DNA from: a virus
Lineage: Duplodnaviria; Heunggongvirae; Uroviricota; Caudoviricetes
Length of the DNA: 64,000 nucleotides
Reading direction: 5' to 3' (one strand)
IMG/VR virus record: IMGVR_UViG_2609459792_000007
Shown: positions 1 to 64,000 of the stretch, one piece after another
Position numbering within the stretch: position 1 is the stretch's first letter
Layout: the number at the start of each line of letters is the position of its first letter
Made by a program: the position numbers and the translations under genes
The notes under the pieces: generated by a model
What the model saw: the letters and a program-made list of their open reading frames with translations, nothing else
Told to the model about the DNA's origin: nothing
Database searches by the model: none

Positions 1-1
1 T

Positions 2-133
2 GGAATGATTCTTCATCACCAGATCGACCGCCTTAGTTGTCGTGCTTATTACGGCGGGATGTATCAGAAACATACGACGCATCACTTGCGTCACAGAGAC
101 TTGCTCAAGGGAGATGAGACGTGTCTGAGTTAG
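2..133 (+). CDS. C-terminal fragment of upstream gene, possibly tail assembly protein K-like
   Basis: Frame 2 is open from the window edge to TAG at 131-133; position immediately upstream of gpI-like and gpJ-like genes matches lambda K-I-J synteny. No motif recognised in the 44-aa fragment. Confidence 0.3.
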   Translation, partial: GMILHHQIDRLSCRAYYGGMYQKHTTHHLRHRDLLKGDETCLS

Positions 134-711
134 TTCATGTGCAGCTTGGCGGCCCTATGGCCAAACATTTTGGCCGCCACTGGCATCTAAAGGTGCGCAA
201 TACAAAACAGGCTCTGGATTTAATTGAGGCCAACAAGCCAGGGTTTAAAGCATGGATGAAGCGCAACATCAAAACCTATGACAGATACCACATCCAGATC
301 ACCAATAAACAGGGCCACAAGTGGTCTGTGGACGAGAGTGAATATCAGATGATGGGGCAGTCTGACAATATTGCAAAAATCCGCATTACCCCTGTTCCGC
401 GAGGAAGTGGTGGATCTGCTTTTGGATGGTTTCAGACGGTTGTTGGAGCAGTATTAATGGTTGCCTCGATATGGGTGCCCGCTCTTGCGCCTCTCGGTTT
501 GTCACTGATGATGGGCGGTATAGCGCAAATCATATCTCCGCAAGCCACTAACGAAAGTGTGAGGCAGGCGGATAACTCGAACTCTTATTACTTTGATGGA
601 CCTCAAAACACAACAAACCAGGGGAACCCTGTACAGCTTATCTATGGCGAGGAAATTTTAGTTGGCTCACAGGTCGTGAGTTCTTCTATCACCATCGACC
701 AGCTTATGTAA
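121..711 (+). CDS. tail assembly protein I-like
   Basis: 196 aa; C-terminal segment NSYYFDGPQNTTNQGNPVQLIYGEEILVGSQVVSS parallels lambda gpI (..NTYFSSLDNMVAQGNVLPVLYGEMRVGSRVVSQ..) as recalled; hydrophobic Gly/Ala-rich middle; directly upstream of J-like gene. Confidence 0.75.
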   Translation: MSELVHVQLGGPMAKHFGRHWHLKVRNTKQALDLIEANKPGFKAWMKRNIKTYDRYHIQITNKQGHKWSVDESEYQMMGQSDNIAKIRITPVPRGSGGSAFGWFQTVVGAVLMVASIWVPALAPLGLSLMMGGIAQIISPQATNESVRQADNSNSYYFDGPQNTTNQGNPVQLIYGEEILVGSQVVSSSITIDQLM

Positions 712-722
712 TCAAGGATTTT

Positions 723-3700
723 TTGGACATGGAACAGTTCAAGAAGAAAAAATTACCGCTTCTTATTGCCGGTGCTGGTGGCAAGAAAAGTAAAAGCTCC
801 AGCCGTACCCCGGTTGAAGCTGATGATACTGTCAATTCTCGTGCTATGGCAGCCATCCTCGACCTTCTTGGCGAGGGGGTTATCGGTGGCCTGGTAAATG
901 GCGCAAAGTCGATCTTCATCGACGATTTACCGATCTTGAATGAAGATGGCTCTTCCAACTTCAGCGGTATTACATGGGATTTTCGTGACGGCTCACAAGA
1001 CCAGACGCCAATGGCTGGTTTTGATTTTGTTGAAACGCCTAAGTCCGTAAATATTCAGCTTAAAAAAACACACGACGTTACGGTTTCAATCGATAACGAT
1101 GAAGCTGATCGCGTTCGTGTCATCATGAAATTCCCCTCTTTACGTAGCGTTGATAAAAGCTCTGGCGATACAAATGGCACTACGGTGAAGTACAAATTCC
1201 AGATCGCCAACGGAGACGCAACATTTTCTGATGTAGTGGCAGAAGGTGAGAAAAGCGTTGATATCACGCTAACGGCAAAGAAAACAGGCGTGTATTACCG
1301 TAGCTATGAGCTGAAACTACCTAAGCCTGGTCGTGCATACAAGGTTAGGGTGATTCGTCTTACAGATGATAACAGTAGCCAGTACCTCTACAACGACACA
1401 TGGGTTGATTCCATAGGTGAGATTGTCGACACGCCAATGAACTACCCTAACTCTGCTCTTGTTGGCTTGAAGGTCAATTCAGAGCAGTTTGGTAGCACAA
1501 TGCCTTCCCGTTCGTATTTGGTGCGCGGTATCAAAATCCGAGTACCGTCAAACTACAACGAATACACCAATACTTATGTCGGCGTATGGGACGGTACTTT
1601 TAAGCTGTTGTCTTCTTCAAACCCTGCGTGGATTCTCTACGATTTGCTTACCAATACTCGGTATGGTCTTGGGCAATTTGTGTCGGAATCCATGATTGAC
1701 CTCGGCCAGCTCTACCAGATTGGTCGATATTGTGACGAAGAGGTCGATGATGGCTTTGGGGGTAAAGAGAAACGCTTTGCAATCAATACGCAGATCACCA
1801 GTCGACAAGACGCATACCGATTAATTCAGGATATTGCCGGTGCATTCCGCGGCATGGTGTTTTGGGCTGGTGGCATGGTTAACATCATGCAGGATAGCCC
1901 ATCAGATCCGGTAATGATGTTTACCAACTCCAACGTCAAAGATGGACTGTTTACCTATAAAGGTTCTGCGCGTAAAGATCGCCCATCCGTTGCGCTCGTA
2001 ACCTACAACAACAAGGAGGACGGTTATAAGCAAAATATCGAGTACGTTGAAGATCAGGACGCAATGCGCCGTTATGGTGAGCGTAAAACAGAAGTCGTAG
2101 CATTTGGATGTACAAGCCGAGGCCAGGCTCACCGAGTTGGTTTGTGGCTTTTGTATACCGCCAGAATGGAGTCGGATGTAATTACATTTACTGCCGGCTT
2201 AGACGCCTCATTTCTGATGCCCGGTGAAACCGTTCTGATTCAGAACAAATATCGTGCAGGTAAACGTAACTCCGGTCGAATTGTGGAGTTTACCAAAAAC
2301 AGCATCACTCTCGATGCGCCTGTGTCGTTAGCTAAAAGCGGCAGCTTTATTCGGATATTGAATCAGGAAGGCAAAATCGTTGAACGTGATGTTCTTGAAA
2401 CTGGCGAAAACATAACAAAGGTTACGTTTTCAAAAGCTCTGTCGTCAGCGGAAACGCCTGTTTTGAACGGTGTCTGGACAATTACAGAACCAGATCTCGA
2501 ACCTATGCGCGTTCGCATCGTTAACATCGCGCAGGGGGAAACGCCGGGTAGCTTTGACATCACCGCTGTTGAGAACAATCCGTCTAAATATGAGGCAATC
2601 GACAATGGTGCAACGCTTATCCCGCAGAATACGACGGTATTGGACCCGACTTACTCTAAGCCATCTAATTTGCAAATCACTGAAGGGACTTATCTCTCAA
2701 GCCCGGGCAACCTGTCAGTAAAACTGACTGCAACATGGGAAGGAAAATCTCCAGAGTATTGGATCAGTTGGCGACGTTCTGATGAAAACAATGTATCGAA
2801 CTGGCAATCGGCGCGTGTAACCGAAGAGCAATACGAAATCGTTAATGTCGCGGAGAATGGACGCTACGACTTCCAACTGTATGCGGTTTCATTCAACGGT
2901 AAAAAAACAGAGATTATCAGTACCGTTTATCAGGTGTTGGGCACAATGACACCGCCGGATGCCCCAACGTCATTAACGGCCGTTGGAGACTATCGTAATG
3001 TGATACTGAATTGGGTTAATCCAGATTCGGTAGACCTTGATCACATTAATGTTTACGCATCCCAGACCAACAATCTGGATACGGCGAAACTGATCGCAGA
3101 GTCTGCAAGCACCACCTTTACACATGCTGGTCTTGGGGATAGCGAAACGTGGTATTACTGGGTTCGAGCATCGAACAAGCGAGGTATGTTAAGCCCTCCG
3201 AACTCAAACTTGGGTACAGAGGCGACAACTCGCGATGTACTGTCGTTCCTGGCTGGCAAAATTACATCTTCCGAGCTTGGTCAGGCTCTGCTTGAGGACA
3301 TCAACAGTAAAGCCTCTCAAGAAGCAGTTGACGAGTTAAATGAGCATATCAACCAGAGCGTCGAATCTTTGGAGGGGTCGGTAAACGACGTTAAGGAAGA
3401 TATAGCTGAATTAGATAAGCAGTTCAGCGATAACCTCGCGGGTTTTGAAATAAAATTCAACGAGCGTAGCGATGCTTTGGAGAACGCACAAACCGAGCTT
3501 AAAGGTGAGGTTTCGGCAACGATCGACAAGGTCAATGAAGCGTTTGAAAAAATTGATGCTACTGATGCTGCAATTGTTGAAATCGAAAACACCGTATCTG
3601 AACACGATAAAGCTCTCGCTAATACAGTCGAGGCAATAAAGGCTGCAAGAGACGAAGCGGCGGCTCTTATTGCTAAGGAAAGCGAGGCTCGTGTAGAAGG

Positions 3701-5453
3701 TGATGCCGCAAACGCTAAACAACTGGAAGTGTTGCAGTCGACGGTAGAGGAAAGTTCCGCAGCTGTTGAAGAAATGAAAAAGACGGTTGCAGAGGTCGAT
3801 CGTGCCAGTGCAGAACTGACTACGAACATTGAGGCGTTAGCCAAAACAAATATTGACCTGGCTCTTCGTCAAGATGAAGACCAGCACAAGCAGATGGTCA
3901 ATAACGCGAAGATCGCAACAACACAGAAAACCTTTGCTGATGATATGTCTGCAATGGCCACGAAGGTTGAGGAAATTCGCGTAGAAATTGGCGAAGACAT
4001 TAAGGCCAGTATTCTGGAAGAGTCCACCGCTCGTGCCGATGGCGATGAAGCGTTGGCAAAGCGTGTCACTCAGCTGCAATCTAAGTTTGAAGGAGATATC
4101 AGCGCGGCGATTAGTACAGAACAGGAGGCTCGTACATCTGCCGATGAAGCTTTGACGAAACAAATAACTCAGCTTGAGTCGAAAGTAAGCAACGATATTG
4201 TCGCAGCCATTAAGGAAGAGCAAGAAGCCCGAGCAACGGAAGATTCGGCTCTGGCAAGCCAGATCACCCAACTTCAGGCAAAAGTTGATGATGATATTTC
4301 TGCTGCAATACGCAGTGAGCAGGAGGCGCGTGCGAGCGGAGACTCTGCGTTAGCTAAACAAATAAACCAGCTTCAAGCAAAGGTTGACGGTGATATATCC
4401 GCCGCCATCACTCAGGAGCAGGAGGCCAGAGCAAGTGCTGACGAGGCGCTCTCACGAGAAATTAACAGCCTGCGGGCGCAGACCGGAACTGACATTGCCG
4501 CAGCCGTTGCTGTAGAGACAAAGGCAAGGACTGACGCCGATAGTGCATTGTCCAGCCAGATTACATCTCTTACAGCAAAAGCTAATGATCTCGAGGCGTC
4601 TCTTGCCAAAGAAACAACGGCTCGTGCAGATGGCGATACCGCTTTAACAAAAGAGGTTTCAAGTTTAAAAGCACAGACTGCGAAAGATATTAGTGCGGCC
4701 GTTGCAGTGGAAACGCAGGCTCGAACTGATGCTGACTCGGCGCTATCGTCTCAGATCACCAAGCTGACCTCTCAATACAAAGAGGATATTAAAGCGGCTG
4801 TAGCAACCGAAACGAAAACGCGTACAGAGCAAGATGCGGCACTGGCGACTCAAATCACAAACTTAGAGTCTCAAACAGCAGCCAACATTTCTGCGGCGGT
4901 CACAACTGAAACGACAGCGAGAACGCAGGCAGATAATGCACTAAGTGGGCGAATCGATACTCTGAAAGCAGAGGTGGATGGAAATACCGCGACAATTCAA
5001 CAGCAGGCAACAGCCATTGCTGATACCAACAAAAAAGTCTCAACCGCGTGGACGTTGAAAATGGAGACTTCAACGAGCGGAGGGCAGAAGTATGTTGCCG
5101 GTATTGCGCTTGGTATCGACACCACCGGTCTTTCTCAGTTTTTGGTGCAGGCGGACAGATTTGGTTTGGTCAACTCTGTTAACGGGAAGATCACCACGCC
5201 ATTTGTTATCGAAAACAGTATCGCCTATATGAATGGTGCGTATATCAAGGATGGCACAATCACCAATGCAAAAGTAGGCGATCTGCAATCTACCAATTTT
5301 GTTAGCGGTAGATCTGGATGGCGGTTCGGCAAAAATGGAACGCTTGAGATCAACGGTAATAGCGGCGGCAATGGGCGACTGGTCATAAATGGTCAGCGGA
5401 TTGACGTTTATGACGATAACAACGTCCTACGAGTAAGAATTGGCCTTCTGTGA
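723..5453 (+). CDS. host specificity protein J-like central tail fibre
   Basis: 1576 aa; N-terminal third carries lambda gpJ-like motifs (NPAWILYDLLTNTRYGLG, FRGMVFWAGGMV); central Ala/Glu-rich tandem repeat stalk; follows I-like gene. Confidence 0.85.
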   Translation: MDMEQFKKKKLPLLIAGAGGKKSKSSSRTPVEADDTVNSRAMAAILDLLGEGVIGGLVNGAKSIFIDDLPILNEDGSSNFSGITWDFRDGSQDQTPMAGFDFVETPKSVNIQLKKTHDVTVSIDNDEADRVRVIMKFPSLRSVDKSSGDTNGTTVKYKFQIANGDATFSDVVAEGEKSVDITLTAKKTGVYYRSYELKLPKPGRAYKVRVIRLTDDNSSQYLYNDTWVDSIGEIVDTPMNYPNSALVGLKVNSEQFGSTMPSRSYLVRGIKIRVPSNYNEYTNTYVGVWDGTFKLLSSSNPAWILYDLLTNTRYGLGQFVSESMIDLGQLYQIGRYCDEEVDDGFGGKEKRFAINTQITSRQDAYRLIQDIAGAFRGMVFWAGGMVNIMQDSPSDPVMMFTNSNVKDGLFTYKGSARKDRPSVALVTYNNKEDGYKQNIEYVEDQDAMRRYGERKTEVVAFGCTSRGQAHRVGLWLLYTARMESDVITFTAGLDASFLMPGETVLIQNKYRAGKRNSGRIVEFTKNSITLDAPVSLAKSGSFIRILNQEGKIVERDVLETGENITKVTFSKALSSAETPVLNGVWTITEPDLEPMRVRIVNIAQGETPGSFDITAVENNPSKYEAIDNGATLIPQNTTVLDPTYSKPSNLQITEGTYLSSPGNLSVKLTATWEGKSPEYWISWRRSDENNVSNWQSARVTEEQYEIVNVAENGRYDFQLYAVSFNGKKTEIISTVYQVLGTMTPPDAPTSLTAVGDYRNVILNWVNPDSVDLDHINVYASQTNNLDTAKLIAESASTTFTHAGLGDSETWYYWVRASNKRGMLSPPNSNLGTEATTRDVLSFLAGKITSSELGQALLEDINSKASQEAVDELNEHINQSVESLEGSVNDVKEDIAELDKQFSDNLAGFEIKFNERSDALENAQTELKGEVSATIDKVNEAFEKIDATDAAIVEIENTVSEHDKALANTVEAIKAARDEAAALIAKESEARVEGDAANAKQLEVLQSTVEESSAAVEEMKKTVAEVDRASAELTTNIEALAKTNIDLALRQDEDQHKQMVNNAKIATTQKTFADDMSAMATKVEEIRVEIGEDIKASILEESTARADGDEALAKRVTQLQSKFEGDISAAISTEQEARTSADEALTKQITQLESKVSNDIVAAIKEEQEARATEDSALASQITQLQAKVDDDISAAIRSEQEARASGDSALAKQINQLQAKVDGDISAAITQEQEARASADEALSREINSLRAQTGTDIAAAVAVETKARTDADSALSSQITSLTAKANDLEASLAKETTARADGDTALTKEVSSLKAQTAKDISAAVAVETQARTDADSALSSQITKLTSQYKEDIKAAVATETKTRTEQDAALATQITNLESQTAANISAAVTTETTARTQADNALSGRIDTLKAEVDGNTATIQQQATAIADTNKKVSTAWTLKMETSTSGGQKYVAGIALGIDTTGLSQFLVQADRFGLVNSVNGKITTPFVIENSIAYMNGAYIKDGTITNAKVGDLQSTNFVSGRSGWRFGKNGTLEINGNSGGNGRLVINGQRIDVYDDNNVLRVRIGLL
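4000..4990 (+). repeat. tandem coding repeats of about 93 bp (about 31 aa) inside the J-like gene
   Basis: About 12-14 consecutive units of the form DISAAI..EQEAR..AD.AL..QIT.L.AKV in the translation; predicted coiled coil. Boundaries approximate. Confidence 0.7.
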
Positions 5454-5546
5454 TGGTAGAAAAAAATATTTATATCGGTAAAAATAAGTAGGTACTTACT
5501 TAATGGTGGGCAAGGATAGCCCACCAAATCAAGGAGCATATTCAAC

Positions 5547-8500
5547 ATGTGGTACAGGGAAGGTACTATCACATTTACACAGGGTAGTAATACTCTGGTT
5601 GGGGTTGGGACAGCCTGGAACGTAACAGCTAATGGTGTGTTGCCGGGGATGATCGTCATTGGCCCCGACAATAAGCTGTATGAGATCAAGCGCGTAACAA
5701 GCGATACGAACATTGTTCTCTCAGAACCTTATACCGGTGAAACTCAGTCTGAAGTTCCGTGCCGAATCATTACTACCTATGAAGGCGACTTAACACAGTT
5801 TAGCGCGCGCTTTACCGCGCTAATGTCGCGTATGTCGGCTGATTCCAAGTCCATGCGTAGTTGGTTGACTGCTCTGGATGAGGTGACAATCGAGCGTGAA
5901 GACGGTACAGAAGTGACCGTTAAGCCGCTGATGCAGATCGTCAACGAGCACAACGAAAACGTTGAGTGGTATAAAAATAACACTGACGCGATTGATGCCG
6001 CTGGTGACAAAGCTCGTGAGGCGGCGGCCAGTGCTGCCGCAGCAGCAGAAAGCGCCAATACCGCTGGAGAAAAAGCATCTCAAGCGTCTCAAAGTGCATC
6101 CGCTGCGGCATCCTCACAAAGTGCCGCAAGTGCGAGTGCAACTGCTGCGAAAAAATCTGAAACGAACGCAGAATCAGCATATCTATCGGCAGCAGAATCA
6201 GCGTCTGTAGCGTCGACCAAAGCATCGGAGGCAGCAACATCTGCGTCCAGTGCCTCTGCATCTAAGGATGCAGCCAAAGCATCAGAGACTAACGCTTCAT
6301 CGAGTGCAAACGCGGCTGCATCATTTGCAACAGAAGCTGAAAATTCGTCTAAGGCAGCAAAAGCGTCAGAGACAAACGCAAAAGCATCTGAAACGGCAGC
6401 CGGGCAGAGTGCATCGTCTGCAAACAGTTCGAAATCTGCGGCAGAAGCGTCAGCAAGCGCAGCCTCAGCAAGTGCGGATAGTGCTTCATCAAGTGCAACT
6501 GCGGCAGGAAAATCTGCGGAAAGCGCGTCGTCATCAGCGACAACAGCTACCGCAAAAGCGACTGAGGCGACGAATCAGGCTACAGCTGCTAAAAATTCAG
6601 CATCGGCAGCAAAATCCTCTGAAACAAATGCAAAGGCTTCTGAAGATAATGCCGCTTCCTCTAAAGAGGCAGCTGCTGAATCTGCAAGTTCTGCGTCTGC
6701 ATCAGCCACCTCGGCATCTGCTTCAAAAGATGAGGCGACCAAGCAGGCATCAGCTGCGAAGGGGAGTGCTTCAACGGCATCCACGAAAGCAACAGAGGCG
6801 GCAGGTAGTGCGACGGCTGCATCTCAGAGCAAAGCTGCTGCTGAATCCGCTGCGACCCGTGCAGAAGCTGCCGCTGATCGTGCTGAAGAGATCGCCGGTG
6901 CAGTTGCGATGGAAGACGCAAGCCTTACCACCAAAGGTGTTGTGAAACTTAGCAGTGCTGTCGATAGCACCAGTGAATCGCTGGCCGCAACGCCAAAGGC
7001 AGTTAAAGCAGTCAATGACAATGCGAACAGCAGGGTGCCATCTAACCGAAAAATTAACGGGAAAGCACTGACTGCGGATATCACATTAACGCCGAAAGAT
7101 ATTGGTACTTTAAATTCAATAACGATGTCTTTCTCTGGCGGGGCCGGGTGGTTCAAACTGGCTACTGTTACAATGCCACAAGCGAGTTCCATCGTTTACA
7201 TCGCATTGATTGGTGGCGCTGGTTACAACGTCGGCTCCCCACATCAGGCAGGCATTTCAGAACTGGTTCTACGAGCAGGCAATGGAAACCCCAAAGGGAT
7301 TACAGGTGCTTTGTGGAAGCGTACAGCTGTCGGATTAACGAATTTCGCCTGGATCAACACATCCGGCGATACATATGATATTTACGTTGAAATTGGCAAT
7401 TATGCGACGAGTGTAAATATCCATTGGGATTGTACTGCAAATGCGTCAGTTTCTATTTATACATCGCCAACATATTCAGCGAGTAAGCCTTCCAGCGTTA
7501 CCGATGGTGTTGTTTATACGTTGTATAGCACACATCAGAAACCGACGCCGTTAGATATTGGAGCACTGCCAACAACCGGAGGAACAGTTTCAGGTCCGTT
7601 GTCTGTTACTGGTGGGATCACCGGAACATTAAATGGTAATGCAAGTACAGCAACGAAATTGCAGACGGCAAGATCTATCGGTGGAGTTGTTTTCGACGGT
7701 TCTGCAAATATTAACCTTCCAGGTGTAAACACTACGGGTAATCAGAACACCACTGGTAATGCTGCAACTGCTACAAAACTTCAGACGGCACGCACAATTG
7801 GCGGGGTAGCATTTGATGGCAGTGTCAATATCGACCTGCCGGGCGTGAATAAAGCAGGCAATCAGAGCACTACCGGCAATGCTGCAACCGCTACAAAACT
7901 ACAGACAGCGCGTACAATCAACGGTGTTAAGTTTGATGGTTCTGCGGACATAACGCTGACTCCTGCGAACCTTGACGTATACAGCAAAAGCGAAATAGAC
8001 AATAAAAAAGGGATGAGAAAATACACTTTTTCAGCGCCTGCAAATGCAGTAAGCGGTAAGTGGTATCCTATAGTCTTTCGCCGATCTGGAGGCAGTACCG
8101 ATGAATTAGCCTCACGAGTTGTGATAACTACTTATTCCTCAGCTGGCGGATACGCCATGAATAATTGTGAATTTAATGGGTTTGTTATGCCTGGCGGTTG
8201 GTCTGATCGCGGTTCATATGCGGCTGGTTTTTTCTCAATATATTCTACTGCTGAGCGAGCTATACACTCGATTATTTCAAGTGTGAAAGATGACGATTTG
8301 TGTAGTGTATTTTACGTTGAAGCCAGAGCATTCCCTATCAAGATATTTGCTGAGGAGGGCTTGAACGTAATTGTTCCAACGGCTGATTATGCAGTTGGTC
8401 AAACCACTTATAAGTGGGGGGCAACTGATCCTTTATCAGAAAGTACGAATGCACAGATAATTTTGGACTTTAAAAATGGACGAGGTTATTACTGTTCACA

Positions 8501-9704
8501 TCCATTTATTTCAAGTCTTTCAGGAAATGCTGCTACAGCAACGAAATTGCAGACTGCAAGAACTATCGGCGGCGTGGCCTTCGATGGATCTGCGAACATA
8601 AATTTGCCTGGTGTAAACACGGCAGGTAATCAGAATACAACGGGCAACGCGGCTACTGCTACGAAGTTGCAAACAGCGAGAAACATCAATGGTGTTAAGT
8701 TTGATGGCTCAGGCGATATCAACATTAATACATTGGTATCTCGTGGCCGAGTTACGGCGTTAAGCGGCTCTACTCAAGGCACTGCTGGCATTCAAATGTA
8801 CGAGGCGTACAACAATAGTTATCCGACCACGTATGGCAACGTATTGCACATGAAAGGTGCGAGTGCTGCTGGTGAGGGCGAGTTGCTTATTGGCTGGAGT
8901 GGTACGAGCGGTGCACATGCGCCGGTTTTCATTCGCTCCCGAAGAGATACCACTGATGCGGCATGGTCAGCGTGGGCGCAGGTATATACCGCTAAGGATT
9001 CAATCCCTGGTGTGAATACAACCGGTAATCAGAACACTACTGGTAATGCCGCAACCGCCACAAAATTGCAGACAGCAAGGAAAATTGCTGGTGTGGCGTT
9101 TGATGGCTCTGCCGATATTACTTTGACTGCGGCTAACCTTAATGCTTACACGAAAACAGAGGTAACAAACCTTCTAAGTTCCTATGCAAGCAGATCATCA
9201 CTGACAGGCTATAGTGGCAACCTGGATATTATTGCTGAAACACTGGTTGTCAAATCAGGCGGTAGTGGAGGGTTTGCTATATGGGATATTGGCACAACTA
9301 CTAGCGGTGCCAATATGTACATTGATCCAAACCCAGGTATCAATACAGTTTGGCGTTCAACATCTTCAAGGCGCTATAAAAAGGATATTGAAACATTACA
9401 AGATCGATATGCTGATGAACTTTTGTCATTAAGACCTGTTTGGTATCGTTCAATTTGTCGAGGTGACCGAAAGGATTGGGGGTATTACGGCCTTATTGCT
9501 GAAGAGGTTGGTGAGATTGCCCCGCAATATGTCCATTGGCGTGAACCAACAAATAATGATTCTCCAGAAGATATTTCCTCCAATGGTATGGTCGCTGAAG
9601 GAGTGATGTATGAACGTTTGGTTGTACCACTCATTCATCATATTCAGCAATTGACCAAAAGGGTTGAGGAGCTTGAAAAGAAGTTAAATTCACCTAAAGA
9701 ATAA
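5547..9704 (+). CDS. side tail fibre protein (Stf-like N-terminus, repeat shaft, C-terminal intramolecular chaperone-like domain)
   Basis: 1385 aa; Ala/Ser-rich region ending ..GSASTASTKATEAAGSA..SQSKAAAESAA..KGVVKLSSAVDSTSESLAATPKAVKAV resembles lambda Stf N-terminus as recalled; five or more copies of NAATATKLQTAR..GV.FDGS..I.LPGVNT.GNQNTTG; C-terminal about 130 aa resemble the self-cleaving chaperone domains of tailspikes and L-shaped fibres. Confidence 0.8.
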   Translation: MWYREGTITFTQGSNTLVGVGTAWNVTANGVLPGMIVIGPDNKLYEIKRVTSDTNIVLSEPYTGETQSEVPCRIITTYEGDLTQFSARFTALMSRMSADSKSMRSWLTALDEVTIEREDGTEVTVKPLMQIVNEHNENVEWYKNNTDAIDAAGDKAREAAASAAAAAESANTAGEKASQASQSASAAASSQSAASASATAAKKSETNAESAYLSAAESASVASTKASEAATSASSASASKDAAKASETNASSSANAAASFATEAENSSKAAKASETNAKASETAAGQSASSANSSKSAAEASASAASASADSASSSATAAGKSAESASSSATTATAKATEATNQATAAKNSASAAKSSETNAKASEDNAASSKEAAAESASSASASATSASASKDEATKQASAAKGSASTASTKATEAAGSATAASQSKAAAESAATRAEAAADRAEEIAGAVAMEDASLTTKGVVKLSSAVDSTSESLAATPKAVKAVNDNANSRVPSNRKINGKALTADITLTPKDIGTLNSITMSFSGGAGWFKLATVTMPQASSIVYIALIGGAGYNVGSPHQAGISELVLRAGNGNPKGITGALWKRTAVGLTNFAWINTSGDTYDIYVEIGNYATSVNIHWDCTANASVSIYTSPTYSASKPSSVTDGVVYTLYSTHQKPTPLDIGALPTTGGTVSGPLSVTGGITGTLNGNASTATKLQTARSIGGVVFDGSANINLPGVNTTGNQNTTGNAATATKLQTARTIGGVAFDGSVNIDLPGVNKAGNQSTTGNAATATKLQTARTINGVKFDGSADITLTPANLDVYSKSEIDNKKGMRKYTFSAPANAVSGKWYPIVFRRSGGSTDELASRVVITTYSSAGGYAMNNCEFNGFVMPGGWSDRGSYAAGFFSIYSTAERAIHSIISSVKDDDLCSVFYVEARAFPIKIFAEEGLNVIVPTADYAVGQTTYKWGATDPLSESTNAQIILDFKNGRGYYCSHPFISSLSGNAATATKLQTARTIGGVAFDGSANINLPGVNTAGNQNTTGNAATATKLQTARNINGVKFDGSGDININTLVSRGRVTALSGSTQGTAGIQMYEAYNNSYPTTYGNVLHMKGASAAGEGELLIGWSGTSGAHAPVFIRSRRDTTDAAWSAWAQVYTAKDSIPGVNTTGNQNTTGNAATATKLQTARKIAGVAFDGSADITLTAANLNAYTKTEVTNLLSSYASRSSLTGYSGNLDIIAETLVVKSGGSGGFAIWDIGTTTSGANMYIDPNPGINTVWRSTSSRRYKKDIETLQDRYADELLSLRPVWYRSICRGDRKDWGYYGLIAEEVGEIAPQYVHWREPTNNDSPEDISSNGMVAEGVMYERLVVPLIHHIQQLTKRVEELEKKLNSPKE

Positions 9705-9716
9705 ACAACTTCAATC

Positions 9717-9739
9717 GGGGCTGGAACTAAACCAGCCCC
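9717..9739 (+). terminator. hairpin downstream of tail fibre gene
   Basis: GGGGCTGG-AACTAAA-CCAGCCCC; weak U-tract follows. Confidence 0.4.
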
Positions 9740-9764
9740 TGCTTAAAAGTATAAGGATATATTT

Positions 9765-10019
9765 ATGAGCTATGGTGCACAGGTTTGGTCGCCATCAAGA
9801 CAGGAGATGGTCGATGCGTTGGCCCCTGTTTATTACCTCGATTATTTTACTCCCTCTGGTTCTGGAAGTAGAACATATGAGGTTGAGGCGGGATTGGGAA
9901 TCGACTATTACATAATGGACGTAACCAATGGGAAATACACAAGTCTTACGGTTTCTGGAAATACCATTTCATGGTCTGGAGCTAGTGGCAATTTAAACAT
10001 ATTGGTTTTTCAAAAATAA
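9765..10019 (+). CDS. hypothetical protein
   Basis: 84-aa ORF after the tail fibre gene; AT-rich; no motif recognised. Confidence 0.45.
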   Translation: MSYGAQVWSPSRQEMVDALAPVYYLDYFTPSGSGSRTYEVEAGLGIDYYIMDVTNGKYTSLTVSGNTISWSGASGNLNILVFQK

Positions 10020-10627
10020 TGTACGGAAGCAAGATATATCGATCTGACGGGAAGGTCTGGATGTCTCCTTCTTTGTCTCCTATCGTTTTTCAGAGAAAGC
10101 AGGTTGTTTCTTTGTCTGGCGGGACAGAGTTTAACACCCAAATATCTCCAGATCGTTCACCGATGATTTTTGTTGCCTATTCGAAAGCTGTTTCATTAAT
10201 AGCCAACAGAATAGTGCGTAACAACCAGGTGATTTACAGTTTCGGAGGTCAGGGTAGCGACTCTAGTGCCACGATATACGTATTTTCGAAAGGTATAGCC
10301 AAAAAAGAAACTTGGGGCATGAGTTTTTTCAATGCGCGAGGAGAGGAGATCTATAATACGGCAAATATCCCACTTTCATTTACCTTTCTTAATAATACGG
10401 AGTGGAACAGTTCTGGAGGGCATGTTTTTGATTACCCGCCAGCGATAATCCCAACATATGCAAATGTGTTCGCGGTTCCAGTACCGGGCGGGGCCATGAC
10501 AATGGTTTATGGATATGCGGCATATGGAAATACTGTTAGTTCCATATTCGTAAACCAACTTAATGGCGGCCATAGTTTTAGCGTAAATGGCAGAGTACCG
10601 GTAATAAATAGAAATCTGTATAACTGA
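10019..10627 (+). CDS. hypothetical protein
   Basis: 202-aa ORF, start overlaps previous stop; no motif recognised. Confidence 0.5.
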   Translation: MYGSKIYRSDGKVWMSPSLSPIVFQRKQVVSLSGGTEFNTQISPDRSPMIFVAYSKAVSLIANRIVRNNQVIYSFGGQGSDSSATIYVFSKGIAKKETWGMSFFNARGEEIYNTANIPLSFTFLNNTEWNSSGGHVFDYPPAIIPTYANVFAVPVPGGAMTMVYGYAAYGNTVSSIFVNQLNGGHSFSVNGRVPVINRNLYN

Positions 10628-10637
10628 TGAGTAAACG

Positions 10638-10868
10638 ATGAAAAGATTATTTCTAACAATAGCTGTTGTTCTCTCTCTTACTGGCTGTCAGAAATTGCCG
10701 ACACCCATATGTTATGGTGAGGCTATCATTGGTGGACAGGAGACAGTCATACCTATATATGCTGTTAAAAAGGTTAACGGCTATACCTTATACAAAGCGG
10801 GTAGCATCTATAACTGGCGATGGGTTGGAGTAGGTGCTTTCTCATCAGTGCGTTGCAATGCTGAATGA
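10638..10868 (+). CDS. small lipoprotein
   Basis: 76 aa; N-terminus MKRLFLTIAVVLSLTGCQ is a signal peptide with lipobox L-T-G-C. Confidence 0.55.
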   Translation: MKRLFLTIAVVLSLTGCQKLPTPICYGEAIIGGQETVIPIYAVKKVNGYTLYKAGSIYNWRWVGVGAFSSVRCNAE

Positions 10869-10937
10869 TAAGTAAGTACACACCTACAACAAAAGGGTGA
10901 AATGTGATATAAATCCGCCATCCCGATTTGACTTTTC

Positions 10938-11273
10938 ATGGAGGAAAACATGTCGAACGAGATGGCGGGCGTTACAACAGAGCAAGTTGAGCGTATTGCC
11001 GCGATCGTTGCTCGGGAGGTTGTTGGCAAATTAGGTAAAGAGCTACGTGAAGAAATTGGCCAGGAGGTCAATGATCAGCTGAAAACCTACTTTGGTGATA
11101 TGACCCCGGCGCAACATAGTATTCAACACTCCAATCTGGACAAACTCCTTAACCGGTTAGATTCCATCTCCAGTGGGTTCTTTGGCGGCATTGTTTCTAA
11201 AATAACGTCGTTCATTATTACCGCACTGCTTTTGGGGTTAGCCGCGTATGGCGTAAAAAATGGACTGCAATAA
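10938..11273 (+). CDS. hypothetical membrane protein (holin candidate by position)
   Basis: 111 aa with one C-terminal hydrophobic helix (ITSFIITALLLGLAAYGV); sits at the head of the putative lysis cassette. Confidence 0.4.
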   Translation: MEENMSNEMAGVTTEQVERIAAIVAREVVGKLGKELREEIGQEVNDQLKTYFGDMTPAQHSIQHSNLDKLLNRLDSISSGFFGGIVSKITSFIITALLLGLAAYGVKNGLQ

Positions 11274-11286
11274 CAGGAGATCAAGG

Positions 11287-11979
11287 ATGAAGACTCCGAG
11301 AGGCATTCGTAATAATAACCCCGGTAATCTTGATAAAGGATCACCGTGGCAAGGTCTGGTTGCGAATCCAGACGAACCGCGTTTTTGCACGTTTAAAGAC
11401 CCTGTTTGGGGGATTCGTGCGCTGGCGGTGACTCTAATTACCTACCACGACAAACGTCGCGCAAAAGACGGCTCAAGTATCGATACCATTCGTGAAGTTA
11501 TTGAACGTTGGGCACCGCCGAATGAAAACAACACTGACGCCTACATTAATGAGGTGTCTAAAGCCGTTGGTGTAACCGCAGACATGATCATCGATCTGCA
11601 TGATTACGACATCCTTCGACCTTTGGTTGAGGCAATCATTCGCCACGAGAATGGCCGGGGTCCGCTAAAAACGCTGAACACCTGGTATGCGGCAGAAGTT
11701 ATTGAGGAAGGTCTGCGTCGAGCTGGCGTTGTTAAGCCGGTGAAAACCGTGAAGGCTGTTCCTGTAACTAAAGAAACAGCAGGCGCAACTGTTACAGCAG
11801 GTATTGGTCTGGCGCAACTGGCCGATGTTATGCCGCAGGTTTCCGCTGCTATGGATAAGGCACAAGGCCATATCTCTAGCGGGGATACAGTACGCATCAT
11901 CTTCGGTATTGCCACTATTGTTGTGGCCGGATTCATTGCCTGGTCGCAGGTAAGAAAACACCAGAAAGGGATGGTCTAA
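11287..11979 (+). CDS. hypothetical protein, endolysin candidate by position only
   Basis: ORF-track start is 11260; ATG at 11287 (MKTPRGIRNNNPGN..) has an AGGAG RBS and avoids overlap. C-terminal hydrophobic helix. Lies between holin-like gene and Rz/Rz1-like pair; catalytic family not recognised. Confidence 0.4.
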   Translation: MKTPRGIRNNNPGNLDKGSPWQGLVANPDEPRFCTFKDPVWGIRALAVTLITYHDKRRAKDGSSIDTIREVIERWAPPNENNTDAYINEVSKAVGVTADMIIDLHDYDILRPLVEAIIRHENGRGPLKTLNTWYAAEVIEEGLRRAGVVKPVKTVKAVPVTKETAGATVTAGIGLAQLADVMPQVSAAMDKAQGHISSGDTVRIIFGIATIVVAGFIAWSQVRKHQKGMV

Positions 11980-11980
11980 T

Positions 11981-12232
11981 ATGCTAGGCAGCCTGATGAC
12001 AAAGCTAAAAGTTGCTTTGATTACGCTGGCTGCCGTTCTTTTCGTTCTGGTCGGCGCTTACACGATGGGCGGGAATGCAGCACGACGAGCAATGGAAGAG
12101 AAGGCAAAACAGGAAGACAGAAAACGACTTCAAAGCACAGTGGACGTCAAAAATGAAACACTTGATGAGTTACGGCGCAAGGATGCTTCTTCTGTTCATC
12201 ATGAGTTGCACAATAAGTGGTTGCGTGATTAA
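11981..12232 (+). CDS. Rz-like i-spanin (short)
   Basis: 83 aa; N-terminal TM helix (LKVALITLAAVLFVLVGAY) then charged helical region; overlaps an out-of-frame lipoprotein ORF. Confidence 0.45.
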   Translation: MLGSLMTKLKVALITLAAVLFVLVGAYTMGGNAARRAMEEKAKQEDRKRLQSTVDVKNETLDELRRKDASSVHHELHNKWLRD

Positions 12233-12383
12233 GCCTCAACCCGCTGGTGTGCTTTTCTGCGATGCGGCTACACCGCTATACATCAGCCGTGATGATCTCA
12301 TGACCGAAGAGACTGAAAGAGAGGTGCTTTTTCACAATATGATAGGGGAGCGATTGTGTGGATGGGGCAGAAAAGTACCATAA
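12153..12383 (+). CDS. Rz1-like o-spanin lipoprotein
   Basis: Internal Met of the 12075..12383 ORF gives MKHLMSYGARMLLLFIMSCTISGC (signal peptide plus lipobox I-S-G-C); starts inside and extends beyond the Rz-like gene in another frame. Confidence 0.5.
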   Translation: MKHLMSYGARMLLLFIMSCTISGCVIKPQPAGVLFCDAATPLYISRDDLMTEETEREVLFHNMIGERLCGWGRKVP

Positions 12384-12560
12384 CAGAAGAGGAGTTTTCT
12401 AACATAAAATTTGCATATTATTAGAGCACAAGGTAGATTTGGCACATGGATGTCAAGTAAATCATCCCTTGCATTAATGCTGCGACGCATACTCGTAGCC
12501 TCTAAACCCTGACAAGGGTCGCCGCTATGACATTAAGTTAATACCGGCTAAGGTGGACAC

Positions 12561-12944
12561 ATGCTGAACGAAAAACGTTCTATACAAACAATTCGCGATT
12601 GCACGAGTGTTATCGCAACTCATGTGCTGAATAAGCGCAAACTTGAGGTGCGTAAACTTAACAACGATGCGACTGCGCCAAAAGACACTCGCTTCATCGT
12701 AACTTTCAAAGACGATGTTGAGAATGCTGGTGCCAGTGTAAAACCGTTGGCTGAAGCGATTTTCCTGAACGATCGTGTTCGTTTCATTGTGAAGCCAGCA
12801 AAACAATACCCTGAATTAGCACGGTTTAGTGACCAATTCTCTGAAATTATTGAGAGTGCAATTCGCCGCTTTCTTAATACTCATGGTAGCATTGTCAGCA
12901 ATACAACTGCTGATGGTACTGCTCTAAGATGGCACCTACACTAG
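12561..12944 (+). CDS. hypothetical protein
   Basis: 127-aa ORF; no motif recognised. Confidence 0.45.
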   Translation: MLNEKRSIQTIRDCTSVIATHVLNKRKLEVRKLNNDATAPKDTRFIVTFKDDVENAGASVKPLAEAIFLNDRVRFIVKPAKQYPELARFSDQFSEIIESAIRRFLNTHGSIVSNTTADGTALRWHLH

Positions 12945-13681
12945 AACGCACATACTCTAAAAATCTTTATGAGTTTCCTCACCGTGGGGAAACTCGCGTT
13001 TCACGTTTTGGCTACCTCATCAACGAAGCATCGCTTTTCAAAATATCTGAAATAACCATTATCGAGCCTGATGATGATATCTGTCTGTATATCCTGATGG
13101 AGAAAGTTGGAGCACGAGATCAGGGTGAACTGATGGACTTCATTCTGGACAGAGGCGAAGATGGAATGTCTGATTCGGACATTATTCAAGCAATTCTGCG
13201 TTCCGACATGCTCGATCAGAGCAGAAACACGATAGCAGGCAGAATTGCATTGCGTGAATACACATTCATCGAGGATGGGGTAGAGATTGACTGCTATCAG
13301 ATTGCAGGTGTTGAAACAGAAAGAGCAATAAGGCAAAGGGGACTGTGCAACCTCACGTATCGCTTCCTCCTTCATTGGTACGAACATCTTGTCTGTGATT
13401 ACAATCAGACCATTCCTGGCGCAAAAATCTGGGCCGGTCCATTAATGCGAACAGGTGATGTAAGAATTTACAACGCAAAAACTGAGACGTTCGAGGATGT
13501 GTTAGGCGAATATGGGATGGGAAAAGAAACCGGCTTTTTGCCGTGGAACAGAGGATTGTTACTTGATCCAGAATTAAGCTCTTGGTTTCCAAATAAGGTG
13601 CAAGTTAACGTTGAGAAATTTATCGTACTTATCATCTCCCGCAAAACAAGAACCCCAGTTGGTTTATATCTAAAAGATTAA
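12929..13681 (+). CDS. hypothetical protein
   Basis: 250-aa ORF; no motif recognised. Confidence 0.5.
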   Translation: MAPTLERTYSKNLYEFPHRGETRVSRFGYLINEASLFKISEITIIEPDDDICLYILMEKVGARDQGELMDFILDRGEDGMSDSDIIQAILRSDMLDQSRNTIAGRIALREYTFIEDGVEIDCYQIAGVETERAIRQRGLCNLTYRFLLHWYEHLVCDYNQTIPGAKIWAGPLMRTGDVRIYNAKTETFEDVLGEYGMGKETGFLPWNRGLLLDPELSSWFPNKVQVNVEKFIVLIISRKTRTPVGLYLKD

Positions 13682-13686
13682 CAATT

Positions 13687-13710
13687 AGGCGACTTCTGTC
13701 GCCTTTTTTG
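13687..13710 (+). terminator. rho-independent terminator
   Basis: AGGCGAC-TTCT-GTCGCCT followed by TTTTTTG. Confidence 0.75.
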
Positions 13711-13857
13711 TTAACAGCCATTGATTCTCGCCTAAAAATTCTAAGGCAGCACCTACCATTTAACCTTTACACAGCAGCCGTAGGCATTTAGGCTATATCA
13801 CATATAAGAAAACAAGTTGTTTCAGACAATAATAATAGACGCAAAGGGAACTCTCCA

Positions 13858-14526
13858 ATGACCAAGATCTTTGTGGTTGGCGGCACAAAGGGCGGGCCTG
13901 GCAAATCCACCGTTGCCCAGCAAATTGCCGTTTGCCTGAAAGTCAAAAAGAAGAAGAAGGTTTATATCACTGATATAGATATTCAGCGCACGACAACAAG
14001 CTGGTGTGAAGACCGTCGACAGAACGAAGACCTTGAGCTGATTCCTTTTGCATACGTTCAGGATGACATCATTAAGCACCTAAAATCGCTTCAGGGTAGA
14101 GCTGAGTTTGTAGTGGTAGATGCTGGTGGCTTTGACTCCGAAATTCAGCGACAAGCGATGCTGATGGCCGACGTTATCATTATCCCGCTTCGTCCTAAGC
14201 GTCGTGATTTGAAATCTCTGCGTGACATCGATCCTATTATCGACAATGTTCGTAATGTAAACGATAAAGTGAAGGTCCGCGCGGTCATGAACCAGTGCCC
14301 GGCTTTGCCATCACAAGTGTCTCGCATTCTGGCGGCTAAAGAGATTGTCGAGACGTTTGGCATCGAGTCTGCGCCAGTCAATCTATATAACCGCAACGTC
14401 TACGATGATGCGGAAGAGTCAGGTCGTTCTATCTTTGAAATGACCGGTAGCGAGCGCGACAAAAAGGCGGAAGCCGAGTTTGAAGAATTTGTAGATTATC
14501 TGTTGAGTCTGGAGGAAGAAGAATAA
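13858..14526 (+). CDS. parA: ParA-family partition ATPase (small, type Ib-like)
   Basis: 222 aa; deviant Walker A VVGGTKGGPGKST at the N-terminus, no N-terminal HTH extension; followed by a small basic protein gene. Confidence 0.8.
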   Translation: MTKIFVVGGTKGGPGKSTVAQQIAVCLKVKKKKKVYITDIDIQRTTTSWCEDRRQNEDLELIPFAYVQDDIIKHLKSLQGRAEFVVVDAGGFDSEIQRQAMLMADVIIIPLRPKRRDLKSLRDIDPIIDNVRNVNDKVKVRAVMNQCPALPSQVSRILAAKEIVETFGIESAPVNLYNRNVYDDAEESGRSIFEMTGSERDKKAEAEFEEFVDYLLSLEEEE

Positions 14527-14885
14527 TGTCCATGAAAATGGGTGACCTAGCAAAGCGCAAAGAGCCTGATGCACCGGCTAAGAACACAACTCCTTTGCGC
14601 CAACCAGTCAGACCACAAGGACGCCCGACTCGTGGCAAAGAGAAAATTAAAAGCCGCACTATGTCACTGGAAGACGAATACTTCGAGCTTCTGGAAATGA
14701 TGAAGTTTATCCCTCGTTTCGAGAAGTTCACCCGCTCTGATGTGATTCGTGCTGCTATTTTCCATCTGGCAGAGAAGTCACCGCAGGAAATCGAGGACAT
14801 CGTGAAACTTAACGAGGCGATCACCGCTGCCGATGTCACGATGCGTACCGATGAAATCAAACGAGAGTTGATGAAGAAAGGTTAA
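14526..14885 (+). CDS. small ParB/ParG-like centromere-binding protein (putative)
   Basis: 119 aa; basic N-terminal tail and a ribbon-helix-helix-like segment; start overlaps parA stop (ATGA-type coupling). Confidence 0.5.
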   Translation: MSMKMGDLAKRKEPDAPAKNTTPLRQPVRPQGRPTRGKEKIKSRTMSLEDEYFELLEMMKFIPRFEKFTRSDVIRAAIFHLAEKSPQEIEDIVKLNEAITAADVTMRTDEIKRELMKKG

Positions 14886-14890
14886 AAATC

Positions 14891-14921
14891 ATGCATTGGC
14901 GCGTACATTGCGCCAATGCAT
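14891..14921 (-). terminator. terminator hairpin for the minus-strand GIY-YIG gene
   Basis: 12-bp stem (ATGCATTGGCGC / GCGCCAATGCAT) with 7-nt loop; the A-run upstream on + gives a U-tract for the minus-strand transcript. Confidence 0.5.
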
Positions 14922-14937
14922 AACTACAGTGTCAGCT

Positions 14938-15705
14938 TTATGCCGCGCTAACACTATGTTCAGTCCTAACCACCCCAACCTTCACAAAAGGGCTACCGTA
15001 GCTTGGTGGCTTCTTGATTAATTTGCCTACATACAGTTTTCTAATATGCTCATCGGCTATTCTGCCAACAAATTCATATCGTTTTGTGTCGGGGCCAAGA
15101 GCTATATCCCTTGTAAAGTACTGCTGAGAACCGGCTTTGACCCAGCATTCAATCTGATAAACTTCCATTATTAGCCCACCATATGTAGCGTAGGCATATT
15201 TGAGATTCTCGTCTCTTGGAACCTTTGCCCATACGCCACGCGTAGCTTCATATAATGCCAGAGCGGACATTCCTGATTTGTAGGTGCTGTTTAGCAGGAA
15301 GGCAAGACCGGCGTGCTCAGGAGCAATTTCAGTTTCCTCTTGCAGCACTAAGTGATGGTAGGCGTCCAGTGATATTCTGCCCATCATGGAACCACTTCCT
15401 CGAACCTTATTCGTAAGCTCTCCGACCCCCATAAGGTCGATGCATGTCGCCTCAACAAGTTTGGCTGTGGTTTCATCCATACCATGACGAAGAATATCTA
15501 TGCCTAATTTTTTATTAGCCAAAAGTTCTTTGATCCGCATGGATTTGGGAGAGTCATCGGGATACTTGATGTGATCGAGACAACGAGTCGATTTGCCTTT
15601 TCCTATGTAAAACGGTCTTTTCATCTTGTCTTCTGTATCATAGAGACAGTAAACATAGTATTTAGCCTTATCCAAGGATCTCGCGTATACCGATAAATCG
15701 TCCAT
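14938..15705 (-). CDS. GIY-YIG domain endonuclease with uncharacterised C-terminal domain
   Basis: 255 aa; N-terminus YYVYCLYD..PFYIGKGKSTRCLDH fits the GIY-YIG motif; one of only three minus-strand genes in the window. Confidence 0.7.
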   Translation of the reverse strand: MDDLSVYARSLDKAKYYVYCLYDTEDKMKRPFYIGKGKSTRCLDHIKYPDDSPKSMRIKELLANKKLGIDILRHGMDETTAKLVEATCIDLMGVGELTNKVRGSGSMMGRISLDAYHHLVLQEETEIAPEHAGLAFLLNSTYKSGMSALALYEATRGVWAKVPRDENLKYAYATYGGLIMEVYQIECWVKAGSQQYFTRDIALGPDTKRYEFVGRIADEHIRKLYVGKLIKKPPSYGSPFVKVGVVRTEHSVSAA

Positions 15706-15816
15706 TATTGCATCTCTTAGCTACTGACTAATGCGTTCTATTTTACACATAAGTTTTTAATCAATTTAACAGGCTCAAAGTGTAGAGCTTCTGGGCGTCT
15801 AAGACGACAAGTTATG

Positions 15817-15871
15817 CCTGCTTCTGTATATATAAATAATAAGTAACTTATTAAATATATACGGAAGCAGG
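15817..15871. repeat. long AT-looped hairpin element, copy A
   Basis: CCTGCTTCTGTATATAT..ATATATACGGAAGCAGG, 17-bp arms with one G-T pair; near-identical copy at 62065-62123; followed by T-rich tract. Confidence 0.7.
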
Positions 15872-15978
15872 TCTTTTAAAAGACACCACCAGAACAACTC
15901 CCTTCCGTTTCCACTTCCAAAAACTGCCACCAGTCGCTATCATCCGCTCATTGTGATAAGTAAGTAACTACCTACCAG

Positions 15979-16728
15979 GTGAGCCACATGAGCCAAATCT
16001 TTTTCGATACCATCGACAACGACCAGTACGACTTCATGACAGAGTGGAATACCGCTGTTATGGACAAGTGGGTCGCTGAAAACATTGGTTTGTCGCGCTG
16101 TAAAGACGAGGCTGAACTCTTCGAGACGAAGTGGTTTGATTACCGCGACATGCATCCTCTCATGGCCACCTGTCTTTTTACGGAGGCATACAAACGTCAG
16201 TACTCAAATATCATGCTGACGCACGGTCGCGAACACTTTGAAACAGCTCCGTTCACCACCGGGTTAAAACGCCTGCCTTATCAGGAGTTGTCGACTGCCA
16301 ATAAAACGTCGCTATGGAAAGCACGCCAGTTTGCGGATCGCTATTGCTGCTCATACGACTATTTTATCTCCACCGTTCTTTCCGCAGCTGCACGACGGCT
16401 GTGGGACAAGCTGCCGCGCCCACAGCATTTATGGCAGCCAGAGCTGGTTGAGATATTCGAAGAGAAATTAGCCAGACGCGCAACAACCCGTCTGGATGAC
16501 TCTCTGGTTAGTTTTAAGCATATGGGAGACATGCAGTTCAACCCGATTCAGGAAAGCTATTTTGAGTGGATTCTGGAGCGTTTACGCGCCATCCCCCGCA
16601 GCAAGCGCATACGCGCAATTTTCTCCGCTATCTGGCTAATGGAAATCGTTCCAGAGCGCCTTATTTCCGCCCACTTTCCAGAAGAACTGGAAGAAGCACG
16701 GCGGTTTATTGATCCCCTATCTAATTAA
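15979..16728 (+). CDS. hypothetical protein (first gene of the replication block)
   Basis: 249-aa ORF; no motif recognised. Confidence 0.5.
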   Translation: MSHMSQIFFDTIDNDQYDFMTEWNTAVMDKWVAENIGLSRCKDEAELFETKWFDYRDMHPLMATCLFTEAYKRQYSNIMLTHGREHFETAPFTTGLKRLPYQELSTANKTSLWKARQFADRYCCSYDYFISTVLSAAARRLWDKLPRPQHLWQPELVEIFEEKLARRATTRLDDSLVSFKHMGDMQFNPIQESYFEWILERLRAIPRSKRIRAIFSAIWLMEIVPERLISAHFPEELEEARRFIDPLSN

Positions 16729-16771
16729 CTAATACTAGAAAACAATTTGTTTAAAAAACAAAGGAAAGCAC

Positions 16772-18112
16772 ATGACCGAACTTTGCCATACAGGACGCGG
16801 GCTGTCCGAAGAGTTTGATGAAGATTTCCAGAACAGACTGACGGCATATTTTTGTCGTGATCACGAGTTTCTTACTCGTGCGGGAGATCTGGTTGTGCCT
16901 AGCCAATTTGCCAATGCGGCCAATGCCATATTGGTTAATATGGTTTCGGGCTATTACCGTATGTACAAGAGCGCGCCCTCTTCATCTGCAATTCTGGATA
17001 TGCTTAAGCGTGCGAAACGCGATAAGACTATCCGTGAGGAACTATTCGCCGATGTTGTTGCTGCGTTTAAGCGCATCCTTGCAGAAAAATTGTCCGATAC
17101 CTCGTACATGGTTGACCAGGTATCAACCTTCGCAAAAAGCGTAGCGTTTGATGATGCTCTGATTAAGGCTGCTGAACTGAAAGAGAAAGGCGACTTTCAG
17201 GGGGCGATGGCAATCATGGCCAAGGTTCAGCAGATTGGATCGAACGAAGCGACCGGAATCTATGACTACTACACCTCCGCAAGTGAGCGATTGAAAGCGC
17301 GTGAATATGAGGCTTCAGAGGAGTATGTGCCAAACAGCATTACAACTGGACTCCCTCTGCTCGATAGGTTGCTGTACCAAAAAGGCTGGGCGAAGCGTGA
17401 AATGGTGCTCTTCATGGGGTTCGCTAAATCCGGTAAATCGACCGCAATGGGTGAGTTTTCCATAAACGCAACGCTTGCTGGCTACAATGTTCTGTATCTC
17501 TCGCTGGAGGTTCACACCAACATTTTGTCCGACCGTTTTGATGCAAGATTGTCGGAGACGGAAATGTCCAAGTTGGTGGAACGGCGCGATGAAGTTCATC
17601 GTAAGTTGGCAGAGTTGGGAGCCTCTAAGGGGATTGGTAGTTTGTGGGTTGTTGAGCGTCCGTCAGGAAGTATGTCACCGGCAGATCTGGACCGTATGCT
17701 TAACAGCATGAAAGCCAACGGCATGGTGCCTGACATGGTTGTTGTCGACTACGCAGATTTGATGCGTGCCAGTTATGACCTTCGTGATGATCGCGCCAAC
17801 ATTCGTAGTATCTACACCGATTTACGTGCTCTTTATGACAAGCATAACGTTGCTGGTATCACGGCGTCGCAAACAAACCGTGAAGGTGGCGCGTCAGAAG
17901 TTGCCACAATGATGCACGCTGCCGACAACATCGAAAAAGTACGTATTGCTGACCTGGTAATAACGATCAACAAAACCGAAGAAGAAGAAGCGAAAGGAGA
18001 GGCTCGTCTCTACTTTGCTGGTTCGCGTAACCAGCAGGGAGGGATCAGCATTCGCGTTAAACAAAACCTCGAACAAATGCGCTTCATTGAGCGGATCTTA
18101 GACGTTACCTAA
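16772..18112 (+). CDS. DnaB-like replicative helicase
   Basis: 446 aa; C-terminal RecA-fold with Walker A GFAKSGKST and Walker B-like VVVDYADLM; conserved start context AAAGGAAAGCACATG. Confidence 0.7.
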   Translation: MTELCHTGRGLSEEFDEDFQNRLTAYFCRDHEFLTRAGDLVVPSQFANAANAILVNMVSGYYRMYKSAPSSSAILDMLKRAKRDKTIREELFADVVAAFKRILAEKLSDTSYMVDQVSTFAKSVAFDDALIKAAELKEKGDFQGAMAIMAKVQQIGSNEATGIYDYYTSASERLKAREYEASEEYVPNSITTGLPLLDRLLYQKGWAKREMVLFMGFAKSGKSTAMGEFSINATLAGYNVLYLSLEVHTNILSDRFDARLSETEMSKLVERRDEVHRKLAELGASKGIGSLWVVERPSGSMSPADLDRMLNSMKANGMVPDMVVVDYADLMRASYDLRDDRANIRSIYTDLRALYDKHNVAGITASQTNREGGASEVATMMHAADNIEKVRIADLVITINKTEEEEAKGEARLYFAGSRNQQGGISIRVKQNLEQMRFIERILDVT

Positions 18113-18193
18113 AAAATAAGCGTGGAGAACACCTCCACGCTTGATTCATTGGTGAAACAACTTTTCTTTTGCCAAACCACAAAAGAAAAACAC

Positions 18194-19375
18194 ATGAGCC
18201 TTTATGTTATATCAACATTTAGGTTGGTCACAATATTGCCTGTTAAAAGTGGAATTATCGTGAGCGAGCTGAAAGAGCTAATTACCGAATTAGATTTTGA
18301 ACAATGGTTGGACACTGAAGGTATCGTTTATCGACGTGGAGGCGTGAGTGCTCGCGGTCGTGAAGTGAATATCAAGGAGTGTCCGGTATGCGGCAGCTCC
18401 AACTGGAAGGTATATTTCAATCTGACCAGTGGCGTCGGCAAATGCTTTGCTGGTGATCATCCCGAAGAGATTCAGTTCAATAAGCTGGTCTTCCTCAAGC
18501 ACTACAGCGGTAAATCACGACGACAGTTCGAGGAATATGTGCAGAACGCTCTTCTTTCCCAGGGGTGGGCACCAAAGAAAGAAGAGCTAGTGCTTGCAAG
18601 CACAGTCGAGTTAGAGGGGCCAGTTGCACTCCCTCGTCATTACGAGCTTCCTATAGATGGCCGTCTTCCAGACTATCTGGTTGAACGAAACATATCACCT
18701 GAAATGGCAAAGTATTTTGACCTACGATACTGCGTCGAAGGCAAGCACGCTTATGTAGATCCGTATACAGATCAGGTAAAAGGGCAGATATTCGATATGC
18801 GAGTACTGATACCGGTTTACGATCTGGATGGGGTAATGAAGACATTTCAGGGACGAGACATTACCGGTACAGCAGAACGCCGCTACCTCTTTCCTATGCA
18901 GCTTCCAGCTTCAGGTAAATTTCTCTACAACGGCCATAATGCAGTCGGCAAACAGACTGTAGTTGTCTGTGAGGGTGCGTTCGATGTTATGGGGGTCAAA
19001 CGAGCTATTTTCGACGAAGAAACATTACGTGATTACGTGGAGCCAATAGGAACGTTCGGGATGCATCTATCTGGTAACACCACTCAGGATGCAGAAGATC
19101 AGTTAGGCGCGTTCCTGACGCTCAAGGCGCGTGGGTTACGTAATGTGATCATGATGTGGGATAGTGAAAAGCAAGCTATACGCAACACTATGGCCGCAGC
19201 CAGGCGACTGACCAGTATCGGTCTTAATGTCAAAGTTGCGTGTTTGGGTGAGGAAGGACTCGACCCGGGCGGTGCAACGCCAGAACAAATTATCAAAGCC
19301 TATTATCGGGCAAAACCGTATACCAAACAGTTGGAGTTGCAAAGCAAGGTTTTGGGCATTAAGGCGCTATCGTAA
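18194..19375 (+). CDS. DNA primase (zinc-binding, TOPRIM)
   Basis: Start moved from ORF-track 18122 to the ATG at 18194 preceded by AAAAGAAAAACACATG; CPVCGSS..C..H zinc-binding segment; TOPRIM-like VVCEGAFDVMG and MMWDSE. Confidence 0.6.
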   Translation: MSLYVISTFRLVTILPVKSGIIVSELKELITELDFEQWLDTEGIVYRRGGVSARGREVNIKECPVCGSSNWKVYFNLTSGVGKCFAGDHPEEIQFNKLVFLKHYSGKSRRQFEEYVQNALLSQGWAPKKEELVLASTVELEGPVALPRHYELPIDGRLPDYLVERNISPEMAKYFDLRYCVEGKHAYVDPYTDQVKGQIFDMRVLIPVYDLDGVMKTFQGRDITGTAERRYLFPMQLPASGKFLYNGHNAVGKQTVVVCEGAFDVMGVKRAIFDEETLRDYVEPIGTFGMHLSGNTTQDAEDQLGAFLTLKARGLRNVIMMWDSEKQAIRNTMAAARRLTSIGLNVKVACLGEEGLDPGGATPEQIIKAYYRAKPYTKQLELQSKVLGIKALS

Positions 19376-19450
19376 CAAGTGCCGCTAAAATAAGTAGATG
19401 ATTACTTATCTTTCTGTAAGAATACTTTCATCTGTTAGCTAGGAGTTGGT

Positions 19451-20233
19451 ATGAAAGACGAAATTCACAAATTAGCCTGCGACATCATTGATAAAACTGG
19501 TTTAGAAATCAGCGAGAGCAATCGACTAGACATCATTGAAAAAGCGGTAAAAACAGCAATGGATCATATCGCCACTCGTTTGGTTGAGATCCCGCTACCA
19601 GGGCTACCTTATCTGAAAGTTGAGTTACACGTATGGGGTGAACCTTCTTGTGCACGGCGTTCTGCATTAGTTGTTTTTATTAGCAAAGAAAACCCGCTCA
19701 GTCTTAAAGTGCAGGTTGGTGCATGGATGGATGGCAAAGTGATCTACACAAATACCGTTTTTTGTGCGCCAAACGACAGTATTATTGAAGAGGCTATTCA
19801 GGAATCACTTCTAACTATGCATAGCTTAGTTTTGCTGGAAGACAAGCAAAACTACGAAGAGTACTTACGGTCGATAAAAGGTGAGAGAACATTGTCACTT
19901 AGAGCCGATTTCGTTACCCCGACAAACCTGTTGGAAGTCTTGCTTAATAAAGGGGCTAATGATGCCGTAAATGTAATCAGAGAGAGTGAGTATGCGTCTC
20001 TTTGCGACATGTGCAAAAGCCAGTTGGATCTGGTGCATATCGTTATTGATGCTGGGAAGGCATGTGATGGCGTAATGGCGGAATTTGCTGGGAAGATGGT
20101 CAGGATTGCTAACGAATTACCGATGATAGAGCAAGAGGCTAAATCATACGCCACCAATCATGTCACAGAGCTTCTTGTCCCCTATCGCTTAGAAAGCAAT
20201 CAGCGCAAGATGATTAGCTGGGGAAGTTGGTAA
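19451..20233 (+). CDS. hypothetical protein
   Basis: 260-aa ORF; no motif recognised. Confidence 0.5.
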   Translation: MKDEIHKLACDIIDKTGLEISESNRLDIIEKAVKTAMDHIATRLVEIPLPGLPYLKVELHVWGEPSCARRSALVVFISKENPLSLKVQVGAWMDGKVIYTNTVFCAPNDSIIEEAIQESLLTMHSLVLLEDKQNYEEYLRSIKGERTLSLRADFVTPTNLLEVLLNKGANDAVNVIRESEYASLCDMCKSQLDLVHIVIDAGKACDGVMAEFAGKMVRIANELPMIEQEAKSYATNHVTELLVPYRLESNQRKMISWGSW

Positions 20234-20289
20234 TCTCTCCGCGCGTCGTTTTTTTACGCAAACAATGATAGGTAAGTACAAGATTATTT

Positions 20290-20772
20290 ATGGCGATAGT
20301 TGTGAAAGCTGATTTGTCAAAAATCCCCTCTATTTCAGGAAATAATGGTTATTCACTTCGTTGTGAGGAAGTAAAGATAAACGGTGAGTCGGCATATTGC
20401 AGTTACTCCGTTTGCCAGCACACCATTCTTGCCTTCAAAGAAAACCGTCTTCCTCGAACTTCTTTCCAGTCGTGCGCAACCGCTATTAAAGCAGGCAAAT
20501 GCAAGGCGTTAAAAATGATGGTTGAAGAGATTCGTAAAGGAGAATCTCTGTATTTCGAAGATATGACCGCACTCATTAAGGAGGTTGAAGAACGGAATAA
20601 ACAAGCCAGAACTATAAAACGAAAACGTGACAGTGTAACGATTAATAGCATGGTTAAGAAGAGCGCCACATCACAAACAGCGATCACTGACGTGTATGCG
20701 GCGTTGCTTGAAGAAACAACAAAAGAAACACATGAGCAAATCGATCAACATATGGAGGCAAAACAACAATGA
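20290..20772 (+). CDS. hypothetical protein
   Basis: 160-aa ORF with several Cys; no motif recognised. Confidence 0.45.
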   Translation: MAIVVKADLSKIPSISGNNGYSLRCEEVKINGESAYCSYSVCQHTILAFKENRLPRTSFQSCATAIKAGKCKALKMMVEEIRKGESLYFEDMTALIKEVEERNKQARTIKRKRDSVTINSMVKKSATSQTAITDVYAALLEETTKETHEQIDQHMEAKQQ

Positions 20773-22091
20773 AAAAGTTGATCGCACTTAAGCATAAGCT
20801 GGACGAAATGAAAGCTATGGGAACCAATGCAAAAAAAGAGGCATTGGCCAACATGGATGACTTTGAACAAAGCATGGTTTCATTGATGCTCAACCCTTTC
20901 ATCCGTTTTGGGGTAAAGAAATACAAAGTGGCAGAGCCGCTTAGTGAGTCCGTCCCAAGTGACGAAAAAGCCATTGATGTACTGAATAAGCTGGCCTCTC
21001 GCGAGCTGACGGGGAACGCAGCAATAGTTGCTGTTGAGTCTATCGTAGCGTCAATGTGCGCCGATGGGCAGGACGTGTTCCGTCGTTTCCTCTTAAAAGA
21101 CCCGAAAGCAGGTGTTGGGATTAGCCTATGCAACAAGGTTTTTGAGAATCCCATTCCGAAATTCGAGGTGCAGCTGGCGTCACCGTATAAAGAAAAAGGC
21201 GACAAATACCCCTTCAAGCCAAATCCTAAAGCAAAATGGCCGATGATTGGCAGTCTTAAGCTCGATGGTTTGCGAGTAATTTGCGAGGTTATTGTTGACG
21301 AGGAAGAGGTTAACTTCCTTTCTCGTACTGGTAATCCAATCACGTCTCTCGATCACCTAAAGCCAGCAATGCTCGAATTAGGCAAACTTTCAGGCCACAA
21401 ACACATCTTCTTCGATGGTGAAGGAACAGCCGGTTCATTTAACCAGTCCGTATCTGCATTGCGCAAAAAGAACGTGCAGGCAATTGGCGCTATTTATCAT
21501 GTTTTCGACTTCTTCCTACCGGAATGGCGGGCACAGGCTAAATCCAAAGAGTATGCAAAGACAGGTATGAAGCTGAAAGAGCGCCTGGCTATGCTGGTGG
21601 CGTTGTTCAAAAACGATCGCAGTGAAGGCTACGGACAAGACATTCACCTGCATCCGTTCTATATCATCCATAGCCACGAAGATTTCATCGAACGCTTTAT
21701 GAAACGCCTGGACGATAACGAAGAAGGGGAGATGGGCAAAGATCCGAACTCTGTTTACGAGTTTAAACGTACCCGCAGCTGGTGGAAGTTAAAAGACGAA
21801 GATTCAGAAGATGGTGAAATTATCGACTTTGAGCCGGGCGACCCGGACTCTGGTTTTGCCAACACACTTGGAAAAATTGTTATTCGTCTTGAAAACGGCG
21901 TCATCGTTCGTGCGAGCGGCATTAAGCATAAATATCTGGACGAGATCTGGAACAACAAAGAGAAGTACCGTGGTCGTATTGTTGAGGTTCATTGTCACGA
22001 GAAAACGCCGGATGGCAGCTTACGCCACCCACGACTGAAATGGCCGCGTTGCTTACGCGATACAGAAGATCGAATCGGAGATAAAGAATGA
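20769..22091 (+). CDS. ATP-dependent DNA ligase
   Basis: 440 aa; adenylation motif SLKLDGLRV (KxDG). Confidence 0.7.
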   Translation: MKKLIALKHKLDEMKAMGTNAKKEALANMDDFEQSMVSLMLNPFIRFGVKKYKVAEPLSESVPSDEKAIDVLNKLASRELTGNAAIVAVESIVASMCADGQDVFRRFLLKDPKAGVGISLCNKVFENPIPKFEVQLASPYKEKGDKYPFKPNPKAKWPMIGSLKLDGLRVICEVIVDEEEVNFLSRTGNPITSLDHLKPAMLELGKLSGHKHIFFDGEGTAGSFNQSVSALRKKNVQAIGAIYHVFDFFLPEWRAQAKSKEYAKTGMKLKERLAMLVALFKNDRSEGYGQDIHLHPFYIIHSHEDFIERFMKRLDDNEEGEMGKDPNSVYEFKRTRSWWKLKDEDSEDGEIIDFEPGDPDSGFANTLGKIVIRLENGVIVRASGIKHKYLDEIWNNKEKYRGRIVEVHCHEKTPDGSLRHPRLKWPRCLRDTEDRIGDKE

Positions 22092-22267
22092 TGCTCGGCT
22101 GGATGATTGCATTTTTAGCGGTTGGTTTTTTAATCGGTATTGTGGTGATGTCCAGTTGCATCAATGACTACATTAAAAGCGGTGTTATAGAACGACGCGG
22201 TCGTATTTATCGCATTGTAGAAATAACCCACACAGTGAAGGAGATTAAGGATGATCGTATTAAGTAA
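22088..22267 (+). CDS. small membrane protein (59 aa, below ORF-track cutoff)
   Basis: Read from sequence: MMLGWMIAFLAVGFLIGIVVMSS..GRIYRIVEITH; one TM helix then a basic tail; paralogous pattern to the two small genes that follow. Confidence 0.4.
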   Translation: MMLGWMIAFLAVGFLIGIVVMSSCINDYIKSGVIERRGRIYRIVEITHTVKEIKDDRIK

Positions 22268-22466
22268 GCGGGAGAAGGAAACGCTTCATGAAATCAGTAA
22301 GTGGCCGGAGTTCCCTGAGTACTGGAAGCCTAAAACGCGGGCTAAGTTAGAGCGGTTAGGGTTGGTTGCAAACGTTTCTGAAACGTGGTGTTCGGCCAAC
22401 TACCAGTTAACTGATAAAGGGAAAGTATTGCTACAGCAATTAGTAGAATCAGGAGCGTTAAAATGA
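22251..22466 (+). CDS. hypothetical protein
   Basis: 71-aa ORF; no motif recognised. Confidence 0.4.
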   Translation: MIVLSKREKETLHEISKWPEFPEYWKPKTRAKLERLGLVANVSETWCSANYQLTDKGKVLLQQLVESGALK

Positions 22467-22615
22467 TTCCATACATCTCATTAGCTTTTATGGGTGGCTT
22501 CCTTATTGGCTTCGGCATCTGTCGTGATTTAATTAAGCAGGAACTTAAAACCAAAACACTGTGCATCGGAAAGCGTGTGTATCGGGTAGTTCATGAAACA
22601 AAGGTTAGAAAATGA
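22463..22615 (+). CDS. small membrane protein (50 aa, below ORF-track cutoff)
   Basis: Read from sequence: MIPYISLAFMGGFLIGFGICRD..GKRVYRVVHETK; TM helix plus basic tail. Confidence 0.4.
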   Translation: MIPYISLAFMGGFLIGFGICRDLIKQELKTKTLCIGKRVYRVVHETKVRK

Positions 22616-22902
22616 GCAATTTAACTTCTTGGGACTGGTGGTTGGTCACCTATTTCTTAGCGGCTGGAGTAGCATTCGCCTTTTACGTAGGTCAGTTAGT
22701 CGTAAAACTGTTGCTGATTAAATTTGCTAGTCATAAACGTATCGATGATGGTCTGTGGCGTCTTGGCACCTTGGTGGAAACTCGCTACGGGCAACTTAAG
22801 GAGAACGAAACCATTACTATCCAAGCGAAACGATTCACTGCCACCATCACAAGAACACCTAGTCGTAGAGTGGCCTTGATCAAAAAAGTCACAACCGAAT
22901 AA
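22612..22902 (+). CDS. small membrane protein
   Basis: 96 aa; N-terminal TM helix (WWLVTYFLAAGVAFAFYVG), then ..LGTLVETRYG.. Confidence 0.45.
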   Translation: MSNLTSWDWWLVTYFLAAGVAFAFYVGQLVVKLLLIKFASHKRIDDGLWRLGTLVETRYGQLKENETITIQAKRFTATITRTPSRRVALIKKVTTE

Positions 22903-23681
22903 AAATACAATGATAAGTATTTACTTACTTATCTTATATGTATAAGATGACTTTGTTTTCGTTGAGACGCGACTGTTTGAACTTAAATACAAGTGCAAAC
23001 GAAGAAGTCTATCTGGCAGTAGCCTAATAAGCCAAACACCAGCGAGGTCAGTTTCCAGCCTCGTTACCGAAATGGGACACACTGAGCGAGTGTGATTGCA
23101 GAACGCAGGAGGGAACATTCATGTTCCCTCCGATGAAGTAACAGAATGGGCGGTTGGTATATTTTCAACTCCATATGACTCCCGGATTCTTAGCCACTGA
23201 CCGCCCATTCTGTTACGTCATTTTGTTCAATTATGTCGTTTATACTGGGTTAAAAAGCGGCGACGTAGCCCGGCTGGTATGGTCAGCCAGCACACAACGT
23301 TGAGGCCATTACATTTTTATCAATTCTAAGGTTCTATTCACAGAGATACCGGCGAGCGTTGATATGTAACATGTTGGGCAAACATTCAATCGGAGTAGTG
23401 GCCTCAACGTTGTGAAAATAGGATAGTTGTGTAGGTTTAACCACTGTTGCCATTGGTACCTGTTTTCACAACAAATGATTCCATACATCACATTGTATAA
23501 ATTACAAAGTAGGTGCTGTCCTCAGAAACATCATCTACTTAAATAATTTGCCTTCTACTATTGAGCGAAGTCGAAAGCGTCTGGCACTAACGAAAAGTGC
23601 AAGTAGCGGTGCGTTTCCTGGCAGAAACTAACACCGCCGCGATTGGCACTGTTGAGTAATAAATACTGGCAGTGCTGAATT

Positions 23682-23756
23682 GATGGTGTAGCTCAGCGGT
23701 AGAGCAGTTGGCTGTTAACCAACTGGTCGGTGGTTCGAATCCACCCACCATCGCCA
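23682..23756 (+). tRNA. tRNA-Asn (GTT)
   Basis: Cloverleaf read by hand: acceptor GATGGTG/CACCATC, D-arm GCTC-AGCGGTA-GAGC, anticodon loop CTGTTAA, T-arm GGTGG-TTCGAAT-CCACC, CCA encoded. Confidence 0.85.
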
Positions 23757-23761
23757 ATTTA

Positions 23762-23848
23762 GGGGAGTTAGTCCGTAGAGGTAGCGGGGTAGACTGTAAA
23801 TCTACTGTCATGGAGACTCGGGTGGTTCGACTCCATCACTCCCCACCA
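23762..23848 (+). tRNA. tRNA-Tyr (GTA), long variable arm
   Basis: Acceptor GGGGAGT/ACTCCCC, anticodon stem-loop GTAGA-CTGTAAA-TCTAC, long variable arm, TTCGA T-loop, CCA encoded; D-arm pairing atypical. Confidence 0.7.
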
Positions 23849-23852
23849 AATT

Positions 23853-23928
23853 GCCGGTTTAGCTCAGTTGGTAGAGCGCCTGCCTTGTAAGCAGGATGTC
23901 AGCGGTTCGAGTCCGTTAACCGGCACCA
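23853..23928 (+). tRNA. tRNA-Thr (TGT)
   Basis: Acceptor GCCGGTT/AACCGGC, D-arm GCTC-AGTTGGTA-GAGC, anticodon loop CTTGTAA, T-loop TTCGAGT, CCA encoded. Confidence 0.85.
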
Positions 23929-24142
23929 ATACAACGATAAGATCATTACGGTTAATCGTCGTTCATGTGCACAATGACTGGTCGAAAGGTAGTGATCTTA
24001 CCGTTGTGGTGGATTCGCAGACTGATGCGATAGCTTTCTTGGATGTTAGGGAAATGCGGCCGCAAATCTTCCCTTTCGCGAGCGGTGATCGTCCGTAGTC
24101 CTAATTGGCTGCACCGTATGCCGGAGATTCAGTACCGGCCAC

Positions 24143-24229
24143 CACAACGGCCGGAGAGTAGGGAGCATGGTGCTCAAGCGGTCTTGAAAACCGTCCCATT
24201 GCGCAAGCGATGATGGTTCGATTCCATTA
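24143..24229 (+). tRNA. tRNA-Ser (TGA), class II
   Basis: Acceptor GGAGAGT/ACTCTCC, anticodon stem-loop GCGGT-CTTGAAA-ACCGT, long variable arm, T-loop TTCGATT, CCA encoded; D-arm atypical. Confidence 0.65.
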
Positions 24230-24396
24230 CTCTCCGCCAGACACAGCGTTGAGCGGTTTGGCCTTTTAATCAACTCGATTAAGACTCCGCTAACATAAAC
24301 CAGACCGCTCAACGCTGTGATAGACAATTACGGCAGACGTTCTTAACCATAGCTTGCTAACATCCTAGCAACACTTTTTTTCAGCGCAAAATTCAA

Positions 24397-24418
24397 AGGG
24401 GCTTCGGCCCCTTTTTTG
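24397..24418 (+). terminator. rho-independent terminator after the tRNA cluster
   Basis: AGGGGC-TTCG-GCCCCT followed by TTTTTT. Confidence 0.8.
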
Positions 24419-24460
24419 CAACTGAAAGAGTCAAGTCTACGAACTTTGTAGGGAGAAATA

Positions 24461-24811
24461 ATGACCAGCAAAGAGAACACACCACTAAAAGTCACCCCTG
24501 AACACATTGAACAACTCATTCAAAGTGAACATTATTTCACTGCATATGATGCCAGCCACGGGGATAACTTCATCTCTGTTTACAATTCAAAAACAGATAT
24601 CGACAAAGGTCATGAGTCGTTAAAACTCTTAACGTTCTGCGTTATGGTTCTCAAAAATGGATATACCGTAACGGGAAAATCTGCGTGCGTAAGACCAGAA
24701 ATCTTCAACTTTGATGTTGGTCGTGAGTACGCTCGAAAAGATGCTATCGATCAAATCTGGCCCCTGGAAGGCTATCTCCTGAAGCAAAAGTGGCATGAGG
24801 CAAAGCAATGA
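24461..24811 (+). CDS. hypothetical protein
   Basis: 116-aa ORF; no motif recognised with confidence. Confidence 0.5.
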   Translation: MTSKENTPLKVTPEHIEQLIQSEHYFTAYDASHGDNFISVYNSKTDIDKGHESLKLLTFCVMVLKNGYTVTGKSACVRPEIFNFDVGREYARKDAIDQIWPLEGYLLKQKWHEAKQ

Positions 24812-25053
24812 CGATCACTATCTACGGACGAGATAACTGCTCATACTGCAAACGTGCGGTCGAGCTGGCGAAGCAACTAAAGGGACATGGCTACGGTGAT
24901 TATGAGTACATAGACATCACCACTGCCGGTATCGACAAGAAAAAACTAAGTGAAATTGTTGGTAAACCGGTAGAGACTATCCCCCAAGTACTGATCGATG
25001 GTCAACCGATTGGCGGATACACAGAACTGGCTGCATACGTCAGCACCCTCTGA
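24808..25053 (+). CDS. glutaredoxin (Grx1/NrdC-like)
   Basis: 81 aa; CSYC active site; GKPVETIPQVLIDGQPIGGYTELAAYV closely parallels E. coli Grx1 (GKPVETVPQIFIDQQHIGGYTDFAAWV) as recalled. Confidence 0.85.
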   Translation: MTITIYGRDNCSYCKRAVELAKQLKGHGYGDYEYIDITTAGIDKKKLSEIVGKPVETIPQVLIDGQPIGGYTELAAYVSTL

Positions 25054-25057
25054 TTTT

Positions 25058-25083
25058 AACGGCTCACAGGAGCCGTTTTTATT
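25058..25083 (+). terminator. rho-independent terminator
   Basis: AACGGCTC-ACAG-GAGCCGTT followed by TTTATT. Confidence 0.7.
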
Positions 25084-25133
25084 ACCACCAAACTCACTCC
25101 CATTTCCCTTAAAATTCAAAAAACAACGTCAAA

Positions 25134-25164
25134 ATGATTCCATACCTACTATGTATGGAATCAT
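25134..25164. promoter_or_regulatory. perfect 12-bp inverted repeat upstream of the recombinase gene
   Basis: ATGATTCCATAC-CTACTAT-GTATGGAATCAT; half-site ATGATTCCATAC also at 22463 and 23478; 17-mer ATGTATGGAATCATTAG recurs at 31181-31197. Confidence 0.5.
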
Positions 25165-25263
25165 TAGTGAAAATGAGTTACTTTTACTCTTGATCCTATA
25201 AGAATCTATGCCTAATATACTGTTTACTTATACAGTGAATCGGCGTAACTCGGTGATTGTCAT

Positions 25264-26367
25264 ATGAAAAATAGCTTTGACAGAGCACGCGCTGCGGAGA
25301 ACACCTCAAAAGAGGCGATTGAGTATCTCGAAAGAGCATCTCAAATGCAGGCCGTTATGATCTCGCAGGTTAGCATTGATATGAGATTCTCGGACGCATT
25401 CATGTTATTCACTCGCTTATCTCTGCTGATAACCAGACGTCGGCCAGAGATCGCTGTTCATTGTATTTTGATACATGTTTTGCCGCACATTGCCGATGTA
25501 AAAGTAAGTGACATTAATAGGTTCATGGTGAACCAGCTGGTCAACCCACTAATACTGGATGGCAAAATTGTTATGGGCCGCCGCGTTTTCTCTCTGATGA
25601 AACAGTTCCTTAGCTGGTGCGCCTTCCAGGGGATGATAGACGTGTCACCGTTAAACGATATGTCACTAAACAAAGTTGCCGGTGGCGCAAAGCCCACACC
25701 TCGCGAGCGGAAGCTGACCGACGCAGAGGTATGGGTGTTCTGGAATATATGGGACTACTTCAATGTGTGCGCTGGTACAAAATGGGCGGCCAGGCTGTGT
25801 CTTGTATCAGCAAGACGACCTGACGAAGTACTGCGGGCTAAAAAAAGTGAGTTCAATCTTAAGCGTGGGGTTTGGAATCAAGGCAAGAGAAACAAGTCAG
25901 CACGTGAGCATTCGCTGCCTTTAAGCACATTAATGCGCACATGCATTGAAGAGTTGTTCGAATACGGTAAAGACAGCCAGTGGCTCGTGCCTTCGAATAA
26001 AAAAATCGGGAAAGACCTTCCTATGTCTAAAGTGGCAATAGCCCAGGCATTACGTCGTATTCTGGAACGACCAGAACTGATGGAGCTTGAGCCATTTACA
26101 CCCCGAGATTTGCGCCGTACTGCGCGTAGTTACTTCCCAGCATTAGGCATAAGCCAGGAGGTATCACGCAAAATCATGAACCACAGTCTTGAGGGGATAG
26201 ATCGGGTCTACGACCGGCACGATTATATGGACGAGATGCGAGACGCCTTAGAAAGTTTCTCGACGTACATCGCATCAATCGTAGAGCAACCGGATTTAGA
26301 CGAAATTGACCACAAATTCAAGGGAGATCGTCTATCAACAGAGCTTATTCGTGTAAATTTTTCATAG
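25264..26367 (+). CDS. tyrosine recombinase / integrase (P4-family catalytic domain, atypical N-terminus)
   Basis: 367 aa; C-terminal catalytic residues in RDLRRTARSYF and NHSLEGIDRVYDRHDY; N-terminal about 60 aa do not resemble the usual arm-binding domain. Confidence 0.75.
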   Translation: MKNSFDRARAAENTSKEAIEYLERASQMQAVMISQVSIDMRFSDAFMLFTRLSLLITRRRPEIAVHCILIHVLPHIADVKVSDINRFMVNQLVNPLILDGKIVMGRRVFSLMKQFLSWCAFQGMIDVSPLNDMSLNKVAGGAKPTPRERKLTDAEVWVFWNIWDYFNVCAGTKWAARLCLVSARRPDEVLRAKKSEFNLKRGVWNQGKRNKSAREHSLPLSTLMRTCIEELFEYGKDSQWLVPSNKKIGKDLPMSKVAIAQALRRILERPELMELEPFTPRDLRRTARSYFPALGISQEVSRKIMNHSLEGIDRVYDRHDYMDEMRDALESFSTYIASIVEQPDLDEIDHKFKGDRLSTELIRVNFS

Positions 26368-26748
26368 AGACTTTATGGCCTCAACAACCTTTTGTGATGC
26401 GCCTTTCTCTTTACCGAATCGCTCGTTATACGCAGCAAGAACCTGTTTTTCGTCCTCGTTAAGAGGAGCGGTGCCTTCTTTGTATAAAAATGCTGCGAGT
26501 TCAGGTTGGCGTTCTTCCAGCACCATCATCATAAGACGACTTGGTTCAATACCCAGCGCCAGCGCCAGCGGACGAACCTTATCGATAGGCAAAGGAATTT
26601 TGCCACTTTTAATTAAAGAAAGGTTGTTGGCATTTTTATAACCAATAAGTCTGGCTATTTGGGCCTGACTCATAGGTGAGGATTCAATCAGCCCTGCGAT
26701 AAAAGCAGCATAGCGACTTTCTATAAATTCAATCTTGTTGTCAGACAT
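26362..26748 (-). CDS. HTH (XRE/CI-like) transcriptional repressor
   Basis: 128 aa; helix-turn-helix QAQIARLIGYKNANNLSLIKSG; no S24 peptidase domain; divergent from the downstream + genes across an AT-rich intergenic region. Confidence 0.65.
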   Translation of the reverse strand: MSDNKIEFIESRYAAFIAGLIESSPMSQAQIARLIGYKNANNLSLIKSGKIPLPIDKVRPLALALGIEPSRLMMMVLEERQPELAAFLYKEGTAPLNEDEKQVLAAYNERFGKEKGASQKVVEAIKSL

Positions 26749-26999
26749 TGTTACAACCTTTGCGCGTTTAATTCTCTCTGGTAAGTGCTTACCGATATTA
26801 CATCAAAGGTTAGGGTTGTAAAGCTATTATCATTTTTTTCGGCAGGCACTTGTAAGACCGAGCAAAGGTCCATGCATGGAGAAAAACTAGCCCAAAATAG
26901 GTAAGAAAATTAACTTGCATCTGATATAGATGTATTCAGTATTGATACAAATTTTAGTAGTATTCCTTACCATAGTATAAGTTAGAATGGATTGATTGA

Positions 27000-27212
27000 A
27001 TGAAAACCACTATTTCCAGCCTAATCGCTCTTGAGATCGGACACGTACAGAAATTAGCTGATGAGTGTGTAGCTGACATCCTCACCGATCTACCGAATGA
27101 GCAGATTCAGGTTGGTGTGAATGACACAACTGGCTTTATATTCGAACTTAACAACAAACGCTTCACGCTTCTCAATACCGGCTCCGGGTCTTTAGCCGTC
27201 AGAATCTGTTAA
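27000..27212 (+). CDS. hypothetical protein
   Basis: 70-aa ORF divergent from the repressor gene; no motif recognised. Confidence 0.4.
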   Translation: MKTTISSLIALEIGHVQKLADECVADILTDLPNEQIQVGVNDTTGFIFELNNKRFTLLNTGSGSLAVRIC

Positions 27213-27310
27213 CCCCTCTTCTCCCTGCGCGAATGGCTTAGTTCCCTGTTCGCGCAGTGCTACATTAAACACACTAGTAAATAATTTGTTTTCATAACAA
27301 AGGATTAGCC

Positions 27311-29419
27311 ATGTCTAAAAAACGTTCCATCAAAGAGGTTCAGGACTTCCGTGACAGTGTAAAACGAGTAGTCGCTCTCCTTTCAGGTAAAAACATCCCT
27401 GTTGCAGAACGAGGGGACGACGCTTATGTACGCTATAACGATGATGGAGAGCCAATTCTCGTAAACATCCCATCAATCCCGGATAACGCAACACCGGCAT
27501 TGATGAATGCTGTGCGCGGATTTCTCGATCATGAGGTTGCTCACATTTTGTTTACCGATATTCGTGTGTCCAACAAAATGAGAGAAAAAGGACGCGTTCC
27601 TTCCTGGTCGCTATGGAATGCCTTAGAAGACGTGTTCATCGAGCGAAAAATGGGTCAGGTCTTTAACGGAACAAGACGTAATCTGATGGCAACTCAGCGC
27701 CTTATAATCGAAAAAGTCTTTAAACCAAAGGCTTCAGAGGCTATTGCTTATTGTGGCAAAGATCAGCGCGCGCTTTTTCTAAACTTCTTTCTCTGTCCGG
27801 TTGTAAGAGCCTGGGATGGCCAAGCACCGTTCGTAGATTTCATGGATGAATATTGGCCTGTCATTGAGAAACCAATTTCATTATTAAAAGAACATGGTAT
27901 CGATGTGGCCGTGCGTAACATGTCTTGCACCGAGGATTGTGTAAAGGTGGCTGCGACCATAGCTAAGATCCTCAAAGACACTGAAAGTGAAAGCAAAGGT
28001 AAGGAGTCAGCTCCGGGAAAAACTTCCGATCCTTCAGACGCTGACCAGACGGATGCCTCTGGAGAAAACAATGAAGACAACGAAGATCATGAGACACCCT
28101 CATCGTTAGATAATCACAAATCTATTAAATCAGAGTCACATAGTAAGCACAAACATGATAATAACGACAGTGATGATTCAGATAATCCTGAATCATCAGA
28201 AACAATATTCGATGATACAGAAAATGATAAAGCGGTATCAGATTCTGATGCTTCTGATAACGCGGCGTCAGAATCATTAACCGCTGACCACGAAAAAAGA
28301 AAAACGACAGAAGACGGCTCTTCAGACATTCCAACTCCGTCAAAAATGAGTCTGGAAGAGGCTTTAGAGGAGTTGGATAGCATGGAAGATGAAGTCGGAG
28401 GCATGACAGAAGATGCGCTATCCGAAACGATTAAAAGCGAGTTAACAGAAAGCTCGAAAAGCGAATACAGGCCATACAATCGCTCATACGACTTCATCGG
28501 CTCGATTGATCAGGCAGAAGCCCATATCAAACGGCTTATTAAAACATTCTCCGATATTGATTTAGGTGGATATCCAATCAGCCGTTATCGCATCGTTCCT
28601 GAAGGCAACCAACTCTTCGACAAATATATTGAAAAGCACCTTTCGTCAGGTGTTTCGTCGACGCTGGCAAAAGACCTGGAACGTGCAATAGCAAGCAGAA
28701 ACAGAGTTCAGTTTATACCTGGCCAGCGTCGGGGGCGCATTCATGGTTCAAGTATCTACAGATTAACAATGAATGATGATCGCGTGTTTCGTAAAAAAGA
28801 AGAATCTAAAGCCGTTAACGCCTGTGTTCAACAAGTGATTGATTTATCGGGTTCAATGAGTGGCGAAACGATAAAACTAGCTCTTGCAAGTGCATATACC
28901 ATCGCCGATGCACTTGATCGAATAAATGTTCCCAACATTATCACCGGCTTCACTACATTTGGCAGTCATATGGCAGCAGGAGAACTTAAGGCTATCAAAT
29001 ATGAGTTCTCTCGCTTTGAATCTTTAATGCTACCTATCATCAAAAATTGGAATGAAAAAGCAAATTCTCGCGAAGTTCGCTCACGTATGGGGTGCGTAGG
29101 CTACACATTCCCACTTCTTAATAACGTGGATGGTGAAAGCATAGCCAGCCTTGCATCGTTATTTTCCGGTCGCTTGGAGGACAGGAAGATCATGCTTGTT
29201 CTGAGCGATGGCGCGCCGTGGGCTGTTGGGAGAGGTTTTGACGCCCATTTGCGTTCGGTTACGAAGCAAATTGAAACGCAGACTGACATTGATTTGATGG
29301 CAATTGGCATCATGACTGATGCACCGGAGAGATTTTACGCAAATCATGCCCTGGTAACTAGTGTTGATAGTCTTGGTTCATCTGTAGTTACTGAACTATC
29401 TCGTATCATTTTGAAGTAA
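27311..29419 (+). CDS. CobT-like protein with C-terminal von Willebrand factor A domain
   Basis: 702 aa; long acidic Asp/Ser/Glu-rich linker; vWA MIDAS-like motif VIDLSGSMSG near the C-terminus. Confidence 0.65.
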   Translation: MSKKRSIKEVQDFRDSVKRVVALLSGKNIPVAERGDDAYVRYNDDGEPILVNIPSIPDNATPALMNAVRGFLDHEVAHILFTDIRVSNKMREKGRVPSWSLWNALEDVFIERKMGQVFNGTRRNLMATQRLIIEKVFKPKASEAIAYCGKDQRALFLNFFLCPVVRAWDGQAPFVDFMDEYWPVIEKPISLLKEHGIDVAVRNMSCTEDCVKVAATIAKILKDTESESKGKESAPGKTSDPSDADQTDASGENNEDNEDHETPSSLDNHKSIKSESHSKHKHDNNDSDDSDNPESSETIFDDTENDKAVSDSDASDNAASESLTADHEKRKTTEDGSSDIPTPSKMSLEEALEELDSMEDEVGGMTEDALSETIKSELTESSKSEYRPYNRSYDFIGSIDQAEAHIKRLIKTFSDIDLGGYPISRYRIVPEGNQLFDKYIEKHLSSGVSSTLAKDLERAIASRNRVQFIPGQRRGRIHGSSIYRLTMNDDRVFRKKEESKAVNACVQQVIDLSGSMSGETIKLALASAYTIADALDRINVPNIITGFTTFGSHMAAGELKAIKYEFSRFESLMLPIIKNWNEKANSREVRSRMGCVGYTFPLLNNVDGESIASLASLFSGRLEDRKIMLVLSDGAPWAVGRGFDAHLRSVTKQIETQTDIDLMAIGIMTDAPERFYANHALVTSVDSLGSSVVTELSRIILK

Positions 29420-29514
29420 TTAAAACAGCCTTAATGATAAGTAACTACTTACCATAGTTAATGGTATATTTATATAAGAACTTGAACGCTCATTAGAGAA
29501 CAAAGGAAAAGCGC

Positions 29515-30750
29515 ATGACTACTACTGCACTGCAAAATGATAAAAATCCTTCTGATTACCTTGTTTGCAAGTGGTGCGGCAAATCATTTCACTATTTTAA
29601 GTCCCATGTAGCCAATGGTAATTGCGAGGGCATTCCTGAGTCAGTAAAAGATGCCGATCCTGACACCGTACTGAAAATGTACACAACGCAGTTTCCAGAT
29701 GAACCAACGCTATCGAAAAAGGCACTTGATGCAATTCAAGCTAAACGTGCCGAGCAAAAAAGCGAAATGGCGAAATCTTCTGGCTTGACCAGTAGCCCAG
29801 GCTACACAGGCACAGTTGAGTACAAGACAGATCTGGTCGCAGCTCACGAACTGCTAAACGTAACGGTGGAAGAACTCGGAACAAAACGTGGGACGCCGCT
29901 CATGGTTAGCGTCAACGTCAATACGCCGTATCCAGAGTTCGTTCCAGAAGTGAAGAAGGGCTACGTATATGGCGACTTCGAACTTATCAAAGATATTTTC
30001 ATGATGCTTGAACTTGGCATACCTGGCTATTTGTGGGGTCATGCAGGAACAGGCAAATCGTCATTGCCTACACAGCTATGTGCTTTGCTCAATCGTCCGT
30101 TGATCCGTGCCCAACATACAGCATCAATGGAAGAGGCACATGTTACGGGGCAAATTCTGGCGCGTGATGGCTCTACGTATTTCGAGCCTGGCTTGCTTGC
30201 GCTCGCAATGAAGCATGGCTGGGTTTACCTCGCGGATGAATACGACTTTGCGTTTCCACAAATTCTTGGCGTGTATCAGCCAGTGCTGGAAGGTGAGGCG
30301 TTGGTCATCAAAGAGGCAACTCCAGAATGGCGTCGCATTACTCCGCATGAACGGTTTGCTTTCATTGGCACTGGCAACACAAACGGTTCTGGTGATGAAA
30401 CCGGCTTGTACCAGGGTACAAACATCCAGAACGCCGCGAACTTTTCACGTTTTGGCATCGTTTCGAATGTGAAATACATGAGCAAAGAGGCAGAGATCAA
30501 CATGTTGATAAATGCCGGTATCGTGGATGAATACGCAGAAAAGATGGTTAAGTTTGCCGGTATCGTTCGCGATGGATACGAAGAACACCTTATCAGTCAG
30601 CCAATTGGCCCTCGTGAACTTTTGTTGTCGGCCAAGATTGGAATGATGCGAGGCGACTTTGTGACAGGTATTGAGCGTTCTTTCATTAACAAACTCCCTT
30701 CAGCTTCTGCACAAGCGGCTCGTGAAGTTGTTCAAAAAATATTTGGTTAA
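29515..30750 (+). CDS. CobS/MoxR-like AAA+ ATPase
   Basis: 411 aa; Walker A GHAGTGKSS, Walker B VYLADEYD; N-terminal Cys/His cluster (CKWCGKSFHYFKSH..C); immediately downstream of the vWA partner. Confidence 0.7.
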   Translation: MTTTALQNDKNPSDYLVCKWCGKSFHYFKSHVANGNCEGIPESVKDADPDTVLKMYTTQFPDEPTLSKKALDAIQAKRAEQKSEMAKSSGLTSSPGYTGTVEYKTDLVAAHELLNVTVEELGTKRGTPLMVSVNVNTPYPEFVPEVKKGYVYGDFELIKDIFMMLELGIPGYLWGHAGTGKSSLPTQLCALLNRPLIRAQHTASMEEAHVTGQILARDGSTYFEPGLLALAMKHGWVYLADEYDFAFPQILGVYQPVLEGEALVIKEATPEWRRITPHERFAFIGTGNTNGSGDETGLYQGTNIQNAANFSRFGIVSNVKYMSKEAEINMLINAGIVDEYAEKMVKFAGIVRDGYEEHLISQPIGPRELLLSAKIGMMRGDFVTGIERSFINKLPSASAQAAREVVQKIFG

Positions 30751-30802
30751 TCGTGCGTAAAGGATGTTTCGGCTCTCTTATCGCTGCTTCTGAAACTGGT
30801 AA

Positions 30803-30829
30803 GGCTTGTCTGGTGTGTCCAGACAAGCC
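30803..30829. promoter_or_regulatory. perfect hairpin in the cobS-dnaE intergenic region
   Basis: GGCTTGTCTGG-TGTGT-CCAGACAAGCC (11-bp stem); no U-tract. Confidence 0.4.
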
Positions 30830-30929
30830 CGATTGTCACCAATCAGCAAAAGAAGTTGCGATTTCGATGCATGGGAAGTTCGTAGGCTTCCCCAATGACA
30901 AAATCAAAAAACCAGAAAGGTAAAAACAC

Positions 30930-33900
30930 ATGAAGGCACTGATGGTTCGAACTGACTTCTCACTTGGGGAGTCGGCTCTAAAAGCAGAAAACGCGGTGAA
31001 GATTGCCAGAGAAGCTGGCTACACCGCTGTAATTTCAGCAGATAGCATGAATATTGCGAGCGTTATTCCACTACAACGTGCCGCTGGTGACGACATGGCG
31101 GTTATTTGTGGTGTGAAACTAAACATTGTTGATGATCCCACATACGAGCACCGGGCTAAACTTGCTAAAGAATCTATGAGATGTATGGAATCATTAGAGC
31201 GGGGACGTAACTACTCGTTTACCGCTCTAATTAAAAATGAGCAAGGATATCGCGACATCTGCGAACTAATGACGGCGGCCAACACACGAGAACAGTTCTA
31301 CTTTGTACCGCGTCTCTCGCTCGAACAGTTGGTTTCTACATATGCCAAAGGCAACATCATCCTGCTTACTTCCGACATCGGTAGCGTGTTCCAACGCAAC
31401 GATTTTGCAAAAATCATAAGCACACTGATTACAGCGGGTGGAAAAGACAACTTCTATAGTGTGGTTTATCCGCACCCTACCCCATTCTACGACCAGATTA
31501 ACGTCCGGGCGATGAAAGTCGCCAGCGCATTGAAAATAGAGCCAGTGGCGTTCTATCCCGCTTATTACGAATCGATCGACGATGCAGACATTAAAGACAT
31601 TGCGCACATGGTTACGAACAACATAAAAATCGACCAGCCGCATCGTCTGCGTATCCCCCACCAGCGAGATAACGCCGTCAATGGTCGCCGCCATCTCCTT
31701 GAGGCGCTTAAAGCCTTCTCCGTTCGCATGGATGTGCCGGTAACAGCTGCAATGGCCTCAACAACGCAGGACTCCATTATCGAAGCCTGTACATGGCGCT
31801 GGCATGAATTGCCACCAGCACTGCCCAAGATGGCAGACGACGAGCCTGCAACGCTGATGAAACTGGCTGTTGCAGGGCTGCGCAAACGTCTTACCACAAA
31901 AGAGTTTGGCTACACACCACCGGCTTCTGAGAACAGGGTTTATGTTGAGCGACTTAAGTACGAAATGGACACGCTTACTCGCCTGGGATTTTGTGGTTAC
32001 TTCCTGATGGTACGCGATCTGATGAATCACAGCCGTGAAACTGGCATTCCTGTCGGGCCTGGTCGTGGTTCCTCTGCCGGTTCTCTGGTGGCGTGGTGCA
32101 TAGGCATAACCAACGTCGACCCAATCCGTCACGGTCTTCTGTTTGAGCGTTTCATCAACCCTGAGCGTCTCGACTTGCCGGATGCGGACTTGGACTTCAG
32201 CCAGGCACGTCGCCATGAGGTGATCGAGTATCTGAATGAACGCTACGGCGAAGATTACGTTGCAGGCATTCCGAACTTCACCTACCTGGGCGCAGCCTCT
32301 GCACTACGTGATACCGCTCGTATTTATGGTGTGGAGTCCGCAGATATGGCGGTATCAAAAGAACTGAAGAACGCTGAGGATGATAGCCTTCCATTGGAAG
32401 AACTGCGCGAACAACTGGCAAGTCTCGACAAATACGCAACAAAATATCCTGATGCATTCAATGCAGCCTGCAAGTTACAAAGCCTTATGCGTGGCTTTGG
32501 TAGACATGCGGCAGGGATGATCGTAGCAGGTGTTCCTCTGACAGAACGTACACCGGTTGAGCGCCGTGGTGACGCGCGTTGTATCGCATTTGACAAGCGT
32601 TACTGCGAGGCTATGGGCCTAATTAAGCTGGACGTGCTTGGCCTGGCAACTCTCGATTTGCTCGATAGTGCAAAACGCTACATAAAAGAGAACACAGGTG
32701 AAGATATCAATCTTGATGCCATTTCTCTTGAAGATCGCAAGGTGCTGGATGGTTTTGCTGCTGGGTACACTCAAGGTGTTTTCCAGCTTGAATCAGGCCC
32801 AATGCGCAAGCTGCTTAAAGATTTAGGTGGTGGAATTGAGCCAATGAGCTTTAAAACGGTCGTCGCTACAACTGCGCTCTTCCGGCCGGGGCCAATTCAA
32901 TCAGGCATGTTGGATGACTATGTTTCTGTCGCCAAAGGCTTTATGACGCCGGAATCATTACACCCCGTTCTTGATGAACTTACCGCGGAAACAAATGGCG
33001 TGATTCTCTATCAGGAACAGACGATGAACGCGACTCGATTGCTTGCCGGCTTCACAATGGCTGAAGCTGACGCTGTGCGTTCCGCAATCGGTAAGAAGAA
33101 CATGGAAAAAATGAAGAGCATGGGCGAGAAGTTCATCGTTCAGGCTCAAGCTGGCTGGATAGACGTTGAGCTGGAAGATGGCACTACACAGCGCATTCAC
33201 CGTGCGGAACATTTTAAATGCGAAGACGGAACTCTGAAAACTGTCGAAGAGGCACTTGAGCACGGCGCAAAACTACCTATAAACGCAGTACGCGTTACAG
33301 CGTCACATCCAGGGCTATCAGAGATGAAAGCGAAGGAGATCTGGACCGCATTCGAAAAGAATGGTGCCTACCAGTTCAACAAATCACACTCTGTTGCTTA
33401 CTCCTTAATCAGCTATCAATCTATGTGGTTGAAAACTCATTATCCCGCAGAGTTTTTCGCTGCTGCTCTCACTATTCTTGGCGAAGATAAACACCAGGGG
33501 CTGGTTAAAGATGCGCTGACCTATGGTATTCGCGTATTGCCACCAGACGTTAACGTGTCATCTAACCGAATTGAGATCCGCACGCTTGAAGATGGCAGCC
33601 AGGTGCTGTATGCGCCCTTCTCTGCTGTGAAGGGGTGTTCTGAGAATGGCTGCCAGGCCATCATGAGAGCGCGAGAAAAGGTTGGTGGCAAATTCGAGTC
33701 ACTTGCGCAATTCGAAGAAGCTGTCGAGAAACGTGCCTGTAATAGTCGAGTGCGCGAATCGCTGCAAAAAGTAGGGGCGTTTGCATCCATCGAGCCAGGT
33801 AGTCTGCCAGCAACTGATCCAGAGCGCCTCCGCGACCAGGCAGAATTGATGGGAAACCTTGTCATAGACGCAGTTAAAGCCTCACGTCCGTTTGAGATGA

Positions 33901-34448
33901 ACCCCAAACGATCGGCTGAAATTAACGCACTCATGACACGGATGGCGGCTGAAATGGGCTTAGGTGATGAACTAATCCGCCCCAGCATTGGTATTAAGCC
34001 GAAAATCATGATCATTCTGGACAATGCAAACGGCAATGATGCTCGAACCGGTTACTTCATGGAGAACGGATACGACGATTTTAAGGCCAAGCTGTTGACG
34101 GCTGGAGATTTGCGCATGGGCGATCTCTATGTCACAGGCGTTTGCAAAAAGGTGAAAGACAAAGAAAAGGACTACACCAAAGACGAGATCGGCCAGTTCA
34201 CCGACTTTATGCGTGAAGAGATCAATCTGGTACGTCCGACCTATGTGCTGACGTGTGGCAGTCGGGCAACGGCATTGTTTAACAACAAAAACAAGCCATC
34301 CGATTTAGTCGGTAGGAAGGAGTATCTTCCAGACCTTGACGTTACAGTCTTTTACGGGTTTAACCCCAACATTCTTTACTTCAGACCTGAAGAGGGAGAA
34401 CGACTAGAAGCGATATTAGCCGACGTAGCAGAAACTATTAAGTCGTGA
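30930..34448 (+). CDS. dnaE: DNA polymerase III alpha-like (DnaE-type, N-terminal PHP domain)
   Basis: 1172 aa; polymerase core segment GFCGYFLMVRDLMNHSRETGIPVGPGRGSSAGSLVAWCIGITNVDPI and downstream DnaE-like blocks. Confidence 0.8.
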   Translation: MKALMVRTDFSLGESALKAENAVKIAREAGYTAVISADSMNIASVIPLQRAAGDDMAVICGVKLNIVDDPTYEHRAKLAKESMRCMESLERGRNYSFTALIKNEQGYRDICELMTAANTREQFYFVPRLSLEQLVSTYAKGNIILLTSDIGSVFQRNDFAKIISTLITAGGKDNFYSVVYPHPTPFYDQINVRAMKVASALKIEPVAFYPAYYESIDDADIKDIAHMVTNNIKIDQPHRLRIPHQRDNAVNGRRHLLEALKAFSVRMDVPVTAAMASTTQDSIIEACTWRWHELPPALPKMADDEPATLMKLAVAGLRKRLTTKEFGYTPPASENRVYVERLKYEMDTLTRLGFCGYFLMVRDLMNHSRETGIPVGPGRGSSAGSLVAWCIGITNVDPIRHGLLFERFINPERLDLPDADLDFSQARRHEVIEYLNERYGEDYVAGIPNFTYLGAASALRDTARIYGVESADMAVSKELKNAEDDSLPLEELREQLASLDKYATKYPDAFNAACKLQSLMRGFGRHAAGMIVAGVPLTERTPVERRGDARCIAFDKRYCEAMGLIKLDVLGLATLDLLDSAKRYIKENTGEDINLDAISLEDRKVLDGFAAGYTQGVFQLESGPMRKLLKDLGGGIEPMSFKTVVATTALFRPGPIQSGMLDDYVSVAKGFMTPESLHPVLDELTAETNGVILYQEQTMNATRLLAGFTMAEADAVRSAIGKKNMEKMKSMGEKFIVQAQAGWIDVELEDGTTQRIHRAEHFKCEDGTLKTVEEALEHGAKLPINAVRVTASHPGLSEMKAKEIWTAFEKNGAYQFNKSHSVAYSLISYQSMWLKTHYPAEFFAAALTILGEDKHQGLVKDALTYGIRVLPPDVNVSSNRIEIRTLEDGSQVLYAPFSAVKGCSENGCQAIMRAREKVGGKFESLAQFEEAVEKRACNSRVRESLQKVGAFASIEPGSLPATDPERLRDQAELMGNLVIDAVKASRPFEMNPKRSAEINALMTRMAAEMGLGDELIRPSIGIKPKIMIILDNANGNDARTGYFMENGYDDFKAKLLTAGDLRMGDLYVTGVCKKVKDKEKDYTKDEIGQFTDFMREEINLVRPTYVLTCGSRATALFNNKNKPSDLVGRKEYLPDLDVTVFYGFNPNILYFRPEEGERLEAILADVAETIKS

Positions 34449-34456
34449 TCCAATAA

Positions 34457-34484
34457 ACATGGCCTCTATGGCCATGTTTTCTCT
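34457..34484 (+). terminator. rho-independent terminator
   Basis: ACATGGCC-TCTAT-GGCCATGT followed by TTTCTCTT. Confidence 0.65.
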
Positions 34485-34573
34485 TATCCCCTCATATCCC
34501 CTATCCTCGAACTCCTTGCCTTATCATCACAATGATATAATCAATATAAGATGATAAGTAAAAAGGAAAGCAC

Positions 34574-35005
34574 ATGATCACCGATATTTACGAGAAAATA
34601 ATGTCTGATCTCGAGTTTGACCGAGACAATCTGGAGGAAGTCTGGCGTAGACAACCCCGCCTTTTAATGGAGTATGGCTCAAAACTCGCTCATGCAGAAA
34701 GAAGTGTCGCAGAGGCAAAACTTAACCTTGAAGCTGTTGAAGCAAAGCTATACGACACAGAGCGTAAGAACTTGAGTATGAACGGCATTAAGTTCAACGA
34801 GTCTGTACTGGACGCTAAGGTTAAAACGAACCCACAGTATCTATCTAAACGGCAGAAGTTGGATGAAGCACGGCACATCGCAGACATATACAAACATGCT
34901 GTCGCCGCCTTCACGCATCGCCGAGACATGATCGTTCAGGCGTCGAAGATGGCCATCGTTGAATTAGAGCGATTAGGCTCTGAACGCTTTATTACTCCCC
35001 GTTGA
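34574..35005 (+). CDS. hypothetical protein, possibly UvsY-like recombination mediator
   Basis: 143 aa, helical; weak resemblance to T4 UvsY as recalled (shared KV.T..QY segment and similar spacing); sits beside gp32-like SSB and RecA-like genes. Confidence 0.35.
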   Translation: MITDIYEKIMSDLEFDRDNLEEVWRRQPRLLMEYGSKLAHAERSVAEAKLNLEAVEAKLYDTERKNLSMNGIKFNESVLDAKVKTNPQYLSKRQKLDEARHIADIYKHAVAAFTHRRDMIVQASKMAIVELERLGSERFITPR

Positions 35006-35122
35006 TTTTTGATAGATAATAAGTAAGTACTGATCTATCATTTAACAGCTCGAAAGAGCCACGAATGAACGAAAGCCCAACGCGCATAGCGCCATCGGCC
35101 AAATCACAACAAGGAGAAACAC

Positions 35123-36151
35123 ATGTCTAAGACATTACTTGATTTGCTTAACAAAACTCGTGAAGACATTGCTGCCAAACGTGGTAACAACGTTGATCTG
35201 ACTCGCTTAAAAGACGGCGTCAACTATATCCGCATCTTCCCGAATAAAGACGACCCAAACGGTAAGTTCTTCCAGACTTTCGGTATGCACTACGTTAAGT
35301 ATCAGAACGAGGAAGGTAAAGAAGCAACCAACGCTTATATTTGTGAGCAACATACTCACGGTCGCGCTTGTCAGCTATGCGAAATGGTTATGGAAGGTCG
35401 CGCTCGTCACAAGGGTAACAAAGCAATGGAAGAACGCATCGGTCAAATGCGTGCCACTCCTCGCTACCTGGTCAACGGCATTCTTTCTGCTCGTGAGGAT
35501 TTCGCAGATGCTGAGAAATGCCAGTTAATCGAGCTACCGTCTACTGTATTCGATGATATCTGCAAAGCAATCACCGAAGACATCGCTGATGATATCGGTA
35601 ATCCACTGAGCAAAGAGGAAGGCTACGCATTCCTGATTAAACGTACTGGCTCTGGTCGCGATACCAAATATGACGTCTCGCCTAAGCGTAAAGTCTACAA
35701 AGGCGATATCGAAGATAAATTCTGGAACACCCAGCATGATCTGATCGCATACGCAAATCAGGCTGATGAAACTCGTCTTCTGTCGACAGTTCGCACTATG
35801 GGTCGTCTGATTGGCATCGCTGCACCAACTGCCGCAGCATCTGCACCAGCAATTTCCTCAACCGCGAAAACATCGGCTGCGGCACTACCTGGATTTGGCT
35901 CTGTCACTGGTCATACGGAGGGTGCGACTGCTGTAGCAACCGCTCACACCCCAGCTTCTGAACCAACCAGTCTGGTTGATGAAGAAATCCTCCGTGCCGT
36001 TGAAACTGAATTTAAACCAGAAGCAAGTTCCGCTGCCGTTGCCGTATCAGTCAAAGAGTCTGAAGCAGTCGCAGCGACATCTGTAGCAACCGCATCTGCG
36101 ACGGAAGATGAAGGTCTGGATGACCTACTGAGAGAGCTGGACTCTCTGTAA
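35123..36151 (+). CDS. single-stranded DNA-binding protein, T4 gp32-like
   Basis: 342 aa; Cys-X3-His-X5-Cys-X2-Cys zinc motif (CEQHTHGRACQLC); IRIFPNKDDPNGKFF parallels gp32 IRFLPSKNDEQAPFA as recalled; acidic C-terminal tail. Confidence 0.7.
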   Translation: MSKTLLDLLNKTREDIAAKRGNNVDLTRLKDGVNYIRIFPNKDDPNGKFFQTFGMHYVKYQNEEGKEATNAYICEQHTHGRACQLCEMVMEGRARHKGNKAMEERIGQMRATPRYLVNGILSAREDFADAEKCQLIELPSTVFDDICKAITEDIADDIGNPLSKEEGYAFLIKRTGSGRDTKYDVSPKRKVYKGDIEDKFWNTQHDLIAYANQADETRLLSTVRTMGRLIGIAAPTAAASAPAISSTAKTSAAALPGFGSVTGHTEGATAVATAHTPASEPTSLVDEEILRAVETEFKPEASSAAVAVSVKESEAVAATSVATASATEDEGLDDLLRELDSL

Positions 36152-36211
36152 TCCCATTACGTGACCAGTAAGGCGTCTACGGACGCCTTACTTTTTGGAA
36201 GGAATGTACCG

Positions 36212-37156
36212 GTGATTTATCTCTTCGTAGATGGCAATAGCCTGGGTTATTACCACCAACAATCTGACAAATTGCACAACGGCGAAATGGAAGTACAGGC
36301 TGCTTTCGGCTTTGTTAAGAACGTCCGTCGTTATGCCTCCATCCTCCATGCCCGACCTATGATTCTTTGGGATGGATTTAGTGACAAGCGTCGCGACTTT
36401 TACCCGGACTACAAAGCAAATCGCGACGACGATCCTGATATGAAAAAGATGAAGGAAGGCTTTGCTGTCCAGAAGCCATACATCCTCAAAATGATGACCG
36501 CGCTTGGTGTTAACCAAATCATTGCAAAAGATGCAGAAGCGGATGATCTGGCCGGGCTGCTGGTATCCCGCATGGCACCGCAGCCAACCGTTGAACACAT
36601 CTATCTGTTAACAGGCGATAGCGACTGGCTTCAGTTAGTTCGTGAAAACGTAAGCTGGGTAAGCCTGCGTGAAGACGCCAAAAACAAGCAGGTTAATTTT
36701 GAGCAATTTGCGGAGCTGACAGGATTCGCCACGCCTCGCGCATTTTTGGAAGCAAAAGCATTACAAGGCGATAACTCGGACAACATTAGCGGTGTTGGAG
36801 GCATTGGTGCTGGCGGTGCGAAAGAGCTGCTGCATGAATGGGGAAGTGTCGCAACGATGGTACGCGGCATCAACGACGGCTCAATCGTGGTTAATAAAGG
36901 GCGTCATAAGACCGCCTTCAACAAACTAGCGAAGAATGCCTTCAACGAGAAAACAGGCTGTCGAATGCTCGAAGCGTTCAAGAGAAACATCACGCTAATG
37001 AACCTGATTGAGACGAAGTTTCCGCCTACCGAAATCGAAACAATCAAAGGCAATCGTGACGTGAAAGCATTCGAGCAACTGTGCTACGAGCTGAATTTCC
37101 GTTCGTTCCTTGAAGACCTTGAAGTGTTTGTTCTTCCATTCGAAAGGTATTGCTAA
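36212..37156 (+). CDS. 5'-3' exonuclease / flap endonuclease
   Basis: PIN-like N-terminus VIYLFVDGNSLG and H3TH motif LQGDNSDNISGVGGIG. Start placed at GTG 36212 (RBS GGAAGGA) because the ORF-track start 36161 overlaps the upstream terminator hairpin. Confidence 0.75.
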   Translation: MIYLFVDGNSLGYYHQQSDKLHNGEMEVQAAFGFVKNVRRYASILHARPMILWDGFSDKRRDFYPDYKANRDDDPDMKKMKEGFAVQKPYILKMMTALGVNQIIAKDAEADDLAGLLVSRMAPQPTVEHIYLLTGDSDWLQLVRENVSWVSLREDAKNKQVNFEQFAELTGFATPRAFLEAKALQGDNSDNISGVGGIGAGGAKELLHEWGSVATMVRGINDGSIVVNKGRHKTAFNKLAKNAFNEKTGCRMLEAFKRNITLMNLIETKFPPTEIETIKGNRDVKAFEQLCYELNFRSFLEDLEVFVLPFERYC

Positions 37157-37422
37157 TGCTTAAATCGATTATTAATGGCGCTACAACCACCCCTACCCAA
37201 CTGGCAAAAGAGATTGTCTTTTATCACGGTGAGTACGCTGTCATCGCACTGCCGTCAATTCTAGGCGCTGCCGGAATGAAAGCGACAGATCGCGAGTTTG
37301 GATTAGTCAGCGAGCAGGTCGTAAAAATCCTCGCTCGTGTATCCAGACTCCTTAACCACGATGCGATTGTATTCGACGAATCCGCCGCTTTAAAACGAAT
37401 CAACGAAACAAAAGGAGCCTGA
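37150..37422 (+). CDS. hypothetical protein
   Basis: 90-aa ORF; no motif recognised. Confidence 0.4.
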   Translation: MLMLKSIINGATTTPTQLAKEIVFYHGEYAVIALPSILGAAGMKATDREFGLVSEQVVKILARVSRLLNHDAIVFDESAALKRINETKGA

Positions 37423-37424
37423 TC

Positions 37425-38498
37425 ATGGCAAAAGGAAAATCCGCACTGGCACTTGCTCTGAAAAAGAAAATCGGTAGCAACGACGAAATTCAGAAAGTAA
37501 CTCATTGGATTGACACAGGCTTTCCTCCGTTAAACAAAGCTATTTCCGGTCGTTACGATGGCGGTTTCCCATGTGGTCGTATCGTAGAAGTATTCGGGCC
37601 GCCAAGCGCGGGGAAAACCTTTTTGGCAACAGCAGCAATGATCTCCGCTCAGAAACAAGATGGTCTGGCGGTATTCCTCGATCATGAGAACAGTTTTGAC
37701 GTTGGCCTGGCGGTAGCCAATGGCTTGAATGCAGATGAGGATGACGGTCAGTGGGTATACAAGCAGCCAGATACCTTCGAAGACTCTGTAGAGTTGATCG
37801 GCACAATACTTAAATTGGTACGTGATGAAGAGCTTATCCCTGAATCAGCACCTATCTGTATCGTGGCTGACTCACTTGCGTCTATGGTTCCGAACTCCAA
37901 AGCCGAGAAGTTCGAAAAGATGGCTGAAGGCACTGCTAAAGACAAAGATCAGCTAAACATGAACGACAATACGGCGCTTGCTCGTGCGACGAGCGCAAAC
38001 TTCCCCACTCTGGCTTTGTGGGCACGCAAATATAACGCCTGCATTATTTTCTTGAATCAGGTTCGCACAAAAATCGGTGTAATGTTTGGCGACCCTACGA
38101 CGTCGCCAGGCGGCGATTCACCGAAGTTTTACGCTTCTGTGCGCATCCGTCTCGGTGCATCGGTGATGAAGGATGGTAAAGAGAAGATCGGTCAGGACGT
38201 AGGCGCAGAGTGCATCAAAAACAAAGTTGCACCACCGTATGGCAAGTGCACCTGGAAATTCTACTTCGATCCTACTCGTGGCCTCGACGTTATCGAATCG
38301 CTCGTCGAGTACATGCTGGAAGAAGGATACCTGCCAAAGAACGCCAGCGGTCGAGTAGAAATTGGTGACAAGAAATACACCAAATCACAGATCGTCGAGA
38401 TGTATCGGGAGAAGCCACTAGCTGAAATCATTGCGGCTTTACAGGCAATCGACGACCGGAGATCAAAAGACAATCCCACCGAGTCAGTAGAAGAGTAA
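37425..38498 (+). CDS. RecA-like recombinase
   Basis: 357 aa; Walker A GPPSAGKTF; IVADSLASMVP and FLNQVRTKIGVMFGDPTTSPGG..KFYASVRIRL parallel bacterial RecA blocks as recalled. Confidence 0.8.
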   Translation: MAKGKSALALALKKKIGSNDEIQKVTHWIDTGFPPLNKAISGRYDGGFPCGRIVEVFGPPSAGKTFLATAAMISAQKQDGLAVFLDHENSFDVGLAVANGLNADEDDGQWVYKQPDTFEDSVELIGTILKLVRDEELIPESAPICIVADSLASMVPNSKAEKFEKMAEGTAKDKDQLNMNDNTALARATSANFPTLALWARKYNACIIFLNQVRTKIGVMFGDPTTSPGGDSPKFYASVRIRLGASVMKDGKEKIGQDVGAECIKNKVAPPYGKCTWKFYFDPTRGLDVIESLVEYMLEEGYLPKNASGRVEIGDKKYTKSQIVEMYREKPLAEIIAALQAIDDRRSKDNPTESVEE

Positions 38499-38513
38499 AC
38501 ACAAGGCGTCCAC

Positions 38514-38539
38514 AGGACGCCTTTTTTATCTCTTGAAAA
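38514..38539 (+). terminator. rho-independent terminator
   Basis: AGGCGTCC-ACAG-GGACGCCT followed by TTTTTT. Confidence 0.8.
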
Positions 38540-38590
38540 TATATAAGTACTTACTTATCATTTTCACATAACAACCACATAGGAAAACAC

Positions 38591-38791
38591 ATGATCAAAA
38601 TCTATCTATTGGCAGTAGCCACAGGCCTTTCAGTGGCTCTCATCTACGGATTACTGGTTCCGTCGCTGATTTCTGCAAAGAGTGATTTGGCCGTCATGCT
38701 TGGAGTTATTGTTGGTTTTGGCGCTCCAGTAATCGGTCTTATTGGTGGTCGTAAGTTTATTAACTCATTAATCAAAGCAAAGGGGAAATAA
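38591..38791 (+). CDS. small integral membrane protein
   Basis: 66 aa with two hydrophobic helices; immediately upstream of the SPFH lipoprotein gene. Confidence 0.5.
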   Translation: MIKIYLLAVATGLSVALIYGLLVPSLISAKSDLAVMLGVIVGFGAPVIGLIGGRKFINSLIKAKGK

Positions 38792-38794
38792 GTA

Positions 38795-39625
38795 ATGAAG
38801 AAAGGTTTACTTGCAGTTGCTCTGGCGGCTATTTGCACAATGGGTCTTACTGGCTGTGATCGCGTAGAGCCTGGATACGTTGGCATCAAAGTAAACAAAT
38901 TAGGTGAAGACAAAGGGATTGGTGAAGTGGTTGGCGTTGGTCGCCAATGGACAGGTCTTAACACCGAACTTTACGTATTCCCGACCTTCAAACAAATGAA
39001 GACCTACGACGAGCCGTTCACATTCCAGATGAGTGACGGTACTGCTATTGGTCACAAAATTGGCGTTGCGTATCTGGTTAATCGTGACAAGGTAACGACG
39101 GTGTTCCAGACCTATCGCAAAGGCGTAGACGATATCACCGAATCAGATCTGCGTCAGAAAATTGCCGACTCTCTAAACCGTTTGGCCAGCCGTATGACCA
39201 CTGACTCATTTATCGACGGTGGTAAGGCACAATTGTTGGACAACGCACTGAAAGATATTCAGAAAGAGATGTCTCCGGTTGGTATTGAGGTACTGAGCCT
39301 GTCATGGGTTGGAAAGCCTGATTACCCAAAAACCGTCATTGAATCTATCAACGCCAAAGTAACGGCTAACCAGCGTACTCTGCAACGTCAGCAGGAAGTC
39401 GAACAGCGTAAAGCTGAGGCGAATATGCTGCGTGAACAGGCTAATGGTGAAGCTGATGCTATCCGTGCTCGTGCGCAAGCAGAAGCAGACGCCATTCGTC
39501 TGCGCGGTGAAGCTCTGCGTCAAAACCCGAACGTTATGGAACTGGAAGCCATCAATAAATGGAATGGCCAGTTACCGCAGTACATGACTCAAGGGGCTAA
39601 CACTCCTTTCATTACAGTGAAATAA
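38795..39625 (+). CDS. SPFH/band-7 domain lipoprotein
   Basis: 276 aa; signal peptide with lipobox L-T-G-C; central band-7-like region and C-terminal Ala/Glu/Arg-rich coiled coil. Confidence 0.6.
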   Translation: MKKGLLAVALAAICTMGLTGCDRVEPGYVGIKVNKLGEDKGIGEVVGVGRQWTGLNTELYVFPTFKQMKTYDEPFTFQMSDGTAIGHKIGVAYLVNRDKVTTVFQTYRKGVDDITESDLRQKIADSLNRLASRMTTDSFIDGGKAQLLDNALKDIQKEMSPVGIEVLSLSWVGKPDYPKTVIESINAKVTANQRTLQRQQEVEQRKAEANMLREQANGEADAIRARAQAEADAIRLRGEALRQNPNVMELEAINKWNGQLPQYMTQGANTPFITVK

Positions 39626-39643
39626 CTCTCTTTAAGAAGATCA

Positions 39644-39669
39644 GGCGTCCAGTTGGACGCCGTTTTATT
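39644..39669 (+). terminator. rho-independent terminator
   Basis: GGCGTCC-AGTT-GGACGCC followed by GTTTTATT. Confidence 0.8.
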
Positions 39670-39720
39670 CTCGTTATTATCACATACAAGAAAACAATTT
39701 GTTAAAAGGTAAAGTTAATT

Positions 39721-40545
39721 ATGCCCAACCACATTACAAACGAAATCCGAGTCATAGGTGGTACAAATAAACAACGCTTAGATTTCATACGTGCCATAAC
39801 TAACAAAAAAGGTCTAATTGACTTTAATACCATTTGCAGACGTCCGAAAAGTATAGAAATGGAAGAAAACAATCATATCAGGCGCATGGCCTCTGCAATG
39901 GCGGGCGAAACAGTTTACGACTACATGTTCGGTGAATTAAAGACTCCAGAACAGGTCGAATTAGCTATGCGTGAATCTGGAATGACACGCAAGGAAATTC
40001 GCAAAATCAAAGAGCAGGCTCTTATGCGGCTTGAGAATTATCGTCGCTATGGCTATTACTCATGGTTTGACTGGTCGCGAGCTAATTGGGGAACAAAATG
40101 GAATGCCTACAACATCGAAATGCCCGTAAAACGTATCCCTACACGTATTAAGTACGGCCATAATTTCCGCCATACACACATTCGAGCATATGCAAAACGA
40201 ATCTATAAAAAACGTCTTGCAAGACATGCCGCAACTGGTGGTGAGTTGGTGATTCGCTTTGAAACAGCCTGGTCTATGCCAAAACCAATTTATCAAGCGA
40301 TGGCTAGAAAGTTCCCGCACCTTGAGTTTGTAATACGTTATGCAGACGAAGACTTCGGCAATAACTGCGGATTCATTTTACTTCGCAACGGCAAATGGGA
40401 ATATGACTACATTGCACCGGCGAATAACGAACAATCGTCAGAAGAAAAAATCAAATGGCGCAAGTTCGCCTTTGAGTTATGTTGTCCTGGTATCACTCCA
40501 CAAGAATACGGTCTAAATGAAGAATACGAATACGCCGGATATTAA
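39721..40545 (+). CDS. hypothetical protein, possibly DUF1281/Api92-like
   Basis: 274 aa; N-terminal HITNEIRV and SRANWGTKWNAY resemble a motif pair I associate with DUF1281-type plasmid/phage proteins; recollection only. Confidence 0.4.
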   Translation: MPNHITNEIRVIGGTNKQRLDFIRAITNKKGLIDFNTICRRPKSIEMEENNHIRRMASAMAGETVYDYMFGELKTPEQVELAMRESGMTRKEIRKIKEQALMRLENYRRYGYYSWFDWSRANWGTKWNAYNIEMPVKRIPTRIKYGHNFRHTHIRAYAKRIYKKRLARHAATGGELVIRFETAWSMPKPIYQAMARKFPHLEFVIRYADEDFGNNCGFILLRNGKWEYDYIAPANNEQSSEEKIKWRKFAFELCCPGITPQEYGLNEEYEYAGY

Positions 40546-40578
40546 AGAATTGTCATTTGGCTTTACGCTCGAAGCATA

Positions 40579-41331
40579 GTGGTTAAGAAGATGAAAAGAA
40601 AAATTGAAGAACCAAAAACGACACTTAATAAACATGGGGAAAAAATTCAAACACACCCAGCGTTCGGTCTTGTGAAAACAAGCCGTGTTAGCACGACTGG
40701 CATTCGTCTATTTGATTCAGAACTGGAACATAGAGACTATATTGAAATAGGCGTTTACGAGGCTGAACTGTCCTTAGACAATGAACGAACCCGGCCACAA
40801 AGGAGTAGCAATAGACGGCCTTTAGTTGAAATTAGACTTAGCCAGGCACAATGGGCTGCTATGGTTAGCAGTTTTGGTGTGGGCGAAGGTGTGCCATGCA
40901 CTATTTCATATAAAACCATTGGCGACTCAATTAGAGTTCATGATATTGCCGAGCAAAAAAGTATTCGGCAAAAATTCAACGATCAAATAAAGGCAGCTAC
41001 GAATAGTGAGATTGATCGACTTAATCAGCAAGTTTCAGAGCTAGGTGAGCTTGTGAAAAAAGGAAGAGCTGGAAAACGTGACCTTGAAGAACTATATAGA
41101 AAACTTGCATCTGCTGTAGCTAACCTTCCTGAAAATCTGTGCTTTGCTACCGAATTAATGCAGGAGCAAATGGATGAAATTGTCTCATCTGGAAAGGCGG
41201 AGATTGAGGCGTATGTTGCAGGCACTGTTATGCGTAAAGGGTTAGCAGCATTAGGCACAGAATCATGCATTAACGATGATCCTACTGTCTCTATCACCAA
41301 AATGGAAAGCGGTAAAGAATTACTGCCATAA
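40579..41331 (+). CDS. hypothetical protein
   Basis: 250-aa ORF; no motif recognised. Confidence 0.5.
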   Translation: MVKKMKRKIEEPKTTLNKHGEKIQTHPAFGLVKTSRVSTTGIRLFDSELEHRDYIEIGVYEAELSLDNERTRPQRSSNRRPLVEIRLSQAQWAAMVSSFGVGEGVPCTISYKTIGDSIRVHDIAEQKSIRQKFNDQIKAATNSEIDRLNQQVSELGELVKKGRAGKRDLEELYRKLASAVANLPENLCFATELMQEQMDEIVSSGKAEIEAYVAGTVMRKGLAALGTESCINDDPTVSITKMESGKELLP

Positions 41332-41351
41332 ATGCATCTGAGGTACTGACA

Positions 41352-41741
41352 ATGCTTTTAATTCAACCTGGTTTCGGTTTAAAGATAAAAAAAGGGCATA
41401 TGTTTGGTGAGCGAGATTCCAAACGAAAAATTCTGTCTATTCGATTACCATTTATCACCATTCATTGGTTAAACAGAGAGTCAACCGATTATTGGTATAA
41501 ATGCGCAAGAGCAGCATTTAACGACCCTGACTGGTTTGTAGAAAATCACCACGCGGTTCGTCAGGCAAAAAGAAAGGCTAATACGACATATATGAAGGCA
41601 TATCAGGATGCCTGGGAAGAACATCGTGGCCGATACCAAAAAAACATTGAAAAACTTGAATCAGAAAATATGGACCTAAGAAGAAAACTCGGTGAAGCAC
41701 GTCGAGACATCGAAGCATATAAACGTCTTGTATCGGAGTGA
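41352..41741 (+). CDS. hypothetical protein
   Basis: 129-aa ORF; basic, C-terminal coiled coil. Confidence 0.45.
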   Translation: MLLIQPGFGLKIKKGHMFGERDSKRKILSIRLPFITIHWLNRESTDYWYKCARAAFNDPDWFVENHHAVRQAKRKANTTYMKAYQDAWEEHRGRYQKNIEKLESENMDLRRKLGEARRDIEAYKRLVSE

Positions 41742-41904
41742 ATATGACTTTACGTTGTTTTTTCAAAGGGCATAGTTTTTCACTATACAGAAACAGAAAT
41801 AATAATGGGGCATTCTACATATGTAGTAAATGTGGGAGGACAAAATATCTTCCAGATGTCAAATTTGAAGGTCCTTAAATGTTTGCATTAAATGGGCAAT
41901 ACAG

Positions 41905-42321
41905 ATGATCACAACAGACTTTTCTAAATTAAGTGATTTTGAAATTAACAGACGAGTATGTGAGGCTTTAGATATGGAGGAGTATTTCTTCATACCTGAT
42001 GACGAAGCAAATTTCGATTCGGAGATCCCCACTGACGAAAGAGGTCCTGTTTGGCAGACGTCAAAAAGGGATATTAATGGCTTCCGTGCTTCAAACGGAA
42101 ATTGCTTCAATCCTTGCAACAACCCGGCGGACGCAAAGCCTATTATCGTAGAGAACAGAATTGGCATTATTCCTGCGCCAGAAAATGGATTATGGAAGGC
42201 TGCGCATAGAAAGATTGGTAACGATAATACTCCATACCATATGACTCAAAATGTAAATCCACTCCGCGCCGCCATGATTGTCTTTCTGATGATGAAAGAA
42301 AGTGAGAGTTGTACCGATTAA
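41905..42321 (+). CDS. hypothetical protein
   Basis: 138-aa ORF; no motif recognised. Confidence 0.45.
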   Translation: MITTDFSKLSDFEINRRVCEALDMEEYFFIPDDEANFDSEIPTDERGPVWQTSKRDINGFRASNGNCFNPCNNPADAKPIIVENRIGIIPAPENGLWKAAHRKIGNDNTPYHMTQNVNPLRAAMIVFLMMKESESCTD

Positions 42322-42620
42322 TGAATATATACGATTTTTTTAAAAAACCTAACACATGTGTCAGAAAAGGGTATAGACCGTCAGTCATCGATTGCTGGTC
42401 GCTATCAGCAAATAATCTCAACAATGTATTCAAAATGCATTGGGAGTTTCTTTGTGAAGCGCGCGGCGTTCTCGACATGACAGTCAGAGAAGCAATTATC
42501 TGGATTCTTTGGTTTCCGGTAAGAACATTTATGACTCTGACGTACCCATTTATCTTCTGGATTTGGGGAACCGTCCTTTATTTCATATTAAAAGGAGAAG
42601 TAAAACATGGCAGCAATTAA
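42309..42620 (+). CDS. hypothetical membrane protein
   Basis: 103-aa ORF with Trp/Phe-rich hydrophobic segments. Confidence 0.4.
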   Translation: MYRLMNIYDFFKKPNTCVRKGYRPSVIDCWSLSANNLNNVFKMHWEFLCEARGVLDMTVREAIIWILWFPVRTFMTLTYPFIFWIWGTVLYFILKGEVKHGSN

Positions 42621-43032
42621 GAAACTCTACGATGCCGCAAACGCGGCTCTGGATGTTATTGATGATGAAGTATCAAAAGGCTTTCCTGAACCTGATTGGG
42701 CGCATCAACTACGAAATGCTATCGCCGAAATGAATCCACCAGATCCGACCACCGACGAGACAGACTGGCAGCGATTTATCCGTATGTACGCTCAGGAAAT
42801 AGGTCCAACGCCAACGGCAGAGCAAGCAATGCTGCTGAAATACTTCAAAGAGGCGGGAGAGGATTTACCAATTGATGACTCAGCATATTGGTTCCACTGC
42901 GCATGGCGTAAGTATGACGTGATATTCACACAAGGCATGGGGAGCAAAGATATGGTTGTGTGGCATCTACTCCATATAGACACAGCCGTTGACAGAGTCA
43001 TTGAACAGTTTTTCCCTAAACAAGAAGATTGA
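42607..43032 (+). CDS. hypothetical protein
   Basis: 141-aa ORF; no motif recognised. Confidence 0.45.
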   Translation: MAAIKKLYDAANAALDVIDDEVSKGFPEPDWAHQLRNAIAEMNPPDPTTDETDWQRFIRMYAQEIGPTPTAEQAMLLKYFKEAGEDLPIDDSAYWFHCAWRKYDVIFTQGMGSKDMVVWHLLHIDTAVDRVIEQFFPKQED

Positions 43033-43087
43033 TCGCCTATTCATAACTAACAAAATAAGTAAACACTAACCACAAAAGGAAAAACAC

Positions 43088-43363
43088 ATGAGAGTTTTAG
43101 TTCGAATCGTTACCAGCACTGTCTATGACGTGTTTCCGCTTTTTATGGTCAAAGCCGATGGTCTTAACGACGAAGAAACTGACGCGCTGATCCAGCGTAT
43201 TCTCGTTGAATATACAGGTCATGACGCTGATTCAGTGATGGTTGATGATGATGGTGTTTGTTGGCATAACGGCAACTGTTGGTACGTAGAAGAGACTCAA
43301 CAAATCAGTGATGAAGATGCCGCACATCTTGAGCGTATTTTAAGCATCAGCACTTTTGAGTGA
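43088..43363 (+). CDS. hypothetical protein
   Basis: 91-aa ORF; conserved start context AAAAGGAAAAACACATG. Confidence 0.5.
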   Translation: MRVLVRIVTSTVYDVFPLFMVKADGLNDEETDALIQRILVEYTGHDADSVMVDDDGVCWHNGNCWYVEETQQISDEDAAHLERILSISTFE

Positions 43364-43402
43364 GTTTACAGTAAAATTTATATAAGTTAGTATCTACCTA
43401 TC

Positions 43403-43582
43403 ATGAAGATTTTTATTGAATACTTGTTACTCATCGTGTCAATAGCTTTTGTCATCGACTGCATTTTCACTGGTGTCATTCGTAAAGTCTTTTCCCCGGT
43501 GAACGACGTAGTCATAAACGCTTTGGCTATCGTGCTCGTATTTAATTCAGCATTTGATGTAATCAAAGAGGTGGCAGCATGA
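43403..43582 (+). CDS. small membrane protein (59 aa, below ORF-track cutoff)
   Basis: Read from sequence: MKIFIEYLLLIVSIAFVIDCIFTGV..; two hydrophobic helices; stop overlaps the next start (ATGA). Confidence 0.35.
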   Translation: MKIFIEYLLLIVSIAFVIDCIFTGVIRKVFSPVNDVVINALAIVLVFNSAFDVIKEVAA

Positions 43583-43914
43583 AGGCCATCCCATTTGCGC
43601 TGTTGTTCCTTTCTTCGATCGTTGTGGCCGACACCACTGTTTATCAGTGTGAAATGTCTGTAGCCGACGTTAAGAATGGCGCTCTTACCGACGTCATAAA
43701 AGCACCATATGGAGCGATGGTCGTAGACAGCGGCGACCAGTTCTATGTTGTGCGTGACGATCGAGTGTTGTCATCCCCATATCTCACAAATCGTAATGGC
43801 AAATTAACCGGCGTCGGAGAAGACCACTTCGTATACAACAAATACAAGGGCTTCTATGGCGTTCACGCTTCTCAGCAAAGCTACCTTTTCGATGACTGCA
43901 AGGAGGTTGGATAA
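43579..43914 (+). CDS. hypothetical secreted protein
   Basis: 111 aa; N-terminal signal-peptide-like MKAIPFALLFLSSIVVA. Confidence 0.45.
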   Translation: MKAIPFALLFLSSIVVADTTVYQCEMSVADVKNGALTDVIKAPYGAMVVDSGDQFYVVRDDRVLSSPYLTNRNGKLTGVGEDHFVYNKYKGFYGVHASQQSYLFDDCKEVG

Positions 43915-44126
43915 TGGCATTAACACTGGCAGGTCTGGAAATCGAGAAAACAAGCGGCTACTGGCGTGCTAAGGGTTTCAAGCAGCCTGGCATTCTTGAG
44001 CGTCTGGAACGTGAAGATGGGTATATCGTCCACCAGCGGCGTGAATGGCGTATGTACGATCCAGAAACAGGAAAACTGACTACAAAAGCCGGAACACTTT
44101 GGGGTCTGTTGAAGAAAATACACTAA
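43914..44126 (+). CDS. hypothetical protein
   Basis: 70-aa ORF; no motif recognised. Confidence 0.4.
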   Translation: MALTLAGLEIEKTSGYWRAKGFKQPGILERLEREDGYIVHQRREWRMYDPETGKLTTKAGTLWGLLKKIH

Positions 44127-44133
44127 TAGCACC

Positions 44134-44616
44134 AACCACTGCGGTGAGTAGTCTACTCACCGCATTCGTATCCAGCTCATTATCCACTGTAGTCAGTAAC
44201 AAAACCTTCCTACATATCTGCTAACCACTGTAGCGAGTAGACAGCCTTTCATTCGCATCAAACAACCACTATGGTGAGTATTGGAGTGAGATGTCCAGCG
44301 GGTATCCACTATGGTGAGTAAGCCTTTGCTGTTTTCAGTGGATATCCACTCGCCACAGTGGATACGCTCAAAGATGAGGGCGACAACAACCACTATAGAC
44401 AGTAAATTTTCCAAGATACCCAGTGACCACTAACCTCGCAGCCCTTGTTTCATCAGTGTTAGTGATCACTAACATTTAATTCAGTATTTGCATTCTACTG
44501 CCTACAGTGGTTATCAACAGATAACGATACTCACTATAGTGGATAGCGAATTACAGATATAAGTAAGGCTCACTACAGTGGATAGTGAGTCTTACTACTA
44601 ACTACAGTGGTTGGGC
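44134..44616. repeat. iteron array downstream of repA (incA-like)
   Basis: About 10 copies of a 9-bp core CCACTRTAG in both orientations, e.g. AACCACTGCGGTGAGTA, ATCCACTGTAGTCAGTA, CACTATAGTGGATAG, AACTACAGTGGTTGG. Confidence 0.8.
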
Positions 44617-45671
44617 TATTTGCGAGTCTTTGCCTTGCGCAACTCTTCGAGAAGCGCCAGTTCTTCTTTACTCAACATGACCATTTTGCCTTCTTTTTCG
44701 TCAGGCACAACGTCGATAATGTCATCTTGATTCTCATCTGGGAGGCTATATTCCGTCTCATCATTATCGATTTTTGTTGATATTTGTGCCTGGCGTAACT
44801 TTGGCCGCCTATAGTGGATGACGAAGTAGACCGAGTTTCCGCGCTTAACTTCCGTGTAATCGAGATATCCTATCTCTCGCAGCTGTTCCATAGCCTTTCT
44901 TACCGTCGCATTCTGAGTAATAGTGCGACTTGTCAGATTAAGTCTGGCGCGTAAACGGGCTAGTGATATTGGTGCCGGATCAGGCGGCAAACTTTCAATA
45001 AAAGTATAAAGCGCCTGAGCGGATTCTTTTCTTGAGAGTTCGTTTATAGCCCGGAGTTGCAGAAGAACCTTTTTGTCGAACTGGTAGAGTTCGAAAATCT
45101 TGGGATCTGCTTTCAGTTCGACCGTATCGTGCTTGACACTATATTTTGCCGTTTGCACAAGATGCGTTACGTAAAACTCATCAGAGCCTTTGCTACGGAA
45201 CGAGATGGTATTTGTGGCAATACGGCTTAGCGAACTGTCCAGGCGTTTGCGTAACTTCGCTGATGACCTGGCGGTCGGAATGCCACACAGCCTTACAAAC
45301 TCAACGAACGGCAACGTGACAGTATCGCCAACGACCTTGTGTTTGGCAAACGCGTGGATTATTCCCACCCACGTTTTAAAGTCGTTATCCATATCAAGCC
45401 GAAGGCCAGAGATCCTTATGTCTTCGTACCCTTCGGCTTTTGCCAGAGACAGCTGTTTGAGTTCAGCAGAGGCATCCATAGAGACCATTTGCCCCTTTCT
45501 TCCTCTGGATGTCGATTTCAGCGTCGGAACGAAGAGGCCCAGACGCATCAAAGCAACAGGCTGAACAGTGTTATTAGTGTTAGGAACCAACGTAACAACT
45601 TCGCCTGTCTTTTTATCTGTTTCTGAAAATGCTTCAACGATCGCTATGTTTTTATTGCCGTTTTCGCTCAT
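44616..45671 (-). CDS. repA: plasmid replication initiator RepA (P1 RepA-like)
   Basis: 351 aa; [49 protein letters not shown] and [12 protein letters not shown] parallel P1 RepA as recalled; flanked on both sides by iterons. Confidence 0.85.
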
Positions 45672-45715
45672 TCCAAATGTCTCTTGTTATTCGACGGCTT
45701 TGGTGGCCTTTGCTG

Positions 45716-46330
45716 ATTACAGTGGATAGTAGCACTCATCACAGCGGTTATCCTACCGTCTATAGTGGTTTTTCTCCTCTCTATAGTGGTTGCTTTGCTC
45801 CCTATAGTGGATTGTTCGCTCTCTATAGTGGATATCGATCATGTCTGAAGGCAGATGGCACAACGGTTTGAGGTGGGCGGGGATCTTATTGGGTCTTTAT
45901 GGGTCTCTTTGGTTCTCTTTGTGATCTGAATTACTGGATCGGGCCTGTGGATAAAAATCAGAGAATTTCAAGAACAGGTAACTCTACTCTTCTGTGGATA
46001 TTTAAGGACATAAGAATCATGACTAAGAGTAGAGTTTAAAATATATCTATGTATATCAGTATGTTAATGAAGAATTAAGTCATTAAGTTATCCATAAAAG
46101 ACAATGTGCTCTACTCTCTACAGTGGATATATACAGCTCTCCAGAGTGGTTGTTTTACTCTTCATAGCGGTTATTCAGCTCTCTACAGAGGTTTCTTTGC
46201 TCTCCATAGTGGATGGCAACACCCTTTCAGACCAGTAACCGCAACGGCTAGAGGCGATCGGGGATCTCTTTGGATCTTCTATTTGATCTTACTTGGGATC
46301 TCTTATTTGGATCTATCCAGTGGATAACTG
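45716..46330. other. iteron-type replication origin upstream of repA (iterons, DnaA boxes, GATC cluster, AT-rich tract)
   Basis: About 11 iterons (CTCTATAGTGGTT-type) at roughly 20-bp spacing in two groups (45716-45836, 46119-46215); DnaA box TGTGGATAA at 45946-45954 and near-consensus at 45994-46002 and 46319-46327; six GATC within 46257-46313; AT-rich 46020-46100. Confidence 0.8.
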
Positions 46331-46414
46331 GGATAAGTAAAACAGGCAAATGCAGATTAAGGTATGCCTAATGAGTTATCGTAGCATCGGCCAATAACTA
46401 CTGAAAAAACGATT

Positions 46415-47059
46415 ATGGATCTAAAACGCACGCGCTGGGTTCGTCGTCTTGAGGACGGCTCCTACACTATCGAATCAAATTCCAACCTGAATAAGCAGAA
46501 GTTACTTTGTGATATCTGCGGTATAGCGGCGAAGTGCCCGATCTACGAAACCAGAATTAAACTTGATAAGGCTGGTGTGAACTTTCATTTGAATAGTTGT
46601 ATCAGGTACGTTCCATTGCTCGCATTTCGTAAACCGATCATCGGATTGGATGCGCCCTACTTCAACACACTCCGTTCAGGGGTAACGTGGCGAGATCGTT
46701 TATCACCAGACAAGCTGATTTGCCTCGTATCCGCAGACACAGGGAAAATCATCCGTTTTGGGAAAGTAGACAAGGTTTACTCAGGCCCAGTTGACGAGAT
46801 GTTGCGGAAACACAGCCGGTTTAATCACCTCTGCATGGGTGGTGAGAAAATCGAGAAGGTTGAAGAAGTGATCCGCAAATCCTACGGACACTTCCTGACC
46901 AAAGATAGCCTGCTCACTGCAATCTACATCAGACATGTAAAACGTGAGTTCGACCTTGAATACCATAGCGAAGAAGAACTGAACCTTGTCGATCCACGTC
47001 CTAAAGCTGGCGTCATAAGCATAAATGCAGCGCGTAAAAAGCCCACTGACGCGCTGTAA
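46415..47059 (+). CDS. hypothetical protein
   Basis: 214-aa ORF; no motif recognised. Confidence 0.5.
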   Translation: MDLKRTRWVRRLEDGSYTIESNSNLNKQKLLCDICGIAAKCPIYETRIKLDKAGVNFHLNSCIRYVPLLAFRKPIIGLDAPYFNTLRSGVTWRDRLSPDKLICLVSADTGKIIRFGKVDKVYSGPVDEMLRKHSRFNHLCMGGEKIEKVEEVIRKSYGHFLTKDSLLTAIYIRHVKREFDLEYHSEEELNLVDPRPKAGVISINAARKKPTDAL

Positions 47060-47313
47060 CCCTCCAGATCGTATATTGGCGTAGATAGAATCTACGCCCC
47101 CTCAAAATAGCTCTCATAGCGTTCTACAGTGATCCTGTCTTATTTTTAGTCATACAGACAAGCAAAGTTGCGCCACGATAAATAGGTATATACTTACTTA
47201 TAAATTTTGTATATTAAGGCGCTCGTTTCATTCCTAACATACCGTTATGCATAGTTGTTTACCTCCTCATTGCTCTTAGAATTTGTATCAAAATAACCAC
47301 AAAGGAAAAACAC

Positions 47314-48399
47314 ATGACTTTGCCATACGGCGTCATTTCTGACTGCCACTACCACAAATGGGATGCGTTCTCCACGACGAACGCTGAGGGGCTTAACTCC
47401 AGACTTGAAATACAGTTGGAAGCAACGAAAGAAGCAGCCATCGCCATGAAGAAGGCCGGTTGTAAGTACATGTTGGTTGCCGGTGATACATTTCACGTCC
47501 GAGGAACTGTGTCCCCTTCTGTTTTGCATTACGTAACTGAAACGTACAAGTGGATTATCAACGAGCTTGATCTGACAGTAGTAATGCTGGCCGGTAATCA
47601 CGATCTTGAAACCAACGATTCAGTATATAGCGCCAACGCAGCAGCATCGCTGAGTTCTATCGGCGTGGTAATCGTATGTGGCAAGCGCCCACACTCAATA
47701 AAAATTGGTGATGTGACTGTCCACCTGATTAGCTGGCGTAACAATCATGCGGAGCTTATCAGCGATCTGAAAGCATTACGTAAGAGCGTAGAAGGTGATA
47801 ATCATGACGTTGTTATCCATACATCCATTAACAAAGCCATTCCAACAATGCCTGACGTCGGTATCGATGCGCAGGAGTTAAAGGATATCGGCTTTCGTCT
47901 CGTGCTTAGTGGGCATTACCACAACCACAAAGAGGTCATTCCTGGAGTTATCAGTGTCGGTGCACTGACTCATCAAAATTGGGGAGATGTTGGATCTCTG
48001 GCTGGCTACATGATCGTAAACCCGGACGGCAGTTTCAGTCACTACGAAACCAGTGCGCCTAAATTCATTAACCTGGAAGATGATGTTGCTGATGACCAAA
48101 TTCGCGGCAACTACGTGCGTTTCCGCGCCTTAATTGAGAACGATGAAGAAGGCATTAAGTACCAGAACATCCTCAAAACAATGGGTGCAAAAGGTGTCGT
48201 GTGCAACTTCATCCGTAAGTCATCAATGATGGAAGGTACAGCCAGCACAACTGAAACCAGCAAAATCGATAGCCTTGGAGAGTCGGTATCTGCTTATTGC
48301 AAGATTGTCCACGATACTGACGGCGGATTTGATCTGAGCAAATTGGATATTTTGTGTCAGGAAATCCTCACCGAAGCGGAGAGTTCGGAGGCTGTGTGA
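47314..48399 (+). CDS. SbcD/Mre11-like nuclease (T4 gp47-like)
   Basis: 361 aa; metallophosphoesterase motifs VAGDTFH and LAGNHD; followed by SbcC-like ATPase gene. Confidence 0.75.
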   Translation: MTLPYGVISDCHYHKWDAFSTTNAEGLNSRLEIQLEATKEAAIAMKKAGCKYMLVAGDTFHVRGTVSPSVLHYVTETYKWIINELDLTVVMLAGNHDLETNDSVYSANAAASLSSIGVVIVCGKRPHSIKIGDVTVHLISWRNNHAELISDLKALRKSVEGDNHDVVIHTSINKAIPTMPDVGIDAQELKDIGFRLVLSGHYHNHKEVIPGVISVGALTHQNWGDVGSLAGYMIVNPDGSFSHYETSAPKFINLEDDVADDQIRGNYVRFRALIENDEEGIKYQNILKTMGAKGVVCNFIRKSSMMEGTASTTETSKIDSLGESVSAYCKIVHDTDGGFDLSKLDILCQEILTEAESSEAV

Positions 48400-48628
48400 A
48401 GCAAAGTCGTTATGGGAGCTTTCGAGACTTTGCCATCACGATGAAAAGACTTGAACGAGGCCAGACGGTGATTTTTCACAAGCCCTCCCCGCCACAAGGA
48501 AATCCCGTAGCGTTTTATCTTGGAAGGTTAACAAGAAAAGGCGTATTGAGGCGCAGATCCTTCCCGGCGCATACGGAGTTCAGATTGAAAGAAGGCCAAA
48601 AGCTAACACACGGTATCAGAGGTGTTAT

Positions 48629-50545
48629 ATGAAGTTTTTAAAGCTCCAGGTTGAGAATTTTATGGCTATCGCCAGCGCGGAGGTCGAGTTAGATCAGCGT
48701 GGTTTAGTGCTTATTCAGGGTGTTAATAGTGATGATAGTTCCGCATCAAGTAATGGCTCTGGAAAGTCAACTCTAATGAATAGCCTGATGTGGTGTCTTT
48801 ATGGCGAAACAGCTCATGGTGTGAAGGGTGACGATGTGTTGTCTACCGACCATGAAAAGAACTGTCGTGTTGCAGTAACCATCGAGGATGAAGGCAAGAG
48901 ATACGCAATCATTCGTCACCGTAAACACAAAGAGTTCAAAAATCGTCTTATCGTTCGTGGTGAAGATGGCGATATGACGAAAGGCAAAGATGCGCTGACG
49001 CAGGAGTTCGTCGAGCGTCTGATCGGTGCATCTAAAGAGGTTTTCATGGCTTCCATCTATGCGAGCCAAGAAGCTATGCCAGATTTACCTGGAATGTCCG
49101 ACAAAAACCTCAAAACCATCGTAGAAGAAGCCGCTGGCGTTGACAGACTGACACGCGCCTACGCTATTGCTCGTGAGCGAGCTAATGCAGCTGCCGCACG
49201 TATGGATGTGGTTAAAACCAAATTGGAGTCGACAATCTCGACCATTGAGGCAACACAGTCAGAAATTGAGTCAGCGAAAGCCTCCTCTGAATCATGGGAG
49301 CAAGAGCGTTCTAAACGTTATGACGATGCCCTGGCTGGGCTGGCCAGTGCCGAAGTTGAGTTAACGGAAGTTGAACTTGAGATCCGCACTCTTCCCGAAC
49401 AGATACGTGATACCGAGAAGGCAATCGAAAGTGAGCGCAAAAAGTTAGCCTCAAAAGAAGAACATGACGCCAAGTTGCTCAAAGTTCGTGGTGCGATAAC
49501 TGATATTCGGGCAAGCATCAAAGCTACAGAAAATAGTCAGGCTGATGCAATGAACCGCGCGCGTAATTTTAAGACCAAAGCAGAAGAGGTTGGTACTAAA
49601 GTGGGATCACCATGCCCTACTTGTGGCAAAGCCTACTGCGAAGAAGATCTATCAACGGTGAAGGAGAGTTTCATTGAACAAGCACGTCAGGAAATTGGTC
49701 AGGCGAAGACACTTGCAGAGGCAATGGCTAAACACAAAACGAATCTTGAGAAAGCGTTAAGCATTGAGTCTGCCCTTGTTAAAACGACACCTGATGTAAC
49801 GGCTATCATTGCCCGGATTGAAGAGCTTACGAAACAACTCTCATCTTTGCGTCATCGTGAGAAGGAGGTTGTTGCTATTGAGTCTCTTGTGACTCGTGCT
49901 CGTACTGAGGTCGATCGTATATCAAAAGAGATTAATCCGTTTATTGCTCTTATCGCCAGACACGAAGATAACTTGGTATCCAGTAAGTCTACCTTCAAGT
50001 CCTTAAAAGATGAGTTGAAGGCTATTCAGGAACAAACGTTGCTATTGGAAAAAGCTCGTCAGGTCTACTCTCCTGCCGGGGTGCGTTCTCATATTTTGAC
50101 GTCTGTTACGCCTTTCCTGAATACACGCACTGCCGAGTATCTCAATACGTTGTCTGACGGGAATATTACTGCTGAGTGGTCGACGATGGATGTCACTAAA
50201 AAAGGTGAGTATCGCGACAAATTCAACATTAGTGTGCAGAAGAAAGGTTCAAGTAAGTCGTTCCAGACCCTCTCTGGTGGTGAGAAGCGGAAGGTTCGCA
50301 TTGCGTGTTCTTTGGCATTGCAGGATCTGGTTAGTAACCGGGCGAGTAAAAACATCGATTTGTTTATCGGCGACGAAATTGACGATGCACTCGATACAGC
50401 CGGTCTTGAACGCCTCATGGGTATTCTGGAGTCCAAAGCTCGCGAGCGAGGTACTGTGCTGATTATCTCCCATAAAGAGATGAAGTCATGGTTCCGGGAA
50501 ACTATTACGCTGGAAGTTAAAGAGGGGCGCAGCTATGTCGTTTAA
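48629..50545 (+). CDS. SbcC/Rad50-like ATPase (T4 gp46-like)
   Basis: 638 aa; Walker A NGSGKST, long coiled coil with CPTCGKAYC zinc-hook-like motif, ABC signature LSGGEKRKV and Walker B LFIGDEID. Confidence 0.8.
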   Translation: MKFLKLQVENFMAIASAEVELDQRGLVLIQGVNSDDSSASSNGSGKSTLMNSLMWCLYGETAHGVKGDDVLSTDHEKNCRVAVTIEDEGKRYAIIRHRKHKEFKNRLIVRGEDGDMTKGKDALTQEFVERLIGASKEVFMASIYASQEAMPDLPGMSDKNLKTIVEEAAGVDRLTRAYAIARERANAAAARMDVVKTKLESTISTIEATQSEIESAKASSESWEQERSKRYDDALAGLASAEVELTEVELEIRTLPEQIRDTEKAIESERKKLASKEEHDAKLLKVRGAITDIRASIKATENSQADAMNRARNFKTKAEEVGTKVGSPCPTCGKAYCEEDLSTVKESFIEQARQEIGQAKTLAEAMAKHKTNLEKALSIESALVKTTPDVTAIIARIEELTKQLSSLRHREKEVVAIESLVTRARTEVDRISKEINPFIALIARHEDNLVSSKSTFKSLKDELKAIQEQTLLLEKARQVYSPAGVRSHILTSVTPFLNTRTAEYLNTLSDGNITAEWSTMDVTKKGEYRDKFNISVQKKGSSKSFQTLSGGEKRKVRIACSLALQDLVSNRASKNIDLFIGDEIDDALDTAGLERLMGILESKARERGTVLIISHKEMKSWFRETITLEVKEGRSYVV

Positions 50546-51278
50546 ATTAAGCCGCTCGCAGTTTTTGCAGGTATTTGCAGTGATGCAGTCGATAAAACTG
50601 ATCAATGGGCATACTTCCAATGGTGCGGCTCCACGTATTCTGTGGGGCAGCAACAATATTGACGGAGTACAATTCGCCGCGTTGCTTGGTCTAATATCCG
50701 AGACGCCATTGATGCAAAGTTTGAAATCACTACCACCTGGATGTATTGCGCCGATCCTGATTAATCCTTTTGTTGAGGGGGGATATCTTCCCAACGTCGG
50801 GCCTGGGTTTATTGCATCCCATGAAACTGAAGATCTTAACATTAATAGCGAAGGGTTCTTTGGGGGAATGGGTGCGCATCACTGTATGGCTTTCACGAAC
50901 CTTATTCGACTTGCCAATAAGCGGGTGGATAGTTTGGCATCGCCAGGTGATGCTTTTACTGGTTTCCTTATCCAAAGGAGGGATAAAAAGTACAGTGCGG
51001 ACAAACTACAGTTTGTTGGTAAGTATGGAGAAATGGTAGAAATCGAACTTCAGCTCCCTCATGTTTTAGCAAACGATAGTGCAGACAGTCGGAGGCTATT
51101 GGGCATCATGCGTCATTTCATAGCAAGTGGTGTTAAACATGCCGCAGATAAACGTGTCACGCAGGAAAATGAGTATTCAGACTTTGCAAACTATCCCCAA
51201 CCAACGTTGCAAACGGCAATAGTAGCCAATTCGTTGGAGGCGAGATTATTGGAAAACCCTATATGGGGAACATGGTAA
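50535..51278 (+). CDS. hypothetical protein
   Basis: 247-aa ORF; no motif recognised. Confidence 0.5.
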   Translation: MSFKLSRSQFLQVFAVMQSIKLINGHTSNGAAPRILWGSNNIDGVQFAALLGLISETPLMQSLKSLPPGCIAPILINPFVEGGYLPNVGPGFIASHETEDLNINSEGFFGGMGAHHCMAFTNLIRLANKRVDSLASPGDAFTGFLIQRRDKKYSADKLQFVGKYGEMVEIELQLPHVLANDSADSRRLLGIMRHFIASGVKHAADKRVTQENEYSDFANYPQPTLQTAIVANSLEARLLENPIWGTW

Positions 51279-51287
51279 GGAGACTAT

Positions 51288-51857
51288 ATGAGTAAAAAAA
51301 TCAGCGTAGTTGGTGTTGATCCCTCAATGAGCAACTTTGGGCTTGCTGTGGGCACTTTAGACCTTGAGACGGACGAACTTGAGATTCACGGCCTTACTCT
51401 TGTTGAGACTAAAGCGGGGAGTAACAAAAAGACCGTTCGTGTGAACAGTGACGATCTGCGCCGCGCCAGTGAAATATGGCGTGTTGCGAAGCCAATCATT
51501 GATAAGGCAAATATGGTTTTTTGTGAGCTACCGGTTGGGAGCCAAAACTCTCGTTCGCAGACGTCTTACGGTATTTGTATCGGTGTACTTGCGTGTGTGG
51601 ATAAGCCATTGATCCAGGTTACTCCAAACGAAATCAAGCATTTTGTCGGCAATAAACTTACTACATCGAAAGAAGAGATTATCCAGTGGGCTACGAAAAA
51701 ACACCCTAAAGCACCGTGGCTGCGTCGTAAGCAATCTGGACAGGATGTTCTCGTGAACAAAAACGAACATTTGGCTGATGCGGTGGCTGCCATCCATACC
51801 GGTATGCAAACAGATCAGTTCCGCCAGGTGCGCGATGTTCTTAAGTCTCTCATTTGA
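51288..51857 (+). CDS. RuvC-like Holliday junction resolvase (putative)
   Basis: 189 aa; VVGVDPSMSNFGLAV parallels RuvC ILGIDPG..TGYGV; acidic FCELP; C-terminal EHLADAVAAIHTG parallels RuvC DAADALAIAITH. Confidence 0.55.
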   Translation: MSKKISVVGVDPSMSNFGLAVGTLDLETDELEIHGLTLVETKAGSNKKTVRVNSDDLRRASEIWRVAKPIIDKANMVFCELPVGSQNSRSQTSYGICIGVLACVDKPLIQVTPNEIKHFVGNKLTTSKEEIIQWATKKHPKAPWLRRKQSGQDVLVNKNEHLADAVAAIHTGMQTDQFRQVRDVLKSLI

Positions 51858-51891
51858 TTTCATTGATAGGTAAGTGCTTATCTATTAACAT

Positions 51892-51922
51892 GGGCCACTA
51901 TATTTAGTGGCCCTCTTTATTT
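51892..51922 (+). terminator. terminator-like hairpin upstream of nrdA
   Basis: GGGCCACT-ATATTT-AGTGGCCC followed by TCTTTATTT. Confidence 0.55.
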
Positions 51923-51930
51923 GGTGATAC

Positions 51931-54246
51931 ATGATAAGCATCGTAAAACGTAACGGCCAAACAGAGCCGTTATCCGAAGAAAAATACAACCGCGTCGTAA
52001 TGTATGGCGTAGAAGGCATTCGTGGTGTAAGCGCATCCGCTGTAGCAATGGGAGCTGCGGCCAGCATTTTTGATGGGATTACCACCAGCCAGTTGCATGA
52101 GGCTTTGGTTAAATCTGCCGCTGATTTGATCTCACCAGAAGCACCAAATTACTCACAGGTGGCTGCCCGCCTGAACATTTTTAAAATCCGCAAAGATGCC
52201 TTCGGTCGTTACGACTATCCGAACTTCTACCAACACATTGTCAAGAACGTTAACAAGGGCGTTTATGACAAGGATTTGCTGACACATTATTCGTTTGAAG
52301 AGATCGAAGAACTCGGCAATTACATTAAGCCGAAACGTGACGATCTTTTTGGCTATGCAGCTACGGTGCAGTTGCAAAGCAAATACCTCGTTCAAAACCG
52401 TGTTACTGGTGAGATTCATGAGGGGCCGCAACATATCTATATGCTGGTAGGCATGTGTCTGTTCCAGAATTGGGAAGACGACTGCGCTGGCAAAACACGT
52501 ATGGAGATGGTCAAAGGTTTCTATGACGTTACAAGTACGTTCAAACTGTCTCTGCCCACACCAATCATGGCCGGCGTCCGTACTCCAACCCGTCAGTTCT
52601 CCAGTTGTGTGCTGATTGAGTCTGGCGATAGTCTGAAAGGGATTAGTGCAGCTTCAGCCGCAATTATCGACTACGTTTCACGTCGTGCTGGAATTGGTAT
52701 TGGTTTTGGCCGTATCCGTGCGCTGGGCAGCGAGATCCGCAATGGTGAAGCCACCCATACTGGAGTTATTCCATTCCTGAAGCATTTCCAGACGGCTGTT
52801 AAATCTTGTTCGCAAGGTGGTGTTCGTGGTGGCGCAGCAACAGCGTTTTACCCGATCTGGCATCTTGAAGTTGAAAGTCTGCTGGTGGTGAAAAATAACC
52901 GTGGTATTGATGAAAACCGCGTTCGCCATCTTGATTACGGCGTCATGAGTAACCGTCTAATGTACCGTCGACTCGTCAGAAGCGAGAACATCACTCTGTT
53001 CAGCCCGCATGATGTGCCTGATATGTACGAAGCCTTCTTCACAGACCAGGAGCTGTTTGAAAAGCTGTACCATAAATACGAAGCCGATGATTCAATTCGC
53101 AAGAAGTCAGTACCTGCCATTGAGCTGTTCTCATCTCTGATGCAGGAACGAGCGTCCACGGGCCGAATTTATATTGCGAACGTCGATCATATTAACGAGC
53201 ATGGCGCTTTCATTCCTGCTCTTGCACCTGTTCGCCAGTCAAACCTGTGCATGGAGATCACTCTACCCACTCGTCCACTGGCATTTACCGACGACCCGAA
53301 CGGTGAGATCGCGCTATGCACTTTATCCGCTTTTAACCTCGGAGCCATCCGTTCACTGGAGTCTCTTAAAGAGGTGGCGTTCTATGCCGTTGCTGCACTG
53401 GATTCGTTACTGGATTATCAAGACTATCCGATGGAGGCAGCCGAAGTGCCTGCCAAAGCTCGTCGTAGCTTGGGAATTGGTGTAACCAACTTTGCTTATT
53501 ACCTGGCAAAGAATGGCGTTCGTTATTCTGATACCGCTGGCAATAAACTGGTGCATGAAACGTTCGAAGCTATCCAGTATTACCTTCTTGATGCCAGCTG
53601 CCGACTTGCTGAAGCAAAAGGTGAGTGTGACTGGTTTGAGCAGACCAAGTACGCAATTGGTCAGTTGCCGATCGACCATTACCGTTCTTCATTAGACGAA
53701 AGTGGCGAAACCAACTTTGAGTTAAAGATGCCGTGGGAAGAACTGCGTGAACGTATTGCAAAATACGGCCTTCGCAACTCCACACTGACGGCACAAATGC
53801 CATGCGAGACTTCCAGCCAGATCACTAATTCCACCAACGGCATCGAACCGCCTCGTGGACCGGTGTCGGTGAAATCTTCTAAGGACGGCATCGTTAAGAT
53901 GGTCGTGCCTGAGTTTGAAAAACTGAAGGAACAGTATGAATACCTGTGGGATATGCCGGACAACCGCGGCTATCTGACAAAGGTGGCGATCATCCAGAAG
54001 TTCTTTGACCAGGCTATTTCAGCCAATACCAACTATGACCCTTCTCGCTTTGAAGGCGATAAAGTCCCAATGATGACGCTACTGTCAGATTTGCTTCTCG
54101 CCTACAAGATGGGAGTTAAAACGCTTTACTACCACAACACCAGAGATGGGGCAGGAAAGCGTGATGACGACGAACCGCAGAATCCACTGACGCAAGCTGT
54201 AGCCGTCGAGCCAGAAGATGAGTGCGACGGAGCCTGCAAAATCTGA
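51931..54246 (+). CDS. nrdA: ribonucleoside-diphosphate reductase large subunit (class Ia)
   Basis: 771 aa; near-colinear with E. coli NrdA as recalled (KYLVQNRVTGEI, SCSQGGVRGGAAT, NLC.EI, C-terminal ..CDGACKI). Confidence 0.95.
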   Translation: MISIVKRNGQTEPLSEEKYNRVVMYGVEGIRGVSASAVAMGAAASIFDGITTSQLHEALVKSAADLISPEAPNYSQVAARLNIFKIRKDAFGRYDYPNFYQHIVKNVNKGVYDKDLLTHYSFEEIEELGNYIKPKRDDLFGYAATVQLQSKYLVQNRVTGEIHEGPQHIYMLVGMCLFQNWEDDCAGKTRMEMVKGFYDVTSTFKLSLPTPIMAGVRTPTRQFSSCVLIESGDSLKGISAASAAIIDYVSRRAGIGIGFGRIRALGSEIRNGEATHTGVIPFLKHFQTAVKSCSQGGVRGGAATAFYPIWHLEVESLLVVKNNRGIDENRVRHLDYGVMSNRLMYRRLVRSENITLFSPHDVPDMYEAFFTDQELFEKLYHKYEADDSIRKKSVPAIELFSSLMQERASTGRIYIANVDHINEHGAFIPALAPVRQSNLCMEITLPTRPLAFTDDPNGEIALCTLSAFNLGAIRSLESLKEVAFYAVAALDSLLDYQDYPMEAAEVPAKARRSLGIGVTNFAYYLAKNGVRYSDTAGNKLVHETFEAIQYYLLDASCRLAEAKGECDWFEQTKYAIGQLPIDHYRSSLDESGETNFELKMPWEELRERIAKYGLRNSTLTAQMPCETSSQITNSTNGIEPPRGPVSVKSSKDGIVKMVVPEFEKLKEQYEYLWDMPDNRGYLTKVAIIQKFFDQAISANTNYDPSRFEGDKVPMMTLLSDLLLAYKMGVKTLYYHNTRDGAGKRDDDEPQNPLTQAVAVEPEDECDGACKI

Positions 54247-54352
54247 CATATGGTGGGGGATATCCCCACCTTCTCTTTGATTTGTAAGCCTTGTTTAAAC
54301 ATATAAGATAACAACTTGTTTAAACGCACCAAAAAAGAAAAAGGAAAAACAC

Positions 54353-55495
54353 ATGTCATATTCAACGTTCCGTTTGGGTGCTAATGATGCAACCAAAGAG
54401 CCTATGTTCCTCGGACAATCTGTCAACGTGGCACGTTACGATCAGCAAAAATACCGTGATTTTGAAAAGTTGATTGAACGTCAATTGTCTTTCTTCTGGC
54501 GGCCGGAAGAAGTTGATATTTCGAGCGATCGTATCGACTTCAACACGAAGCTGCGGGACCACGAACGTCACATTTTTCTGAGCAATCTCCGTTATCAAAC
54601 GTTACTCGATTCAGTTCAGGGACGTAGCCCAAATGCAACGCTGCTGCCGCTTATCTCTATTCCTGAACTGGAAACGTGGGTTGAAACATGGTCTTTCTCT
54701 GAGACTATCCATAGCCGCAGCTACACCCACATTATTCGTGGCATGGTGGACGATCCGAGCATTGTTTTTGACGGTATTGTTACGGATGAAGAAATCATCA
54801 ACCGAGCGATCAGTATCTCTGCTGAATATGACAGGCTTTATGGGATGACCTGCGAGCGCCAGTCGTTAGGTGAGAAGGAGTTTGAACGTCTGTACGTAAA
54901 TGAATATGGCTGGGAGCCATACCCTTTGCACCGTCAGCTTTTCCGCACGTTGGTGTCCATTAATGCGCTTGAGGCGATCCGTTTCTATGTAAGTTTTGCA
55001 TGTACGTTTGCCTTTGGCGAACGGAAGTTGCTTGAGGGTAACACCAAAATTATGCGCTTTATTGCCCGTGATGAAGCTCTGCATTGCGAAGGAACTGAAC
55101 GCATGATCCGCTTCATGCGTACCGGTCGCGAAGGTTTATTGTGGAAAGAGATTGCTGCTGATGAAGAAAACGTCATTTACGACACCATGAAATCAGTCGC
55201 CGAACAAGAAATGAACTGGGCAGACTATCTCTTCAAAGACGGTTCGATGATTGGTTTAAACGCGGATATTCTCAAAACCTATGTAAAATACCGCACCAAT
55301 CTGGCTATGAATCGTCTTGGCCTGAAGGCTTTATTTCCAGAGGTTACCACCGATCCGCTGGTCTGGATGAACAAGTGGTTGTTAACCGACACACTGCAAA
55401 TTGCACCACAAGAGGCAGAGCAAAGCACATATCTGGTAGGTCAGATCGATTCTACCGTGGATAAGGCTTCTCTAAGCCAGTTTGCTGACCTGTAA
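54353..55495 (+). CDS. nrdB: ribonucleoside-diphosphate reductase small subunit (class Ia)
   Basis: 380 aa; near-colinear with E. coli NrdB as recalled ([59 protein letters not shown]). Confidence 0.95.
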
Positions 55496-55572
55496 ACCGA
55501 TACAAAGCATTATGTGGCCTGGCAACGCTGGGCCACAATGGATCACAAGAATTAAGAAGGAACAAAACTAGC

Positions 55573-56442
55573 ATGAACTTTACCAAACTGACTGACCACC
55601 TGAAACTTGCCACCGATCGACTCATTGGATTTAAGCCAGAACCATATGAGTTGCATGAAGGTCATGGTGTAGCTACTGAAAGTATTTACAAGATGGTCGA
55701 TCAGTTTCATGAACTCTTCCAGCATCCGAGACGCGTTATGCCGACACCAGAGCTGCTTCGTCTCCGTGCAAGCCTGATTCATGAAGAAGCTGTAGTGGAA
55801 GGTATTCCAGCCGCAATGAATGGGGATATTGAGCAACTGCTGGATGCAATGGCCGACTTTTTATACGTTGGTGTTGGTACGATGGTCGCCATCAAAGGTG
55901 GTATTTCTACCGGCATGACCTATTACACGCAGGAACAGAGCATTGATCGCTTTATGCAGACAATTTTTGTGCCTGGTAACACTGTTTTCGATGATATGGC
56001 AATGCCATTTCAGGAAGCTCGTGAGGCGTCATGTATGCTCGAAGAGCTGGCAGATAAACTTGAGAACAAGACTGTTAAGGATTCTGAGCTGATTCAGGAA
56101 CTGCGCCGTGTCATGAACAAAATCTATGTGGCGTGCATGATGACCTATCGACTGGCTGATTTCCTCGGTATCAATGTAGTCGAGCTGGTTGGCGAAATTC
56201 ATCGGTCTAACATGACAAAATTATGGCCTGCTGATGTTGAGGAACGTCGCCAGGCTGTGGCCAACTGCAAATACGACTCTTCAGATCTGGGATTCCGCCA
56301 TGCTGATGGCACCGATAAGATGATCGGTTTTCGAATTTCCGATGGAAAGATTCTGAAGTCTCCAACCTATAGTGATGTCGATTTATCCTCCTTTGTTGAG
56401 CAAGCTAAAGCCTCGGCAATGTACGGAATGATCAAAAAATAA
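55573..56442 (+). CDS. hypothetical protein, possibly all-alpha NTP pyrophosphohydrolase (MazG-like)
   Basis: 289 aa; acidic pattern LIHEEAVVEG..DIEQLLDAMADFLYV resembles MazG-type EExxE..ExxD spacing; weak. Confidence 0.3.
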   Translation: MNFTKLTDHLKLATDRLIGFKPEPYELHEGHGVATESIYKMVDQFHELFQHPRRVMPTPELLRLRASLIHEEAVVEGIPAAMNGDIEQLLDAMADFLYVGVGTMVAIKGGISTGMTYYTQEQSIDRFMQTIFVPGNTVFDDMAMPFQEAREASCMLEELADKLENKTVKDSELIQELRRVMNKIYVACMMTYRLADFLGINVVELVGEIHRSNMTKLWPADVEERRQAVANCKYDSSDLGFRHADGTDKMIGFRISDGKILKSPTYSDVDLSSFVEQAKASAMYGMIKK

Positions 56443-56510
56443 TTGTAGGTAGTTATCTATCTGTGTATATTGCGTTGGCGCGTTAAATTTCTGAAACAAC
56501 TATTCGTTTT

Positions 56511-56537
56511 TGGTGGCCTATGGCCACCATTTTTTTA
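56511..56537 (+). terminator. rho-independent terminator
   Basis: TGGTGGCC-TAT-GGCCACCA followed by TTTTTTTA. Confidence 0.75.
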
Positions 56538-56613
56538 TCTGTCTGGTCTTGTTCTCTCAATAAATGTAAACTCACGCAATGAATAAGTGGTTACTTATCT
56601 TTGTGAGGTTTTT

Positions 56614-57717
56614 GTGTCACTCCTTTTGAATCGTGAGCATACGAACGGTCAGGTAACAAACGCATCGTATGCAAAAGTTATTGAGACGGTGCTTAAAAGC
56701 GGCGTGCAGGCTGATGATCGCACAGGCACTGGTACTTTAAGCACCTGCTACGTTCCCTCTTACTACATGCTTACTGGTGGGACTGTGCCGCTTATTTCTG
56801 GAAAGGCGGTAAATCTTAAGCCACTGCTTGTCGAACTTGAGTGGTATCTGAAAGGCACGGGCAACATCCAATTTCTCAAGGATAACGGCGTTAAGATTTG
56901 GGATGCATGGGCCGATGAGAATGGCGATTTGGGGCCGGTTTACGGTAAGCAGTGGCGTCGATGGGAAGATACCCGCATCGTGAGCCATAGTGAATATCTG
57001 AGCAAGATCGATACTTTCCGTGAACGCGGGTACAAAGTCGAGGGATACCTGGGTATCAGTGAAGATCGCGTAGTGCTGTCCCGTGAAATCGATCAGCTAC
57101 AGCGTATTGTCGATACACTGCGCACGAACCCTACCGATCGTCGCATCATGCTTAACGCATGGAACGTAGGCGAGCTTGAGGATATGAAACTGCCACCTTG
57201 CCACTTTGTCTTCTCTTTGTGGAGTCGTGAGCTTGATTTTGAAACCCGTTTAACGATGGCAACTGACATTGGTCTTCAACACAGTCGCCTCGGTTATGAG
57301 TCTATCTACACCAAGATGCTATACGATCTGGAGATGGACGGCAGTGTTACTGAAACTGAACTGGATGAACTTGGAATCCCCAAACGCATCCTCAACTCCT
57401 GCCTCGTACAGCGTAGCGTAGACACTTTTGTTGGTATGCCATTCAATATTGCTGGCTATGGCATTCTCACTCATTTTCTCGCGAAGATTACGGGTCACAT
57501 GGCCGGTGCATTTGTGCATTTTGGCTTTGACGTGCATTTATACAATAACCACATGGAAAGTGTGTGTGAGCTAATGAAACGACAGGCTCCAGAGCATTCA
57601 GATCCGGTCGTTATTTTCCCTCATGAATGGTCTGAGCTGGATGATTTCAAATGGGACGATATTCTGATTCTTGGCTATGACCCTCTACCGTGGATCAAGG
57701 TTCCAGTGGCGGTGTGA
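56614..57717 (+). CDS. thyA: thymidylate synthase (ThyA family, with insertions)
   Basis: DRTGTGT, GDLGPVYGKQWRRW, catalytic LPPCH, RSVDTFVGMPFNIAGY. Start moved to GTG 56614 (RBS GAGG) because the ORF-track start 56587 lies inside the intergenic motif. Pyrimidine hydroxymethylase not excluded. Confidence 0.8.
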   Translation: MSLLLNREHTNGQVTNASYAKVIETVLKSGVQADDRTGTGTLSTCYVPSYYMLTGGTVPLISGKAVNLKPLLVELEWYLKGTGNIQFLKDNGVKIWDAWADENGDLGPVYGKQWRRWEDTRIVSHSEYLSKIDTFRERGYKVEGYLGISEDRVVLSREIDQLQRIVDTLRTNPTDRRIMLNAWNVGELEDMKLPPCHFVFSLWSRELDFETRLTMATDIGLQHSRLGYESIYTKMLYDLEMDGSVTETELDELGIPKRILNSCLVQRSVDTFVGMPFNIAGYGILTHFLAKITGHMAGAFVHFGFDVHLYNNHMESVCELMKRQAPEHSDPVVIFPHEWSELDDFKWDDILILGYDPLPWIKVPVAV

Positions 57718-57730
57718 TATGGCAAGAGGT

Positions 57731-58132
57731 ATGTATGTCTTATGCGAAATTGAAGGTGTGCTGGCAAATACAAGCCATCGTAAATCTGTATCTGACGCGG
57801 ATGCAGGCCAGCTCATTGCCGGTGATGAACTCATTTTCCCCACCAGCCGTATGTTGCGTGGTTTTGCTCGCTCAGGGGCTGAAGTGGTGCTTATCAGTAG
57901 CCGCTCTGAAACTCTTGAAGCGCCAACTAAACGATGGCTGAAAGATTTTGGCGTTGATTATGACTGGCTTCATCTCGTACCGAATGGCACCAGTTATGAG
58001 AAGCATATTAAGCGCACATTAGCGGAGCATAAAGGCGATCTGCTTATCGCTGCGCTGGTGCACGATCCTCGACTCCGTGCCGCTTTAGCCGACTCTCACC
58101 ATCGACCGGTCATCTATGAGGTGAGCAAATGA
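57731..58132 (+). CDS. hypothetical protein
   Basis: Start chosen at ATG 57731 (RBS AAGAGG) within the 57671..58132 ORF; no confident motif. Confidence 0.4.
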   Translation: MYVLCEIEGVLANTSHRKSVSDADAGQLIAGDELIFPTSRMLRGFARSGAEVVLISSRSETLEAPTKRWLKDFGVDYDWLHLVPNGTSYEKHIKRTLAEHKGDLLIAALVHDPRLRAALADSHHRPVIYEVSK

Positions 58133-58605
58133 AGATGATCGCTGCTGTTGGCCGTAACTATGAGATCGGCATAGCGAATGAACTCCCCTGGCGTTGTTCT
58201 ACCGATCTGAAGCTATTTAAGAGACTCACCAAAAACGCCACTGTCGTTATGGGGCGTAAAACGATGGAAAGTCTCAAACGCCCTCTTCCAGAGCGTCATA
58301 ACCTCGTTTTGACGCGCTCTCATGGCTTTGTACCAAATGGATTCTACCCTGCTGGTGTGGATGATGTGTTGCGATTACCAGAGCCTGTGTGGGTGATTGG
58401 CGGGGAACAAATTTACTCGCTATTCATGCCGCATGTTGAAGAGATTTGGCTCTCCCACATCGGCGTTGATGTGCCAAACGCTGATGCATTCTTCCCGGCA
58501 AGCATGATGCGTAACTTAGGCTTTGTGCCTGTTGAAACAGCTTATACCCAACGAGCCAGCGAGGAAGAGCCTGGCTTTTCGCAGATCGTATACAGAAGGT
58601 CGTAA
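58129..58605 (+). CDS. folA: dihydrofolate reductase
   Basis: 158 aa; MIAAVGRNYEIG..LPW..DLKLFKRLT..VVMGRKT..SL.RPLPERHN and VIGGEQIY parallel E. coli FolA as recalled. Confidence 0.85.
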   Translation: MKMIAAVGRNYEIGIANELPWRCSTDLKLFKRLTKNATVVMGRKTMESLKRPLPERHNLVLTRSHGFVPNGFYPAGVDDVLRLPEPVWVIGGEQIYSLFMPHVEEIWLSHIGVDVPNADAFFPASMMRNLGFVPVETAYTQRASEEEPGFSQIVYRRS

Positions 58606-59249
58606 TGGATTACCGGATTGGGATCACTGGTGCTCAGGGCAGTGGGAAAACAACCCTGGCTAAATATATCGACAAACATTACGGAATCCCTTACGTGGAT
58701 GCTGGTGTCGGAAGTTTGATGAGCCGCCTCGGTGTTCGAGTAGGTGAGTCTATGACTCTATATGAGCGGCTTCAGATTCAAATGGAAATAGCAAAGCATA
58801 TAGAGCTACTTACGCGTGGTGTTGAAGGCTTTGTTATCGATCGCACACCTGCTGATGTTATGGCCTACACGTTGGATTTGGTCGGCCATACCAATGAAGA
58901 TCGGTGTATTGAGTTAGCCCTCGATATCGAAAAGTTTTGCCACAAAACTGCTATTTCAAACTTTAACGCCATTGCTGGCTTACGCCCGGGAGTCGCTCTC
59001 TCCGAGCGAGATTACTTGCGTTCACAACGAGCATCATTAGACCGTCTGTATGTCGCTCGTATTGATGCGTTGATGTGCGGGGAACTGACAAAAATTCACC
59101 TACATCCGCAAAGGGGAGATCTGCAAACCTTCGTCGTTTCCAACCGATATCGCACAGTTGAAGCAAGAGCCAGATCAGTAATGAGAATGCTAGATAACGC
59201 AGTAGAAAAGATAGAAAACCGCTTCTGTGGCCGAGTGACCGTTCATTAG
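58605..59249 (+). CDS. P-loop NTPase, putative (deoxy)nucleotide kinase
   Basis: 214 aa; Walker A GITGAQGSGKTT at the N-terminus; located in the nucleotide-metabolism cluster. Confidence 0.5.
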   Translation: MDYRIGITGAQGSGKTTLAKYIDKHYGIPYVDAGVGSLMSRLGVRVGESMTLYERLQIQMEIAKHIELLTRGVEGFVIDRTPADVMAYTLDLVGHTNEDRCIELALDIEKFCHKTAISNFNAIAGLRPGVALSERDYLRSQRASLDRLYVARIDALMCGELTKIHLHPQRGDLQTFVVSNRYRTVEARARSVMRMLDNAVEKIENRFCGRVTVH

Positions 59250-59310
59250 AAATTGTTCGCCTCTTCGACATTGCAACAATAAAACTCTCAAAATGGGTTA
59301 AGGATAAAAA

Positions 59311-59730
59311 ATGTTTAGTGAAATGTTGCTTGAAGATGAACTGGATCGGAAAACAACAGAGGCTTTGATTCGTGTAGCGGACGAACATTCCCGGTCGCTT
59401 ATGACCGATCGAGAGGCTCGTCTGGCTATTCGTGCCATATTCGAAACTGCGCAGGGGCTTGTTGGCGCACAAGTAGGTGAAGCCATTAACATCGCCATGT
59501 CTCAGTTCAGTGAAGACAGTAAAAAGCCTCTGTTTCCTATGCATTTGATGCTGGCTGGTGGCACGGTGCTTTATATCTCTGTTTGTCTGGATAGCAACCA
59601 AATCAATATTCTCAACACTGCGTCAGGTAAGTGGAAAGATCCGATTGTCTGTGAAACCAGTGAAGAAACTTTGAAAAAAGCGGCTCAATTTGTACGTAGC
59701 GCACTACTTAAGGGCGCTAAGAAGTTGTAA
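59311..59730 (+). CDS. hypothetical protein
   Basis: 139-aa ORF; no motif recognised. Confidence 0.45.
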   Translation: MFSEMLLEDELDRKTTEALIRVADEHSRSLMTDREARLAIRAIFETAQGLVGAQVGEAINIAMSQFSEDSKKPLFPMHLMLAGGTVLYISVCLDSNQINILNTASGKWKDPIVCETSEETLKKAAQFVRSALLKGAKKL

Positions 59731-59739
59731 GGAGTTCTG

Positions 59740-60297
59740 ATGACAACGATTGTTGCAGGCATCGATATCGAGTCTACGGGACTGGATTTCCTTGCTGGTC
59801 ATAAAATTATTGAAATCGCAATTACCCGCTATGAACTGGAGACACAGAGACATATTGATAGTCTGGAGATGCGTTTTAACCCTCGCAGAAACATAGATCC
59901 GAAAGCTCAAGCCGTTCATGGCATTTCATTGGAACAGCTCGCAGCTGAACCTTTGTTGTCAAATCATGCCAGCGAAATTGGCGCTTATATGGGGGCATGT
60001 AGTGCGTGGATTGCTCATAACGGTGAAGCGTTTGATATACCATTTATTCGACACGAGTTTTCAGGGTATGGAGTAAGACTGCCAGATGTTCCTGTTATAG
60101 ATACTATGTTATCGGGATTGTGGGCCACAGAAGACGGTAAACGTCCCCGCCTTGAAGAGTTGGCCTTCTCTCTTGGCTTTATATACGATCATGCCAAAGC
60201 ACATAGCGCCTTATATGACACAAACTTAATGATGCAATGCTTCTTTAAGGCACGTAATAAGTACGGATTTTTTAAATTACCCTCTGAAATTGTGTAA
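59740..60297 (+). CDS. DnaQ-like 3'-5' exonuclease (DEDDh)
   Basis: 185 aa; Exo I GIDIESTGL, Exo II AHNGEAFDIPFI, C-terminal H..YD. Confidence 0.7.
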   Translation: MTTIVAGIDIESTGLDFLAGHKIIEIAITRYELETQRHIDSLEMRFNPRRNIDPKAQAVHGISLEQLAAEPLLSNHASEIGAYMGACSAWIAHNGEAFDIPFIRHEFSGYGVRLPDVPVIDTMLSGLWATEDGKRPRLEELAFSLGFIYDHAKAHSALYDTNLMMQCFFKARNKYGFFKLPSEIV

Positions 60298-60303
60298 AGC
60301 AAA

Positions 60304-60341
60304 AGCCTACTTTAAAGAGAGTTTAAAGTAGGCTTTCTTTT
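60304..60341 (+). terminator. rho-independent terminator
   Basis: AGCCTACTTTAAA-loop-TTTAAAGTAGGCT followed by TTCTTTT. Confidence 0.7.
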
Positions 60342-60457
60342 AAAGAACAGTCGCCTTTCAATCATTTCCTGCCTGTATTTAATACTTTTCCGCCTGATAG
60401 GTTTAGTCAAAATGTAGCCATCGAAACGCAAATGTAACCAAACAGAAGGAGACTTAC

Positions 60458-61267
60458 ATGAGTTCGGTTGAAAATGTAATGACAAATGATGATCTGGACG
60501 AACTGACAGCTATGTTGCAATCACTTGATGAACCGGTAAAAAAAGCTGCACAGGTTGAGAATACTGATGATATTGACGATCTGCTTCTAGGCCTCGATGC
60601 TGGCGTAGCCATGAGTTCTGATGATGTTGCCGAAGAACTGTTCAATGAAGAAAAAGCAGGTGATTTCAGCTCCGCTTTAAATGAGTTGGAGTTAGCGCAT
60701 GAGCCTATAAACGTAATTAACACTGAAAGTGGTGAAGCTGCCGAAAACGAGCCAGAACAATTGGGATTTATTGAGGTTGAAGATTGTGTTGAGGTTAATG
60801 ATGAATTAAAAGTTCAACAGTCAAATGATAGCAATACAAATAAAAAAGCTCGTACTGCAAGAGGTCCTCGTTTTACTTTAAGTGATAAAGATGATTCGTT
60901 TTTCAATAAAGCAGGCTTAGAAAAAGATATTTTCTTAGACGCTTACGAAAACGCGCCTGTCAAAGCAAAGGATAAGATATTAAACCTTCTTAATTGGTTT
61001 AGCGGAGGTCCAGATATTAGTGTTTACACGGTAATTTCCATGAGACACCTTCTCACAGAAAAGAAGGCTACAAGTAATAGTATTAAGATTGCTTTAATGA
61101 GCAATCCAGAAAAACCGTATCCGCTTAACACTGCGTCAACTCAGGCTGGGCAAATGATGGCTGTATTTCCAGCTACAGGAATTGCTGTTAGAGACGGTGG
61201 AAATCTAACATTGAACGAAGAATCACCGATCGTTAAGAAGTTTGTCGCGGAGTACACTATTGGATGA
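60458..61267 (+). CDS. hypothetical acidic protein
   Basis: 269 aa; highly acidic N-terminal half. Confidence 0.5.
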   Translation: MSSVENVMTNDDLDELTAMLQSLDEPVKKAAQVENTDDIDDLLLGLDAGVAMSSDDVAEELFNEEKAGDFSSALNELELAHEPINVINTESGEAAENEPEQLGFIEVEDCVEVNDELKVQQSNDSNTNKKARTARGPRFTLSDKDDSFFNKAGLEKDIFLDAYENAPVKAKDKILNLLNWFSGGPDISVYTVISMRHLLTEKKATSNSIKIALMSNPEKPYPLNTASTQAGQMMAVFPATGIAVRDGGNLTLNEESPIVKKFVAEYTIG

Positions 61268-61343
61268 CGTTCCCCTACTGAAAATAAAGCCCATAGAGAG
61301 CTTTATAGTGCTGGGTAAGCTAACCCATACCCAGCACCACAAA

Positions 61344-61389
61344 AACGCGTCAGAGAGCTTCTCGTTTGCATTTCTGGCGCGTTTTATTT
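61344..61389 (+). terminator. terminator-like hairpin
   Basis: AACGCGTCAGA..TCTGGCGCGTT (one mismatch) followed by TTATTTG. Confidence 0.5.
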
Positions 61390-61449
61390 GATTGCCAGAC
61401 ATAAAATCAAATGCAAAAATAGGTATTTACTTACCTATCGAGAAAGAAG

Positions 61450-62043
61450 ATGATTGCAGCCGAAAAAATCAAACAGCGAAAGCGCGACAACTCTCTTCGT
61501 GACCTCTGGAGAACACCTGATTGGCTGTTTTCTGCCATTCAACGTTATCTTGGAGTGACATTTGATGTTGACGTTGCCTGCAACAAGGACAATGCAAAGC
61601 TGCCTAATTTCATAGGCGTTGAGCGTGATGCTTTGAAATCTGAATGGGGACAGCCAGGTACAATTGCCTTCCTCAATCCACCCTACTCCAAAATCTCCCC
61701 CTGGATTGATGCGGCTATACGTGAGCAGGCTCGCGGAGTTACAACAGTGATGCTAATTCCTCAATCCCTAGATACAAAGTGGTATGAGCGTGCAACAGAG
61801 TGTGCGAATGAGACGATTATTCTGTCTGGTGGCCGCGTAGCGTTTGTCGAGCCTGACGTCAATCTGGGTCAGGTAGAAGTAAACATCAACCCAGGTGGCA
61901 GTATGCTCGTTGTTTTTCGAGGATTCTGTCAGGACGCTGGGCACTCTATAAGCAAGATCCCTTTGGACGTCATGAAAAGTCTGGGAGGGTATGATCCTGC
62001 GAATGTGATCAGGAAAAAAAGACCATCAAAGAAGGCTGCTTAG
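61450..62043 (+). CDS. dam: DNA N6-adenine methyltransferase (phage Dam-type)
   Basis: 197 aa; catalytic motif FLNPPYS; size and motif fit the small phage N6-adenine methyltransferase family; target specificity not determinable. Confidence 0.7.
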   Translation: MIAAEKIKQRKRDNSLRDLWRTPDWLFSAIQRYLGVTFDVDVACNKDNAKLPNFIGVERDALKSEWGQPGTIAFLNPPYSKISPWIDAAIREQARGVTTVMLIPQSLDTKWYERATECANETIILSGGRVAFVEPDVNLGQVEVNINPGGSMLVVFRGFCQDAGHSISKIPLDVMKSLGGYDPANVIRKKRPSKKAA

Positions 62044-62064
62044 TTTGTTCTGGCGTCTGTAATT

Positions 62065-62123
62065 AGCCTGCTTCTGTATATATAAATAACTACATATTAA
62101 TTATTAATATACGGAAGCAGGCT
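62065..62123. repeat. long AT-looped hairpin element, copy B
   Basis: AGCCTGCTTCTGTATATAT..ATATACGGAAGCAGGCT; shares flanking TTCTGGCGTCT with copy A at 15817-15871; followed by GTTTTGT. Confidence 0.7.
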
Positions 62124-62204
62124 GTTTTGTATCAGAGACTCCAGACCTGAACATCACTACAGAATCCACTAGAACCCCTTCCCAGACGCTTTAAAATCGA
62201 TTTT

Positions 62205-62459
62205 ATGAATCACTTTAAGGAAACTAACATGTCATACCCGACTAATGTCGTTGCGCTCGTAGAGAGCGATTTTCTGGCCCAGGCCCGTGAAATGATGAAA
62301 GATCGCGAGCAGGCTTTCAACTTGTACGAATGGGCAATTAAGTGCTTGCATCTTGGGGAGCATCGCGAACTTGTTGAACAGCTTTTAGGTGAGTTGATCA
62401 ACGAGGTGTTTGCCTTGAATGTTCAACTACATGGTCGAGAAAATAATCAATCGAAATGA
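62205..62459 (+). CDS. hypothetical protein
   Basis: 84-aa ORF; no motif recognised. Confidence 0.45.
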   Translation: MNHFKETNMSYPTNVVALVESDFLAQAREMMKDREQAFNLYEWAIKCLHLGEHRELVEQLLGELINEVFALNVQLHGRENNQSK

Positions 62460-63043
62460 TAGATAAGTACAAACTATTCATAAAGTGAATTGTAAGTGCT
62501 AAGATCTGATAGTTTCCAGTCGTAGACTGGAGACTCGACCTGATGGGTGGGGGTAAGCGTCACTGGCGTCAGGTTTAAAAAAGCTCACTACCAGCGTAGA
62601 ACCGGTGCCGTTTAGGTGTCGGGGAAGGGGGAACCAAAGTGAGCGGAGACAAGGGTCACTTTATGATTGTCGAGTCTGGGGTGTTTCGAGAGGTTGAATC
62701 CAGTACTCCCCTTCATAAAGTGTGGGAAGATCTCGGTTCTGGGGTGCTGTCATCCATAACTTCCCAAGTCTAAGCTGGCAGTAGACTTAGGCCATAACTT
62801 TTCAGGTTATGAAACGACCAGGTTGGTGAGGGATTTTTATACTCACCTCCCTGGGAGAGTATTACCTGAAAAGACAACCTCTCACTTCGTTCGAGGTGAA
62901 CTTCACTCACTTCGTTCGTTCAGTTCAGGTTTATAAAAACCTGTTCTGGGAAGTAATTTGTTTATTTTAATAATTATTAACACGCACGCGTGTGCGCACG
63001 CGCGAGGAAAAAAATCGGCGCGGCGCTTGATTCAGGAGTTTAT

Positions 63044-63634
63044 ATGACGACGAAGACACCAGCCCGATCGCAAGAAAAAACTCGCAAAAAAGCCAAAAAC
63101 AAAACTTCTCCCCGCACCAATTCCACAACGCCTGTCGTAGAGTTCAATCCCCAGCTTAAAACCGTGAAAATCTTCAGTGATGGCTCTTGCCTTAAAAATC
63201 CGGGTGGCCCGGGCGGTTACGGTATAGTTCTCCAGTATCGTGGTGAGGAACGCGAGTTCTCAGATGGTTTTCATAGCACCACCAATAACCGCATGGAGAT
63301 GATGGGGGCACTTATCGGGCTGGAGCGTTTGAAATATCCATGCAACGTTATTTTGCACTCTGATAGCCAGTATCTGAAAAACGGCATGACACTGTGGATG
63401 AAATGGTGGAAACGCAATGGATGGATGACTTCTGACAAAAAACCGGTAAAGAATGTTGATCTGTGGAAGCGTCTGGATGAGGCCGCAAGTCGACATAATG
63501 TTCGCTGGAAGTGGGTTAAAGGCCACGCCGGGCATCGTGAAAATGAAATATGTGATCGACTCGCGAAGATCGCAGCTTTTTCCGCAGCAGATATGCCTCA
63601 CAAGAAAGATATTGGTTTTGTTTATAACAAATAG
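63044..63634 (+). CDS. rnhA: ribonuclease HI
   Basis: [69 protein letters not shown] parallels E. coli RnhA as recalled; start placed at ATG 63044 (RBS CAGGAG) rather than ORF-track 62990, which lies in a GC palindrome. Confidence 0.85.
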
Positions 63635-63782
63635 TAAGTAAGTCTTTACCTATCATTTTAAATCATGTATCTTATCGGCGTCAGGATGACAATGTGTCGG
63701 TAAGACACAGTTCCAGGATGGAACGAGAAAGGCGGCTGGCAATCGCCAGCCGCAACTCTTTCTGACACTGGATGGAGTCCAC

Positions 63783-64000
63783 ATGGCACGTCAAACCTAT
63801 TTCACTTCTGCAACTAAACGTCCTCGTTCACTACGTCAAATTTTGGCCGAATTATTTAGCGGTCGTGTTCTGTCACGTCTTGATGAACTAGAGACTGCCG
63901 TTCGGTTGCTGAATGAACGTTTAGATAAGCAAGCGTCAGTTGTTGCGAACGTGGGGGCGATTGTTACCTCTGGTTCTTCACGCGAAGCGAAAAGTACACG
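63783..64000 (+). CDS. hypothetical protein, N-terminal fragment running off the window
   Basis: ATG at 63783 (MARQTYFTSATKRP..) open to the window edge; no motif recognised. Confidence 0.35.
   Translation, partial: MARQTYFTSATKRPRSLRQILAELFSGRVLSRLDELETAVRLLNERLDKQASVVANVGAIVTSGSSREAKST

What the first reader, a model, noticed from the sequence alone, without database searches (positions are those of the whole stretch)
10938..12383. Lysis cassette with an unusually short Rz and an Rz1 that extends past it
The Rz-like ORF is only 83 aa and the lipoprotein Rz1-like ORF starts inside it and runs 150 bp beyond its stop (overlapped rather than embedded). The putative endolysin in front has a C-terminal hydrophobic helix and no catalytic motif I can name. 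Either the cassette is atypical, or a frameshift or misassembly has truncated Rz.
Basis: partly seen in the sequence, partly recalled or inferred. Interest (0 to 1): 0.35.

Follow-up and report, generated by a model that had tools for sequence, protein, structure and literature searches.

The report
Ordinary SSU5-type phage-plasmid lysis cassette
This is the normal, intact four-gene host-lysis cassette of an SSU5-like phage-plasmid: its short Rz, its Rz1 that overlaps and runs past it, and its membrane-anchored endolysin are all conserved and already described, so nothing is broken or new.

Summary
There is a holin-like gene (10950-11273), an endolysin (11287-11979), an 83-aa Rz/i-spanin (11981-12232), and an Rz1/o-spanin lipoprotein in the +1 frame (12153-12383) that ends 151 nt past the Rz stop.

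The anomaly reading fails. Rz is exactly 83 aa, with no indels, in all 10 relatives analysed (two further near-identical records, 12 in all, also have 83 aa) and in 60 of 70 database clusters. Both spanin genes show purifying selection (pN/pS 0.27 and 0.21). The published SpaninDB already lists phage SSU5 as an "overlapped" pair of 83 and 76 aa. Chi, Enc34, JS26 and a Pseudomonas phage have the same short i-spanins (79-89 aa).

The endolysin is an Enc34/M4Lys-type (PHA02564) enzyme. It matches PDB 7q47 at E = 2.6e-54 (59% identity in the structure-based alignment). The catalytic Glu and its Trp/Tyr partners are invariant, and it has the family's known C-terminal membrane anchor.

The window is an E. 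coli SSU5-like phage-plasmid, and 784 PLSDB plasmids carry this cassette.

The one weakly understood part is the "holin". It is a tail-anchored protein of an uncharacterised family (phrog_5093). Distant members of that family also sit at the head of lysis cassettes that have other endolysins.

Verdict: real, ordinary, already known.

The parts
10950..11273 (+). Holin-like gene, 107 aa (an alternative upstream ATG at 10938 gives 111 aa). It has a helical, charged N-terminal part, a conserved YFGDMTPAQHSIQH motif and a single C-terminal TMD (residues about 81-99). Family phrog_5093, function unknown.
   Evidence: ORF and sequence. phrog_5093 at 8e-69. No Pfam, NCBIfam or PDB hit. Hydropathy. Annotated 'Holin' or 'putative holin' in Cyrano and SSU5. 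Family and contexts.
11287..11979 (+). Enc34/M4Lys-type (PHA02564) endolysin, 230 aa. It has an N-terminal all-helical glycosidase domain (residues 1 to about 151), a linker with a weakly hydrophobic helix (about 165-192), and a C-terminal TMD (about 201-222).
   Evidence: PDB 7q47 at E = 2.6e-54. Foldseek to 7q47 gives target-normalised TM-score 0.82 and 59% identity. phrog_873 endolysin at 3e-88. 2010 homologues found. AF2 model.
11647..11649 (+). Codon of the predicted catalytic Glu121 (motif IIRHENG), equivalent to Enc34 Glu131. The partner residues are Trp75 and Tyr86, equivalent to Enc34 Trp79 and Tyr95.
   Evidence: Alignment to 7q47. Residue roles from PMC8943055. All three residues are invariant in 110 aligned homologues and in alignment A1.
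11887..11952 (+). C-terminal transmembrane helix of the endolysin (residues about 201-222, VRIIFGIATIVVAGFIAWSQV).
   Evidence: KD 19-residue maximum 2.07. AF2 helix at 199-226. In the homologue M4Lys this domain is required for holin- and Sec-independent lysis (PMC7143992).
11981..12232 (+). i-spanin (Rz-like), 83 aa. N-terminal TMD at residues about 11-29, then a periplasmic domain of about 50 aa that is mostly helical and has no Cys, ending ...KWLRD. Its start lies 1 nt after the endolysin stop.
   Evidence: phrog_1026 at 2e-23, profile length 85. 83 aa in 12 of 12 relatives and in 60 of 70 clusters. SpaninDB entry for SSU5: 83 aa, periplasmic domain 50 aa, 72% helix.
12153..12383 (+). o-spanin (Rz1-like) outer-membrane lipoprotein, 76 aa, in the +1 frame relative to Rz. 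The signal peptide is 12153-12221, the lipobox is TISG|C with the Cys codon at 12222-12224, and the mature protein is 53 aa with two further Cys. An alternative start at 12165 corresponds to the SpaninDB call for SSU5.
   Evidence: phrog_1275 at 9e-23. 41% identity to the Chi o-spanin, E = 1e-18. ATG and lipobox conserved in 10 of 10 relatives and pN/pS 0.21. SpaninDB places the SSU5 o-spanin in the Chi family.
12153..12232 (+). The 80-nt overlap between the Rz 3' end and the Rz1 5' end. It encodes essentially only the Rz1 signal peptide in the second frame.
   Evidence: Sequence. No indels in the 10 relatives analysed; pN/pS is 0.29 in the Rz frame and 0.59 in the Rz1 frame.

Best explanation
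Window 10938-12383 is the intact late-lysis cassette of an SSU5-like phage-plasmid of E. coli. It has four translationally close-packed genes on the + strand.

1. A 107-aa tail-anchored membrane protein, conventionally annotated as the holin (family phrog_5093, function untested).
2. An Enc34/M4Lys-type (PHA02564) endolysin. Its N-terminal all-helical, lysozyme-alpha-lobe-like domain cleaves peptidoglycan glycan bonds using Glu121. Its C-terminal transmembrane segment ties it to the inner membrane.
3. A minimal 83-aa i-spanin anchored in the inner membrane.
4. A 76-aa o-spanin lipoprotein. Its signal peptide is encoded in the +1 frame inside the end of the i-spanin gene, and its mature part is encoded downstream. 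This is the standard 'overlapped' architecture.

Inferred mechanism: late in induction the endolysin reaches the murein in a way that depends on its own TMD, with timing presumably set by the upstream membrane protein. Once the murein is degraded, the i-spanin/o-spanin complex, covalently stabilised through the o-spanin cysteines, fuses the inner and outer membranes and releases virions.

Shown here: gene identities, conservation of length and frame, catalytic residues, and membrane and lipoprotein signals. Taken from the literature on homologues: muralytic activity, TMD-dependent holin-independent lysis, and the spanin fusion model. Inferred only: the role of the 107-aa protein, and that this short spanin pair is functional.
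For: **Identity of the element**
- 95% DNA identity to Escherichia phage PhiR41_1, 94% to Cyrano and 82% to Salmonella phage SSU5.
- 99.7% identity to the E. coli plasmid NZ_CP113488.1. 784 PLSDB plasmids, 749 of them non-mobilizable, carry the cassette.
- A ParA-type ATPase and a DnaB-like helicase lie downstream, and a tail fibre lies upstream.

**Endolysin**
- PDB 7q47 at E = 2.6e-54. Foldseek gives target-normalised TM-score 0.82.
- W75, Y86 and E121 are invariant in 110 homologues.
- Activity, structure and TMD are described for Enc34 (PMC8943055) and M4Lys (PMC7143992).
- 182 phage records encode the full EAD-plus-TMD architecture.

**Spanins**
- PHROG spanin families at 2e-23 and 9e-23.
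- Identical 252-nt Rz, the +1-frame Rz1 and the lipobox in all relatives.
- Pooled pN/pS is 0.27 for Rz-only codons and 0.21 for Rz1-only codons.
- 60 of 70 clusters are 83 aa.
- Chi gp39 is 84 aa, Enc34 ORF40 84 aa, JS26 89 aa and vB_Pae-SS2019XI 79 aa. Each has an overlapped lipoprotein ORF.
- SpaninDB lists SSU5 as overlapped, 83/76 aa, frame +1.

**Holin-like gene**
- Distant relatives head lysis cassettes that have other endolysins.
Against: - No spanin of the SSU5/Chi type, and no member of phrog_5093, has been tested experimentally as far as the searched literature shows. SpaninDB entries are bioinformatic.
- The combined periplasmic length of the pair is small, about 50 + 53 residues against about 130 + 40 in lambda. 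Whether they bridge the periplasm in the lambda manner is assumed.
- The i-spanin has no periplasmic Cys.
- How an N-terminal catalytic domain crosses the membrane with a C-terminal anchor is unknown (stated as open in PMC8943055).
- The 107-aa protein lacks the charged C-terminal tail typical of holins and matches no Pfam holin family.
- The o-spanin start is ambiguous: 12153, conserved in all relatives, or 12165.
Confidence: 0.92

Rival explanations
1. A frameshift, sequencing error or misassembly truncated a longer, lambda-sized Rz. The downstream 'Rz1' reading frame is really the displaced 3' part of Rz.
For: Only the raw impression that 83 aa is short next to the 153 aa of lambda Rz, and that the next ORF continues in another frame.
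Against: - The same 252-nt ORF, with identical start and stop positions and no indels over 384 nt, occurs in the 10 independently sequenced relatives analysed. They come from Escherichia, Salmonella, Klebsiella, Cronobacter and Raoultella and are 65-98% identical; an Enterobacter plasmid and a near-identical E. coli plasmid also have the 83-aa Rz.
- 60 of 70 clusters are 83 aa.
- The downstream frame begins with a conserved Met-Lys/Arg, a hydrophobic stretch and a lipobox Cys. That is a lipoprotein signal, not a continuation of a coiled coil.
- The i-spanin ends in a KW(L/M/V)R(D/H) motif, related forms of which (KWMRRKD, DWSRD, KWMRD) end the Chi, Pseudomonas phage and JS26 i-spanins.
- SpaninDB records 83 aa for SSU5.
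Confidence: 0.01
2. The 11287-11979 product is a virion-associated (structural or ejection) peptidoglycan hydrolase rather than the lysis endolysin, so the block is not a true lysis cassette.
For: The same catalytic domain occurs inside virion proteins: phrog_7182 tail injection transglycosylase, phrog_2276 tape measure and phrog_992 head protein, the gp16-type internal virion proteins of K1F-like phages, and proteins of DMS3-like phages annotated endolysin, capsid and scaffold protein or hypothetical, and the core protein Gp29 in PDB 9vvp. Some database names say 'virion protein' or 'structural protein P5'.
Against: - Here the domain is a stand-alone 230-aa protein with a C-terminal TMD.
- It sits between a small membrane protein and a spanin pair. 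This is the same layout as Enc34 ORF38-41 and Chi gp37-40.
- Full-length homologues lyse E. coli from within (M4Lys; Enc34 ORF39 is toxic when full length).
- The best PHROG is 'endolysin' at 3e-88, against about 1e-20 for the virion families.
Confidence: 0.03
3. The cassette is a lysis cassette, but the 107-aa phrog_5093 protein is not the hole-forming holin. It would be an accessory or regulatory tail-anchored protein (antiholin-like or releasin-like). Membrane passage would be achieved by the endolysin's own TMD.
For: - M4Lys lyses cells without its neighbouring ORF_37 and without Sec.
- The phrog_5093 protein has one TMD at the extreme C-terminus, an 8-residue tail and no Pfam holin match.
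- It is not homologous to the Chi or Enc34 protein at the same position.
- In 2 of 4 distant loci (L097, L098) a separate multi-TMD protein sits between it and the endolysin, matching the holin family phrog_8226 in L097 (its close L098 counterpart was not scanned). In L095 a 102-aa hydrophobic protein follows it.
- It is more conserved (85-100% aa identity among SSU5-like phages) than the endolysin or Rz. That fits a protein with specific partners.
Against: - No other holin candidate exists in or next to the window cassette.
- L096 shows the family directly in front of a Peptidase_M15 endolysin with no other upstream membrane protein.
- The holin-independence of M4Lys was seen only under T7 overexpression, and the authors could not exclude a timing role for the neighbouring gene.
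- Single-TMD holins exist (T4 T, established knowledge).
Confidence: 0.3

Closest known systems
Lysis cassette of Salmonella phage SSU5 (SSU5_026-030) and of Escherichia phages Cyrano and PhiR41_1
   Same: Same four genes in the same order, with the same lengths (324, 693, 252 and about 231 nt) and the same +1 overlap. DNA identity is 82-95%. The SSU5 spanins are catalogued in SpaninDB as overlapped, 83 and 76 aa.
   Different: Only point substitutions and a variable o-spanin C-terminal tail, which ends 136-163 nt past the Rz stop in relatives and 151 nt here. Many GenBank records miss or truncate the o-spanin call: Cyrano has 39 aa, and most RefSeq plasmids have none.
Enc34-type endolysins: Hafnia phage Enc34 ORF39 (PDB 7Q47), Salmonella phage BSPM4 M4Lys, Siskin and Chi gp38 (protein family PHA02564 plus a C-terminal TMD)
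   Same: Catalytic domain fold and residues (Glu, Trp, Tyr), a linker with a weakly hydrophobic helix, and a distal strong TMD. The position between a small membrane protein and overlapped short spanins is also the same.
   Different: About 55-59% identity. The window protein lacks two short insertions present in Enc34. The upstream 'holin' is a different, non-homologous protein: Chi gp37 has an N-proximal TMD and a long C-terminal domain, while here the TMD is C-terminal.
Overlapped two-component spanins (prototype P2 LysB/LysC; Chi o-spanin family of Kongari et al. 2018)
   Same: An i-spanin with an N-terminal TMD. An o-spanin lipoprotein that starts inside the i-spanin gene and ends beyond it. 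The o-spanin is homologous to that of Chi (41% identity, 1e-18). The cysteines are in the o-spanin only, as in T4 PseT.2/PseT.3.
   Different: It is among the shortest i-spanins catalogued. The periplasmic domain is about 50 aa, against about 130 in lambda. Only a few entries seen in the SpaninDB tables are shorter (UAB_phi78, 69 aa total; pYD38_B and Bk, periplasmic 45-47 aa). The i-spanin was a singleton family in 2018 and is only weakly similar to Chi gp39 (27% identity, 8e-4).
Lambda S-R-Rz-Rz1 cassette
   Same: Same functional logic and gene order: membrane protein, muralytic enzyme, then inner-membrane and outer-membrane spanin subunits.
   Different: In lambda, Rz1 is fully embedded in Rz, Rz is 153 aa, R is a soluble transglycosylase, and S is a three-TMD holin. 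None of the four proteins is homologous to its lambda counterpart by the searches run.

Membership tests
Two-component spanin, overlapped architecture (Summer 2007 / Kongari 2018 definition) | The i-spanin is a small type II inner-membrane protein with a single N-terminal TMD and a periplasmic, largely helical C-terminal domain. | tested here: met
   KD maximum 2.38 at residues 11-29. phrog_1026 Rz-like spanin at 2e-23. The SpaninDB secondary-structure table gives the SSU5 periplasmic domain as 50 aa, 72% helix.
Two-component spanin, overlapped architecture (Summer 2007 / Kongari 2018 definition) | The o-spanin has a lipoprotein signal with a lipobox Cys and no inner-membrane retention signal (no Asp at +2). 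| tested here: met
   MKHLMSYGARMLLLFIMSCTISG|C-V-I. The lipobox I-S-G-C fits [LVI][ASTVI][GAS]C and Val is at +2. The Cys is conserved in 10 of 10 relatives. phrog_1275 at 9e-23. No dedicated LipoP or SignalP run was available.
Two-component spanin, overlapped architecture (Summer 2007 / Kongari 2018 definition) | The o-spanin gene starts inside the i-spanin gene in another frame and ends beyond its stop. | tested here: met
   The start at 12153 lies inside 11981-12232, the frame is +1, and the end at 12383 is 151 nt past the Rz stop. The same holds in all relatives and in the SpaninDB entry for SSU5.
Two-component spanin, overlapped architecture (Summer 2007 / Kongari 2018 definition) | At least one periplasmic cysteine is available for intermolecular disulfide bonds. 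| tested here: met
   The mature o-spanin has Cys at positions 13 and 46 in addition to the lipidated Cys1. Both are conserved in 10 of 10 relatives. The i-spanin has none, as in T4 PseT.3.
Two-component spanin, overlapped architecture (Summer 2007 / Kongari 2018 definition) | Function: required for outer-membrane disruption; complements lambda Rz/Rz1 defects. | not testable with these tools
   No experimental report for SSU5- or Chi-type spanins was found.
Enc34-type endolysin (PHA02564 EAD plus C-terminal TMD) | Sequence and fold membership of the catalytic domain. | tested here: met
   phmmer against 7q47 gives E = 2.6e-54 over residues 3-151. The AF2 model against 7q47_B gives target-normalised TM-score 0.82 and 59% identity.
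Enc34-type endolysin (PHA02564 EAD plus C-terminal TMD) | The catalytic Glu (Enc34 Glu131) with Trp79 and Tyr95. | tested here: met
   Glu121, Trp75 and Tyr86 align to them and are invariant in 110 homologues and in alignment A1. Their roles come from PMC8943055.
Enc34-type endolysin (PHA02564 EAD plus C-terminal TMD) | A C-terminal transmembrane domain: a proximal weakly hydrophobic or amphipathic helix plus a distal strong TM helix. | tested here: met
   The distal helix at 201-222 has KD 2.07, and the proximal region at 165-189 has KD about 1.0. The AF2 model has helices at 178-192 and 199-226, but pLDDT is below 50 for 157-185 and 191-196.
Enc34-type endolysin (PHA02564 EAD plus C-terminal TMD) | Muralytic activity and TMD-dependent lysis from within. 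| not testable with these tools
   Shown only for the homologues Enc34 ORF39 and M4Lys.
Holin | A small protein with at least one TMD, encoded next to the endolysin. | tested here: met
   107 aa, with a TMD at residues 81-99. Its stop codon lies 13 nt upstream of the endolysin start.
Holin | Membership of a described holin family, with the typical highly charged hydrophilic C-terminal tail. | tested here: not met
   No Pfam or NCBIfam family matches. phrog_5093 is 'unknown function'. The C-terminal tail after the TMD is only about 8 residues (YGVKNGLQ) with one charge. It is not homologous to Chi gp37.
Holin | Lethal, timed permeabilisation of the inner membrane. | not testable with these tools
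   No experimental data were found for SSU5-type proteins. Association with lysis cassettes that have three different endolysin types supports a lysis role only in general terms.

The most novel reading that the evidence does not exclude
The protein annotated as the holin (10950-11273, phrog_5093) may not be a classical holin. It could be the founding member of an uncharacterised family of tail-anchored lysis-cassette proteins, with an invariant G...H...H motif just before a C-terminal TMD. In SSU5-like elements it would control when the similarly tail-anchored Enc34-type endolysin gets its catalytic domain across, or off, the inner membrane. In other phages it would work alongside a separate multi-TMD holin. 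If so, the SSU5 cassette would be a tractable E. coli system for the open question of how C-terminally anchored endolysins reach the murein.
Probability: 0.2. Interest if true: 0.45.

Novelty: already known. Interest (0 to 1): 0.1.

Why it matters
It matters little as a discovery. The cassette, its overlapped short spanins and its C-terminally anchored endolysin are all in the literature and in hundreds of sequenced phage-plasmids.

Its practical value is for annotation. Most RefSeq and GenBank records of these plasmids label all four genes 'hypothetical protein' and omit or truncate the o-spanin. Correct coordinates and names can therefore be transferred.

Two open questions attach to the family rather than to this window. 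The first is how a tail-anchored endolysin reaches the periplasm. The second is what the phrog_5093 'holin' does. SSU5-like elements that replicate in E. coli K-12 would be a convenient system for both.

Tried and rejected
- **Pfam and NCBIfam on the four proteins.** Nothing reached significance.
- **Promoter and terminator scan of 9600-13000.** It found fewer sites than the shuffled controls, so it gave no information on transcription units.
- **The search for related loci with the broad holin-family alignment.** It failed because no stretch was conserved enough. With the narrower alignment it returned 80 loci that were all 92-100% identical SSU5-like elements, which said nothing about distant contexts. 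An alignment of distant members only was needed, and it gave just 4 loci, so the context inference rests on a small sample.
- **PDB search with the holin-like protein.** No hit, even at E = 10.
- **Pfam and PADLOC on the two ORFs downstream of the cassette (12561-13681).** No hits.
- **Rz1 as 'separated' through a later start.** I considered this and rejected it. The lipobox Cys codon (12222-12224) is itself upstream of the Rz stop, so any functional signal peptide must be encoded inside Rz.
- **The Pae87 lead.** From memory I first thought 7q47 might be the Pseudomonas JG004 lysin Pae87. The paper search showed 7Q47 is the Enc34 endolysin.
- **Caveat on pN/pS.** The values are pooled over non-independent sequence pairs and should be read qualitatively.
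Full report
**1. What is in the sequence**

On the + strand between 10938 and 12383 there are four tightly packed ORFs.

- **Holin-like ORF.** It runs from 10938 (111 aa) or, more likely, 10950 (107 aa) to 11273. A GGAGGA Shine-Dalgarno sits at 10940-10945, and relatives annotate the 324-nt version.
- **Endolysin.** 11287-11979 (230 aa), with an AGGAG motif 7 nt upstream of the ATG.
- **Rz-like ORF.** 11981-12232 (83 aa), starting 1 nt after the endolysin stop.
- **Rz1-like ORF.** It lies in the +1 frame and ends at 12383. The frame is open from 12022 and its first ATG is at 12075. The ATG conserved in relatives is at 12153, which gives 76 aa.

The Rz1 product begins MKHLMSYGARMLLLFIMSCTISG|CVI. 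That is a basic n-region, a hydrophobic core, a lipobox, and Val at +2. The Cys codon is at 12222-12224, just before the Rz stop at 12230-12232. The 80-nt overlap therefore encodes essentially only the Rz1 signal peptide, and the mature 53-aa lipoprotein is encoded downstream of Rz.

Hydropathy shows four hydrophobic segments:

| Protein | Segment (residues) |
|---|---|
| Rz | N-terminal TMD, 11-29 |
| Endolysin | strong C-terminal TMD, about 201-222 |
| 107-aa protein | single C-terminal TMD, 81-99 |
| Rz1 | signal-peptide core |

**2. What replicon this is**

- The region is 95% identical to Escherichia phage PhiR41_1, 94% to phage Cyrano and 82% to Salmonella phage SSU5.
- It is 99.7% identical to an E. 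coli plasmid, NZ_CP113488.1.
- 784 PLSDB plasmids carry the cassette. They come from Klebsiella, Escherichia, Enterobacter, Salmonella, Citrobacter, Cronobacter and others, and nearly all are about 105-120 kb and non-mobilizable. 706 of them cover at least 80% of the query.
- Upstream is a 1385-aa tail fibre with a Peptidase_S74 chaperone domain. Downstream are a ParA-type ATPase and a DnaB-like helicase.

The window is an SSU5-like phage-plasmid.

**3. Is Rz truncated? No**

- In Cyrano, SSU5, PhiR41_1 and eight plasmids, including pHCM2 of S. Typhi and pKPHS1 of K. pneumoniae, the Rz ORF is annotated at, or can be read at, exactly 252 nt.
- I extracted the 384 nt from the Rz start to the conserved end of Rz1 from ten of these sequences, which are 65-98% identical at protein level. 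There is not a single indel.
- In all ten, Rz starts and stops at the same positions, and Rz1 is in the +1 frame with a conserved initiator Met followed by Lys or Arg and a conserved lipobox Cys.
- Pooled Nei-Gojobori estimates are shown below. Both genes are under purifying selection, and the signal-peptide frame is the more relaxed one in the overlap, as expected.

| Segment | pN/pS |
|---|---|
| Rz-only codons | 0.27 |
| Rz1-only codons | 0.21 |
| Overlap, Rz frame | 0.29 |
| Overlap, Rz1 frame | 0.59 |

- A search of 5.8 billion proteins found 70 clusters of Rz homologues. 60 are exactly 83 aa. The others are fragments on short contigs or alternative start calls.
- The PHROG profile that Rz hits (phrog_1026, 'Rz-like spanin', 2e-23) is only 85 positions long.

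**4. Is the arrangement atypical? Only relative to lambda**

- Kongari et al. 2018 (PMC6139136) define three standard architectures for two-component spanins: embedded (lambda), overlapped (P2) and separated (T4).
- Their SpaninDB includes SSU5 itself: 'ovl', i-spanin 252 nt / 83 aa, o-spanin 76 aa, 68-nt overlap, frame +1. The periplasmic domains are 50 aa (72% helix) and 57 aa.
- They place the SSU5 o-spanin in the Chi family (Chi, SSU5, Enc34, FSL_SP-030 and others) and the i-spanin as a singleton.
- My comparisons agree. The window o-spanin is 41% identical to the Chi o-spanin (E = 1e-18). The i-spanins are only weakly similar (27%, 8e-4).
- The i-spanins still share length and a C-terminal KW(L/M)R(D/K) ending.

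| Phage | i-spanin length |
|---|---|
| Chi (gp39) | 84 aa |
| Enc34 (ORF40) | 84 aa |
| JS26 | 89 aa |
| vB_Pae-SS2019XI | 79 aa |

- Each of these has an overlapped lipoprotein ORF with an SGC lipobox.
- 83 aa is at the short end of catalogued i-spanins but is not unique. UAB_phi78 is 69 aa, and the periplasmic domains of pYD38_B and Bk are 45-47 aa.
- The cysteine pattern, none in the i-spanin and two in the mature o-spanin, matches the T4 pattern discussed in that paper.

**5. The endolysin**

- Pfam and NCBIfam are silent. The PDB sequence search gives 7q47 at E = 2.6e-54 over residues 3-151.
- 7Q47 is the catalytic domain of the Hafnia phage Enc34 endolysin (Cernooka et al. 2022, PMC8943055).
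- An AlphaFold2 model built from 61 homologues has pLDDT above 85-90 across most of residues 41-150. It superposes on 7q47 with target-normalised TM-score 0.82.
- The paper identifies Glu131 as the catalytic residue, with Trp79 and Tyr95 as conserved partners shared with GH73 and GH23 enzymes. It argues for a glycosidase, probably N-acetylglucosaminidase, activity.
- After correcting the one-residue offset of the PDB chain, these align to Glu121 (codon 11647-11649, motif IIRHENG), Trp75 and Tyr86 of the window protein. All three are invariant in 110 homologues.
- The paper also states that the two-domain architecture, an N-terminal EAD plus a C-terminal two-helix TMD, is the hallmark of this endolysin type. 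It was first noted in Salmonella phage Siskin. The paper adds that Enc34's neighbours are a small membrane protein and an Rz/Rz1 pair that 'overlap as in phage P2'.
- Bai et al. 2020 (PMC7143992) showed that the homologue M4Lys lyses E. coli without its neighbouring gene and without Sec. The TMD is required, and the TMD alone does not lyse.
- tblastn finds the full-length architecture in 182 phage records, including Chi-like phages, JS26, JC01, E21 and Aeromonas phages.
- The catalytic domain alone also occurs inside virion proteins such as K1F-type gp16. This explains stray 'virion protein' or 'structural protein P5' names. It does not apply to this stand-alone, membrane-anchored copy sitting between lysis genes.

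**6. The 'holin'**

This is the only part that is not well understood.

- It hits phrog_5093 ('unknown function', 8e-69) and nothing in Pfam, NCBIfam or the PDB.
- It is not homologous to Chi gp37.
- Among sequenced phages it is confined to SSU5-like elements, at 85-100% identity.
- An exhaustive phmmer scan of 1.84 billion representatives found 56 relatives. The 16 I aligned are 100-140 aa and share the architecture: a charged helical N-part, then a motif (Y/H)FG(D/E)M.P..H..QH.R...LL..LD..S.NF.G with invariant Gly49, His56 and His60, then one C-terminal TMD.
- Four distant members located in IMG/VR all sit at the head of lysis-like blocks that have different partners:
  - L096 is followed directly by a Peptidase_M15_3 endolysin (PF08291, 2e-15).
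  - L097 and L098 are each followed by a multi-TMD protein (the L097 one matches the holin family phrog_8226, 1e-5), a 213-aa endolysin (L097: phrog_669, 2e-22), and a long ORF with an embedded lipoprotein ORF (the L098 one matches a Rz-like spanin family weakly, phrog_214, 7e-4).
  - L095 is followed by a 102-aa hydrophobic protein.
- This supports a lysis role for the family regardless of endolysin type. It leaves open whether the protein forms the hole or is an accessory. The sample is small.

**7. Mechanism**

*Shown here:* gene identities, signals, catalytic residues and conservation.

*From the literature on homologues:* muralytic activity of the EAD, TMD-dependent lysis from within, and the model in which spanin complexes fuse the inner and outer membranes once the murein is removed.

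*Inferred:*
- The 107-aa protein sets the timing.
- The endolysin is held at the inner membrane by its C-terminal helix until triggering.
- The minimal spanin pair, about 50 helical residues plus about 53 largely non-helical residues, is long enough to bridge the periplasm.
- Disulfide-linked o-spanin dimers substitute for the missing i-spanin cysteines.

How the N-terminal catalytic domain crosses the membrane is explicitly unresolved in the field.

**8. Verdict**

The identification as a lysis cassette is right. Novelty: already known. Interest: low (0.1).

The residual lead is the uncharacterised phrog_5093 family and, more generally, the export problem of tail-anchored endolysins. Neither is specific to this window.

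Noticed in passing
window 10950-11273; loci L095 (2405-2797), L096 (2351-2776), L097 (2423-2797), L098 (2306-2761): The 'holin' belongs to an uncharacterised family (phrog_5093; 56 representatives among 1.84 billion proteins). It has an invariant G/H/H motif just before a C-terminal TMD. Distant members head lysis cassettes that carry different endolysins (Peptidase_M15_3; phrog_669). In two loci a separate multi-TMD protein sits next to them (matching a holin family, phrog_8226, in L097), so the family may be an accessory lysis protein rather than the hole former.
   Followed up: partly
window 9765-10868: Three small genes lie between the tail fibre and the lysis cassette: an 84-aa phrog_557 'outer membrane protein', a 202-aa phrog_425 'membrane associated protein', and a 76-aa Cor-like superinfection-exclusion lipoprotein (phrog_1119, 8e-30; lipobox LTGC). 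SSU5 has the same trio. Cyrano, PhiR41_1 and several plasmids have other genes in this slot, so it is a variable moron position.
   Followed up: partly
window 5547-9704: A 1385-aa tail fibre with a very long Ala/Ser/Thr-rich low-complexity N-terminal half, several copies of a '...NTTGNAATATKLQTAR.I.GV.FDGS..I...' repeat, and a C-terminal Peptidase_S74 intramolecular chaperone domain (PF13884, 5e-6).
   Followed up: partly
window 12561-13681: Two ORFs (127 and 250 aa) between the lysis cassette and parA have no Pfam or PADLOC hits. Cyrano has a KacT-type GNAT toxin with its antitoxin in the same slot, and several plasmids have a GNAT acetyltransferase gene there. PhiR41_1 has two hypothetical genes of about the same sizes. 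This looks like a variable cargo hotspot.
   Followed up: partly
window 11287-11740 (catalytic domain) versus phage records: The PHA02564 catalytic domain is widespread outside endolysins. It forms the N-terminus of gp16-type internal virion proteins of K1F/Kayfunavirus-like podophages. It also occurs in DMS3/JBD-like Pseudomonas phages, in a non-tailed vibriophage (NO16-like), in Microviridae, and in core protein Gp29 of PDB 9vvp. These database names vary widely (virion protein, structural protein P5, capsid and scaffold, exotransglycosylase).
   Followed up: no
loci L004-L011 (RefSeq/PLSDB plasmids) and L001 (Cyrano): Annotation gap. In most plasmid records all four cassette genes are 'hypothetical protein'. 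The o-spanin is either not called or called from an internal start that removes the lipoprotein signal (39 aa in Cyrano; 51-55 aa ORFs in pHCM2, pKPHS1 and Raoultella).
   Followed up: yes
window 14938-15705 (- strand): A 255-aa ORF with a LEM-3-like GIY-YIG nuclease domain (PF22945, 5.5e-7) lies between the partition genes and the DnaB-like helicase, on the opposite strand to its neighbours.
   Followed up: no

What the first reader, a model, noticed from the sequence alone, without database searches (positions are those of the whole stretch)
14886..15978. GIY-YIG endonuclease cassette on the opposite strand between the partition locus and a conserved hairpin
Almost every gene in the window is on the + strand, but a 255-aa GIY-YIG protein with its own terminator (14891-14921) is encoded on the minus strand between parB and a long hairpin element (15817-15871) that recurs at 62065-62123. 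This looks like a free-standing homing-endonuclease-type insertion. The C-terminal 130 aa are unassigned and could be a DNA-binding or specificity domain.
Basis: partly seen in the sequence, partly recalled or inferred. Interest (0 to 1): 0.6.

Follow-up and report, generated by a model that had tools for sequence, protein, structure and literature searches.

The report
Anti-phage restriction nuclease cassette, not homing
The opposite-strand GIY-YIG gene is real, but it is a relative of the known PD-T4-3/CMoRE anti-phage enzyme that cuts DNA carrying modified cytosines, sitting in a swap-in/swap-out defence-gene slot of an SSU5-like phage-plasmid, not a homing endonuclease.

Summary
A 255-aa ORF lies on the minus strand at 14938-15705, one of only 3 minus-strand ORFs among 48 long ones. 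It has its own terminator hairpin (14891-14921). It sits between the parB-like gene and a long hairpin (15816-15871) that recurs at 62066-62121.

The window is an E. coli SSU5-like phage-plasmid. Homology with relatives stops at the parB stop codon and resumes at the hairpin. The 921-bp segment between them is one allele of a polymorphic slot.

- At least 9 alleles were seen, including an (almost) empty one.
- Other alleles carry PD-T7-5, DUF2971 (PDC-S31) and a KAP NTPase (PDC-S49).
- About 35% of E. coli relatives carry this cassette. It is 98-99% identical even where flanking genes are only 80-91% identical.

Over both domains the protein is homologous to PD-T4-3/CMoRE. That is a type IV restriction enzyme, characterised by experiment, that degrades 5hmC/glucosyl-5hmC DNA of T-even phages. 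The "unassigned" C-terminal half is CMoRE's modification-sensing domain.

The homing-endonuclease reading is not supported.

One difference was found. The window protein belongs to a form with a short alpha2-alpha3 loop. It lacks CMoRE's acidic autoinhibitory lid.

It is a new, uncharacterised member of a known kind. Interest is modest.

The parts
14526..14885 (+). parB-like small ORF (119 aa) after ParA. Its stop codon (14883-14885) is the left boundary of the variable slot.
   Evidence: phrog_5111. Homology to relatives ends at 14883. The junctions of 10 alleles are shown.
14886..15806 (-). 921-bp exchangeable cassette: terminator, CMoRE-like gene and its upstream region.
   Evidence: It is absent or replaced in relatives. 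It is 97.8-99.3% identical in backbones whose parA is about 84% and dnaB about 80% identical. 135 PLSDB plasmids carry it at 97.7% identity or more.
14887..14925 (-). Intrinsic terminator of the cassette gene. The perfect palindrome is 14891-14921. The U-run is the complement of A14884-A14888 and overlaps the parB stop codon.
   Evidence: Fold of the minus strand: 16 pairs, -25.1 kcal/mol, z -6.45, then UUUUU. Sequence.
14938..15705 (-). CDS of 255 aa: a PD-T4-3/CMoRE-family GIY-YIG modification-dependent restriction endonuclease (predicted).
   Evidence: PADLOC PD-T4-3, E 1.3e-23, aa 11-231. PDB 9u7u/9u75, E 2e-15, aa 12-230. hhalign probability 99.3%. The top four Foldseek matches are 9u75, 9u7z and 9u7u.
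15394..15672 (-). [quoted passage not shown]
   Evidence: 106 of 109 aligned sequences, 107 of them database relatives, carry YYYREN. The next-best structural matches are the UvrC GIY-YIG domain.
14974..15372 (-). C-terminal domain (aa 112-244), homologous to the 5hmC/5ghmC-sensing domain of CMoRE.
   Evidence: The domain model (pLDDT 85.8) matches 9u75/9u7u/9u7z with TM 0.60-0.62, rmsd 4.3-4.4 A, E 1e-6. The next hits have E above 0.1.
15706..15806 (-). Upstream region of the cassette gene. It holds an AAGAG Shine-Dalgarno-like sequence before the ATG and presumably the gene's own promoter.
   Evidence: It belongs to the conserved cassette (98-100% identical across backbones). The scan found no consensus sigma-70 promoter, so the promoter is inferred.
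15816..15871 (+). Conserved long AT-rich hairpin followed by TCTTTT. It is the right boundary of the slot and the probable + strand terminator of the parAB(-cargo) unit.
   Evidence: It is present at the same place in all 14 related loci examined. Stem variation is limited to C/U changes that keep G-U pairs on the + strand.
62066..62121 (+). Second copy of the hairpin (82% identical), directly after the + strand ORF 61450-62043 and followed by CTGTTTTG.

Best explanation
The window is an E. coli SSU5-like phage-plasmid. The 921-bp segment 14886-15806 is a self-contained, single-gene anti-phage defence cassette with its own upstream region and its own terminator, read against the flow of the phage genes.

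[quoted passage not shown] By analogy with the characterised enzymes:

- the C-terminal domain recognises hypermodified bases (5-hydroxymethyl- and glucosyl-hydroxymethyl-cytosine of T-even phages);
- the N-terminal GIY-YIG domain (Y17/Y19/Y33/R41/E85/N99) then cuts the invading DNA;
- the unmodified host chromosome and the phage-plasmid itself are spared.

The phage-plasmid thereby protects its host, and so itself, from lytic competitors.

The cassette occupies a fixed hotspot between the parB stop codon and a conserved terminator hairpin. Unrelated defence cargos replace one another there by recombination in the conserved flanks.

Shown here: the homology over both domains, the catalytic residues, the polymorphic slot and the horizontal spread of the cassette. 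Inferred: the substrate (hmC-type DNA), expression in the lysogen and the recombination mechanism.
For: Family assignment:
- PADLOC PD-T4-3 model, E 1.3e-23, nearly full length.
- phmmer to the CMoRE crystal chains 9u7u/9u75, E 2e-15, aa 12-230.
- Profile comparison: probability 99.3%, E 1.5e-20, 33% identity over 208 columns.
- The full model (pLDDT 83.6) has the four CMoRE entries as its only matches with E < 1e-3.
- The C-terminal domain model alone gives TM 0.62 to them.
- The GIYxY-YIG tyrosines, Arg, Glu and Asn are invariant.
- It is the only CMoRE-like gene in the window.

Function of the family:
- CMoRE degrades 5hmC/5ghmC DNA, not C or 5mC DNA, and protects against T2/T4/T6 by about 5 logs without abortive infection (PMC12923530).
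- A homologue 48% identical to PD-T4-3 behaves likewise (PMC12366544).
- PD-T4-3 is active in its native host (10.1101/2024.12.20.629700).

Hotspot:
- The same slot holds PD-T7-5 (E 1.4e-139), DUF2971/PDC-S31 and KAP NTPase/PDC-S49. It also holds three cargos with no family match (a two-gene one and two single genes) and an almost empty allele.
- 92 of 263 E. coli plasmids that have the flanks carry this cassette.

Spread:
- The cassette is 98-99% identical where parA is 84% and dnaB 80% identical.

Independent report:
- DefenseFinder calls PD-T4-3 and PD-T7-5 on SSU5-group phage-plasmids (10.1101/2025.09.12.675607).
Against: - No experiment exists on this protein or its close relatives. Identity to the characterised enzymes is only 27-33%.
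- The acidic 15-residue autoinhibitory lid of CMoRE (four consecutive D/E) is absent. The H45-I58 segment is 12 aa against 20 and holds only D50 and D51. Regulation and perhaps specificity may therefore differ.
- The global TM-score of the full model to the crystal structures is low (0.36), because the two domains are placed differently.
- No consensus promoter was found for the gene.
- The hmC contact in CMoRE is a main-chain oxygen (Y127), which aligns to a Leu here. Sequence cannot confirm the specificity.
Confidence: 0.72

Rival explanations
1. Free-standing GIY-YIG homing endonuclease. The enzyme cuts cassette-less phage-plasmids near the parB-hairpin junction, and repair copies the cassette in.
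For: - There is a presence/absence polymorphism with an almost empty allele.
- The cassette is far more conserved than the backbone. A low-divergence tract extends about 130 nt into parB and about 110 nt past the hairpin, as co-conversion would give.
- The catalytic residues are intact.
- Distant full-length homologues in jumbo phages are annotated 'homing nuclease'.
Against: - Both domains are homologous to CMoRE. CMoRE shows no detectable cleavage of unmodified DNA and no strict sequence requirement beyond two modified cytosines.
- No NUMOD, zinc-finger or HTH DNA-binding modules were found.
- The site holds at least 8 other cargos without nucleases.
- Cargo is decoupled from the backbone for a non-nuclease cassette too. 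KAP NTPase cassettes only 83.6% identical sit in backbones with 97.5% identical flanks.
- The 'empty' allele keeps 19 nt of the 3' end of the SSU5 DUF2971 cassette. It looks like a deletion product, not a virgin target.
- Homologues are solitary chromosomal genes in bacteria.
Confidence: 0.05
2. Same family and same defence role, but a different substrate range from CMoRE. The target could be another hypermodified base, such as Mom-modified adenine, arabinosyl-hmC or 5hmU. Alternatively the enzyme discriminates less tightly because the acidic lid is missing.
For: - Identity to the characterised enzymes is only about 30%.
- The lid loop is short and weakly acidic in this protein. The same holds for 66 of 109 aligned sequences (107 of them near relatives).
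- Removing the four acidic residues of CMoRE gives activity on unmodified DNA and toxicity.
- PD-T4-3Capno also degrades Mu DNA.
Against: - The C-terminal domain is the best-conserved part of the alignment with CMoRE and has the same fold.
- The gene is stably carried by about 35% of E. coli SSU5-like plasmids, so it is not overtly toxic.
- In the metagenomic selections, PD-T4-3 homologues were almost always associated with defence dependent on T4 modification.
Confidence: 0.15
3. A nuclease that serves the phage-plasmid's own biology, as the Pfam name LEM-3-like might suggest. Possible roles are resolution of replication or partition intermediates, or degradation of host DNA during lytic growth.
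For: - The only Pfam hit is LEM-3_GIY-YIG.
- The gene lies between the partition and replication modules.
Against: - About 65% of close relatives lack the gene and carry unrelated cargo or nothing at the site, so it is dispensable for maintenance and lysis.
- The Pfam hit covers only the catalytic core (aa 32-104, 30 bits).
- The gene is transcribed against both neighbouring modules and has its own terminator.
Confidence: 0.03

Closest known systems
PD-T4-3 / CMoRE (Cytosine Modification Restriction Endonuclease; PDB 9U7U, 9U7Z, 9U75, 9U8D; Vassallo et al. 2022 for PD-T4-3, recalled from memory; Liu et al. 2026, PMC12923530)
   Same: - It is a single gene of about 255 aa.
- It has an N-terminal GIY-YIG domain with the GIYxY-YIG motif and catalytic Arg/Glu.
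- It has a homologous C-terminal modification-sensing domain.
- It is carried on mobile DNA of E. coli.
   Different: - Identity is only 27-33%.
- The alpha2-alpha3 'lid' segment is 8 residues shorter and lacks the four consecutive acidic residues shown to be autoinhibitory.
- There is a 2-residue longer beta1-beta2 loop.
- Activity, oligomeric state and substrate are untested.
Defence hotspots of temperate phages and satellites (P2/P4-type hotspots; recalled from Rousset et al. 2022; see also PMC13586616, seen only in the listing)
   Same: - The position is fixed between conserved core genes.
- Many mutually exclusive cargos occur there, several of them recognised defence systems.
- Cargo and backbone phylogenies are decoupled.
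   Different: - The host element is an SSU5-like phage-plasmid.
- The slot is bounded by the parB stop codon and a conserved terminator hairpin.
- I found no description of this particular hotspot in the searchable literature.
Free-standing GIY-YIG homing endonucleases of T-even phages (SegA-G, I-TevI family; from general knowledge)
   Same: - It has a GIY-YIG catalytic core.
- It is intergenic and lies on a cassette with a presence/absence polymorphism between conserved genes.
   Different: - There is no NUMOD/HTH DNA-binding tail. The C-terminal domain is the CMoRE sensor.
- The site is shared with many non-nuclease cargos.
PvuRts1I/AbaSI family of 5hmC/5ghmC-dependent restriction enzymes (PMC4027163, PMC4081097; listed, not read)
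   Same: The predicted logic is the same: a nuclease domain plus a separate modified-cytosine reader, with cleavage at a fixed distance between two modified cytosines.
   Different: The folds are unrelated. From general knowledge, those enzymes use a PD-(D/E)XK-type nuclease and an SRA-like reader. No similarity was found here.

Membership tests
PD-T4-3 / CMoRE type IV restriction endonuclease | Match to the family's profile HMM over most of the protein | tested here: met
   PADLOC PDLC04031 PD-T4-3: E 1.3e-23, 81.9 bits, aa 11-231 on profile positions 11-238 of 256.
PD-T4-3 / CMoRE type IV restriction endonuclease | Single-component, two-domain architecture: N-terminal GIY-YIG domain, linker, C-terminal sensing domain, about 250 aa | tested here: met
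   The protein is 255 aa. Alignment to 9u7u/9u75 spans aa 12-230. hhalign gives 99.3% probability over 208 columns. The AF2 model has two domains with a low-confidence linker at aa 96-104. The cassette holds only this gene.
PD-T4-3 / CMoRE type IV restriction endonuclease | GIYxY-YIG motif (a third tyrosine) plus catalytic Arg and Glu | tested here: met
   Y17-V-Y19 ... Y33-I-G, R41, E85 and N99 align with CMoRE Y17/Y19/Y31, Arg and Glu. They are invariant in 39 homologues and present in 106 of 109 aligned sequences.
PD-T4-3 / CMoRE type IV restriction endonuclease | C-terminal modification-sensing domain of the CMoRE fold | tested here: met
   The model of aa 112-255 (pLDDT 85.8) matches 9u75/9u7u/9u7z with TM 0.60-0.62, rmsd 4.3-4.4 A, E 8e-7 to 2e-6. 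No other PDB match has E below 0.1.
PD-T4-3 / CMoRE type IV restriction endonuclease | Inserted, negatively charged alpha2-alpha3 lid loop with four consecutive acidic residues. The paper says 'most' members have it. | tested here: not met
   The segment H45-I58 is 12 aa (IKYPDDSPKSMR; 2 acidic residues, longest run 2). In 9u7u it is 20 aa (…VDDDELL…; 5 acidic residues, longest run 4). The 12-aa form is modal among the nearest relatives (66 of 109).
PD-T4-3 / CMoRE type IV restriction endonuclease | Cleaves 5hmC/5ghmC DNA but not C/5mC DNA, and protects against T-even phages | not testable with these tools
   This needs plaque assays and in-vitro digests. It is known only for the E. coli ECOR68, APEC O1, O157:H7 and NILS69 proteins, the K. 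pneumoniae protein and the Capnocytophaga protein.
PD-T4-3 / CMoRE type IV restriction endonuclease | Tetramer (dimer of dimers) required for function | not tested
   No multimer prediction was run.
Free-standing GIY-YIG homing endonuclease (Seg/I-TevI type) | GIY-YIG catalytic domain with intact active site | tested here: met
Free-standing GIY-YIG homing endonuclease (Seg/I-TevI type) | C-terminal sequence-tolerant DNA-binding modules (NUMOD, zinc finger, HTH) | tested here: not met
   No Pfam family other than LEM-3_GIY-YIG scores at E <= 0.1. The C-terminal half is the CMoRE sensor fold.
Free-standing GIY-YIG homing endonuclease (Seg/I-TevI type) | Gene present or absent between conserved genes, with an intact cognate empty site in relatives | tested here: inconclusive
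   Two of 60 sampled E. coli plasmids have parB, then 30 nt, then the hairpin. Those 30 nt include a remnant of another cassette. All other cassette-less relatives sampled with both flanks carry different cargo.
Free-standing GIY-YIG homing endonuclease (Seg/I-TevI type) | Cleaves the cassette-less allele, and its spread depends on the nuclease | not testable with these tools
   The co-conversion-like tract is equally expected from ordinary homologous recombination.
Defence hotspot of a temperate mobile element | Fixed location between conserved core genes with many mutually exclusive cargos, including recognised defence systems | tested here: met
   Boundaries are identical in 10 alleles. Cargos are PD-T4-3-like (this window), PD-T7-5 with DUF2971, DUF2971/PDC-S31, KAP NTPase/PDC-S49, three cargos with no family match and an almost empty allele.

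The most novel reading that the evidence does not exclude
The window protein represents a widespread 'short-loop' clade of CMoRE-like enzymes that lacks the acidic safety-catch. Such enzymes would have to avoid self-DNA by another means, or recognise a different or broader set of modified bases.

The clade travels as a terminator-to-promoter cassette within a defence hotspot of SSU5-like phage-plasmids that I could not find described. The conserved long hairpin, also present at 62066, would serve both as a terminator and as the recombination anchor for cassette exchange.
Probability: 0.2. Interest if true: 0.5.

Novelty: new member of a known kind. Interest (0 to 1): 0.3.

Why it matters
- It corrects a plausible mis-reading. 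A GIY-YIG gene on the opposite strand between conserved phage genes looks like a homing endonuclease. Several phage records annotate homologues that way.
- It assigns the "unassigned" C-terminal half to a structurally defined modified-cytosine sensor.
- It shows that about a third of E. coli SSU5-like phage-plasmids arm their hosts with a probable anti-T-even restriction enzyme. This is relevant to phage therapy and to competition between phages.
- It pins down the exact boundaries of a defence-gene slot (parB stop codon to terminator hairpin) that could be mined for new systems. Three of the cargos seen there have no family assignment.
- The lack of the acidic lid in this clade offers a natural test of the autoinhibition model proposed for CMoRE.

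Tried and rejected
- The consensus promoter/terminator scan of 14400-16100 found nothing. The terminator was confirmed by folding instead. The promoter remains unlocated.
- NCBIfam gave no hit for this protein or for 7 other slot cargos.
- Base composition shows no foreign signature. The cassette is about 45% GC against 44-49% in the flanks.
- I looked for target-site duplications or a shared motif at cassette ends across 10 alleles and found none.
- I considered integron attC-like sites because every cassette starts with its own stem-loop. The stem-loops share no core sequence, so I rejected this.
- Hairpin covariation: there are only one-sided C/U changes and no compensatory pairs in the outer stem. 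RNA-level function is suggested, not shown.
- I tried to test cassette mobility with the DUF2971 cargo of SSU5 against the E. coli alleles. The cargos are too divergent to align, so this was uninformative.
- I looked for the genomic location of the experimentally tested NILS69 PD-T4-3, to see whether it is this gene. The paper does not state it.
- Literature searches for a described SSU5 hotspot found none.
- The weak YTH-domain matches of the C-terminal domain (E 0.1-2, probability <= 0.16) were not taken as evidence.
Full report
**Observation**

The ORF 14938..15705 on the minus strand encodes 255 aa. Of 48 non-overlapping ORFs of at least 120 aa in the window, 45 are on the + strand. This ORF is one of three on the minus strand.

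Pfam gives only LEM-3_GIY-YIG (30.1 bits, aa 32-104). PHROGs gives a full-length match to phrog_5356, of unknown function.

The palindrome 14891-14921 follows the parB-like stop codon (14883-14885). As minus-strand RNA it folds into a 16-pair stem (-25.1 kcal/mol, z -6.5) followed by UUUUU. That is a standard intrinsic terminator for the minus-strand gene. The consensus scanner missed it.

The long AT-rich hairpin 15816-15871 (-30.2 kcal/mol, z -7.9) recurs at 62066-62121 (82% identical, -30.4 kcal/mol). Each copy comes right after a + strand ORF and is followed by a T-run.

**What the window is**

Megablast places the region in SSU5-like phage-plasmids of E. coli. Escherichia phages PhiR41_1, CMS-2020a and Cyrano match at 97-98%, and Salmonella phage SSU5 at 84%. 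The flanks are found in 368 PLSDB plasmids and on 263 plasmids of complete E. coli genomes, never on a chromosome.

**The slot**

Homology with relatives that lack the gene stops at 14883 (the parB stop codon) and resumes at 15807-15817 (the foot of the hairpin).

I used a query made of the two flanks joined together. A spread sample of 60 of the 263 E. coli records, together with the phage records fetched earlier, shows these alleles:

- this cassette;
- a KAP-family P-loop NTPase (564 aa);
- DUF2971 alone;
- DUF2971 plus a 390-aa protein;
- three + strand genes including DUF2971 (SSU5 itself);
- a 250-aa plus 140-aa pair;
- a 352-aa minus-strand gene;
- a 225-aa minus-strand gene;
- an almost empty allele in two records.

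PADLOC profiles assign several of the cargos:

| Cargo | PADLOC assignment | E-value |
|---|---|---|
| 390-aa protein | PD-T7-5 | 1.4e-139 |
| DUF2971 proteins | candidate family PDC-S31 | 3e-41 |
| KAP NTPase | candidate family PDC-S49 | 4e-22 |

In the almost empty allele, parB is followed by 30 nt and then the hairpin. Nineteen of those 30 nt (TCTGGCAGCTTCAATCAGA) match the 3' end of the SSU5 DUF2971 cassette. The 'empty' allele therefore looks like a deletion derivative.

All junctions fall at the same two points. All but one of the eight distinct cassettes (SSU5's own) begin with their own, different GC-rich stem-loop right after the parB stop codon.

This cassette is present in 92 of 263 (35%) E. 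coli records. It is in 135 PLSDB plasmids at 97.7% identity or more.

**Spread**

I compared the window with plasmids of a divergent lineage (pYY76-1-1 and the BHD6 plasmid).

| Segment | Identity to the window |
|---|---|
| parA | 84-85% |
| parB | 90-91% |
| Gene after the hairpin | 84-87% |
| dnaB-like gene | 80% |
| The 921-bp cassette | 97.8-98.6% |

Mismatch density falls from 11-20 per 100 nt to 0-3 per 100 nt between about 14760 and 15920. The low-divergence tract therefore reaches about 130 nt into parB and about 110 nt past the start of the hairpin. Plasmid A of strain D9 is a mosaic that switches lineage about 280 nt downstream of the hairpin (near 16150).

The cassette has thus moved between lineages by recombination in the conserved flanks.

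This is not peculiar to the nuclease. KAP NTPase cassettes only 83.6% identical to each other sit in backbones whose flanks are 97.5% identical to the window's.

A fragment made of a parA tail, parB, the cassette and the hairpin is also found between IS elements on a 141-kb plasmid.

**The protein**

The evidence for homology to PD-T4-3/CMoRE is as follows.

- PADLOC's PD-T4-3 model matches aa 11-231 (E 1.3e-23).
- Against all PDB sequences, the only matches are the four entries of PD-T4-3/CMoRE (9u7u/9u7z and 9u75/9u8d), with E 2e-15 over aa 12-230, that is, both domains.
- A profile of 39 homologues aligns to the 9u7u sequence with 99.3% probability (E 1.5e-20, 33% identity, 208 columns).
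- An AlphaFold2 model (pLDDT 83.6) has those four structures as its only Foldseek matches below E 1e-3.
- The next matches are the UvrC GIY-YIG domain. The CMoRE authors reported the same nearest neighbour for their nuclease domain.
- The global TM-score is low (0.36) because the two domains are oriented differently. I therefore modelled aa 112-255 alone (pLDDT 85.8).
- That domain model matches the CMoRE C-terminal domain with TM 0.60-0.62 and rmsd 4.3-4.4 A. Nothing else scores below E 0.1.

The 'unassigned C-terminal 130 aa' is therefore the CMoRE modification-sensing domain.

**What the family does** (from papers, not tested here)

- PD-T4-3 was found in E. coli ECOR68 as a single-gene defence against T2/T4/T6.
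- It binds and degrades DNA with 5hmC or glucosyl-5hmC, but not C or 5mC.
- It cuts at CN11/N9G between two modified cytosines.
- It is a tetramer, and it binds 5hm-dCTP on the C-terminal domain (PMC12923530).
- A Capnocytophaga homologue (48% identical to PD-T4-3) behaves likewise and also degrades Mu DNA (PMC12366544).
- PD-T4-3 is active in its native host NILS69.
- DefenseFinder calls PD-T4-3 and PD-T7-5 on SSU5-group phage-plasmids of E. coli and Shigella (10.1101/2025.09.12.675607).
- The window holds only one CMoRE-like gene, so those calls very probably refer to this gene.

**Same and different**

The defining GIYxY-YIG motif (Y17, Y19, Y33) and the catalytic Arg (R41) and Glu (E85), plus N99, are present. 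They are invariant in the alignment.

The acidic lid is not present. The segment between H45 and I58 is 12 aa (IKYPDDSPKSMR) against 20 aa in 9u7u (with DDDE).

The exhaustive search found 1781 cluster representatives at E <= 1e-3, of which 632 have E <= 1e-10. I aligned 107 full-length proteins from the best 150 together with the window protein and the 9u7u sequence, 109 sequences in all.

- 106 of the 109 carry the six key residues.
- 66 of the 109 have the 12-aa loop.
- Only CMoRE itself has a run of four acidic residues.

That sample is biased toward relatives of the query.

The window protein is thus a member of the family by homology, architecture and active site. It belongs to a clade lacking a feature that the CMoRE paper showed to be autoinhibitory. 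How this clade avoids self-DNA, and whether its substrate range is the same, is open.

**Homing endonuclease?**

For:
- polymorphic presence;
- an almost empty allele;
- a co-conversion-like tract.

Against:
- the two-domain homology to an enzyme that shows no detectable cleavage of unmodified DNA;
- the absence of homing-type DNA-binding modules;
- the many non-nuclease cargos at the same site;
- turnover of a non-nuclease cargo decoupled from the backbone;
- solitary chromosomal homologues between housekeeping genes in Providencia and Shewanella.

I put this reading at about 5%.

**The hairpin**

The hairpin is present at the same position in all 14 related loci. Variation in the outer stem is limited to C/U changes that keep G-U pairs on the + strand (C-G 6: U-G 6; U-G 10: U-A 2). 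There are no compensatory changes in the outer stem.

Three facts fit a + strand intrinsic terminator closing the parAB(-cargo) unit. There is a downstream T-run. Each copy lies after a + strand ORF. A repeated GATAAGTAAGTA motif precedes the next operon.

Because it is the conserved right edge of every allele, it is also the natural homology anchor for cassette exchange. Both roles are inferred.

**Verdict**

The feature is real and the cassette nature was correctly spotted. The function is re-assigned from homing endonuclease to a PD-T4-3/CMoRE-type modification-dependent restriction enzyme, in a defence hotspot of an SSU5-like phage-plasmid. It is a new (uncharacterised, lid-less) member of a known kind, of modest interest.

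Noticed in passing
window about 12400-13750 (ORFs 12561-12944 and 12929-13681): There is a second variable slot just upstream of parA. Homology with relatives begins only at 13751. Cyrano, pYY76-1-1 and others carry a GNAT (KacT-like) toxin and a DUF1778 antitoxin on the minus strand there. The window carries two + strand ORFs (phrog_3307, function unknown, for the second) with no PADLOC hit.
   Followed up: partly
L019 (NZ_CP151549.1) 2679-4637; L007 1387-3081; L008 1387-2554; L009 1396-2454; L010 1374-2051: Other cargos occupy the same parB-hairpin slot: DUF2971 plus PD-T7-5, a KAP NTPase, and three cargos with no Pfam, NCBIfam or confident PADLOC assignment (250 aa + 140 aa; 352 aa; 225 aa). 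The last three are candidate new defence genes by guilt of location.
   Followed up: partly
left edge of the slot in L002, L003/L007, L008, L009, L010 and window 14887-14925: In all but one of the eight distinct cassettes (SSU5's own), whatever its cargo or strand, the cassette begins right after the parB stop codon with its own, different GC-rich stem-loop. No shared core sequence was seen.
   Followed up: partly
window 5484, 10861, 15954, 19390, 20267, 22913, 29430, 35017, 38539, 47182, 61419, 62452: A motif around GATAAGTAAGTA(C) recurs at least 10 times in both orientations, often just upstream of + strand genes (repeat families D4, D12, D14, D16, I6-I8, I20). One copy (15954-15975) lies between the hairpin and the next ORF. 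It may be a phage promoter or operator.
   Followed up: no
window 13794-13825, 16724-16755, 39676-39707, 54293-54324: A 32-nt repeat contains the palindrome AAACAANTTGTTT (family D5). Copies lie just upstream of parA (start 13858) and of the dnaB-like gene (start 16772). It is a candidate regulator-binding site.
   Followed up: no
window 44131-46219: There are arrays of 21-nt-spaced repeats (CTATAGTGG core; families D3, D6, D7, I10, I11, I17). They lie on both sides of the minus-strand ORF 44616-45671 (351 aa). This looks like an iteron-type plasmid replication origin with its Rep gene.
   Followed up: no
window 7635-9118: Diverged direct repeats of 113-201 nt (67-79% identical) occur with 120-nt spacing (families D1, D2). 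They probably reflect a repeated domain within a structural gene.
   Followed up: no
phage records MK994515.1 (Serratia phage Moabite) 6406-7170, MN642089.1, JN627160.1 and others: Homologues matching most of the protein (24-36% identical, 39-88% coverage) occur in jumbo lytic phages of Serratia, Pectobacterium, Klebsiella, Pseudomonas and Pantoea. They are annotated 'G-I-Y Y-I-G endonuclease' or 'putative homing nuclease'. Given the two-domain match, they may instead be CMoRE-like weapons against competitors with modified DNA.
   Followed up: partly
protein aa 112-244 (window 14974-15372): After the CMoRE structures, the next Foldseek matches of the C-terminal domain are almost all YTH (m6A-reader) domains. 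They are far below significance (E 0.1-2, probability <= 0.16, TM 0.2-0.3). This is a possible, unproven, distant PUA-like relationship. The CMoRE authors reported no structural homologue.
   Followed up: no
L014 (NZ_CP062831.1) 4001-5615: A fragment of the phage-plasmid (parA tail, parB, the cassette, the hairpin and the start of the next gene) is embedded between IS3/IS30-family elements on a 141-kb plasmid that also carries cofR. PLSDB lists 25 mobilizable or conjugative plasmids with the cassette.
   Followed up: partly
L001 (PhiR41_1) 3570-3625 compared with window 15816-15871: In PhiR41_1 the two arms of the hairpin carry the window's wobble position in the opposite arrangement (C-A instead of U-G on the + strand). 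It is as if the palindrome had been flipped.
   Followed up: no

What the first reader, a model, noticed from the sequence alone, without database searches (positions are those of the whole stretch)
15789..15882. Long conserved hairpin element present in two copies (15817-15871 and 62065-62123)
Two near-identical elements of about 60 nt with 17-bp GC-containing arms (CCTGCTTCTGTATATAT / ATATATACGGAAGCAGG) around an AT-rich internally palindromic loop, sharing an upstream TTCTGGCGTCT flank and followed by T-rich tracts. They are far more elaborate than the ordinary terminators elsewhere in the window. They may be strong bidirectional terminators, processing sites, or a small repeated element related to the intergenic AAGTA/TACTT motif.
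Basis: seen in the sequence. Interest (0 to 1): 0.5.

Follow-up and report, generated by a model that had tools for sequence, protein, structure and literature searches.

The report
Repeated long-hairpin transcription terminators, phage-plasmid
The two near-identical hairpins are most likely strong one-way transcription stop signals of an SSU5-type phage-plasmid; they are two of three copies of one old palindrome kept at the same genome positions in hundreds of enterobacterial plasmids, which is tidy but not surprising biology.

Summary
Hairpins lie at 15817-15871 and 62067-62121 on the + strand, with 17-nt arms CCTGCTTCTGTATATAT / ATATATACGGAAGCAGG. They are the two most stable hairpin-plus-TTTT structures in the window.

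The window is an SSU5/pHCM2-like E. coli phage-plasmid. Complete relatives carry exactly three copies at fixed positions:
- S1 lies before the replication module.
- S2 lies after the Dam methylase gene.
- S3 lies before terS, outside the window.

The element occurs in about 800 plasmids.

A run of at least four T follows the stem on the + strand in 15/15 distinct S1 and 17/18 distinct S2 sequences. It never follows on the - strand, and never at S3. Published RNA-seq of the relative Cyrano shows a 9-fold to about 230-fold drop across S1. Distant relatives keep the S1 hairpin through compensatory changes, or replace it with an unrelated terminator.

Best reading: unidirectional intrinsic terminators that insulate modules. 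Copies within a lineage share derived states, which points to gene conversion.

They are not bidirectional, and they are not instances of the TAAGTA-N6-TACTTA motif. A sequence-specific factor or RNase III processing is not excluded.

The parts
15817..15871 (+). S1 hairpin. Arms are 15817-15833 and 15855-15871, and the AT-rich loop folds into a further 7-bp helix.
   Evidence: The hairpin alone folds at -27.7 to -29.7 kcal/mol. The covariance model scores it 89.7 bits.
15872..15877 (+). T tract of S1 (TCTTTT), directly 3' of the stem.
   Evidence: A run of at least 4 T is kept in 15 of 15 distinct S1 sequences, across two unrelated downstream flanks.
15789..15800 (+). Upstream flank TTCTGGGCGTCT. 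It is shared with S2 and forms the outer TCTGG half of a degenerate outer inverted repeat.
   Evidence: The partner CCAGAAC lies at 15889-15895. Flank pairing is not significant for this copy (z = 0.0).
62067..62121 (+). S2 hairpin. Arms are 62067-62083 and 62105-62121. The stem can extend to 62064-62124.
   Evidence: It folds at -21.2 to -27.2 kcal/mol. The covariance model scores it 81.3 bits.
62122..62129 (+). T tract of S2 (CTGTTTTG).
   Evidence: A run of at least 4 T is kept in 17 of 18 distinct S2 sequences, across four different flank types.
62048..62058 (+). Upstream flank TTCTGGCGTCT of S2. It starts 5 nt after the Dam stop codon.
   Evidence: The partner CCAGACC lies at 62141-62147.
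13858..14885 (+). parA (13858-14526) plus a 119-aa partner gene (14526-14885). This is the operon whose transcription S1 closes in relatives.
   Evidence: ORFs. Pfam assigns MipZ/ParA to the first protein. In Cyrano these genes are expressed in the lysogen and the signal stops at S1.
14938..15705 (-). 255-aa GIY-YIG (LEM-3-like) ORF in the variable cargo slot just upstream of S1.
   Evidence: Homology to Cyrano and SSU5 begins at about 15807-15817, so S1 is the right edge of a variable region.
15988..16728 (+). First gene of the replication module, encoding a 246-aa protein with no Pfam match. The DnaB-like helicase gene follows at 16772.
   Evidence: The gene order is conserved in all relatives examined.
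61450..62043 (+). Dam-type N6-adenine methyltransferase gene. Its stop codon lies 23 nt before the S2 stem.
   Evidence: Pfam PF05869, E = 2.5e-38.

Best explanation
S1 and S2 are Rho-independent (intrinsic) terminators that act on + strand transcripts only. Each is a GC-clamped, roughly 25-bp composite RNA hairpin followed at once by a U tract.

Proposed roles:
- S1 ends transcription coming from the constitutively expressed parA operon and the variable cargo slot. This keeps the lytic replication genes silent in the plasmid-prophage state.
- S2 ends the nucleotide-metabolism/Dam transcription unit.

The two hairpins look alike because they are two of three paralogous copies of one ancestral palindrome that SSU5-like phage-plasmids keep at fixed module boundaries. 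The copies are homogenised within a lineage by gene conversion.

Shown: anatomy, copy number, positional conservation, strand-specific T-tract conservation, compensatory changes in the stem, and a gene-level RNA drop across S1 in one relative.

Inferred: that RNA polymerase actually terminates at these nucleotides, that S2 terminates at all, and that gene conversion rather than a trans-acting factor keeps the copies alike.
For: (1) Anatomy. Each hairpin has a 17-18-bp stem with a CCTGC/GCAGG clamp, a structured loop, and then TCTTTT or CTGTTTTG. They are the two most stable hairpin-plus-TTTT structures in 64 kb.

(2) Strand specificity. A run of at least 4 T follows the stem on the + strand in 15/15 distinct S1 and 17/18 distinct S2 sequences, although the downstream flanks differ. 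It follows on the - strand in 0/33. At S3, which lies inside a silent late region, it is absent in 15/15.

(3) Position. In SSU5, Cyrano and PhiR41_1 each copy starts about 15-27 nt after the stop codon of a + strand gene. There are exactly three copies per genome.

(4) Experiment in a relative. In RNA-seq of LF82/Cyrano, normalised counts are parA 49.8, CYRAN_29 89.1 and CYRAN_30 54.6. Then comes S1, and CYRAN_31 reads 6.2. In log2 units the values are 10.42 against 2.56 in one condition (PMC9928086 supplementary file 2).

(5) Deep conservation of function at the S1 position.
- Relatives at 44-64% protein identity keep a hairpin followed by a T-rich tail, with a run of at least 4 T in three of the four and only TACTTTG in L154. 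The stem shows compensatory changes at pairs 8, 10 and 11 (L154, L162).
- The L160 lineage has both arm types changed at positions 4-6. Its left arm is seen in one copy and its right arm in another, because the contig starts inside the first copy's loop, so this is not an observed pair.
- Morganella-type relatives have an unrelated GGGAGCA...TGCTCCC + TTTCTTT terminator at this position instead.

(6) Mismatches in the stem lean towards G.U on the + strand: 23 against 7 A.C among distinct cores.

(7) Gene conversion.
- The E. coli lineage shares the flank TTCTGG(G)CGTCT between S1 and S2. The Salmonella lineage does not.
- K. oxytoca pCAV1099-111 shares a lineage-specific 50-nt tract between its S1 and S2 equivalents.
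Against: - No 3'-end mapping exists. The RNA-seq evidence is gene-level, comes from a relative, and covers S1 only. S2 and S3 lie between genes that are all silent in the lysogen.
- In this window the gene next to S1 on the upstream side is on the - strand. S1 could therefore only stop read-through that has already passed a convergent-gene hairpin at 14888-14924.
- The same hairpin is kept at S3 without any T tract. The arm sequence is almost invariant among close relatives. Termination alone does not require either feature.
- In K. oxytoca the S1 and S2 equivalents have lost the hairpin, but a shared S-derived tract persists next to new terminators. This hints at some sequence-level role or at very recent conversion.
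- The covariation statistic is modest (0.162 against 0.112; 7 of 500 shuffles reach it) and was computed on an arms-only pseudo-alignment.
Confidence: 0.65

Rival explanations
1. The palindrome is a sequence-specific cis site for a phage-encoded or host protein, acting on DNA as duplex or cruciform. Candidate roles include a module-boundary regulator or roadblock site, a dispersed partition or silencing site as in N15, an auxiliary lytic origin, or a packaging-related site. Under this reading the T tracts at S1 and S2 are a secondary addition.
For: - There are three copies at fixed positions in every complete genome.
- The arms are nearly invariant among close relatives while the flanks diverge.
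- S3 keeps the hairpin without a T tract. There it is the core of a palindrome of about 100-150 bp, 130 nt upstream of terS.
- An outer inverted repeat, TCTGG...CCAGA, flanks all copies.
- An S-derived tract persists in K. oxytoca after the hairpin is lost.
Against: - No candidate binding protein was identified.
- Arm sequences do change in distant lineages, and they change in a way that preserves pairing. A structure would be expected to do this; a fixed recognition sequence would not.
- Homogenised tracts run beyond the arms into loops and flanks, which fits gene conversion.
- GC skew shows no origin-like switch at any S site.
- The SSU5 TerL belongs to the Terminase_6N/Terminase_3 families, which from general knowledge are typical of headful packagers. 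Assembly contigs also break inside S1 loops. The SSU5 record ending inside the S3 loop is therefore probably an assembly artefact and not a cos end.
Confidence: 0.13
2. The hairpins are RNase III processing or retroregulation sites, like lambda sib/tI or the T7 intergenic R sites. The long duplex would be cut. This would separate or destabilise the flanking mRNAs, especially when read-through transcripts add the outer TCTGG/CCAGA pairing.
For: - The composite helix of about 25 bp exceeds the length RNase III needs (established knowledge of RNase III substrates; structure).
- S3 and the Salmonella-type S2 extend into imperfect duplexes of about 37-65 bp, with flank-pairing z-scores of -3 to -7.
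- S3 has no T tract, so it is presumably transcribed through.
Against: - For the two window copies, flank pairing is no better than with shuffled flanks (z = 0.0 and -1.35).
- No cleavage data exist.
- Pairing at S3 is partly lost in a distant relative (L156).
- This role is compatible with termination and does not replace it.
Confidence: 0.1
3. The element is a selfish or neutral repeated palindrome, similar to a MITE or REP element, with no function of its own. It has simply been inherited at three sites.
For: - It is a repeated intergenic palindrome with terminal inverted motifs.
- Palindrome-driven rearrangements occur at the sites in K. oxytoca.
Against: - Copy number is fixed at three, and the positions are orthologous across Escherichia, Salmonella, Klebsiella, Kluyvera and Yersinia.
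- No extra or polymorphic insertions and no target-site duplications were seen.
- The T tract is maintained strand-specifically, and the stem shows compensatory changes.
Confidence: 0.04

Closest known systems
Rho-independent (intrinsic) terminators, such as lambda tR', T7 T-phi and trp t
   Same: A GC-clamped hairpin is followed immediately by a U tract. The element lies shortly after a stop codon, acts on one strand only, and marks the end of a transcription unit.
   Different: - The stem is unusually long, at 17-18 bp plus a structured 21-25-nt loop.
- The same sequence is used at several sites in one genome.
- It is conserved at those sites across hundreds of replicons.
- One paralogue (S3) lacks the U tract.
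Lambda sib/tI retroregulator and T7 RNase III (R) sites
   Same: These are intergenic phage hairpins. A terminator-like inner stem can be lengthened by flanking complementary sequence, and the sites within one genome share sequence.
   Different: No cleavage evidence exists here. The outer pairing is significant only at S3 and at the Salmonella-type S2, not at the two window copies.
Repeated intergenic palindromes that can terminate or stabilise transcripts (REP/BIME, ERIC, Neisseria Correia elements)
   Same: A sequence-conserved palindromic repeat lies in intergenic DNA, with inverted terminal motifs and possible terminator activity.
   Different: There are only three copies, at fixed orthologous positions. 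There is no sign of mobility and no RAYT or transposase partner. The element is confined to one phage-plasmid family.
Dispersed cis sites of plasmid-prophages and phages (N15 dispersed sopC-like centromeres, P1 C1 operators, mycobacteriophage L5 stoperators)
   Same: A few to many copies of one site are scattered at operon boundaries of a temperate phage genome.
   Different: Those are short duplex protein-binding sites with known binders. This is a 55-nt hairpin-forming palindrome with no known binder, and its behaviour tracks structure and the U tract.

Membership tests
Intrinsic (Rho-independent) terminator | A stable GC-containing RNA hairpin | tested here: met
   The hairpins fold at -27.7/-29.7 and -21.2/-27.2 kcal/mol. 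Fold z-scores are -5.4 to -6.7. They rank first and second in the window.
Intrinsic (Rho-independent) terminator | A U-rich tract within about 0-3 nt of the stem, on the transcribed strand only | tested here: met
   The tails are TCTTTT and CTGTTTTG. The tract is kept in 32 of 33 distinct S1/S2 sequences on the + strand and in 0 of 33 on the - strand.
Intrinsic (Rho-independent) terminator | Lies downstream of, and co-oriented with, a transcription unit | tested here: met
   S2 starts 23 nt after the Dam stop codon. S1 starts about 15-22 nt after a + strand gene in SSU5 and Cyrano. In this window the neighbouring gene upstream of S1 is on the - strand.
Intrinsic (Rho-independent) terminator | Transcripts end at the U tract | tested here: inconclusive
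   Only gene-level RNA-seq in the relative Cyrano is available. It shows a 9-fold to about 230-fold drop across S1. S2 is uninformative because both sides are silent. No 3'-end mapping exists.
Bidirectional terminator | An A tract upstream and a T tract downstream, so that both strands carry hairpin plus U tract | tested here: not met
   The - strand tails are CATAACTTG and CTAATTACA. None of the 33 distinct S1/S2 sequences has a run of at least 4 T on the - strand.
RNase III processing site (T7 R sites, lambda sib) | A dsRNA helix of about 20 bp or more | tested here: met
   A 17-18-bp stem is coaxial with a 5-7-bp upper helix. At S3 the helix extends to about 37 bp or more.
RNase III processing site (T7 R sites, lambda sib) | Cleavage dependent on rnc | not testable with these tools
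   This needs 5'/3'-end mapping in rnc+ and rnc- hosts.
Any curated Rfam RNA family | A score at or above the family's gathering threshold | tested here: not met
   The whole window yields only 3 tRNAs. A permissive search finds only sub-threshold eukaryotic miRNA-precursor-like hits of 18-26 bits against gathering scores of 62-89.
MITE / REP-like mobile palindromic repeat | Variable copy number and insertion sites, target-site duplication, and a partner transposase or RAYT | tested here: not met
   Each of the two complete genomes searched with the model (PhiR41_1, SSU5) has exactly 3 copies, at orthologous positions; the same site classes recur across the other genera sampled. No target-site duplication was seen in the flanks.
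TAAGTA-N6-TACTTA intergenic motif of this genome | A match to TARGTA-N6-TACYTA with at most 1 mismatch | tested here: not met
   There are 13 matches in the window and none lies within 15817-15871 or 62067-62121.
cos / physical genome end | Virion DNA ends map to the site, and the terminase is of a cos type | tested here: inconclusive
   The SSU5 and Cyrano records are cut inside the S3 loop. However, an unrelated assembly contig is cut inside an S1 loop, and TerL matches Terminase_6N/Terminase_3. This concerns S3 only, which lies outside the window.

The most novel reading that the evidence does not exclude
The three-copy palindrome is more than a terminator. It would be a lineage-co-evolving recognition element, as RNA hairpin or DNA cruciform, for a factor encoded by the phage-plasmid. 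That factor would switch the three genome modules between the plasmid state and lytic growth, for example by hairpin-specific antitermination or processing at S1 and S2 and a separate role at the 100-150-bp S3 palindrome next to terS. This would explain why the same arms persist at a site with no U tract, and why copies in one genome change together.
Probability: 0.15. Interest if true: 0.65.

Novelty: new member of a known kind. Interest (0 to 1): 0.3.

Why it matters
SSU5/pHCM2/pMT1-type phage-plasmids are common in clinical Enterobacterales. How they keep lytic modules silent while expressing plasmid-maintenance and cargo genes is largely unstudied.

A conserved strong terminator at the right edge of the cargo slot (S1) explains how very different inserted genes can be expressed without reading into the replication genes. 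It also gives annotators a precise landmark for module boundaries.

The palindromes break short-read assemblies. This affects how such elements are reconstructed and where deposited records are opened.

If the copies prove to be recognised by a dedicated factor, they would be a handle on the plasmid-to-lytic switch.

Tried and rejected
- Rfam. Gathering and permissive searches found no family.
- Literature. A search for the arm sequences, and for pHCM2/pMT1/SSU5 combined with terminator, stem-loop or palindrome, found nothing that describes the element. One 2026 preprint on a phage-plasmid could not be opened.
- CCAGAMC enrichment. The motif occurs 32 times against 11 expected. The copies are mostly inside genes, so I did not treat it as a site array.
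- TCTGGGAG. It is not enriched.
- Origin hypothesis. GC and AT skew stay positive all round the genome, with no switch at S1-S3.
- cos-end hypothesis for S3. It is weakened by the contig break inside an S1 loop and by the TerL family.
- Extended sib-like outer stem. It is significant at S3 but not at the two window copies.
- Covariation within close relatives. There is none, because the arms are invariant. Distant relatives had to be fetched through the neighbouring 246-aa protein.
- S2 as a mosaic junction. Rejected, because relatives are collinear across it. S1 is a junction.
- LexA box. The arms hold CTGT(AT)n and (AT)nACAG halves, but they are separated by the loop. No CTGT-N8-ACAG site exists (read directly from the sequence).
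- Further copies. A covariance-model search of the window, with the speed filters off, found no degenerate extra copy.
- Raoultella-type genome. I could not obtain its S2 and S3 sites. The plasmid is absent from PLSDB.

Full report
**What is there.**
The window carries two hairpin-forming elements on the + strand.
- S1 spans 15817-15871. Its arms are CCTGCTTCTGTATATAT and ATATATACGGAAGCAGG, with one T.G wobble at arm position 9. Its 21-nt AT-rich loop is itself palindromic.
- S2 spans 62067-62121 and has the same arms with a different loop.

Evidence that this is more than chance:
- Searching one arm with up to three mismatches finds only these four arms, against 0.18 expected.
- Both elements fold far better than shuffled sequence, with z-scores of -5.4 to -6.7.
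- They are the two most stable hairpin-plus-TTTT structures on either strand of the 64-kb window.
- A covariance model built from 33 family members scores them 89.7 and 81.3 bits. The next hit scores 20.6 bits. It is an unrelated, ordinary long-stem terminator at 60300-60345.

So are the T tracts, TCTTTT and CTGTTTTG.

**Where the window comes from.**
It is an SSU5/pHCM2-like phage-plasmid of E. coli.
- It is 98-99% identical to 'Escherichia phage CMS-2020a' and PhiR41_1.
- It is about 82% identical to Salmonella phage SSU5 over the replication genes.

The hairpin occurs in 800 PLSDB plasmids from Klebsiella, Escherichia, Enterobacter, Yersinia pestis (pMT), Salmonella, Citrobacter and Cronobacter. 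It also occurs in SSU5-like phage records. Scans of public collections found it in viral contigs and in Kluyvera, Buttiauxella and Yersinia genomes. Outside this family there were only chance matches.

**Copy number and position.**
Complete genomes hold exactly three copies.
- S1 lies between the parA operon plus a variable cargo slot and the replication module. That module starts with a 246-aa protein gene, followed by the DnaB-like helicase and the primase.
- S2 lies directly after the Dam-type methyltransferase gene.
- S3 lies about 130 nt upstream of terS, outside this window.

Nearly all genes are on the + strand. In SSU5 and Cyrano each copy begins about 15-27 nt after the stop codon of a + strand gene.

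In this window the slot before S1 holds a GIY-YIG nuclease-like ORF on the - strand. Homology to Cyrano and SSU5 begins exactly at S1. At least nine unrelated upstream flanks occur among relatives. S1 is therefore the fixed right edge of a cargo slot. S2 is not a mosaic junction.

**Evidence for termination.**
- T tract. A run of at least four T follows the stem on the + strand in 15/15 distinct S1 and 17/18 distinct S2 sequences, even though several unrelated downstream flanks are involved. It follows on the - strand in 0/33, and at S3 on either strand in 0/15. The elements are therefore unidirectional, not bidirectional.
- Expression data. Published RNA-seq of E. coli LF82 carrying Cyrano gives, in normalised counts, parA 49.8, CYRAN_29 89.1 and CYRAN_30 54.6. 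After S1, CYRAN_31 reads 6.2. In one condition the log2 values are 10.42 and 2.56 (PMC9928086, supplementary file 2).
- S2 and S3 lie between genes that are all at background in the lysogen, so those data say nothing about them.
- S3 sits inside a silent, presumably late, region. That fits its lack of a T tract.

**Deep comparison.**
I fetched diverged relatives through the 246-aa protein downstream of S1. The S1 position looks as follows.

| Relative | Protein identity | What is at the S1 position |
|---|---|---|
| L159 | 64% | Canonical arms, new loop, tail TCGCTTTT |
| L155 | 59% | Altered right arm, tail TATTTTAT |
| L154 (Raoultella-type) | 59% | CCTGCTCCCCAT / ATGGGAAGCAGG; pairs 10 and 11 changed on both sides; weak tail TACTTTG |
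| L162 | 44% | CCTGCTTTCTA / TAGAAAGCAGG; pairs 8, 10 and 11 changed on both sides; tail ATTTTTAT |
| L160 | 54% | Arms CCTAGCTCTGTATAT / ATATACAGAGCTAGG; positions 4-6 differ from canonical in both arm types, but the two arms are seen in different copies |
| Morganella-type (L153, L161) | 49% | No S hairpin; an unrelated GGGAGCA...TGCTCCC + TTTCTTT terminator instead |

On an arms-only pseudo-alignment, 92% of cells pair. Three pairs show double changes. The covariation score is 0.162 against 0.112 in shuffles, and 7 of 500 shuffles reach it. This is modest but in the right direction.

Among close relatives the arms never vary, which says nothing either way. Stem mismatches favour G.U on the + strand, 23 against 7.

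The conserved feature at this position is a hairpin followed in most relatives by a T tract. That is what a terminator needs.

**Why the copies look alike.**
Copies in one lineage share derived states that extend beyond the arms.
- The E. coli lineage shares the upstream flank TTCTGG(G)CGTCT between S1 and S2. The Salmonella lineage does not.
- S1 and S3 share loop variants within lineages.
- In K. oxytoca pCAV1099-111 the S1 and S2 equivalents share a lineage-specific tract of about 50 nt. This holds even though the hairpin has been lost there and separate terminators sit beside it.
- The L160 lineage has its own arm sequence in two neighbouring copies.

This pattern is what gene conversion between paralogous copies would give. 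The genome encodes its own recombinase and exonuclease (annotation).

A co-evolving trans-acting factor would give a similar pattern and cannot be excluded. Two observations are the main reasons for keeping that reading alive, at about 0.15:
- An intact hairpin persists at S3 without a T tract. There it is the core of a 100-150-bp palindrome, with a flank-pairing z-score of about -4.
- An S-derived tract survives in K. oxytoca.

**Things that turned out not to matter.**
- Rfam has no matching family.
- GC skew gives no origin signal at the sites.
- The SSU5 and Cyrano records are cut inside the S3 loop. An independent assembly contig starts inside an S1 loop, and the TerL belongs to the Terminase_6N/Terminase_3 families. 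I read the record ends as assembly breaks at a palindrome and not as physical ends.
- The outer TCTGG...CCAGA pairing is not significant for the two window copies.
- The intergenic AAGTA/TACTT motif is a separate element, TARGTA-N6-TACYTA, with 13 copies against 0.2 expected. The copies checked (15957, 61420) lie just before a ribosome-binding site. None overlaps the hairpins.

**Verdict.**
The most likely function is strong, one-way intrinsic termination at module boundaries of a phage-plasmid. S1 and S2 are two members of a three-copy, family-wide palindrome that evolves in concert. This is a new and well-defined member of a known kind of element. I found no description of it in the searchable literature. 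Interest is modest unless a dedicated recognition factor is found.

Noticed in passing
window 5485-5502, 15957-15974, 19391-19408, 22914-22931, 47183-47200, 61420-61437, 63635-63652 and 6 more: An 18-bp inverted-repeat motif, TARGTA-N6-TACYTA, occurs 13 times against 0.2 expected. All copies are reported on the + strand. The copies checked (15957-15974 before the ATG at 15988, 61420-61437 before the ATG at 61450) lie about 12-13 nt upstream of a start codon. It could be a dispersed operator, a promoter element or a 5'-UTR hairpin.
   Followed up: partly
window 13794-13825, 16724-16755, 39676-39707, 54293-54324; also PhiR41_1 45670-45720: A second repeated palindrome, GAAAACAA-N1-2-TTGTTT, lies upstream of parA and the helicase gene, with two further copies (39676, 54293) whose gene context was not checked. 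Two copies lie upstream of terS in relatives.
   Followed up: no
outside the window: PhiR41_1 (PV340561.1) 45500-45700; SSU5 record ends: The third copy (S3) is the core of an imperfect palindrome of about 100-150 bp. It includes the last codons of the upstream gene, has no T tract, and lies 130 nt before terS. The SSU5 and Cyrano GenBank records are linearised inside its loop.
   Followed up: partly
PhiR41_1 45719-45750 (outside the window): A small canonical terminator, GAGCGC-ATGGAC-GCGCTC + TGTGTGTTTT, sits immediately before the terS start codon. The layout recalls the lambda pR'-tR' arrangement, which is controlled by antitermination.
   Followed up: no
window 14888-14924: A perfect 12-15-bp GC-rich hairpin (ATGCATTGGCGC...GCGCCAATGCAT) lies between the convergent parA-operon partner gene and the GIY-YIG ORF. 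It has AAAA(T) on its 5' side on the + strand (a T run after the stem on the - strand) and no T run on its 3' side.
   Followed up: no
window 14938-15705 (-): A 255-aa ORF with a LEM-3-like GIY-YIG nuclease domain occupies the variable slot before S1. Other relatives carry DUF2971 or unrelated genes there.
   Followed up: partly
window 44219-46219: Arrays of 21-22-bp direct repeats containing CTATAGTGG lie in two clusters. They look like iterons and, by position in relatives, flank the plasmid replication initiator gene (annotation).
   Followed up: no
window 23133-23221, 23293-23414, 24242-24319 and tRNAs at 23682-23925: Three tRNA genes are flanked by several 20-22-nt, 95%-complementary inverted repeats.
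   Followed up: no
L164 16260-16450 and L165 28530-28573 (K. oxytoca pCAV1099-111): In a diverged relative, the S1 site has been rebuilt into a palindrome of about 200 nt. Its S-like arms lie in inside-out order around a new terminator. The S2 site keeps only the loop plus the right arm. The two sites share a lineage-specific 50-nt tract.
   Followed up: partly
PQ492289.1 (Klebsiella phage vB_KpnS_p4727) record start: This linear phage record starts exactly at the start codon of the small ORF after S2 and ends 110 nt after the S2 hairpin. This is another deposited genome opened next to one of these palindromes.
   Followed up: no
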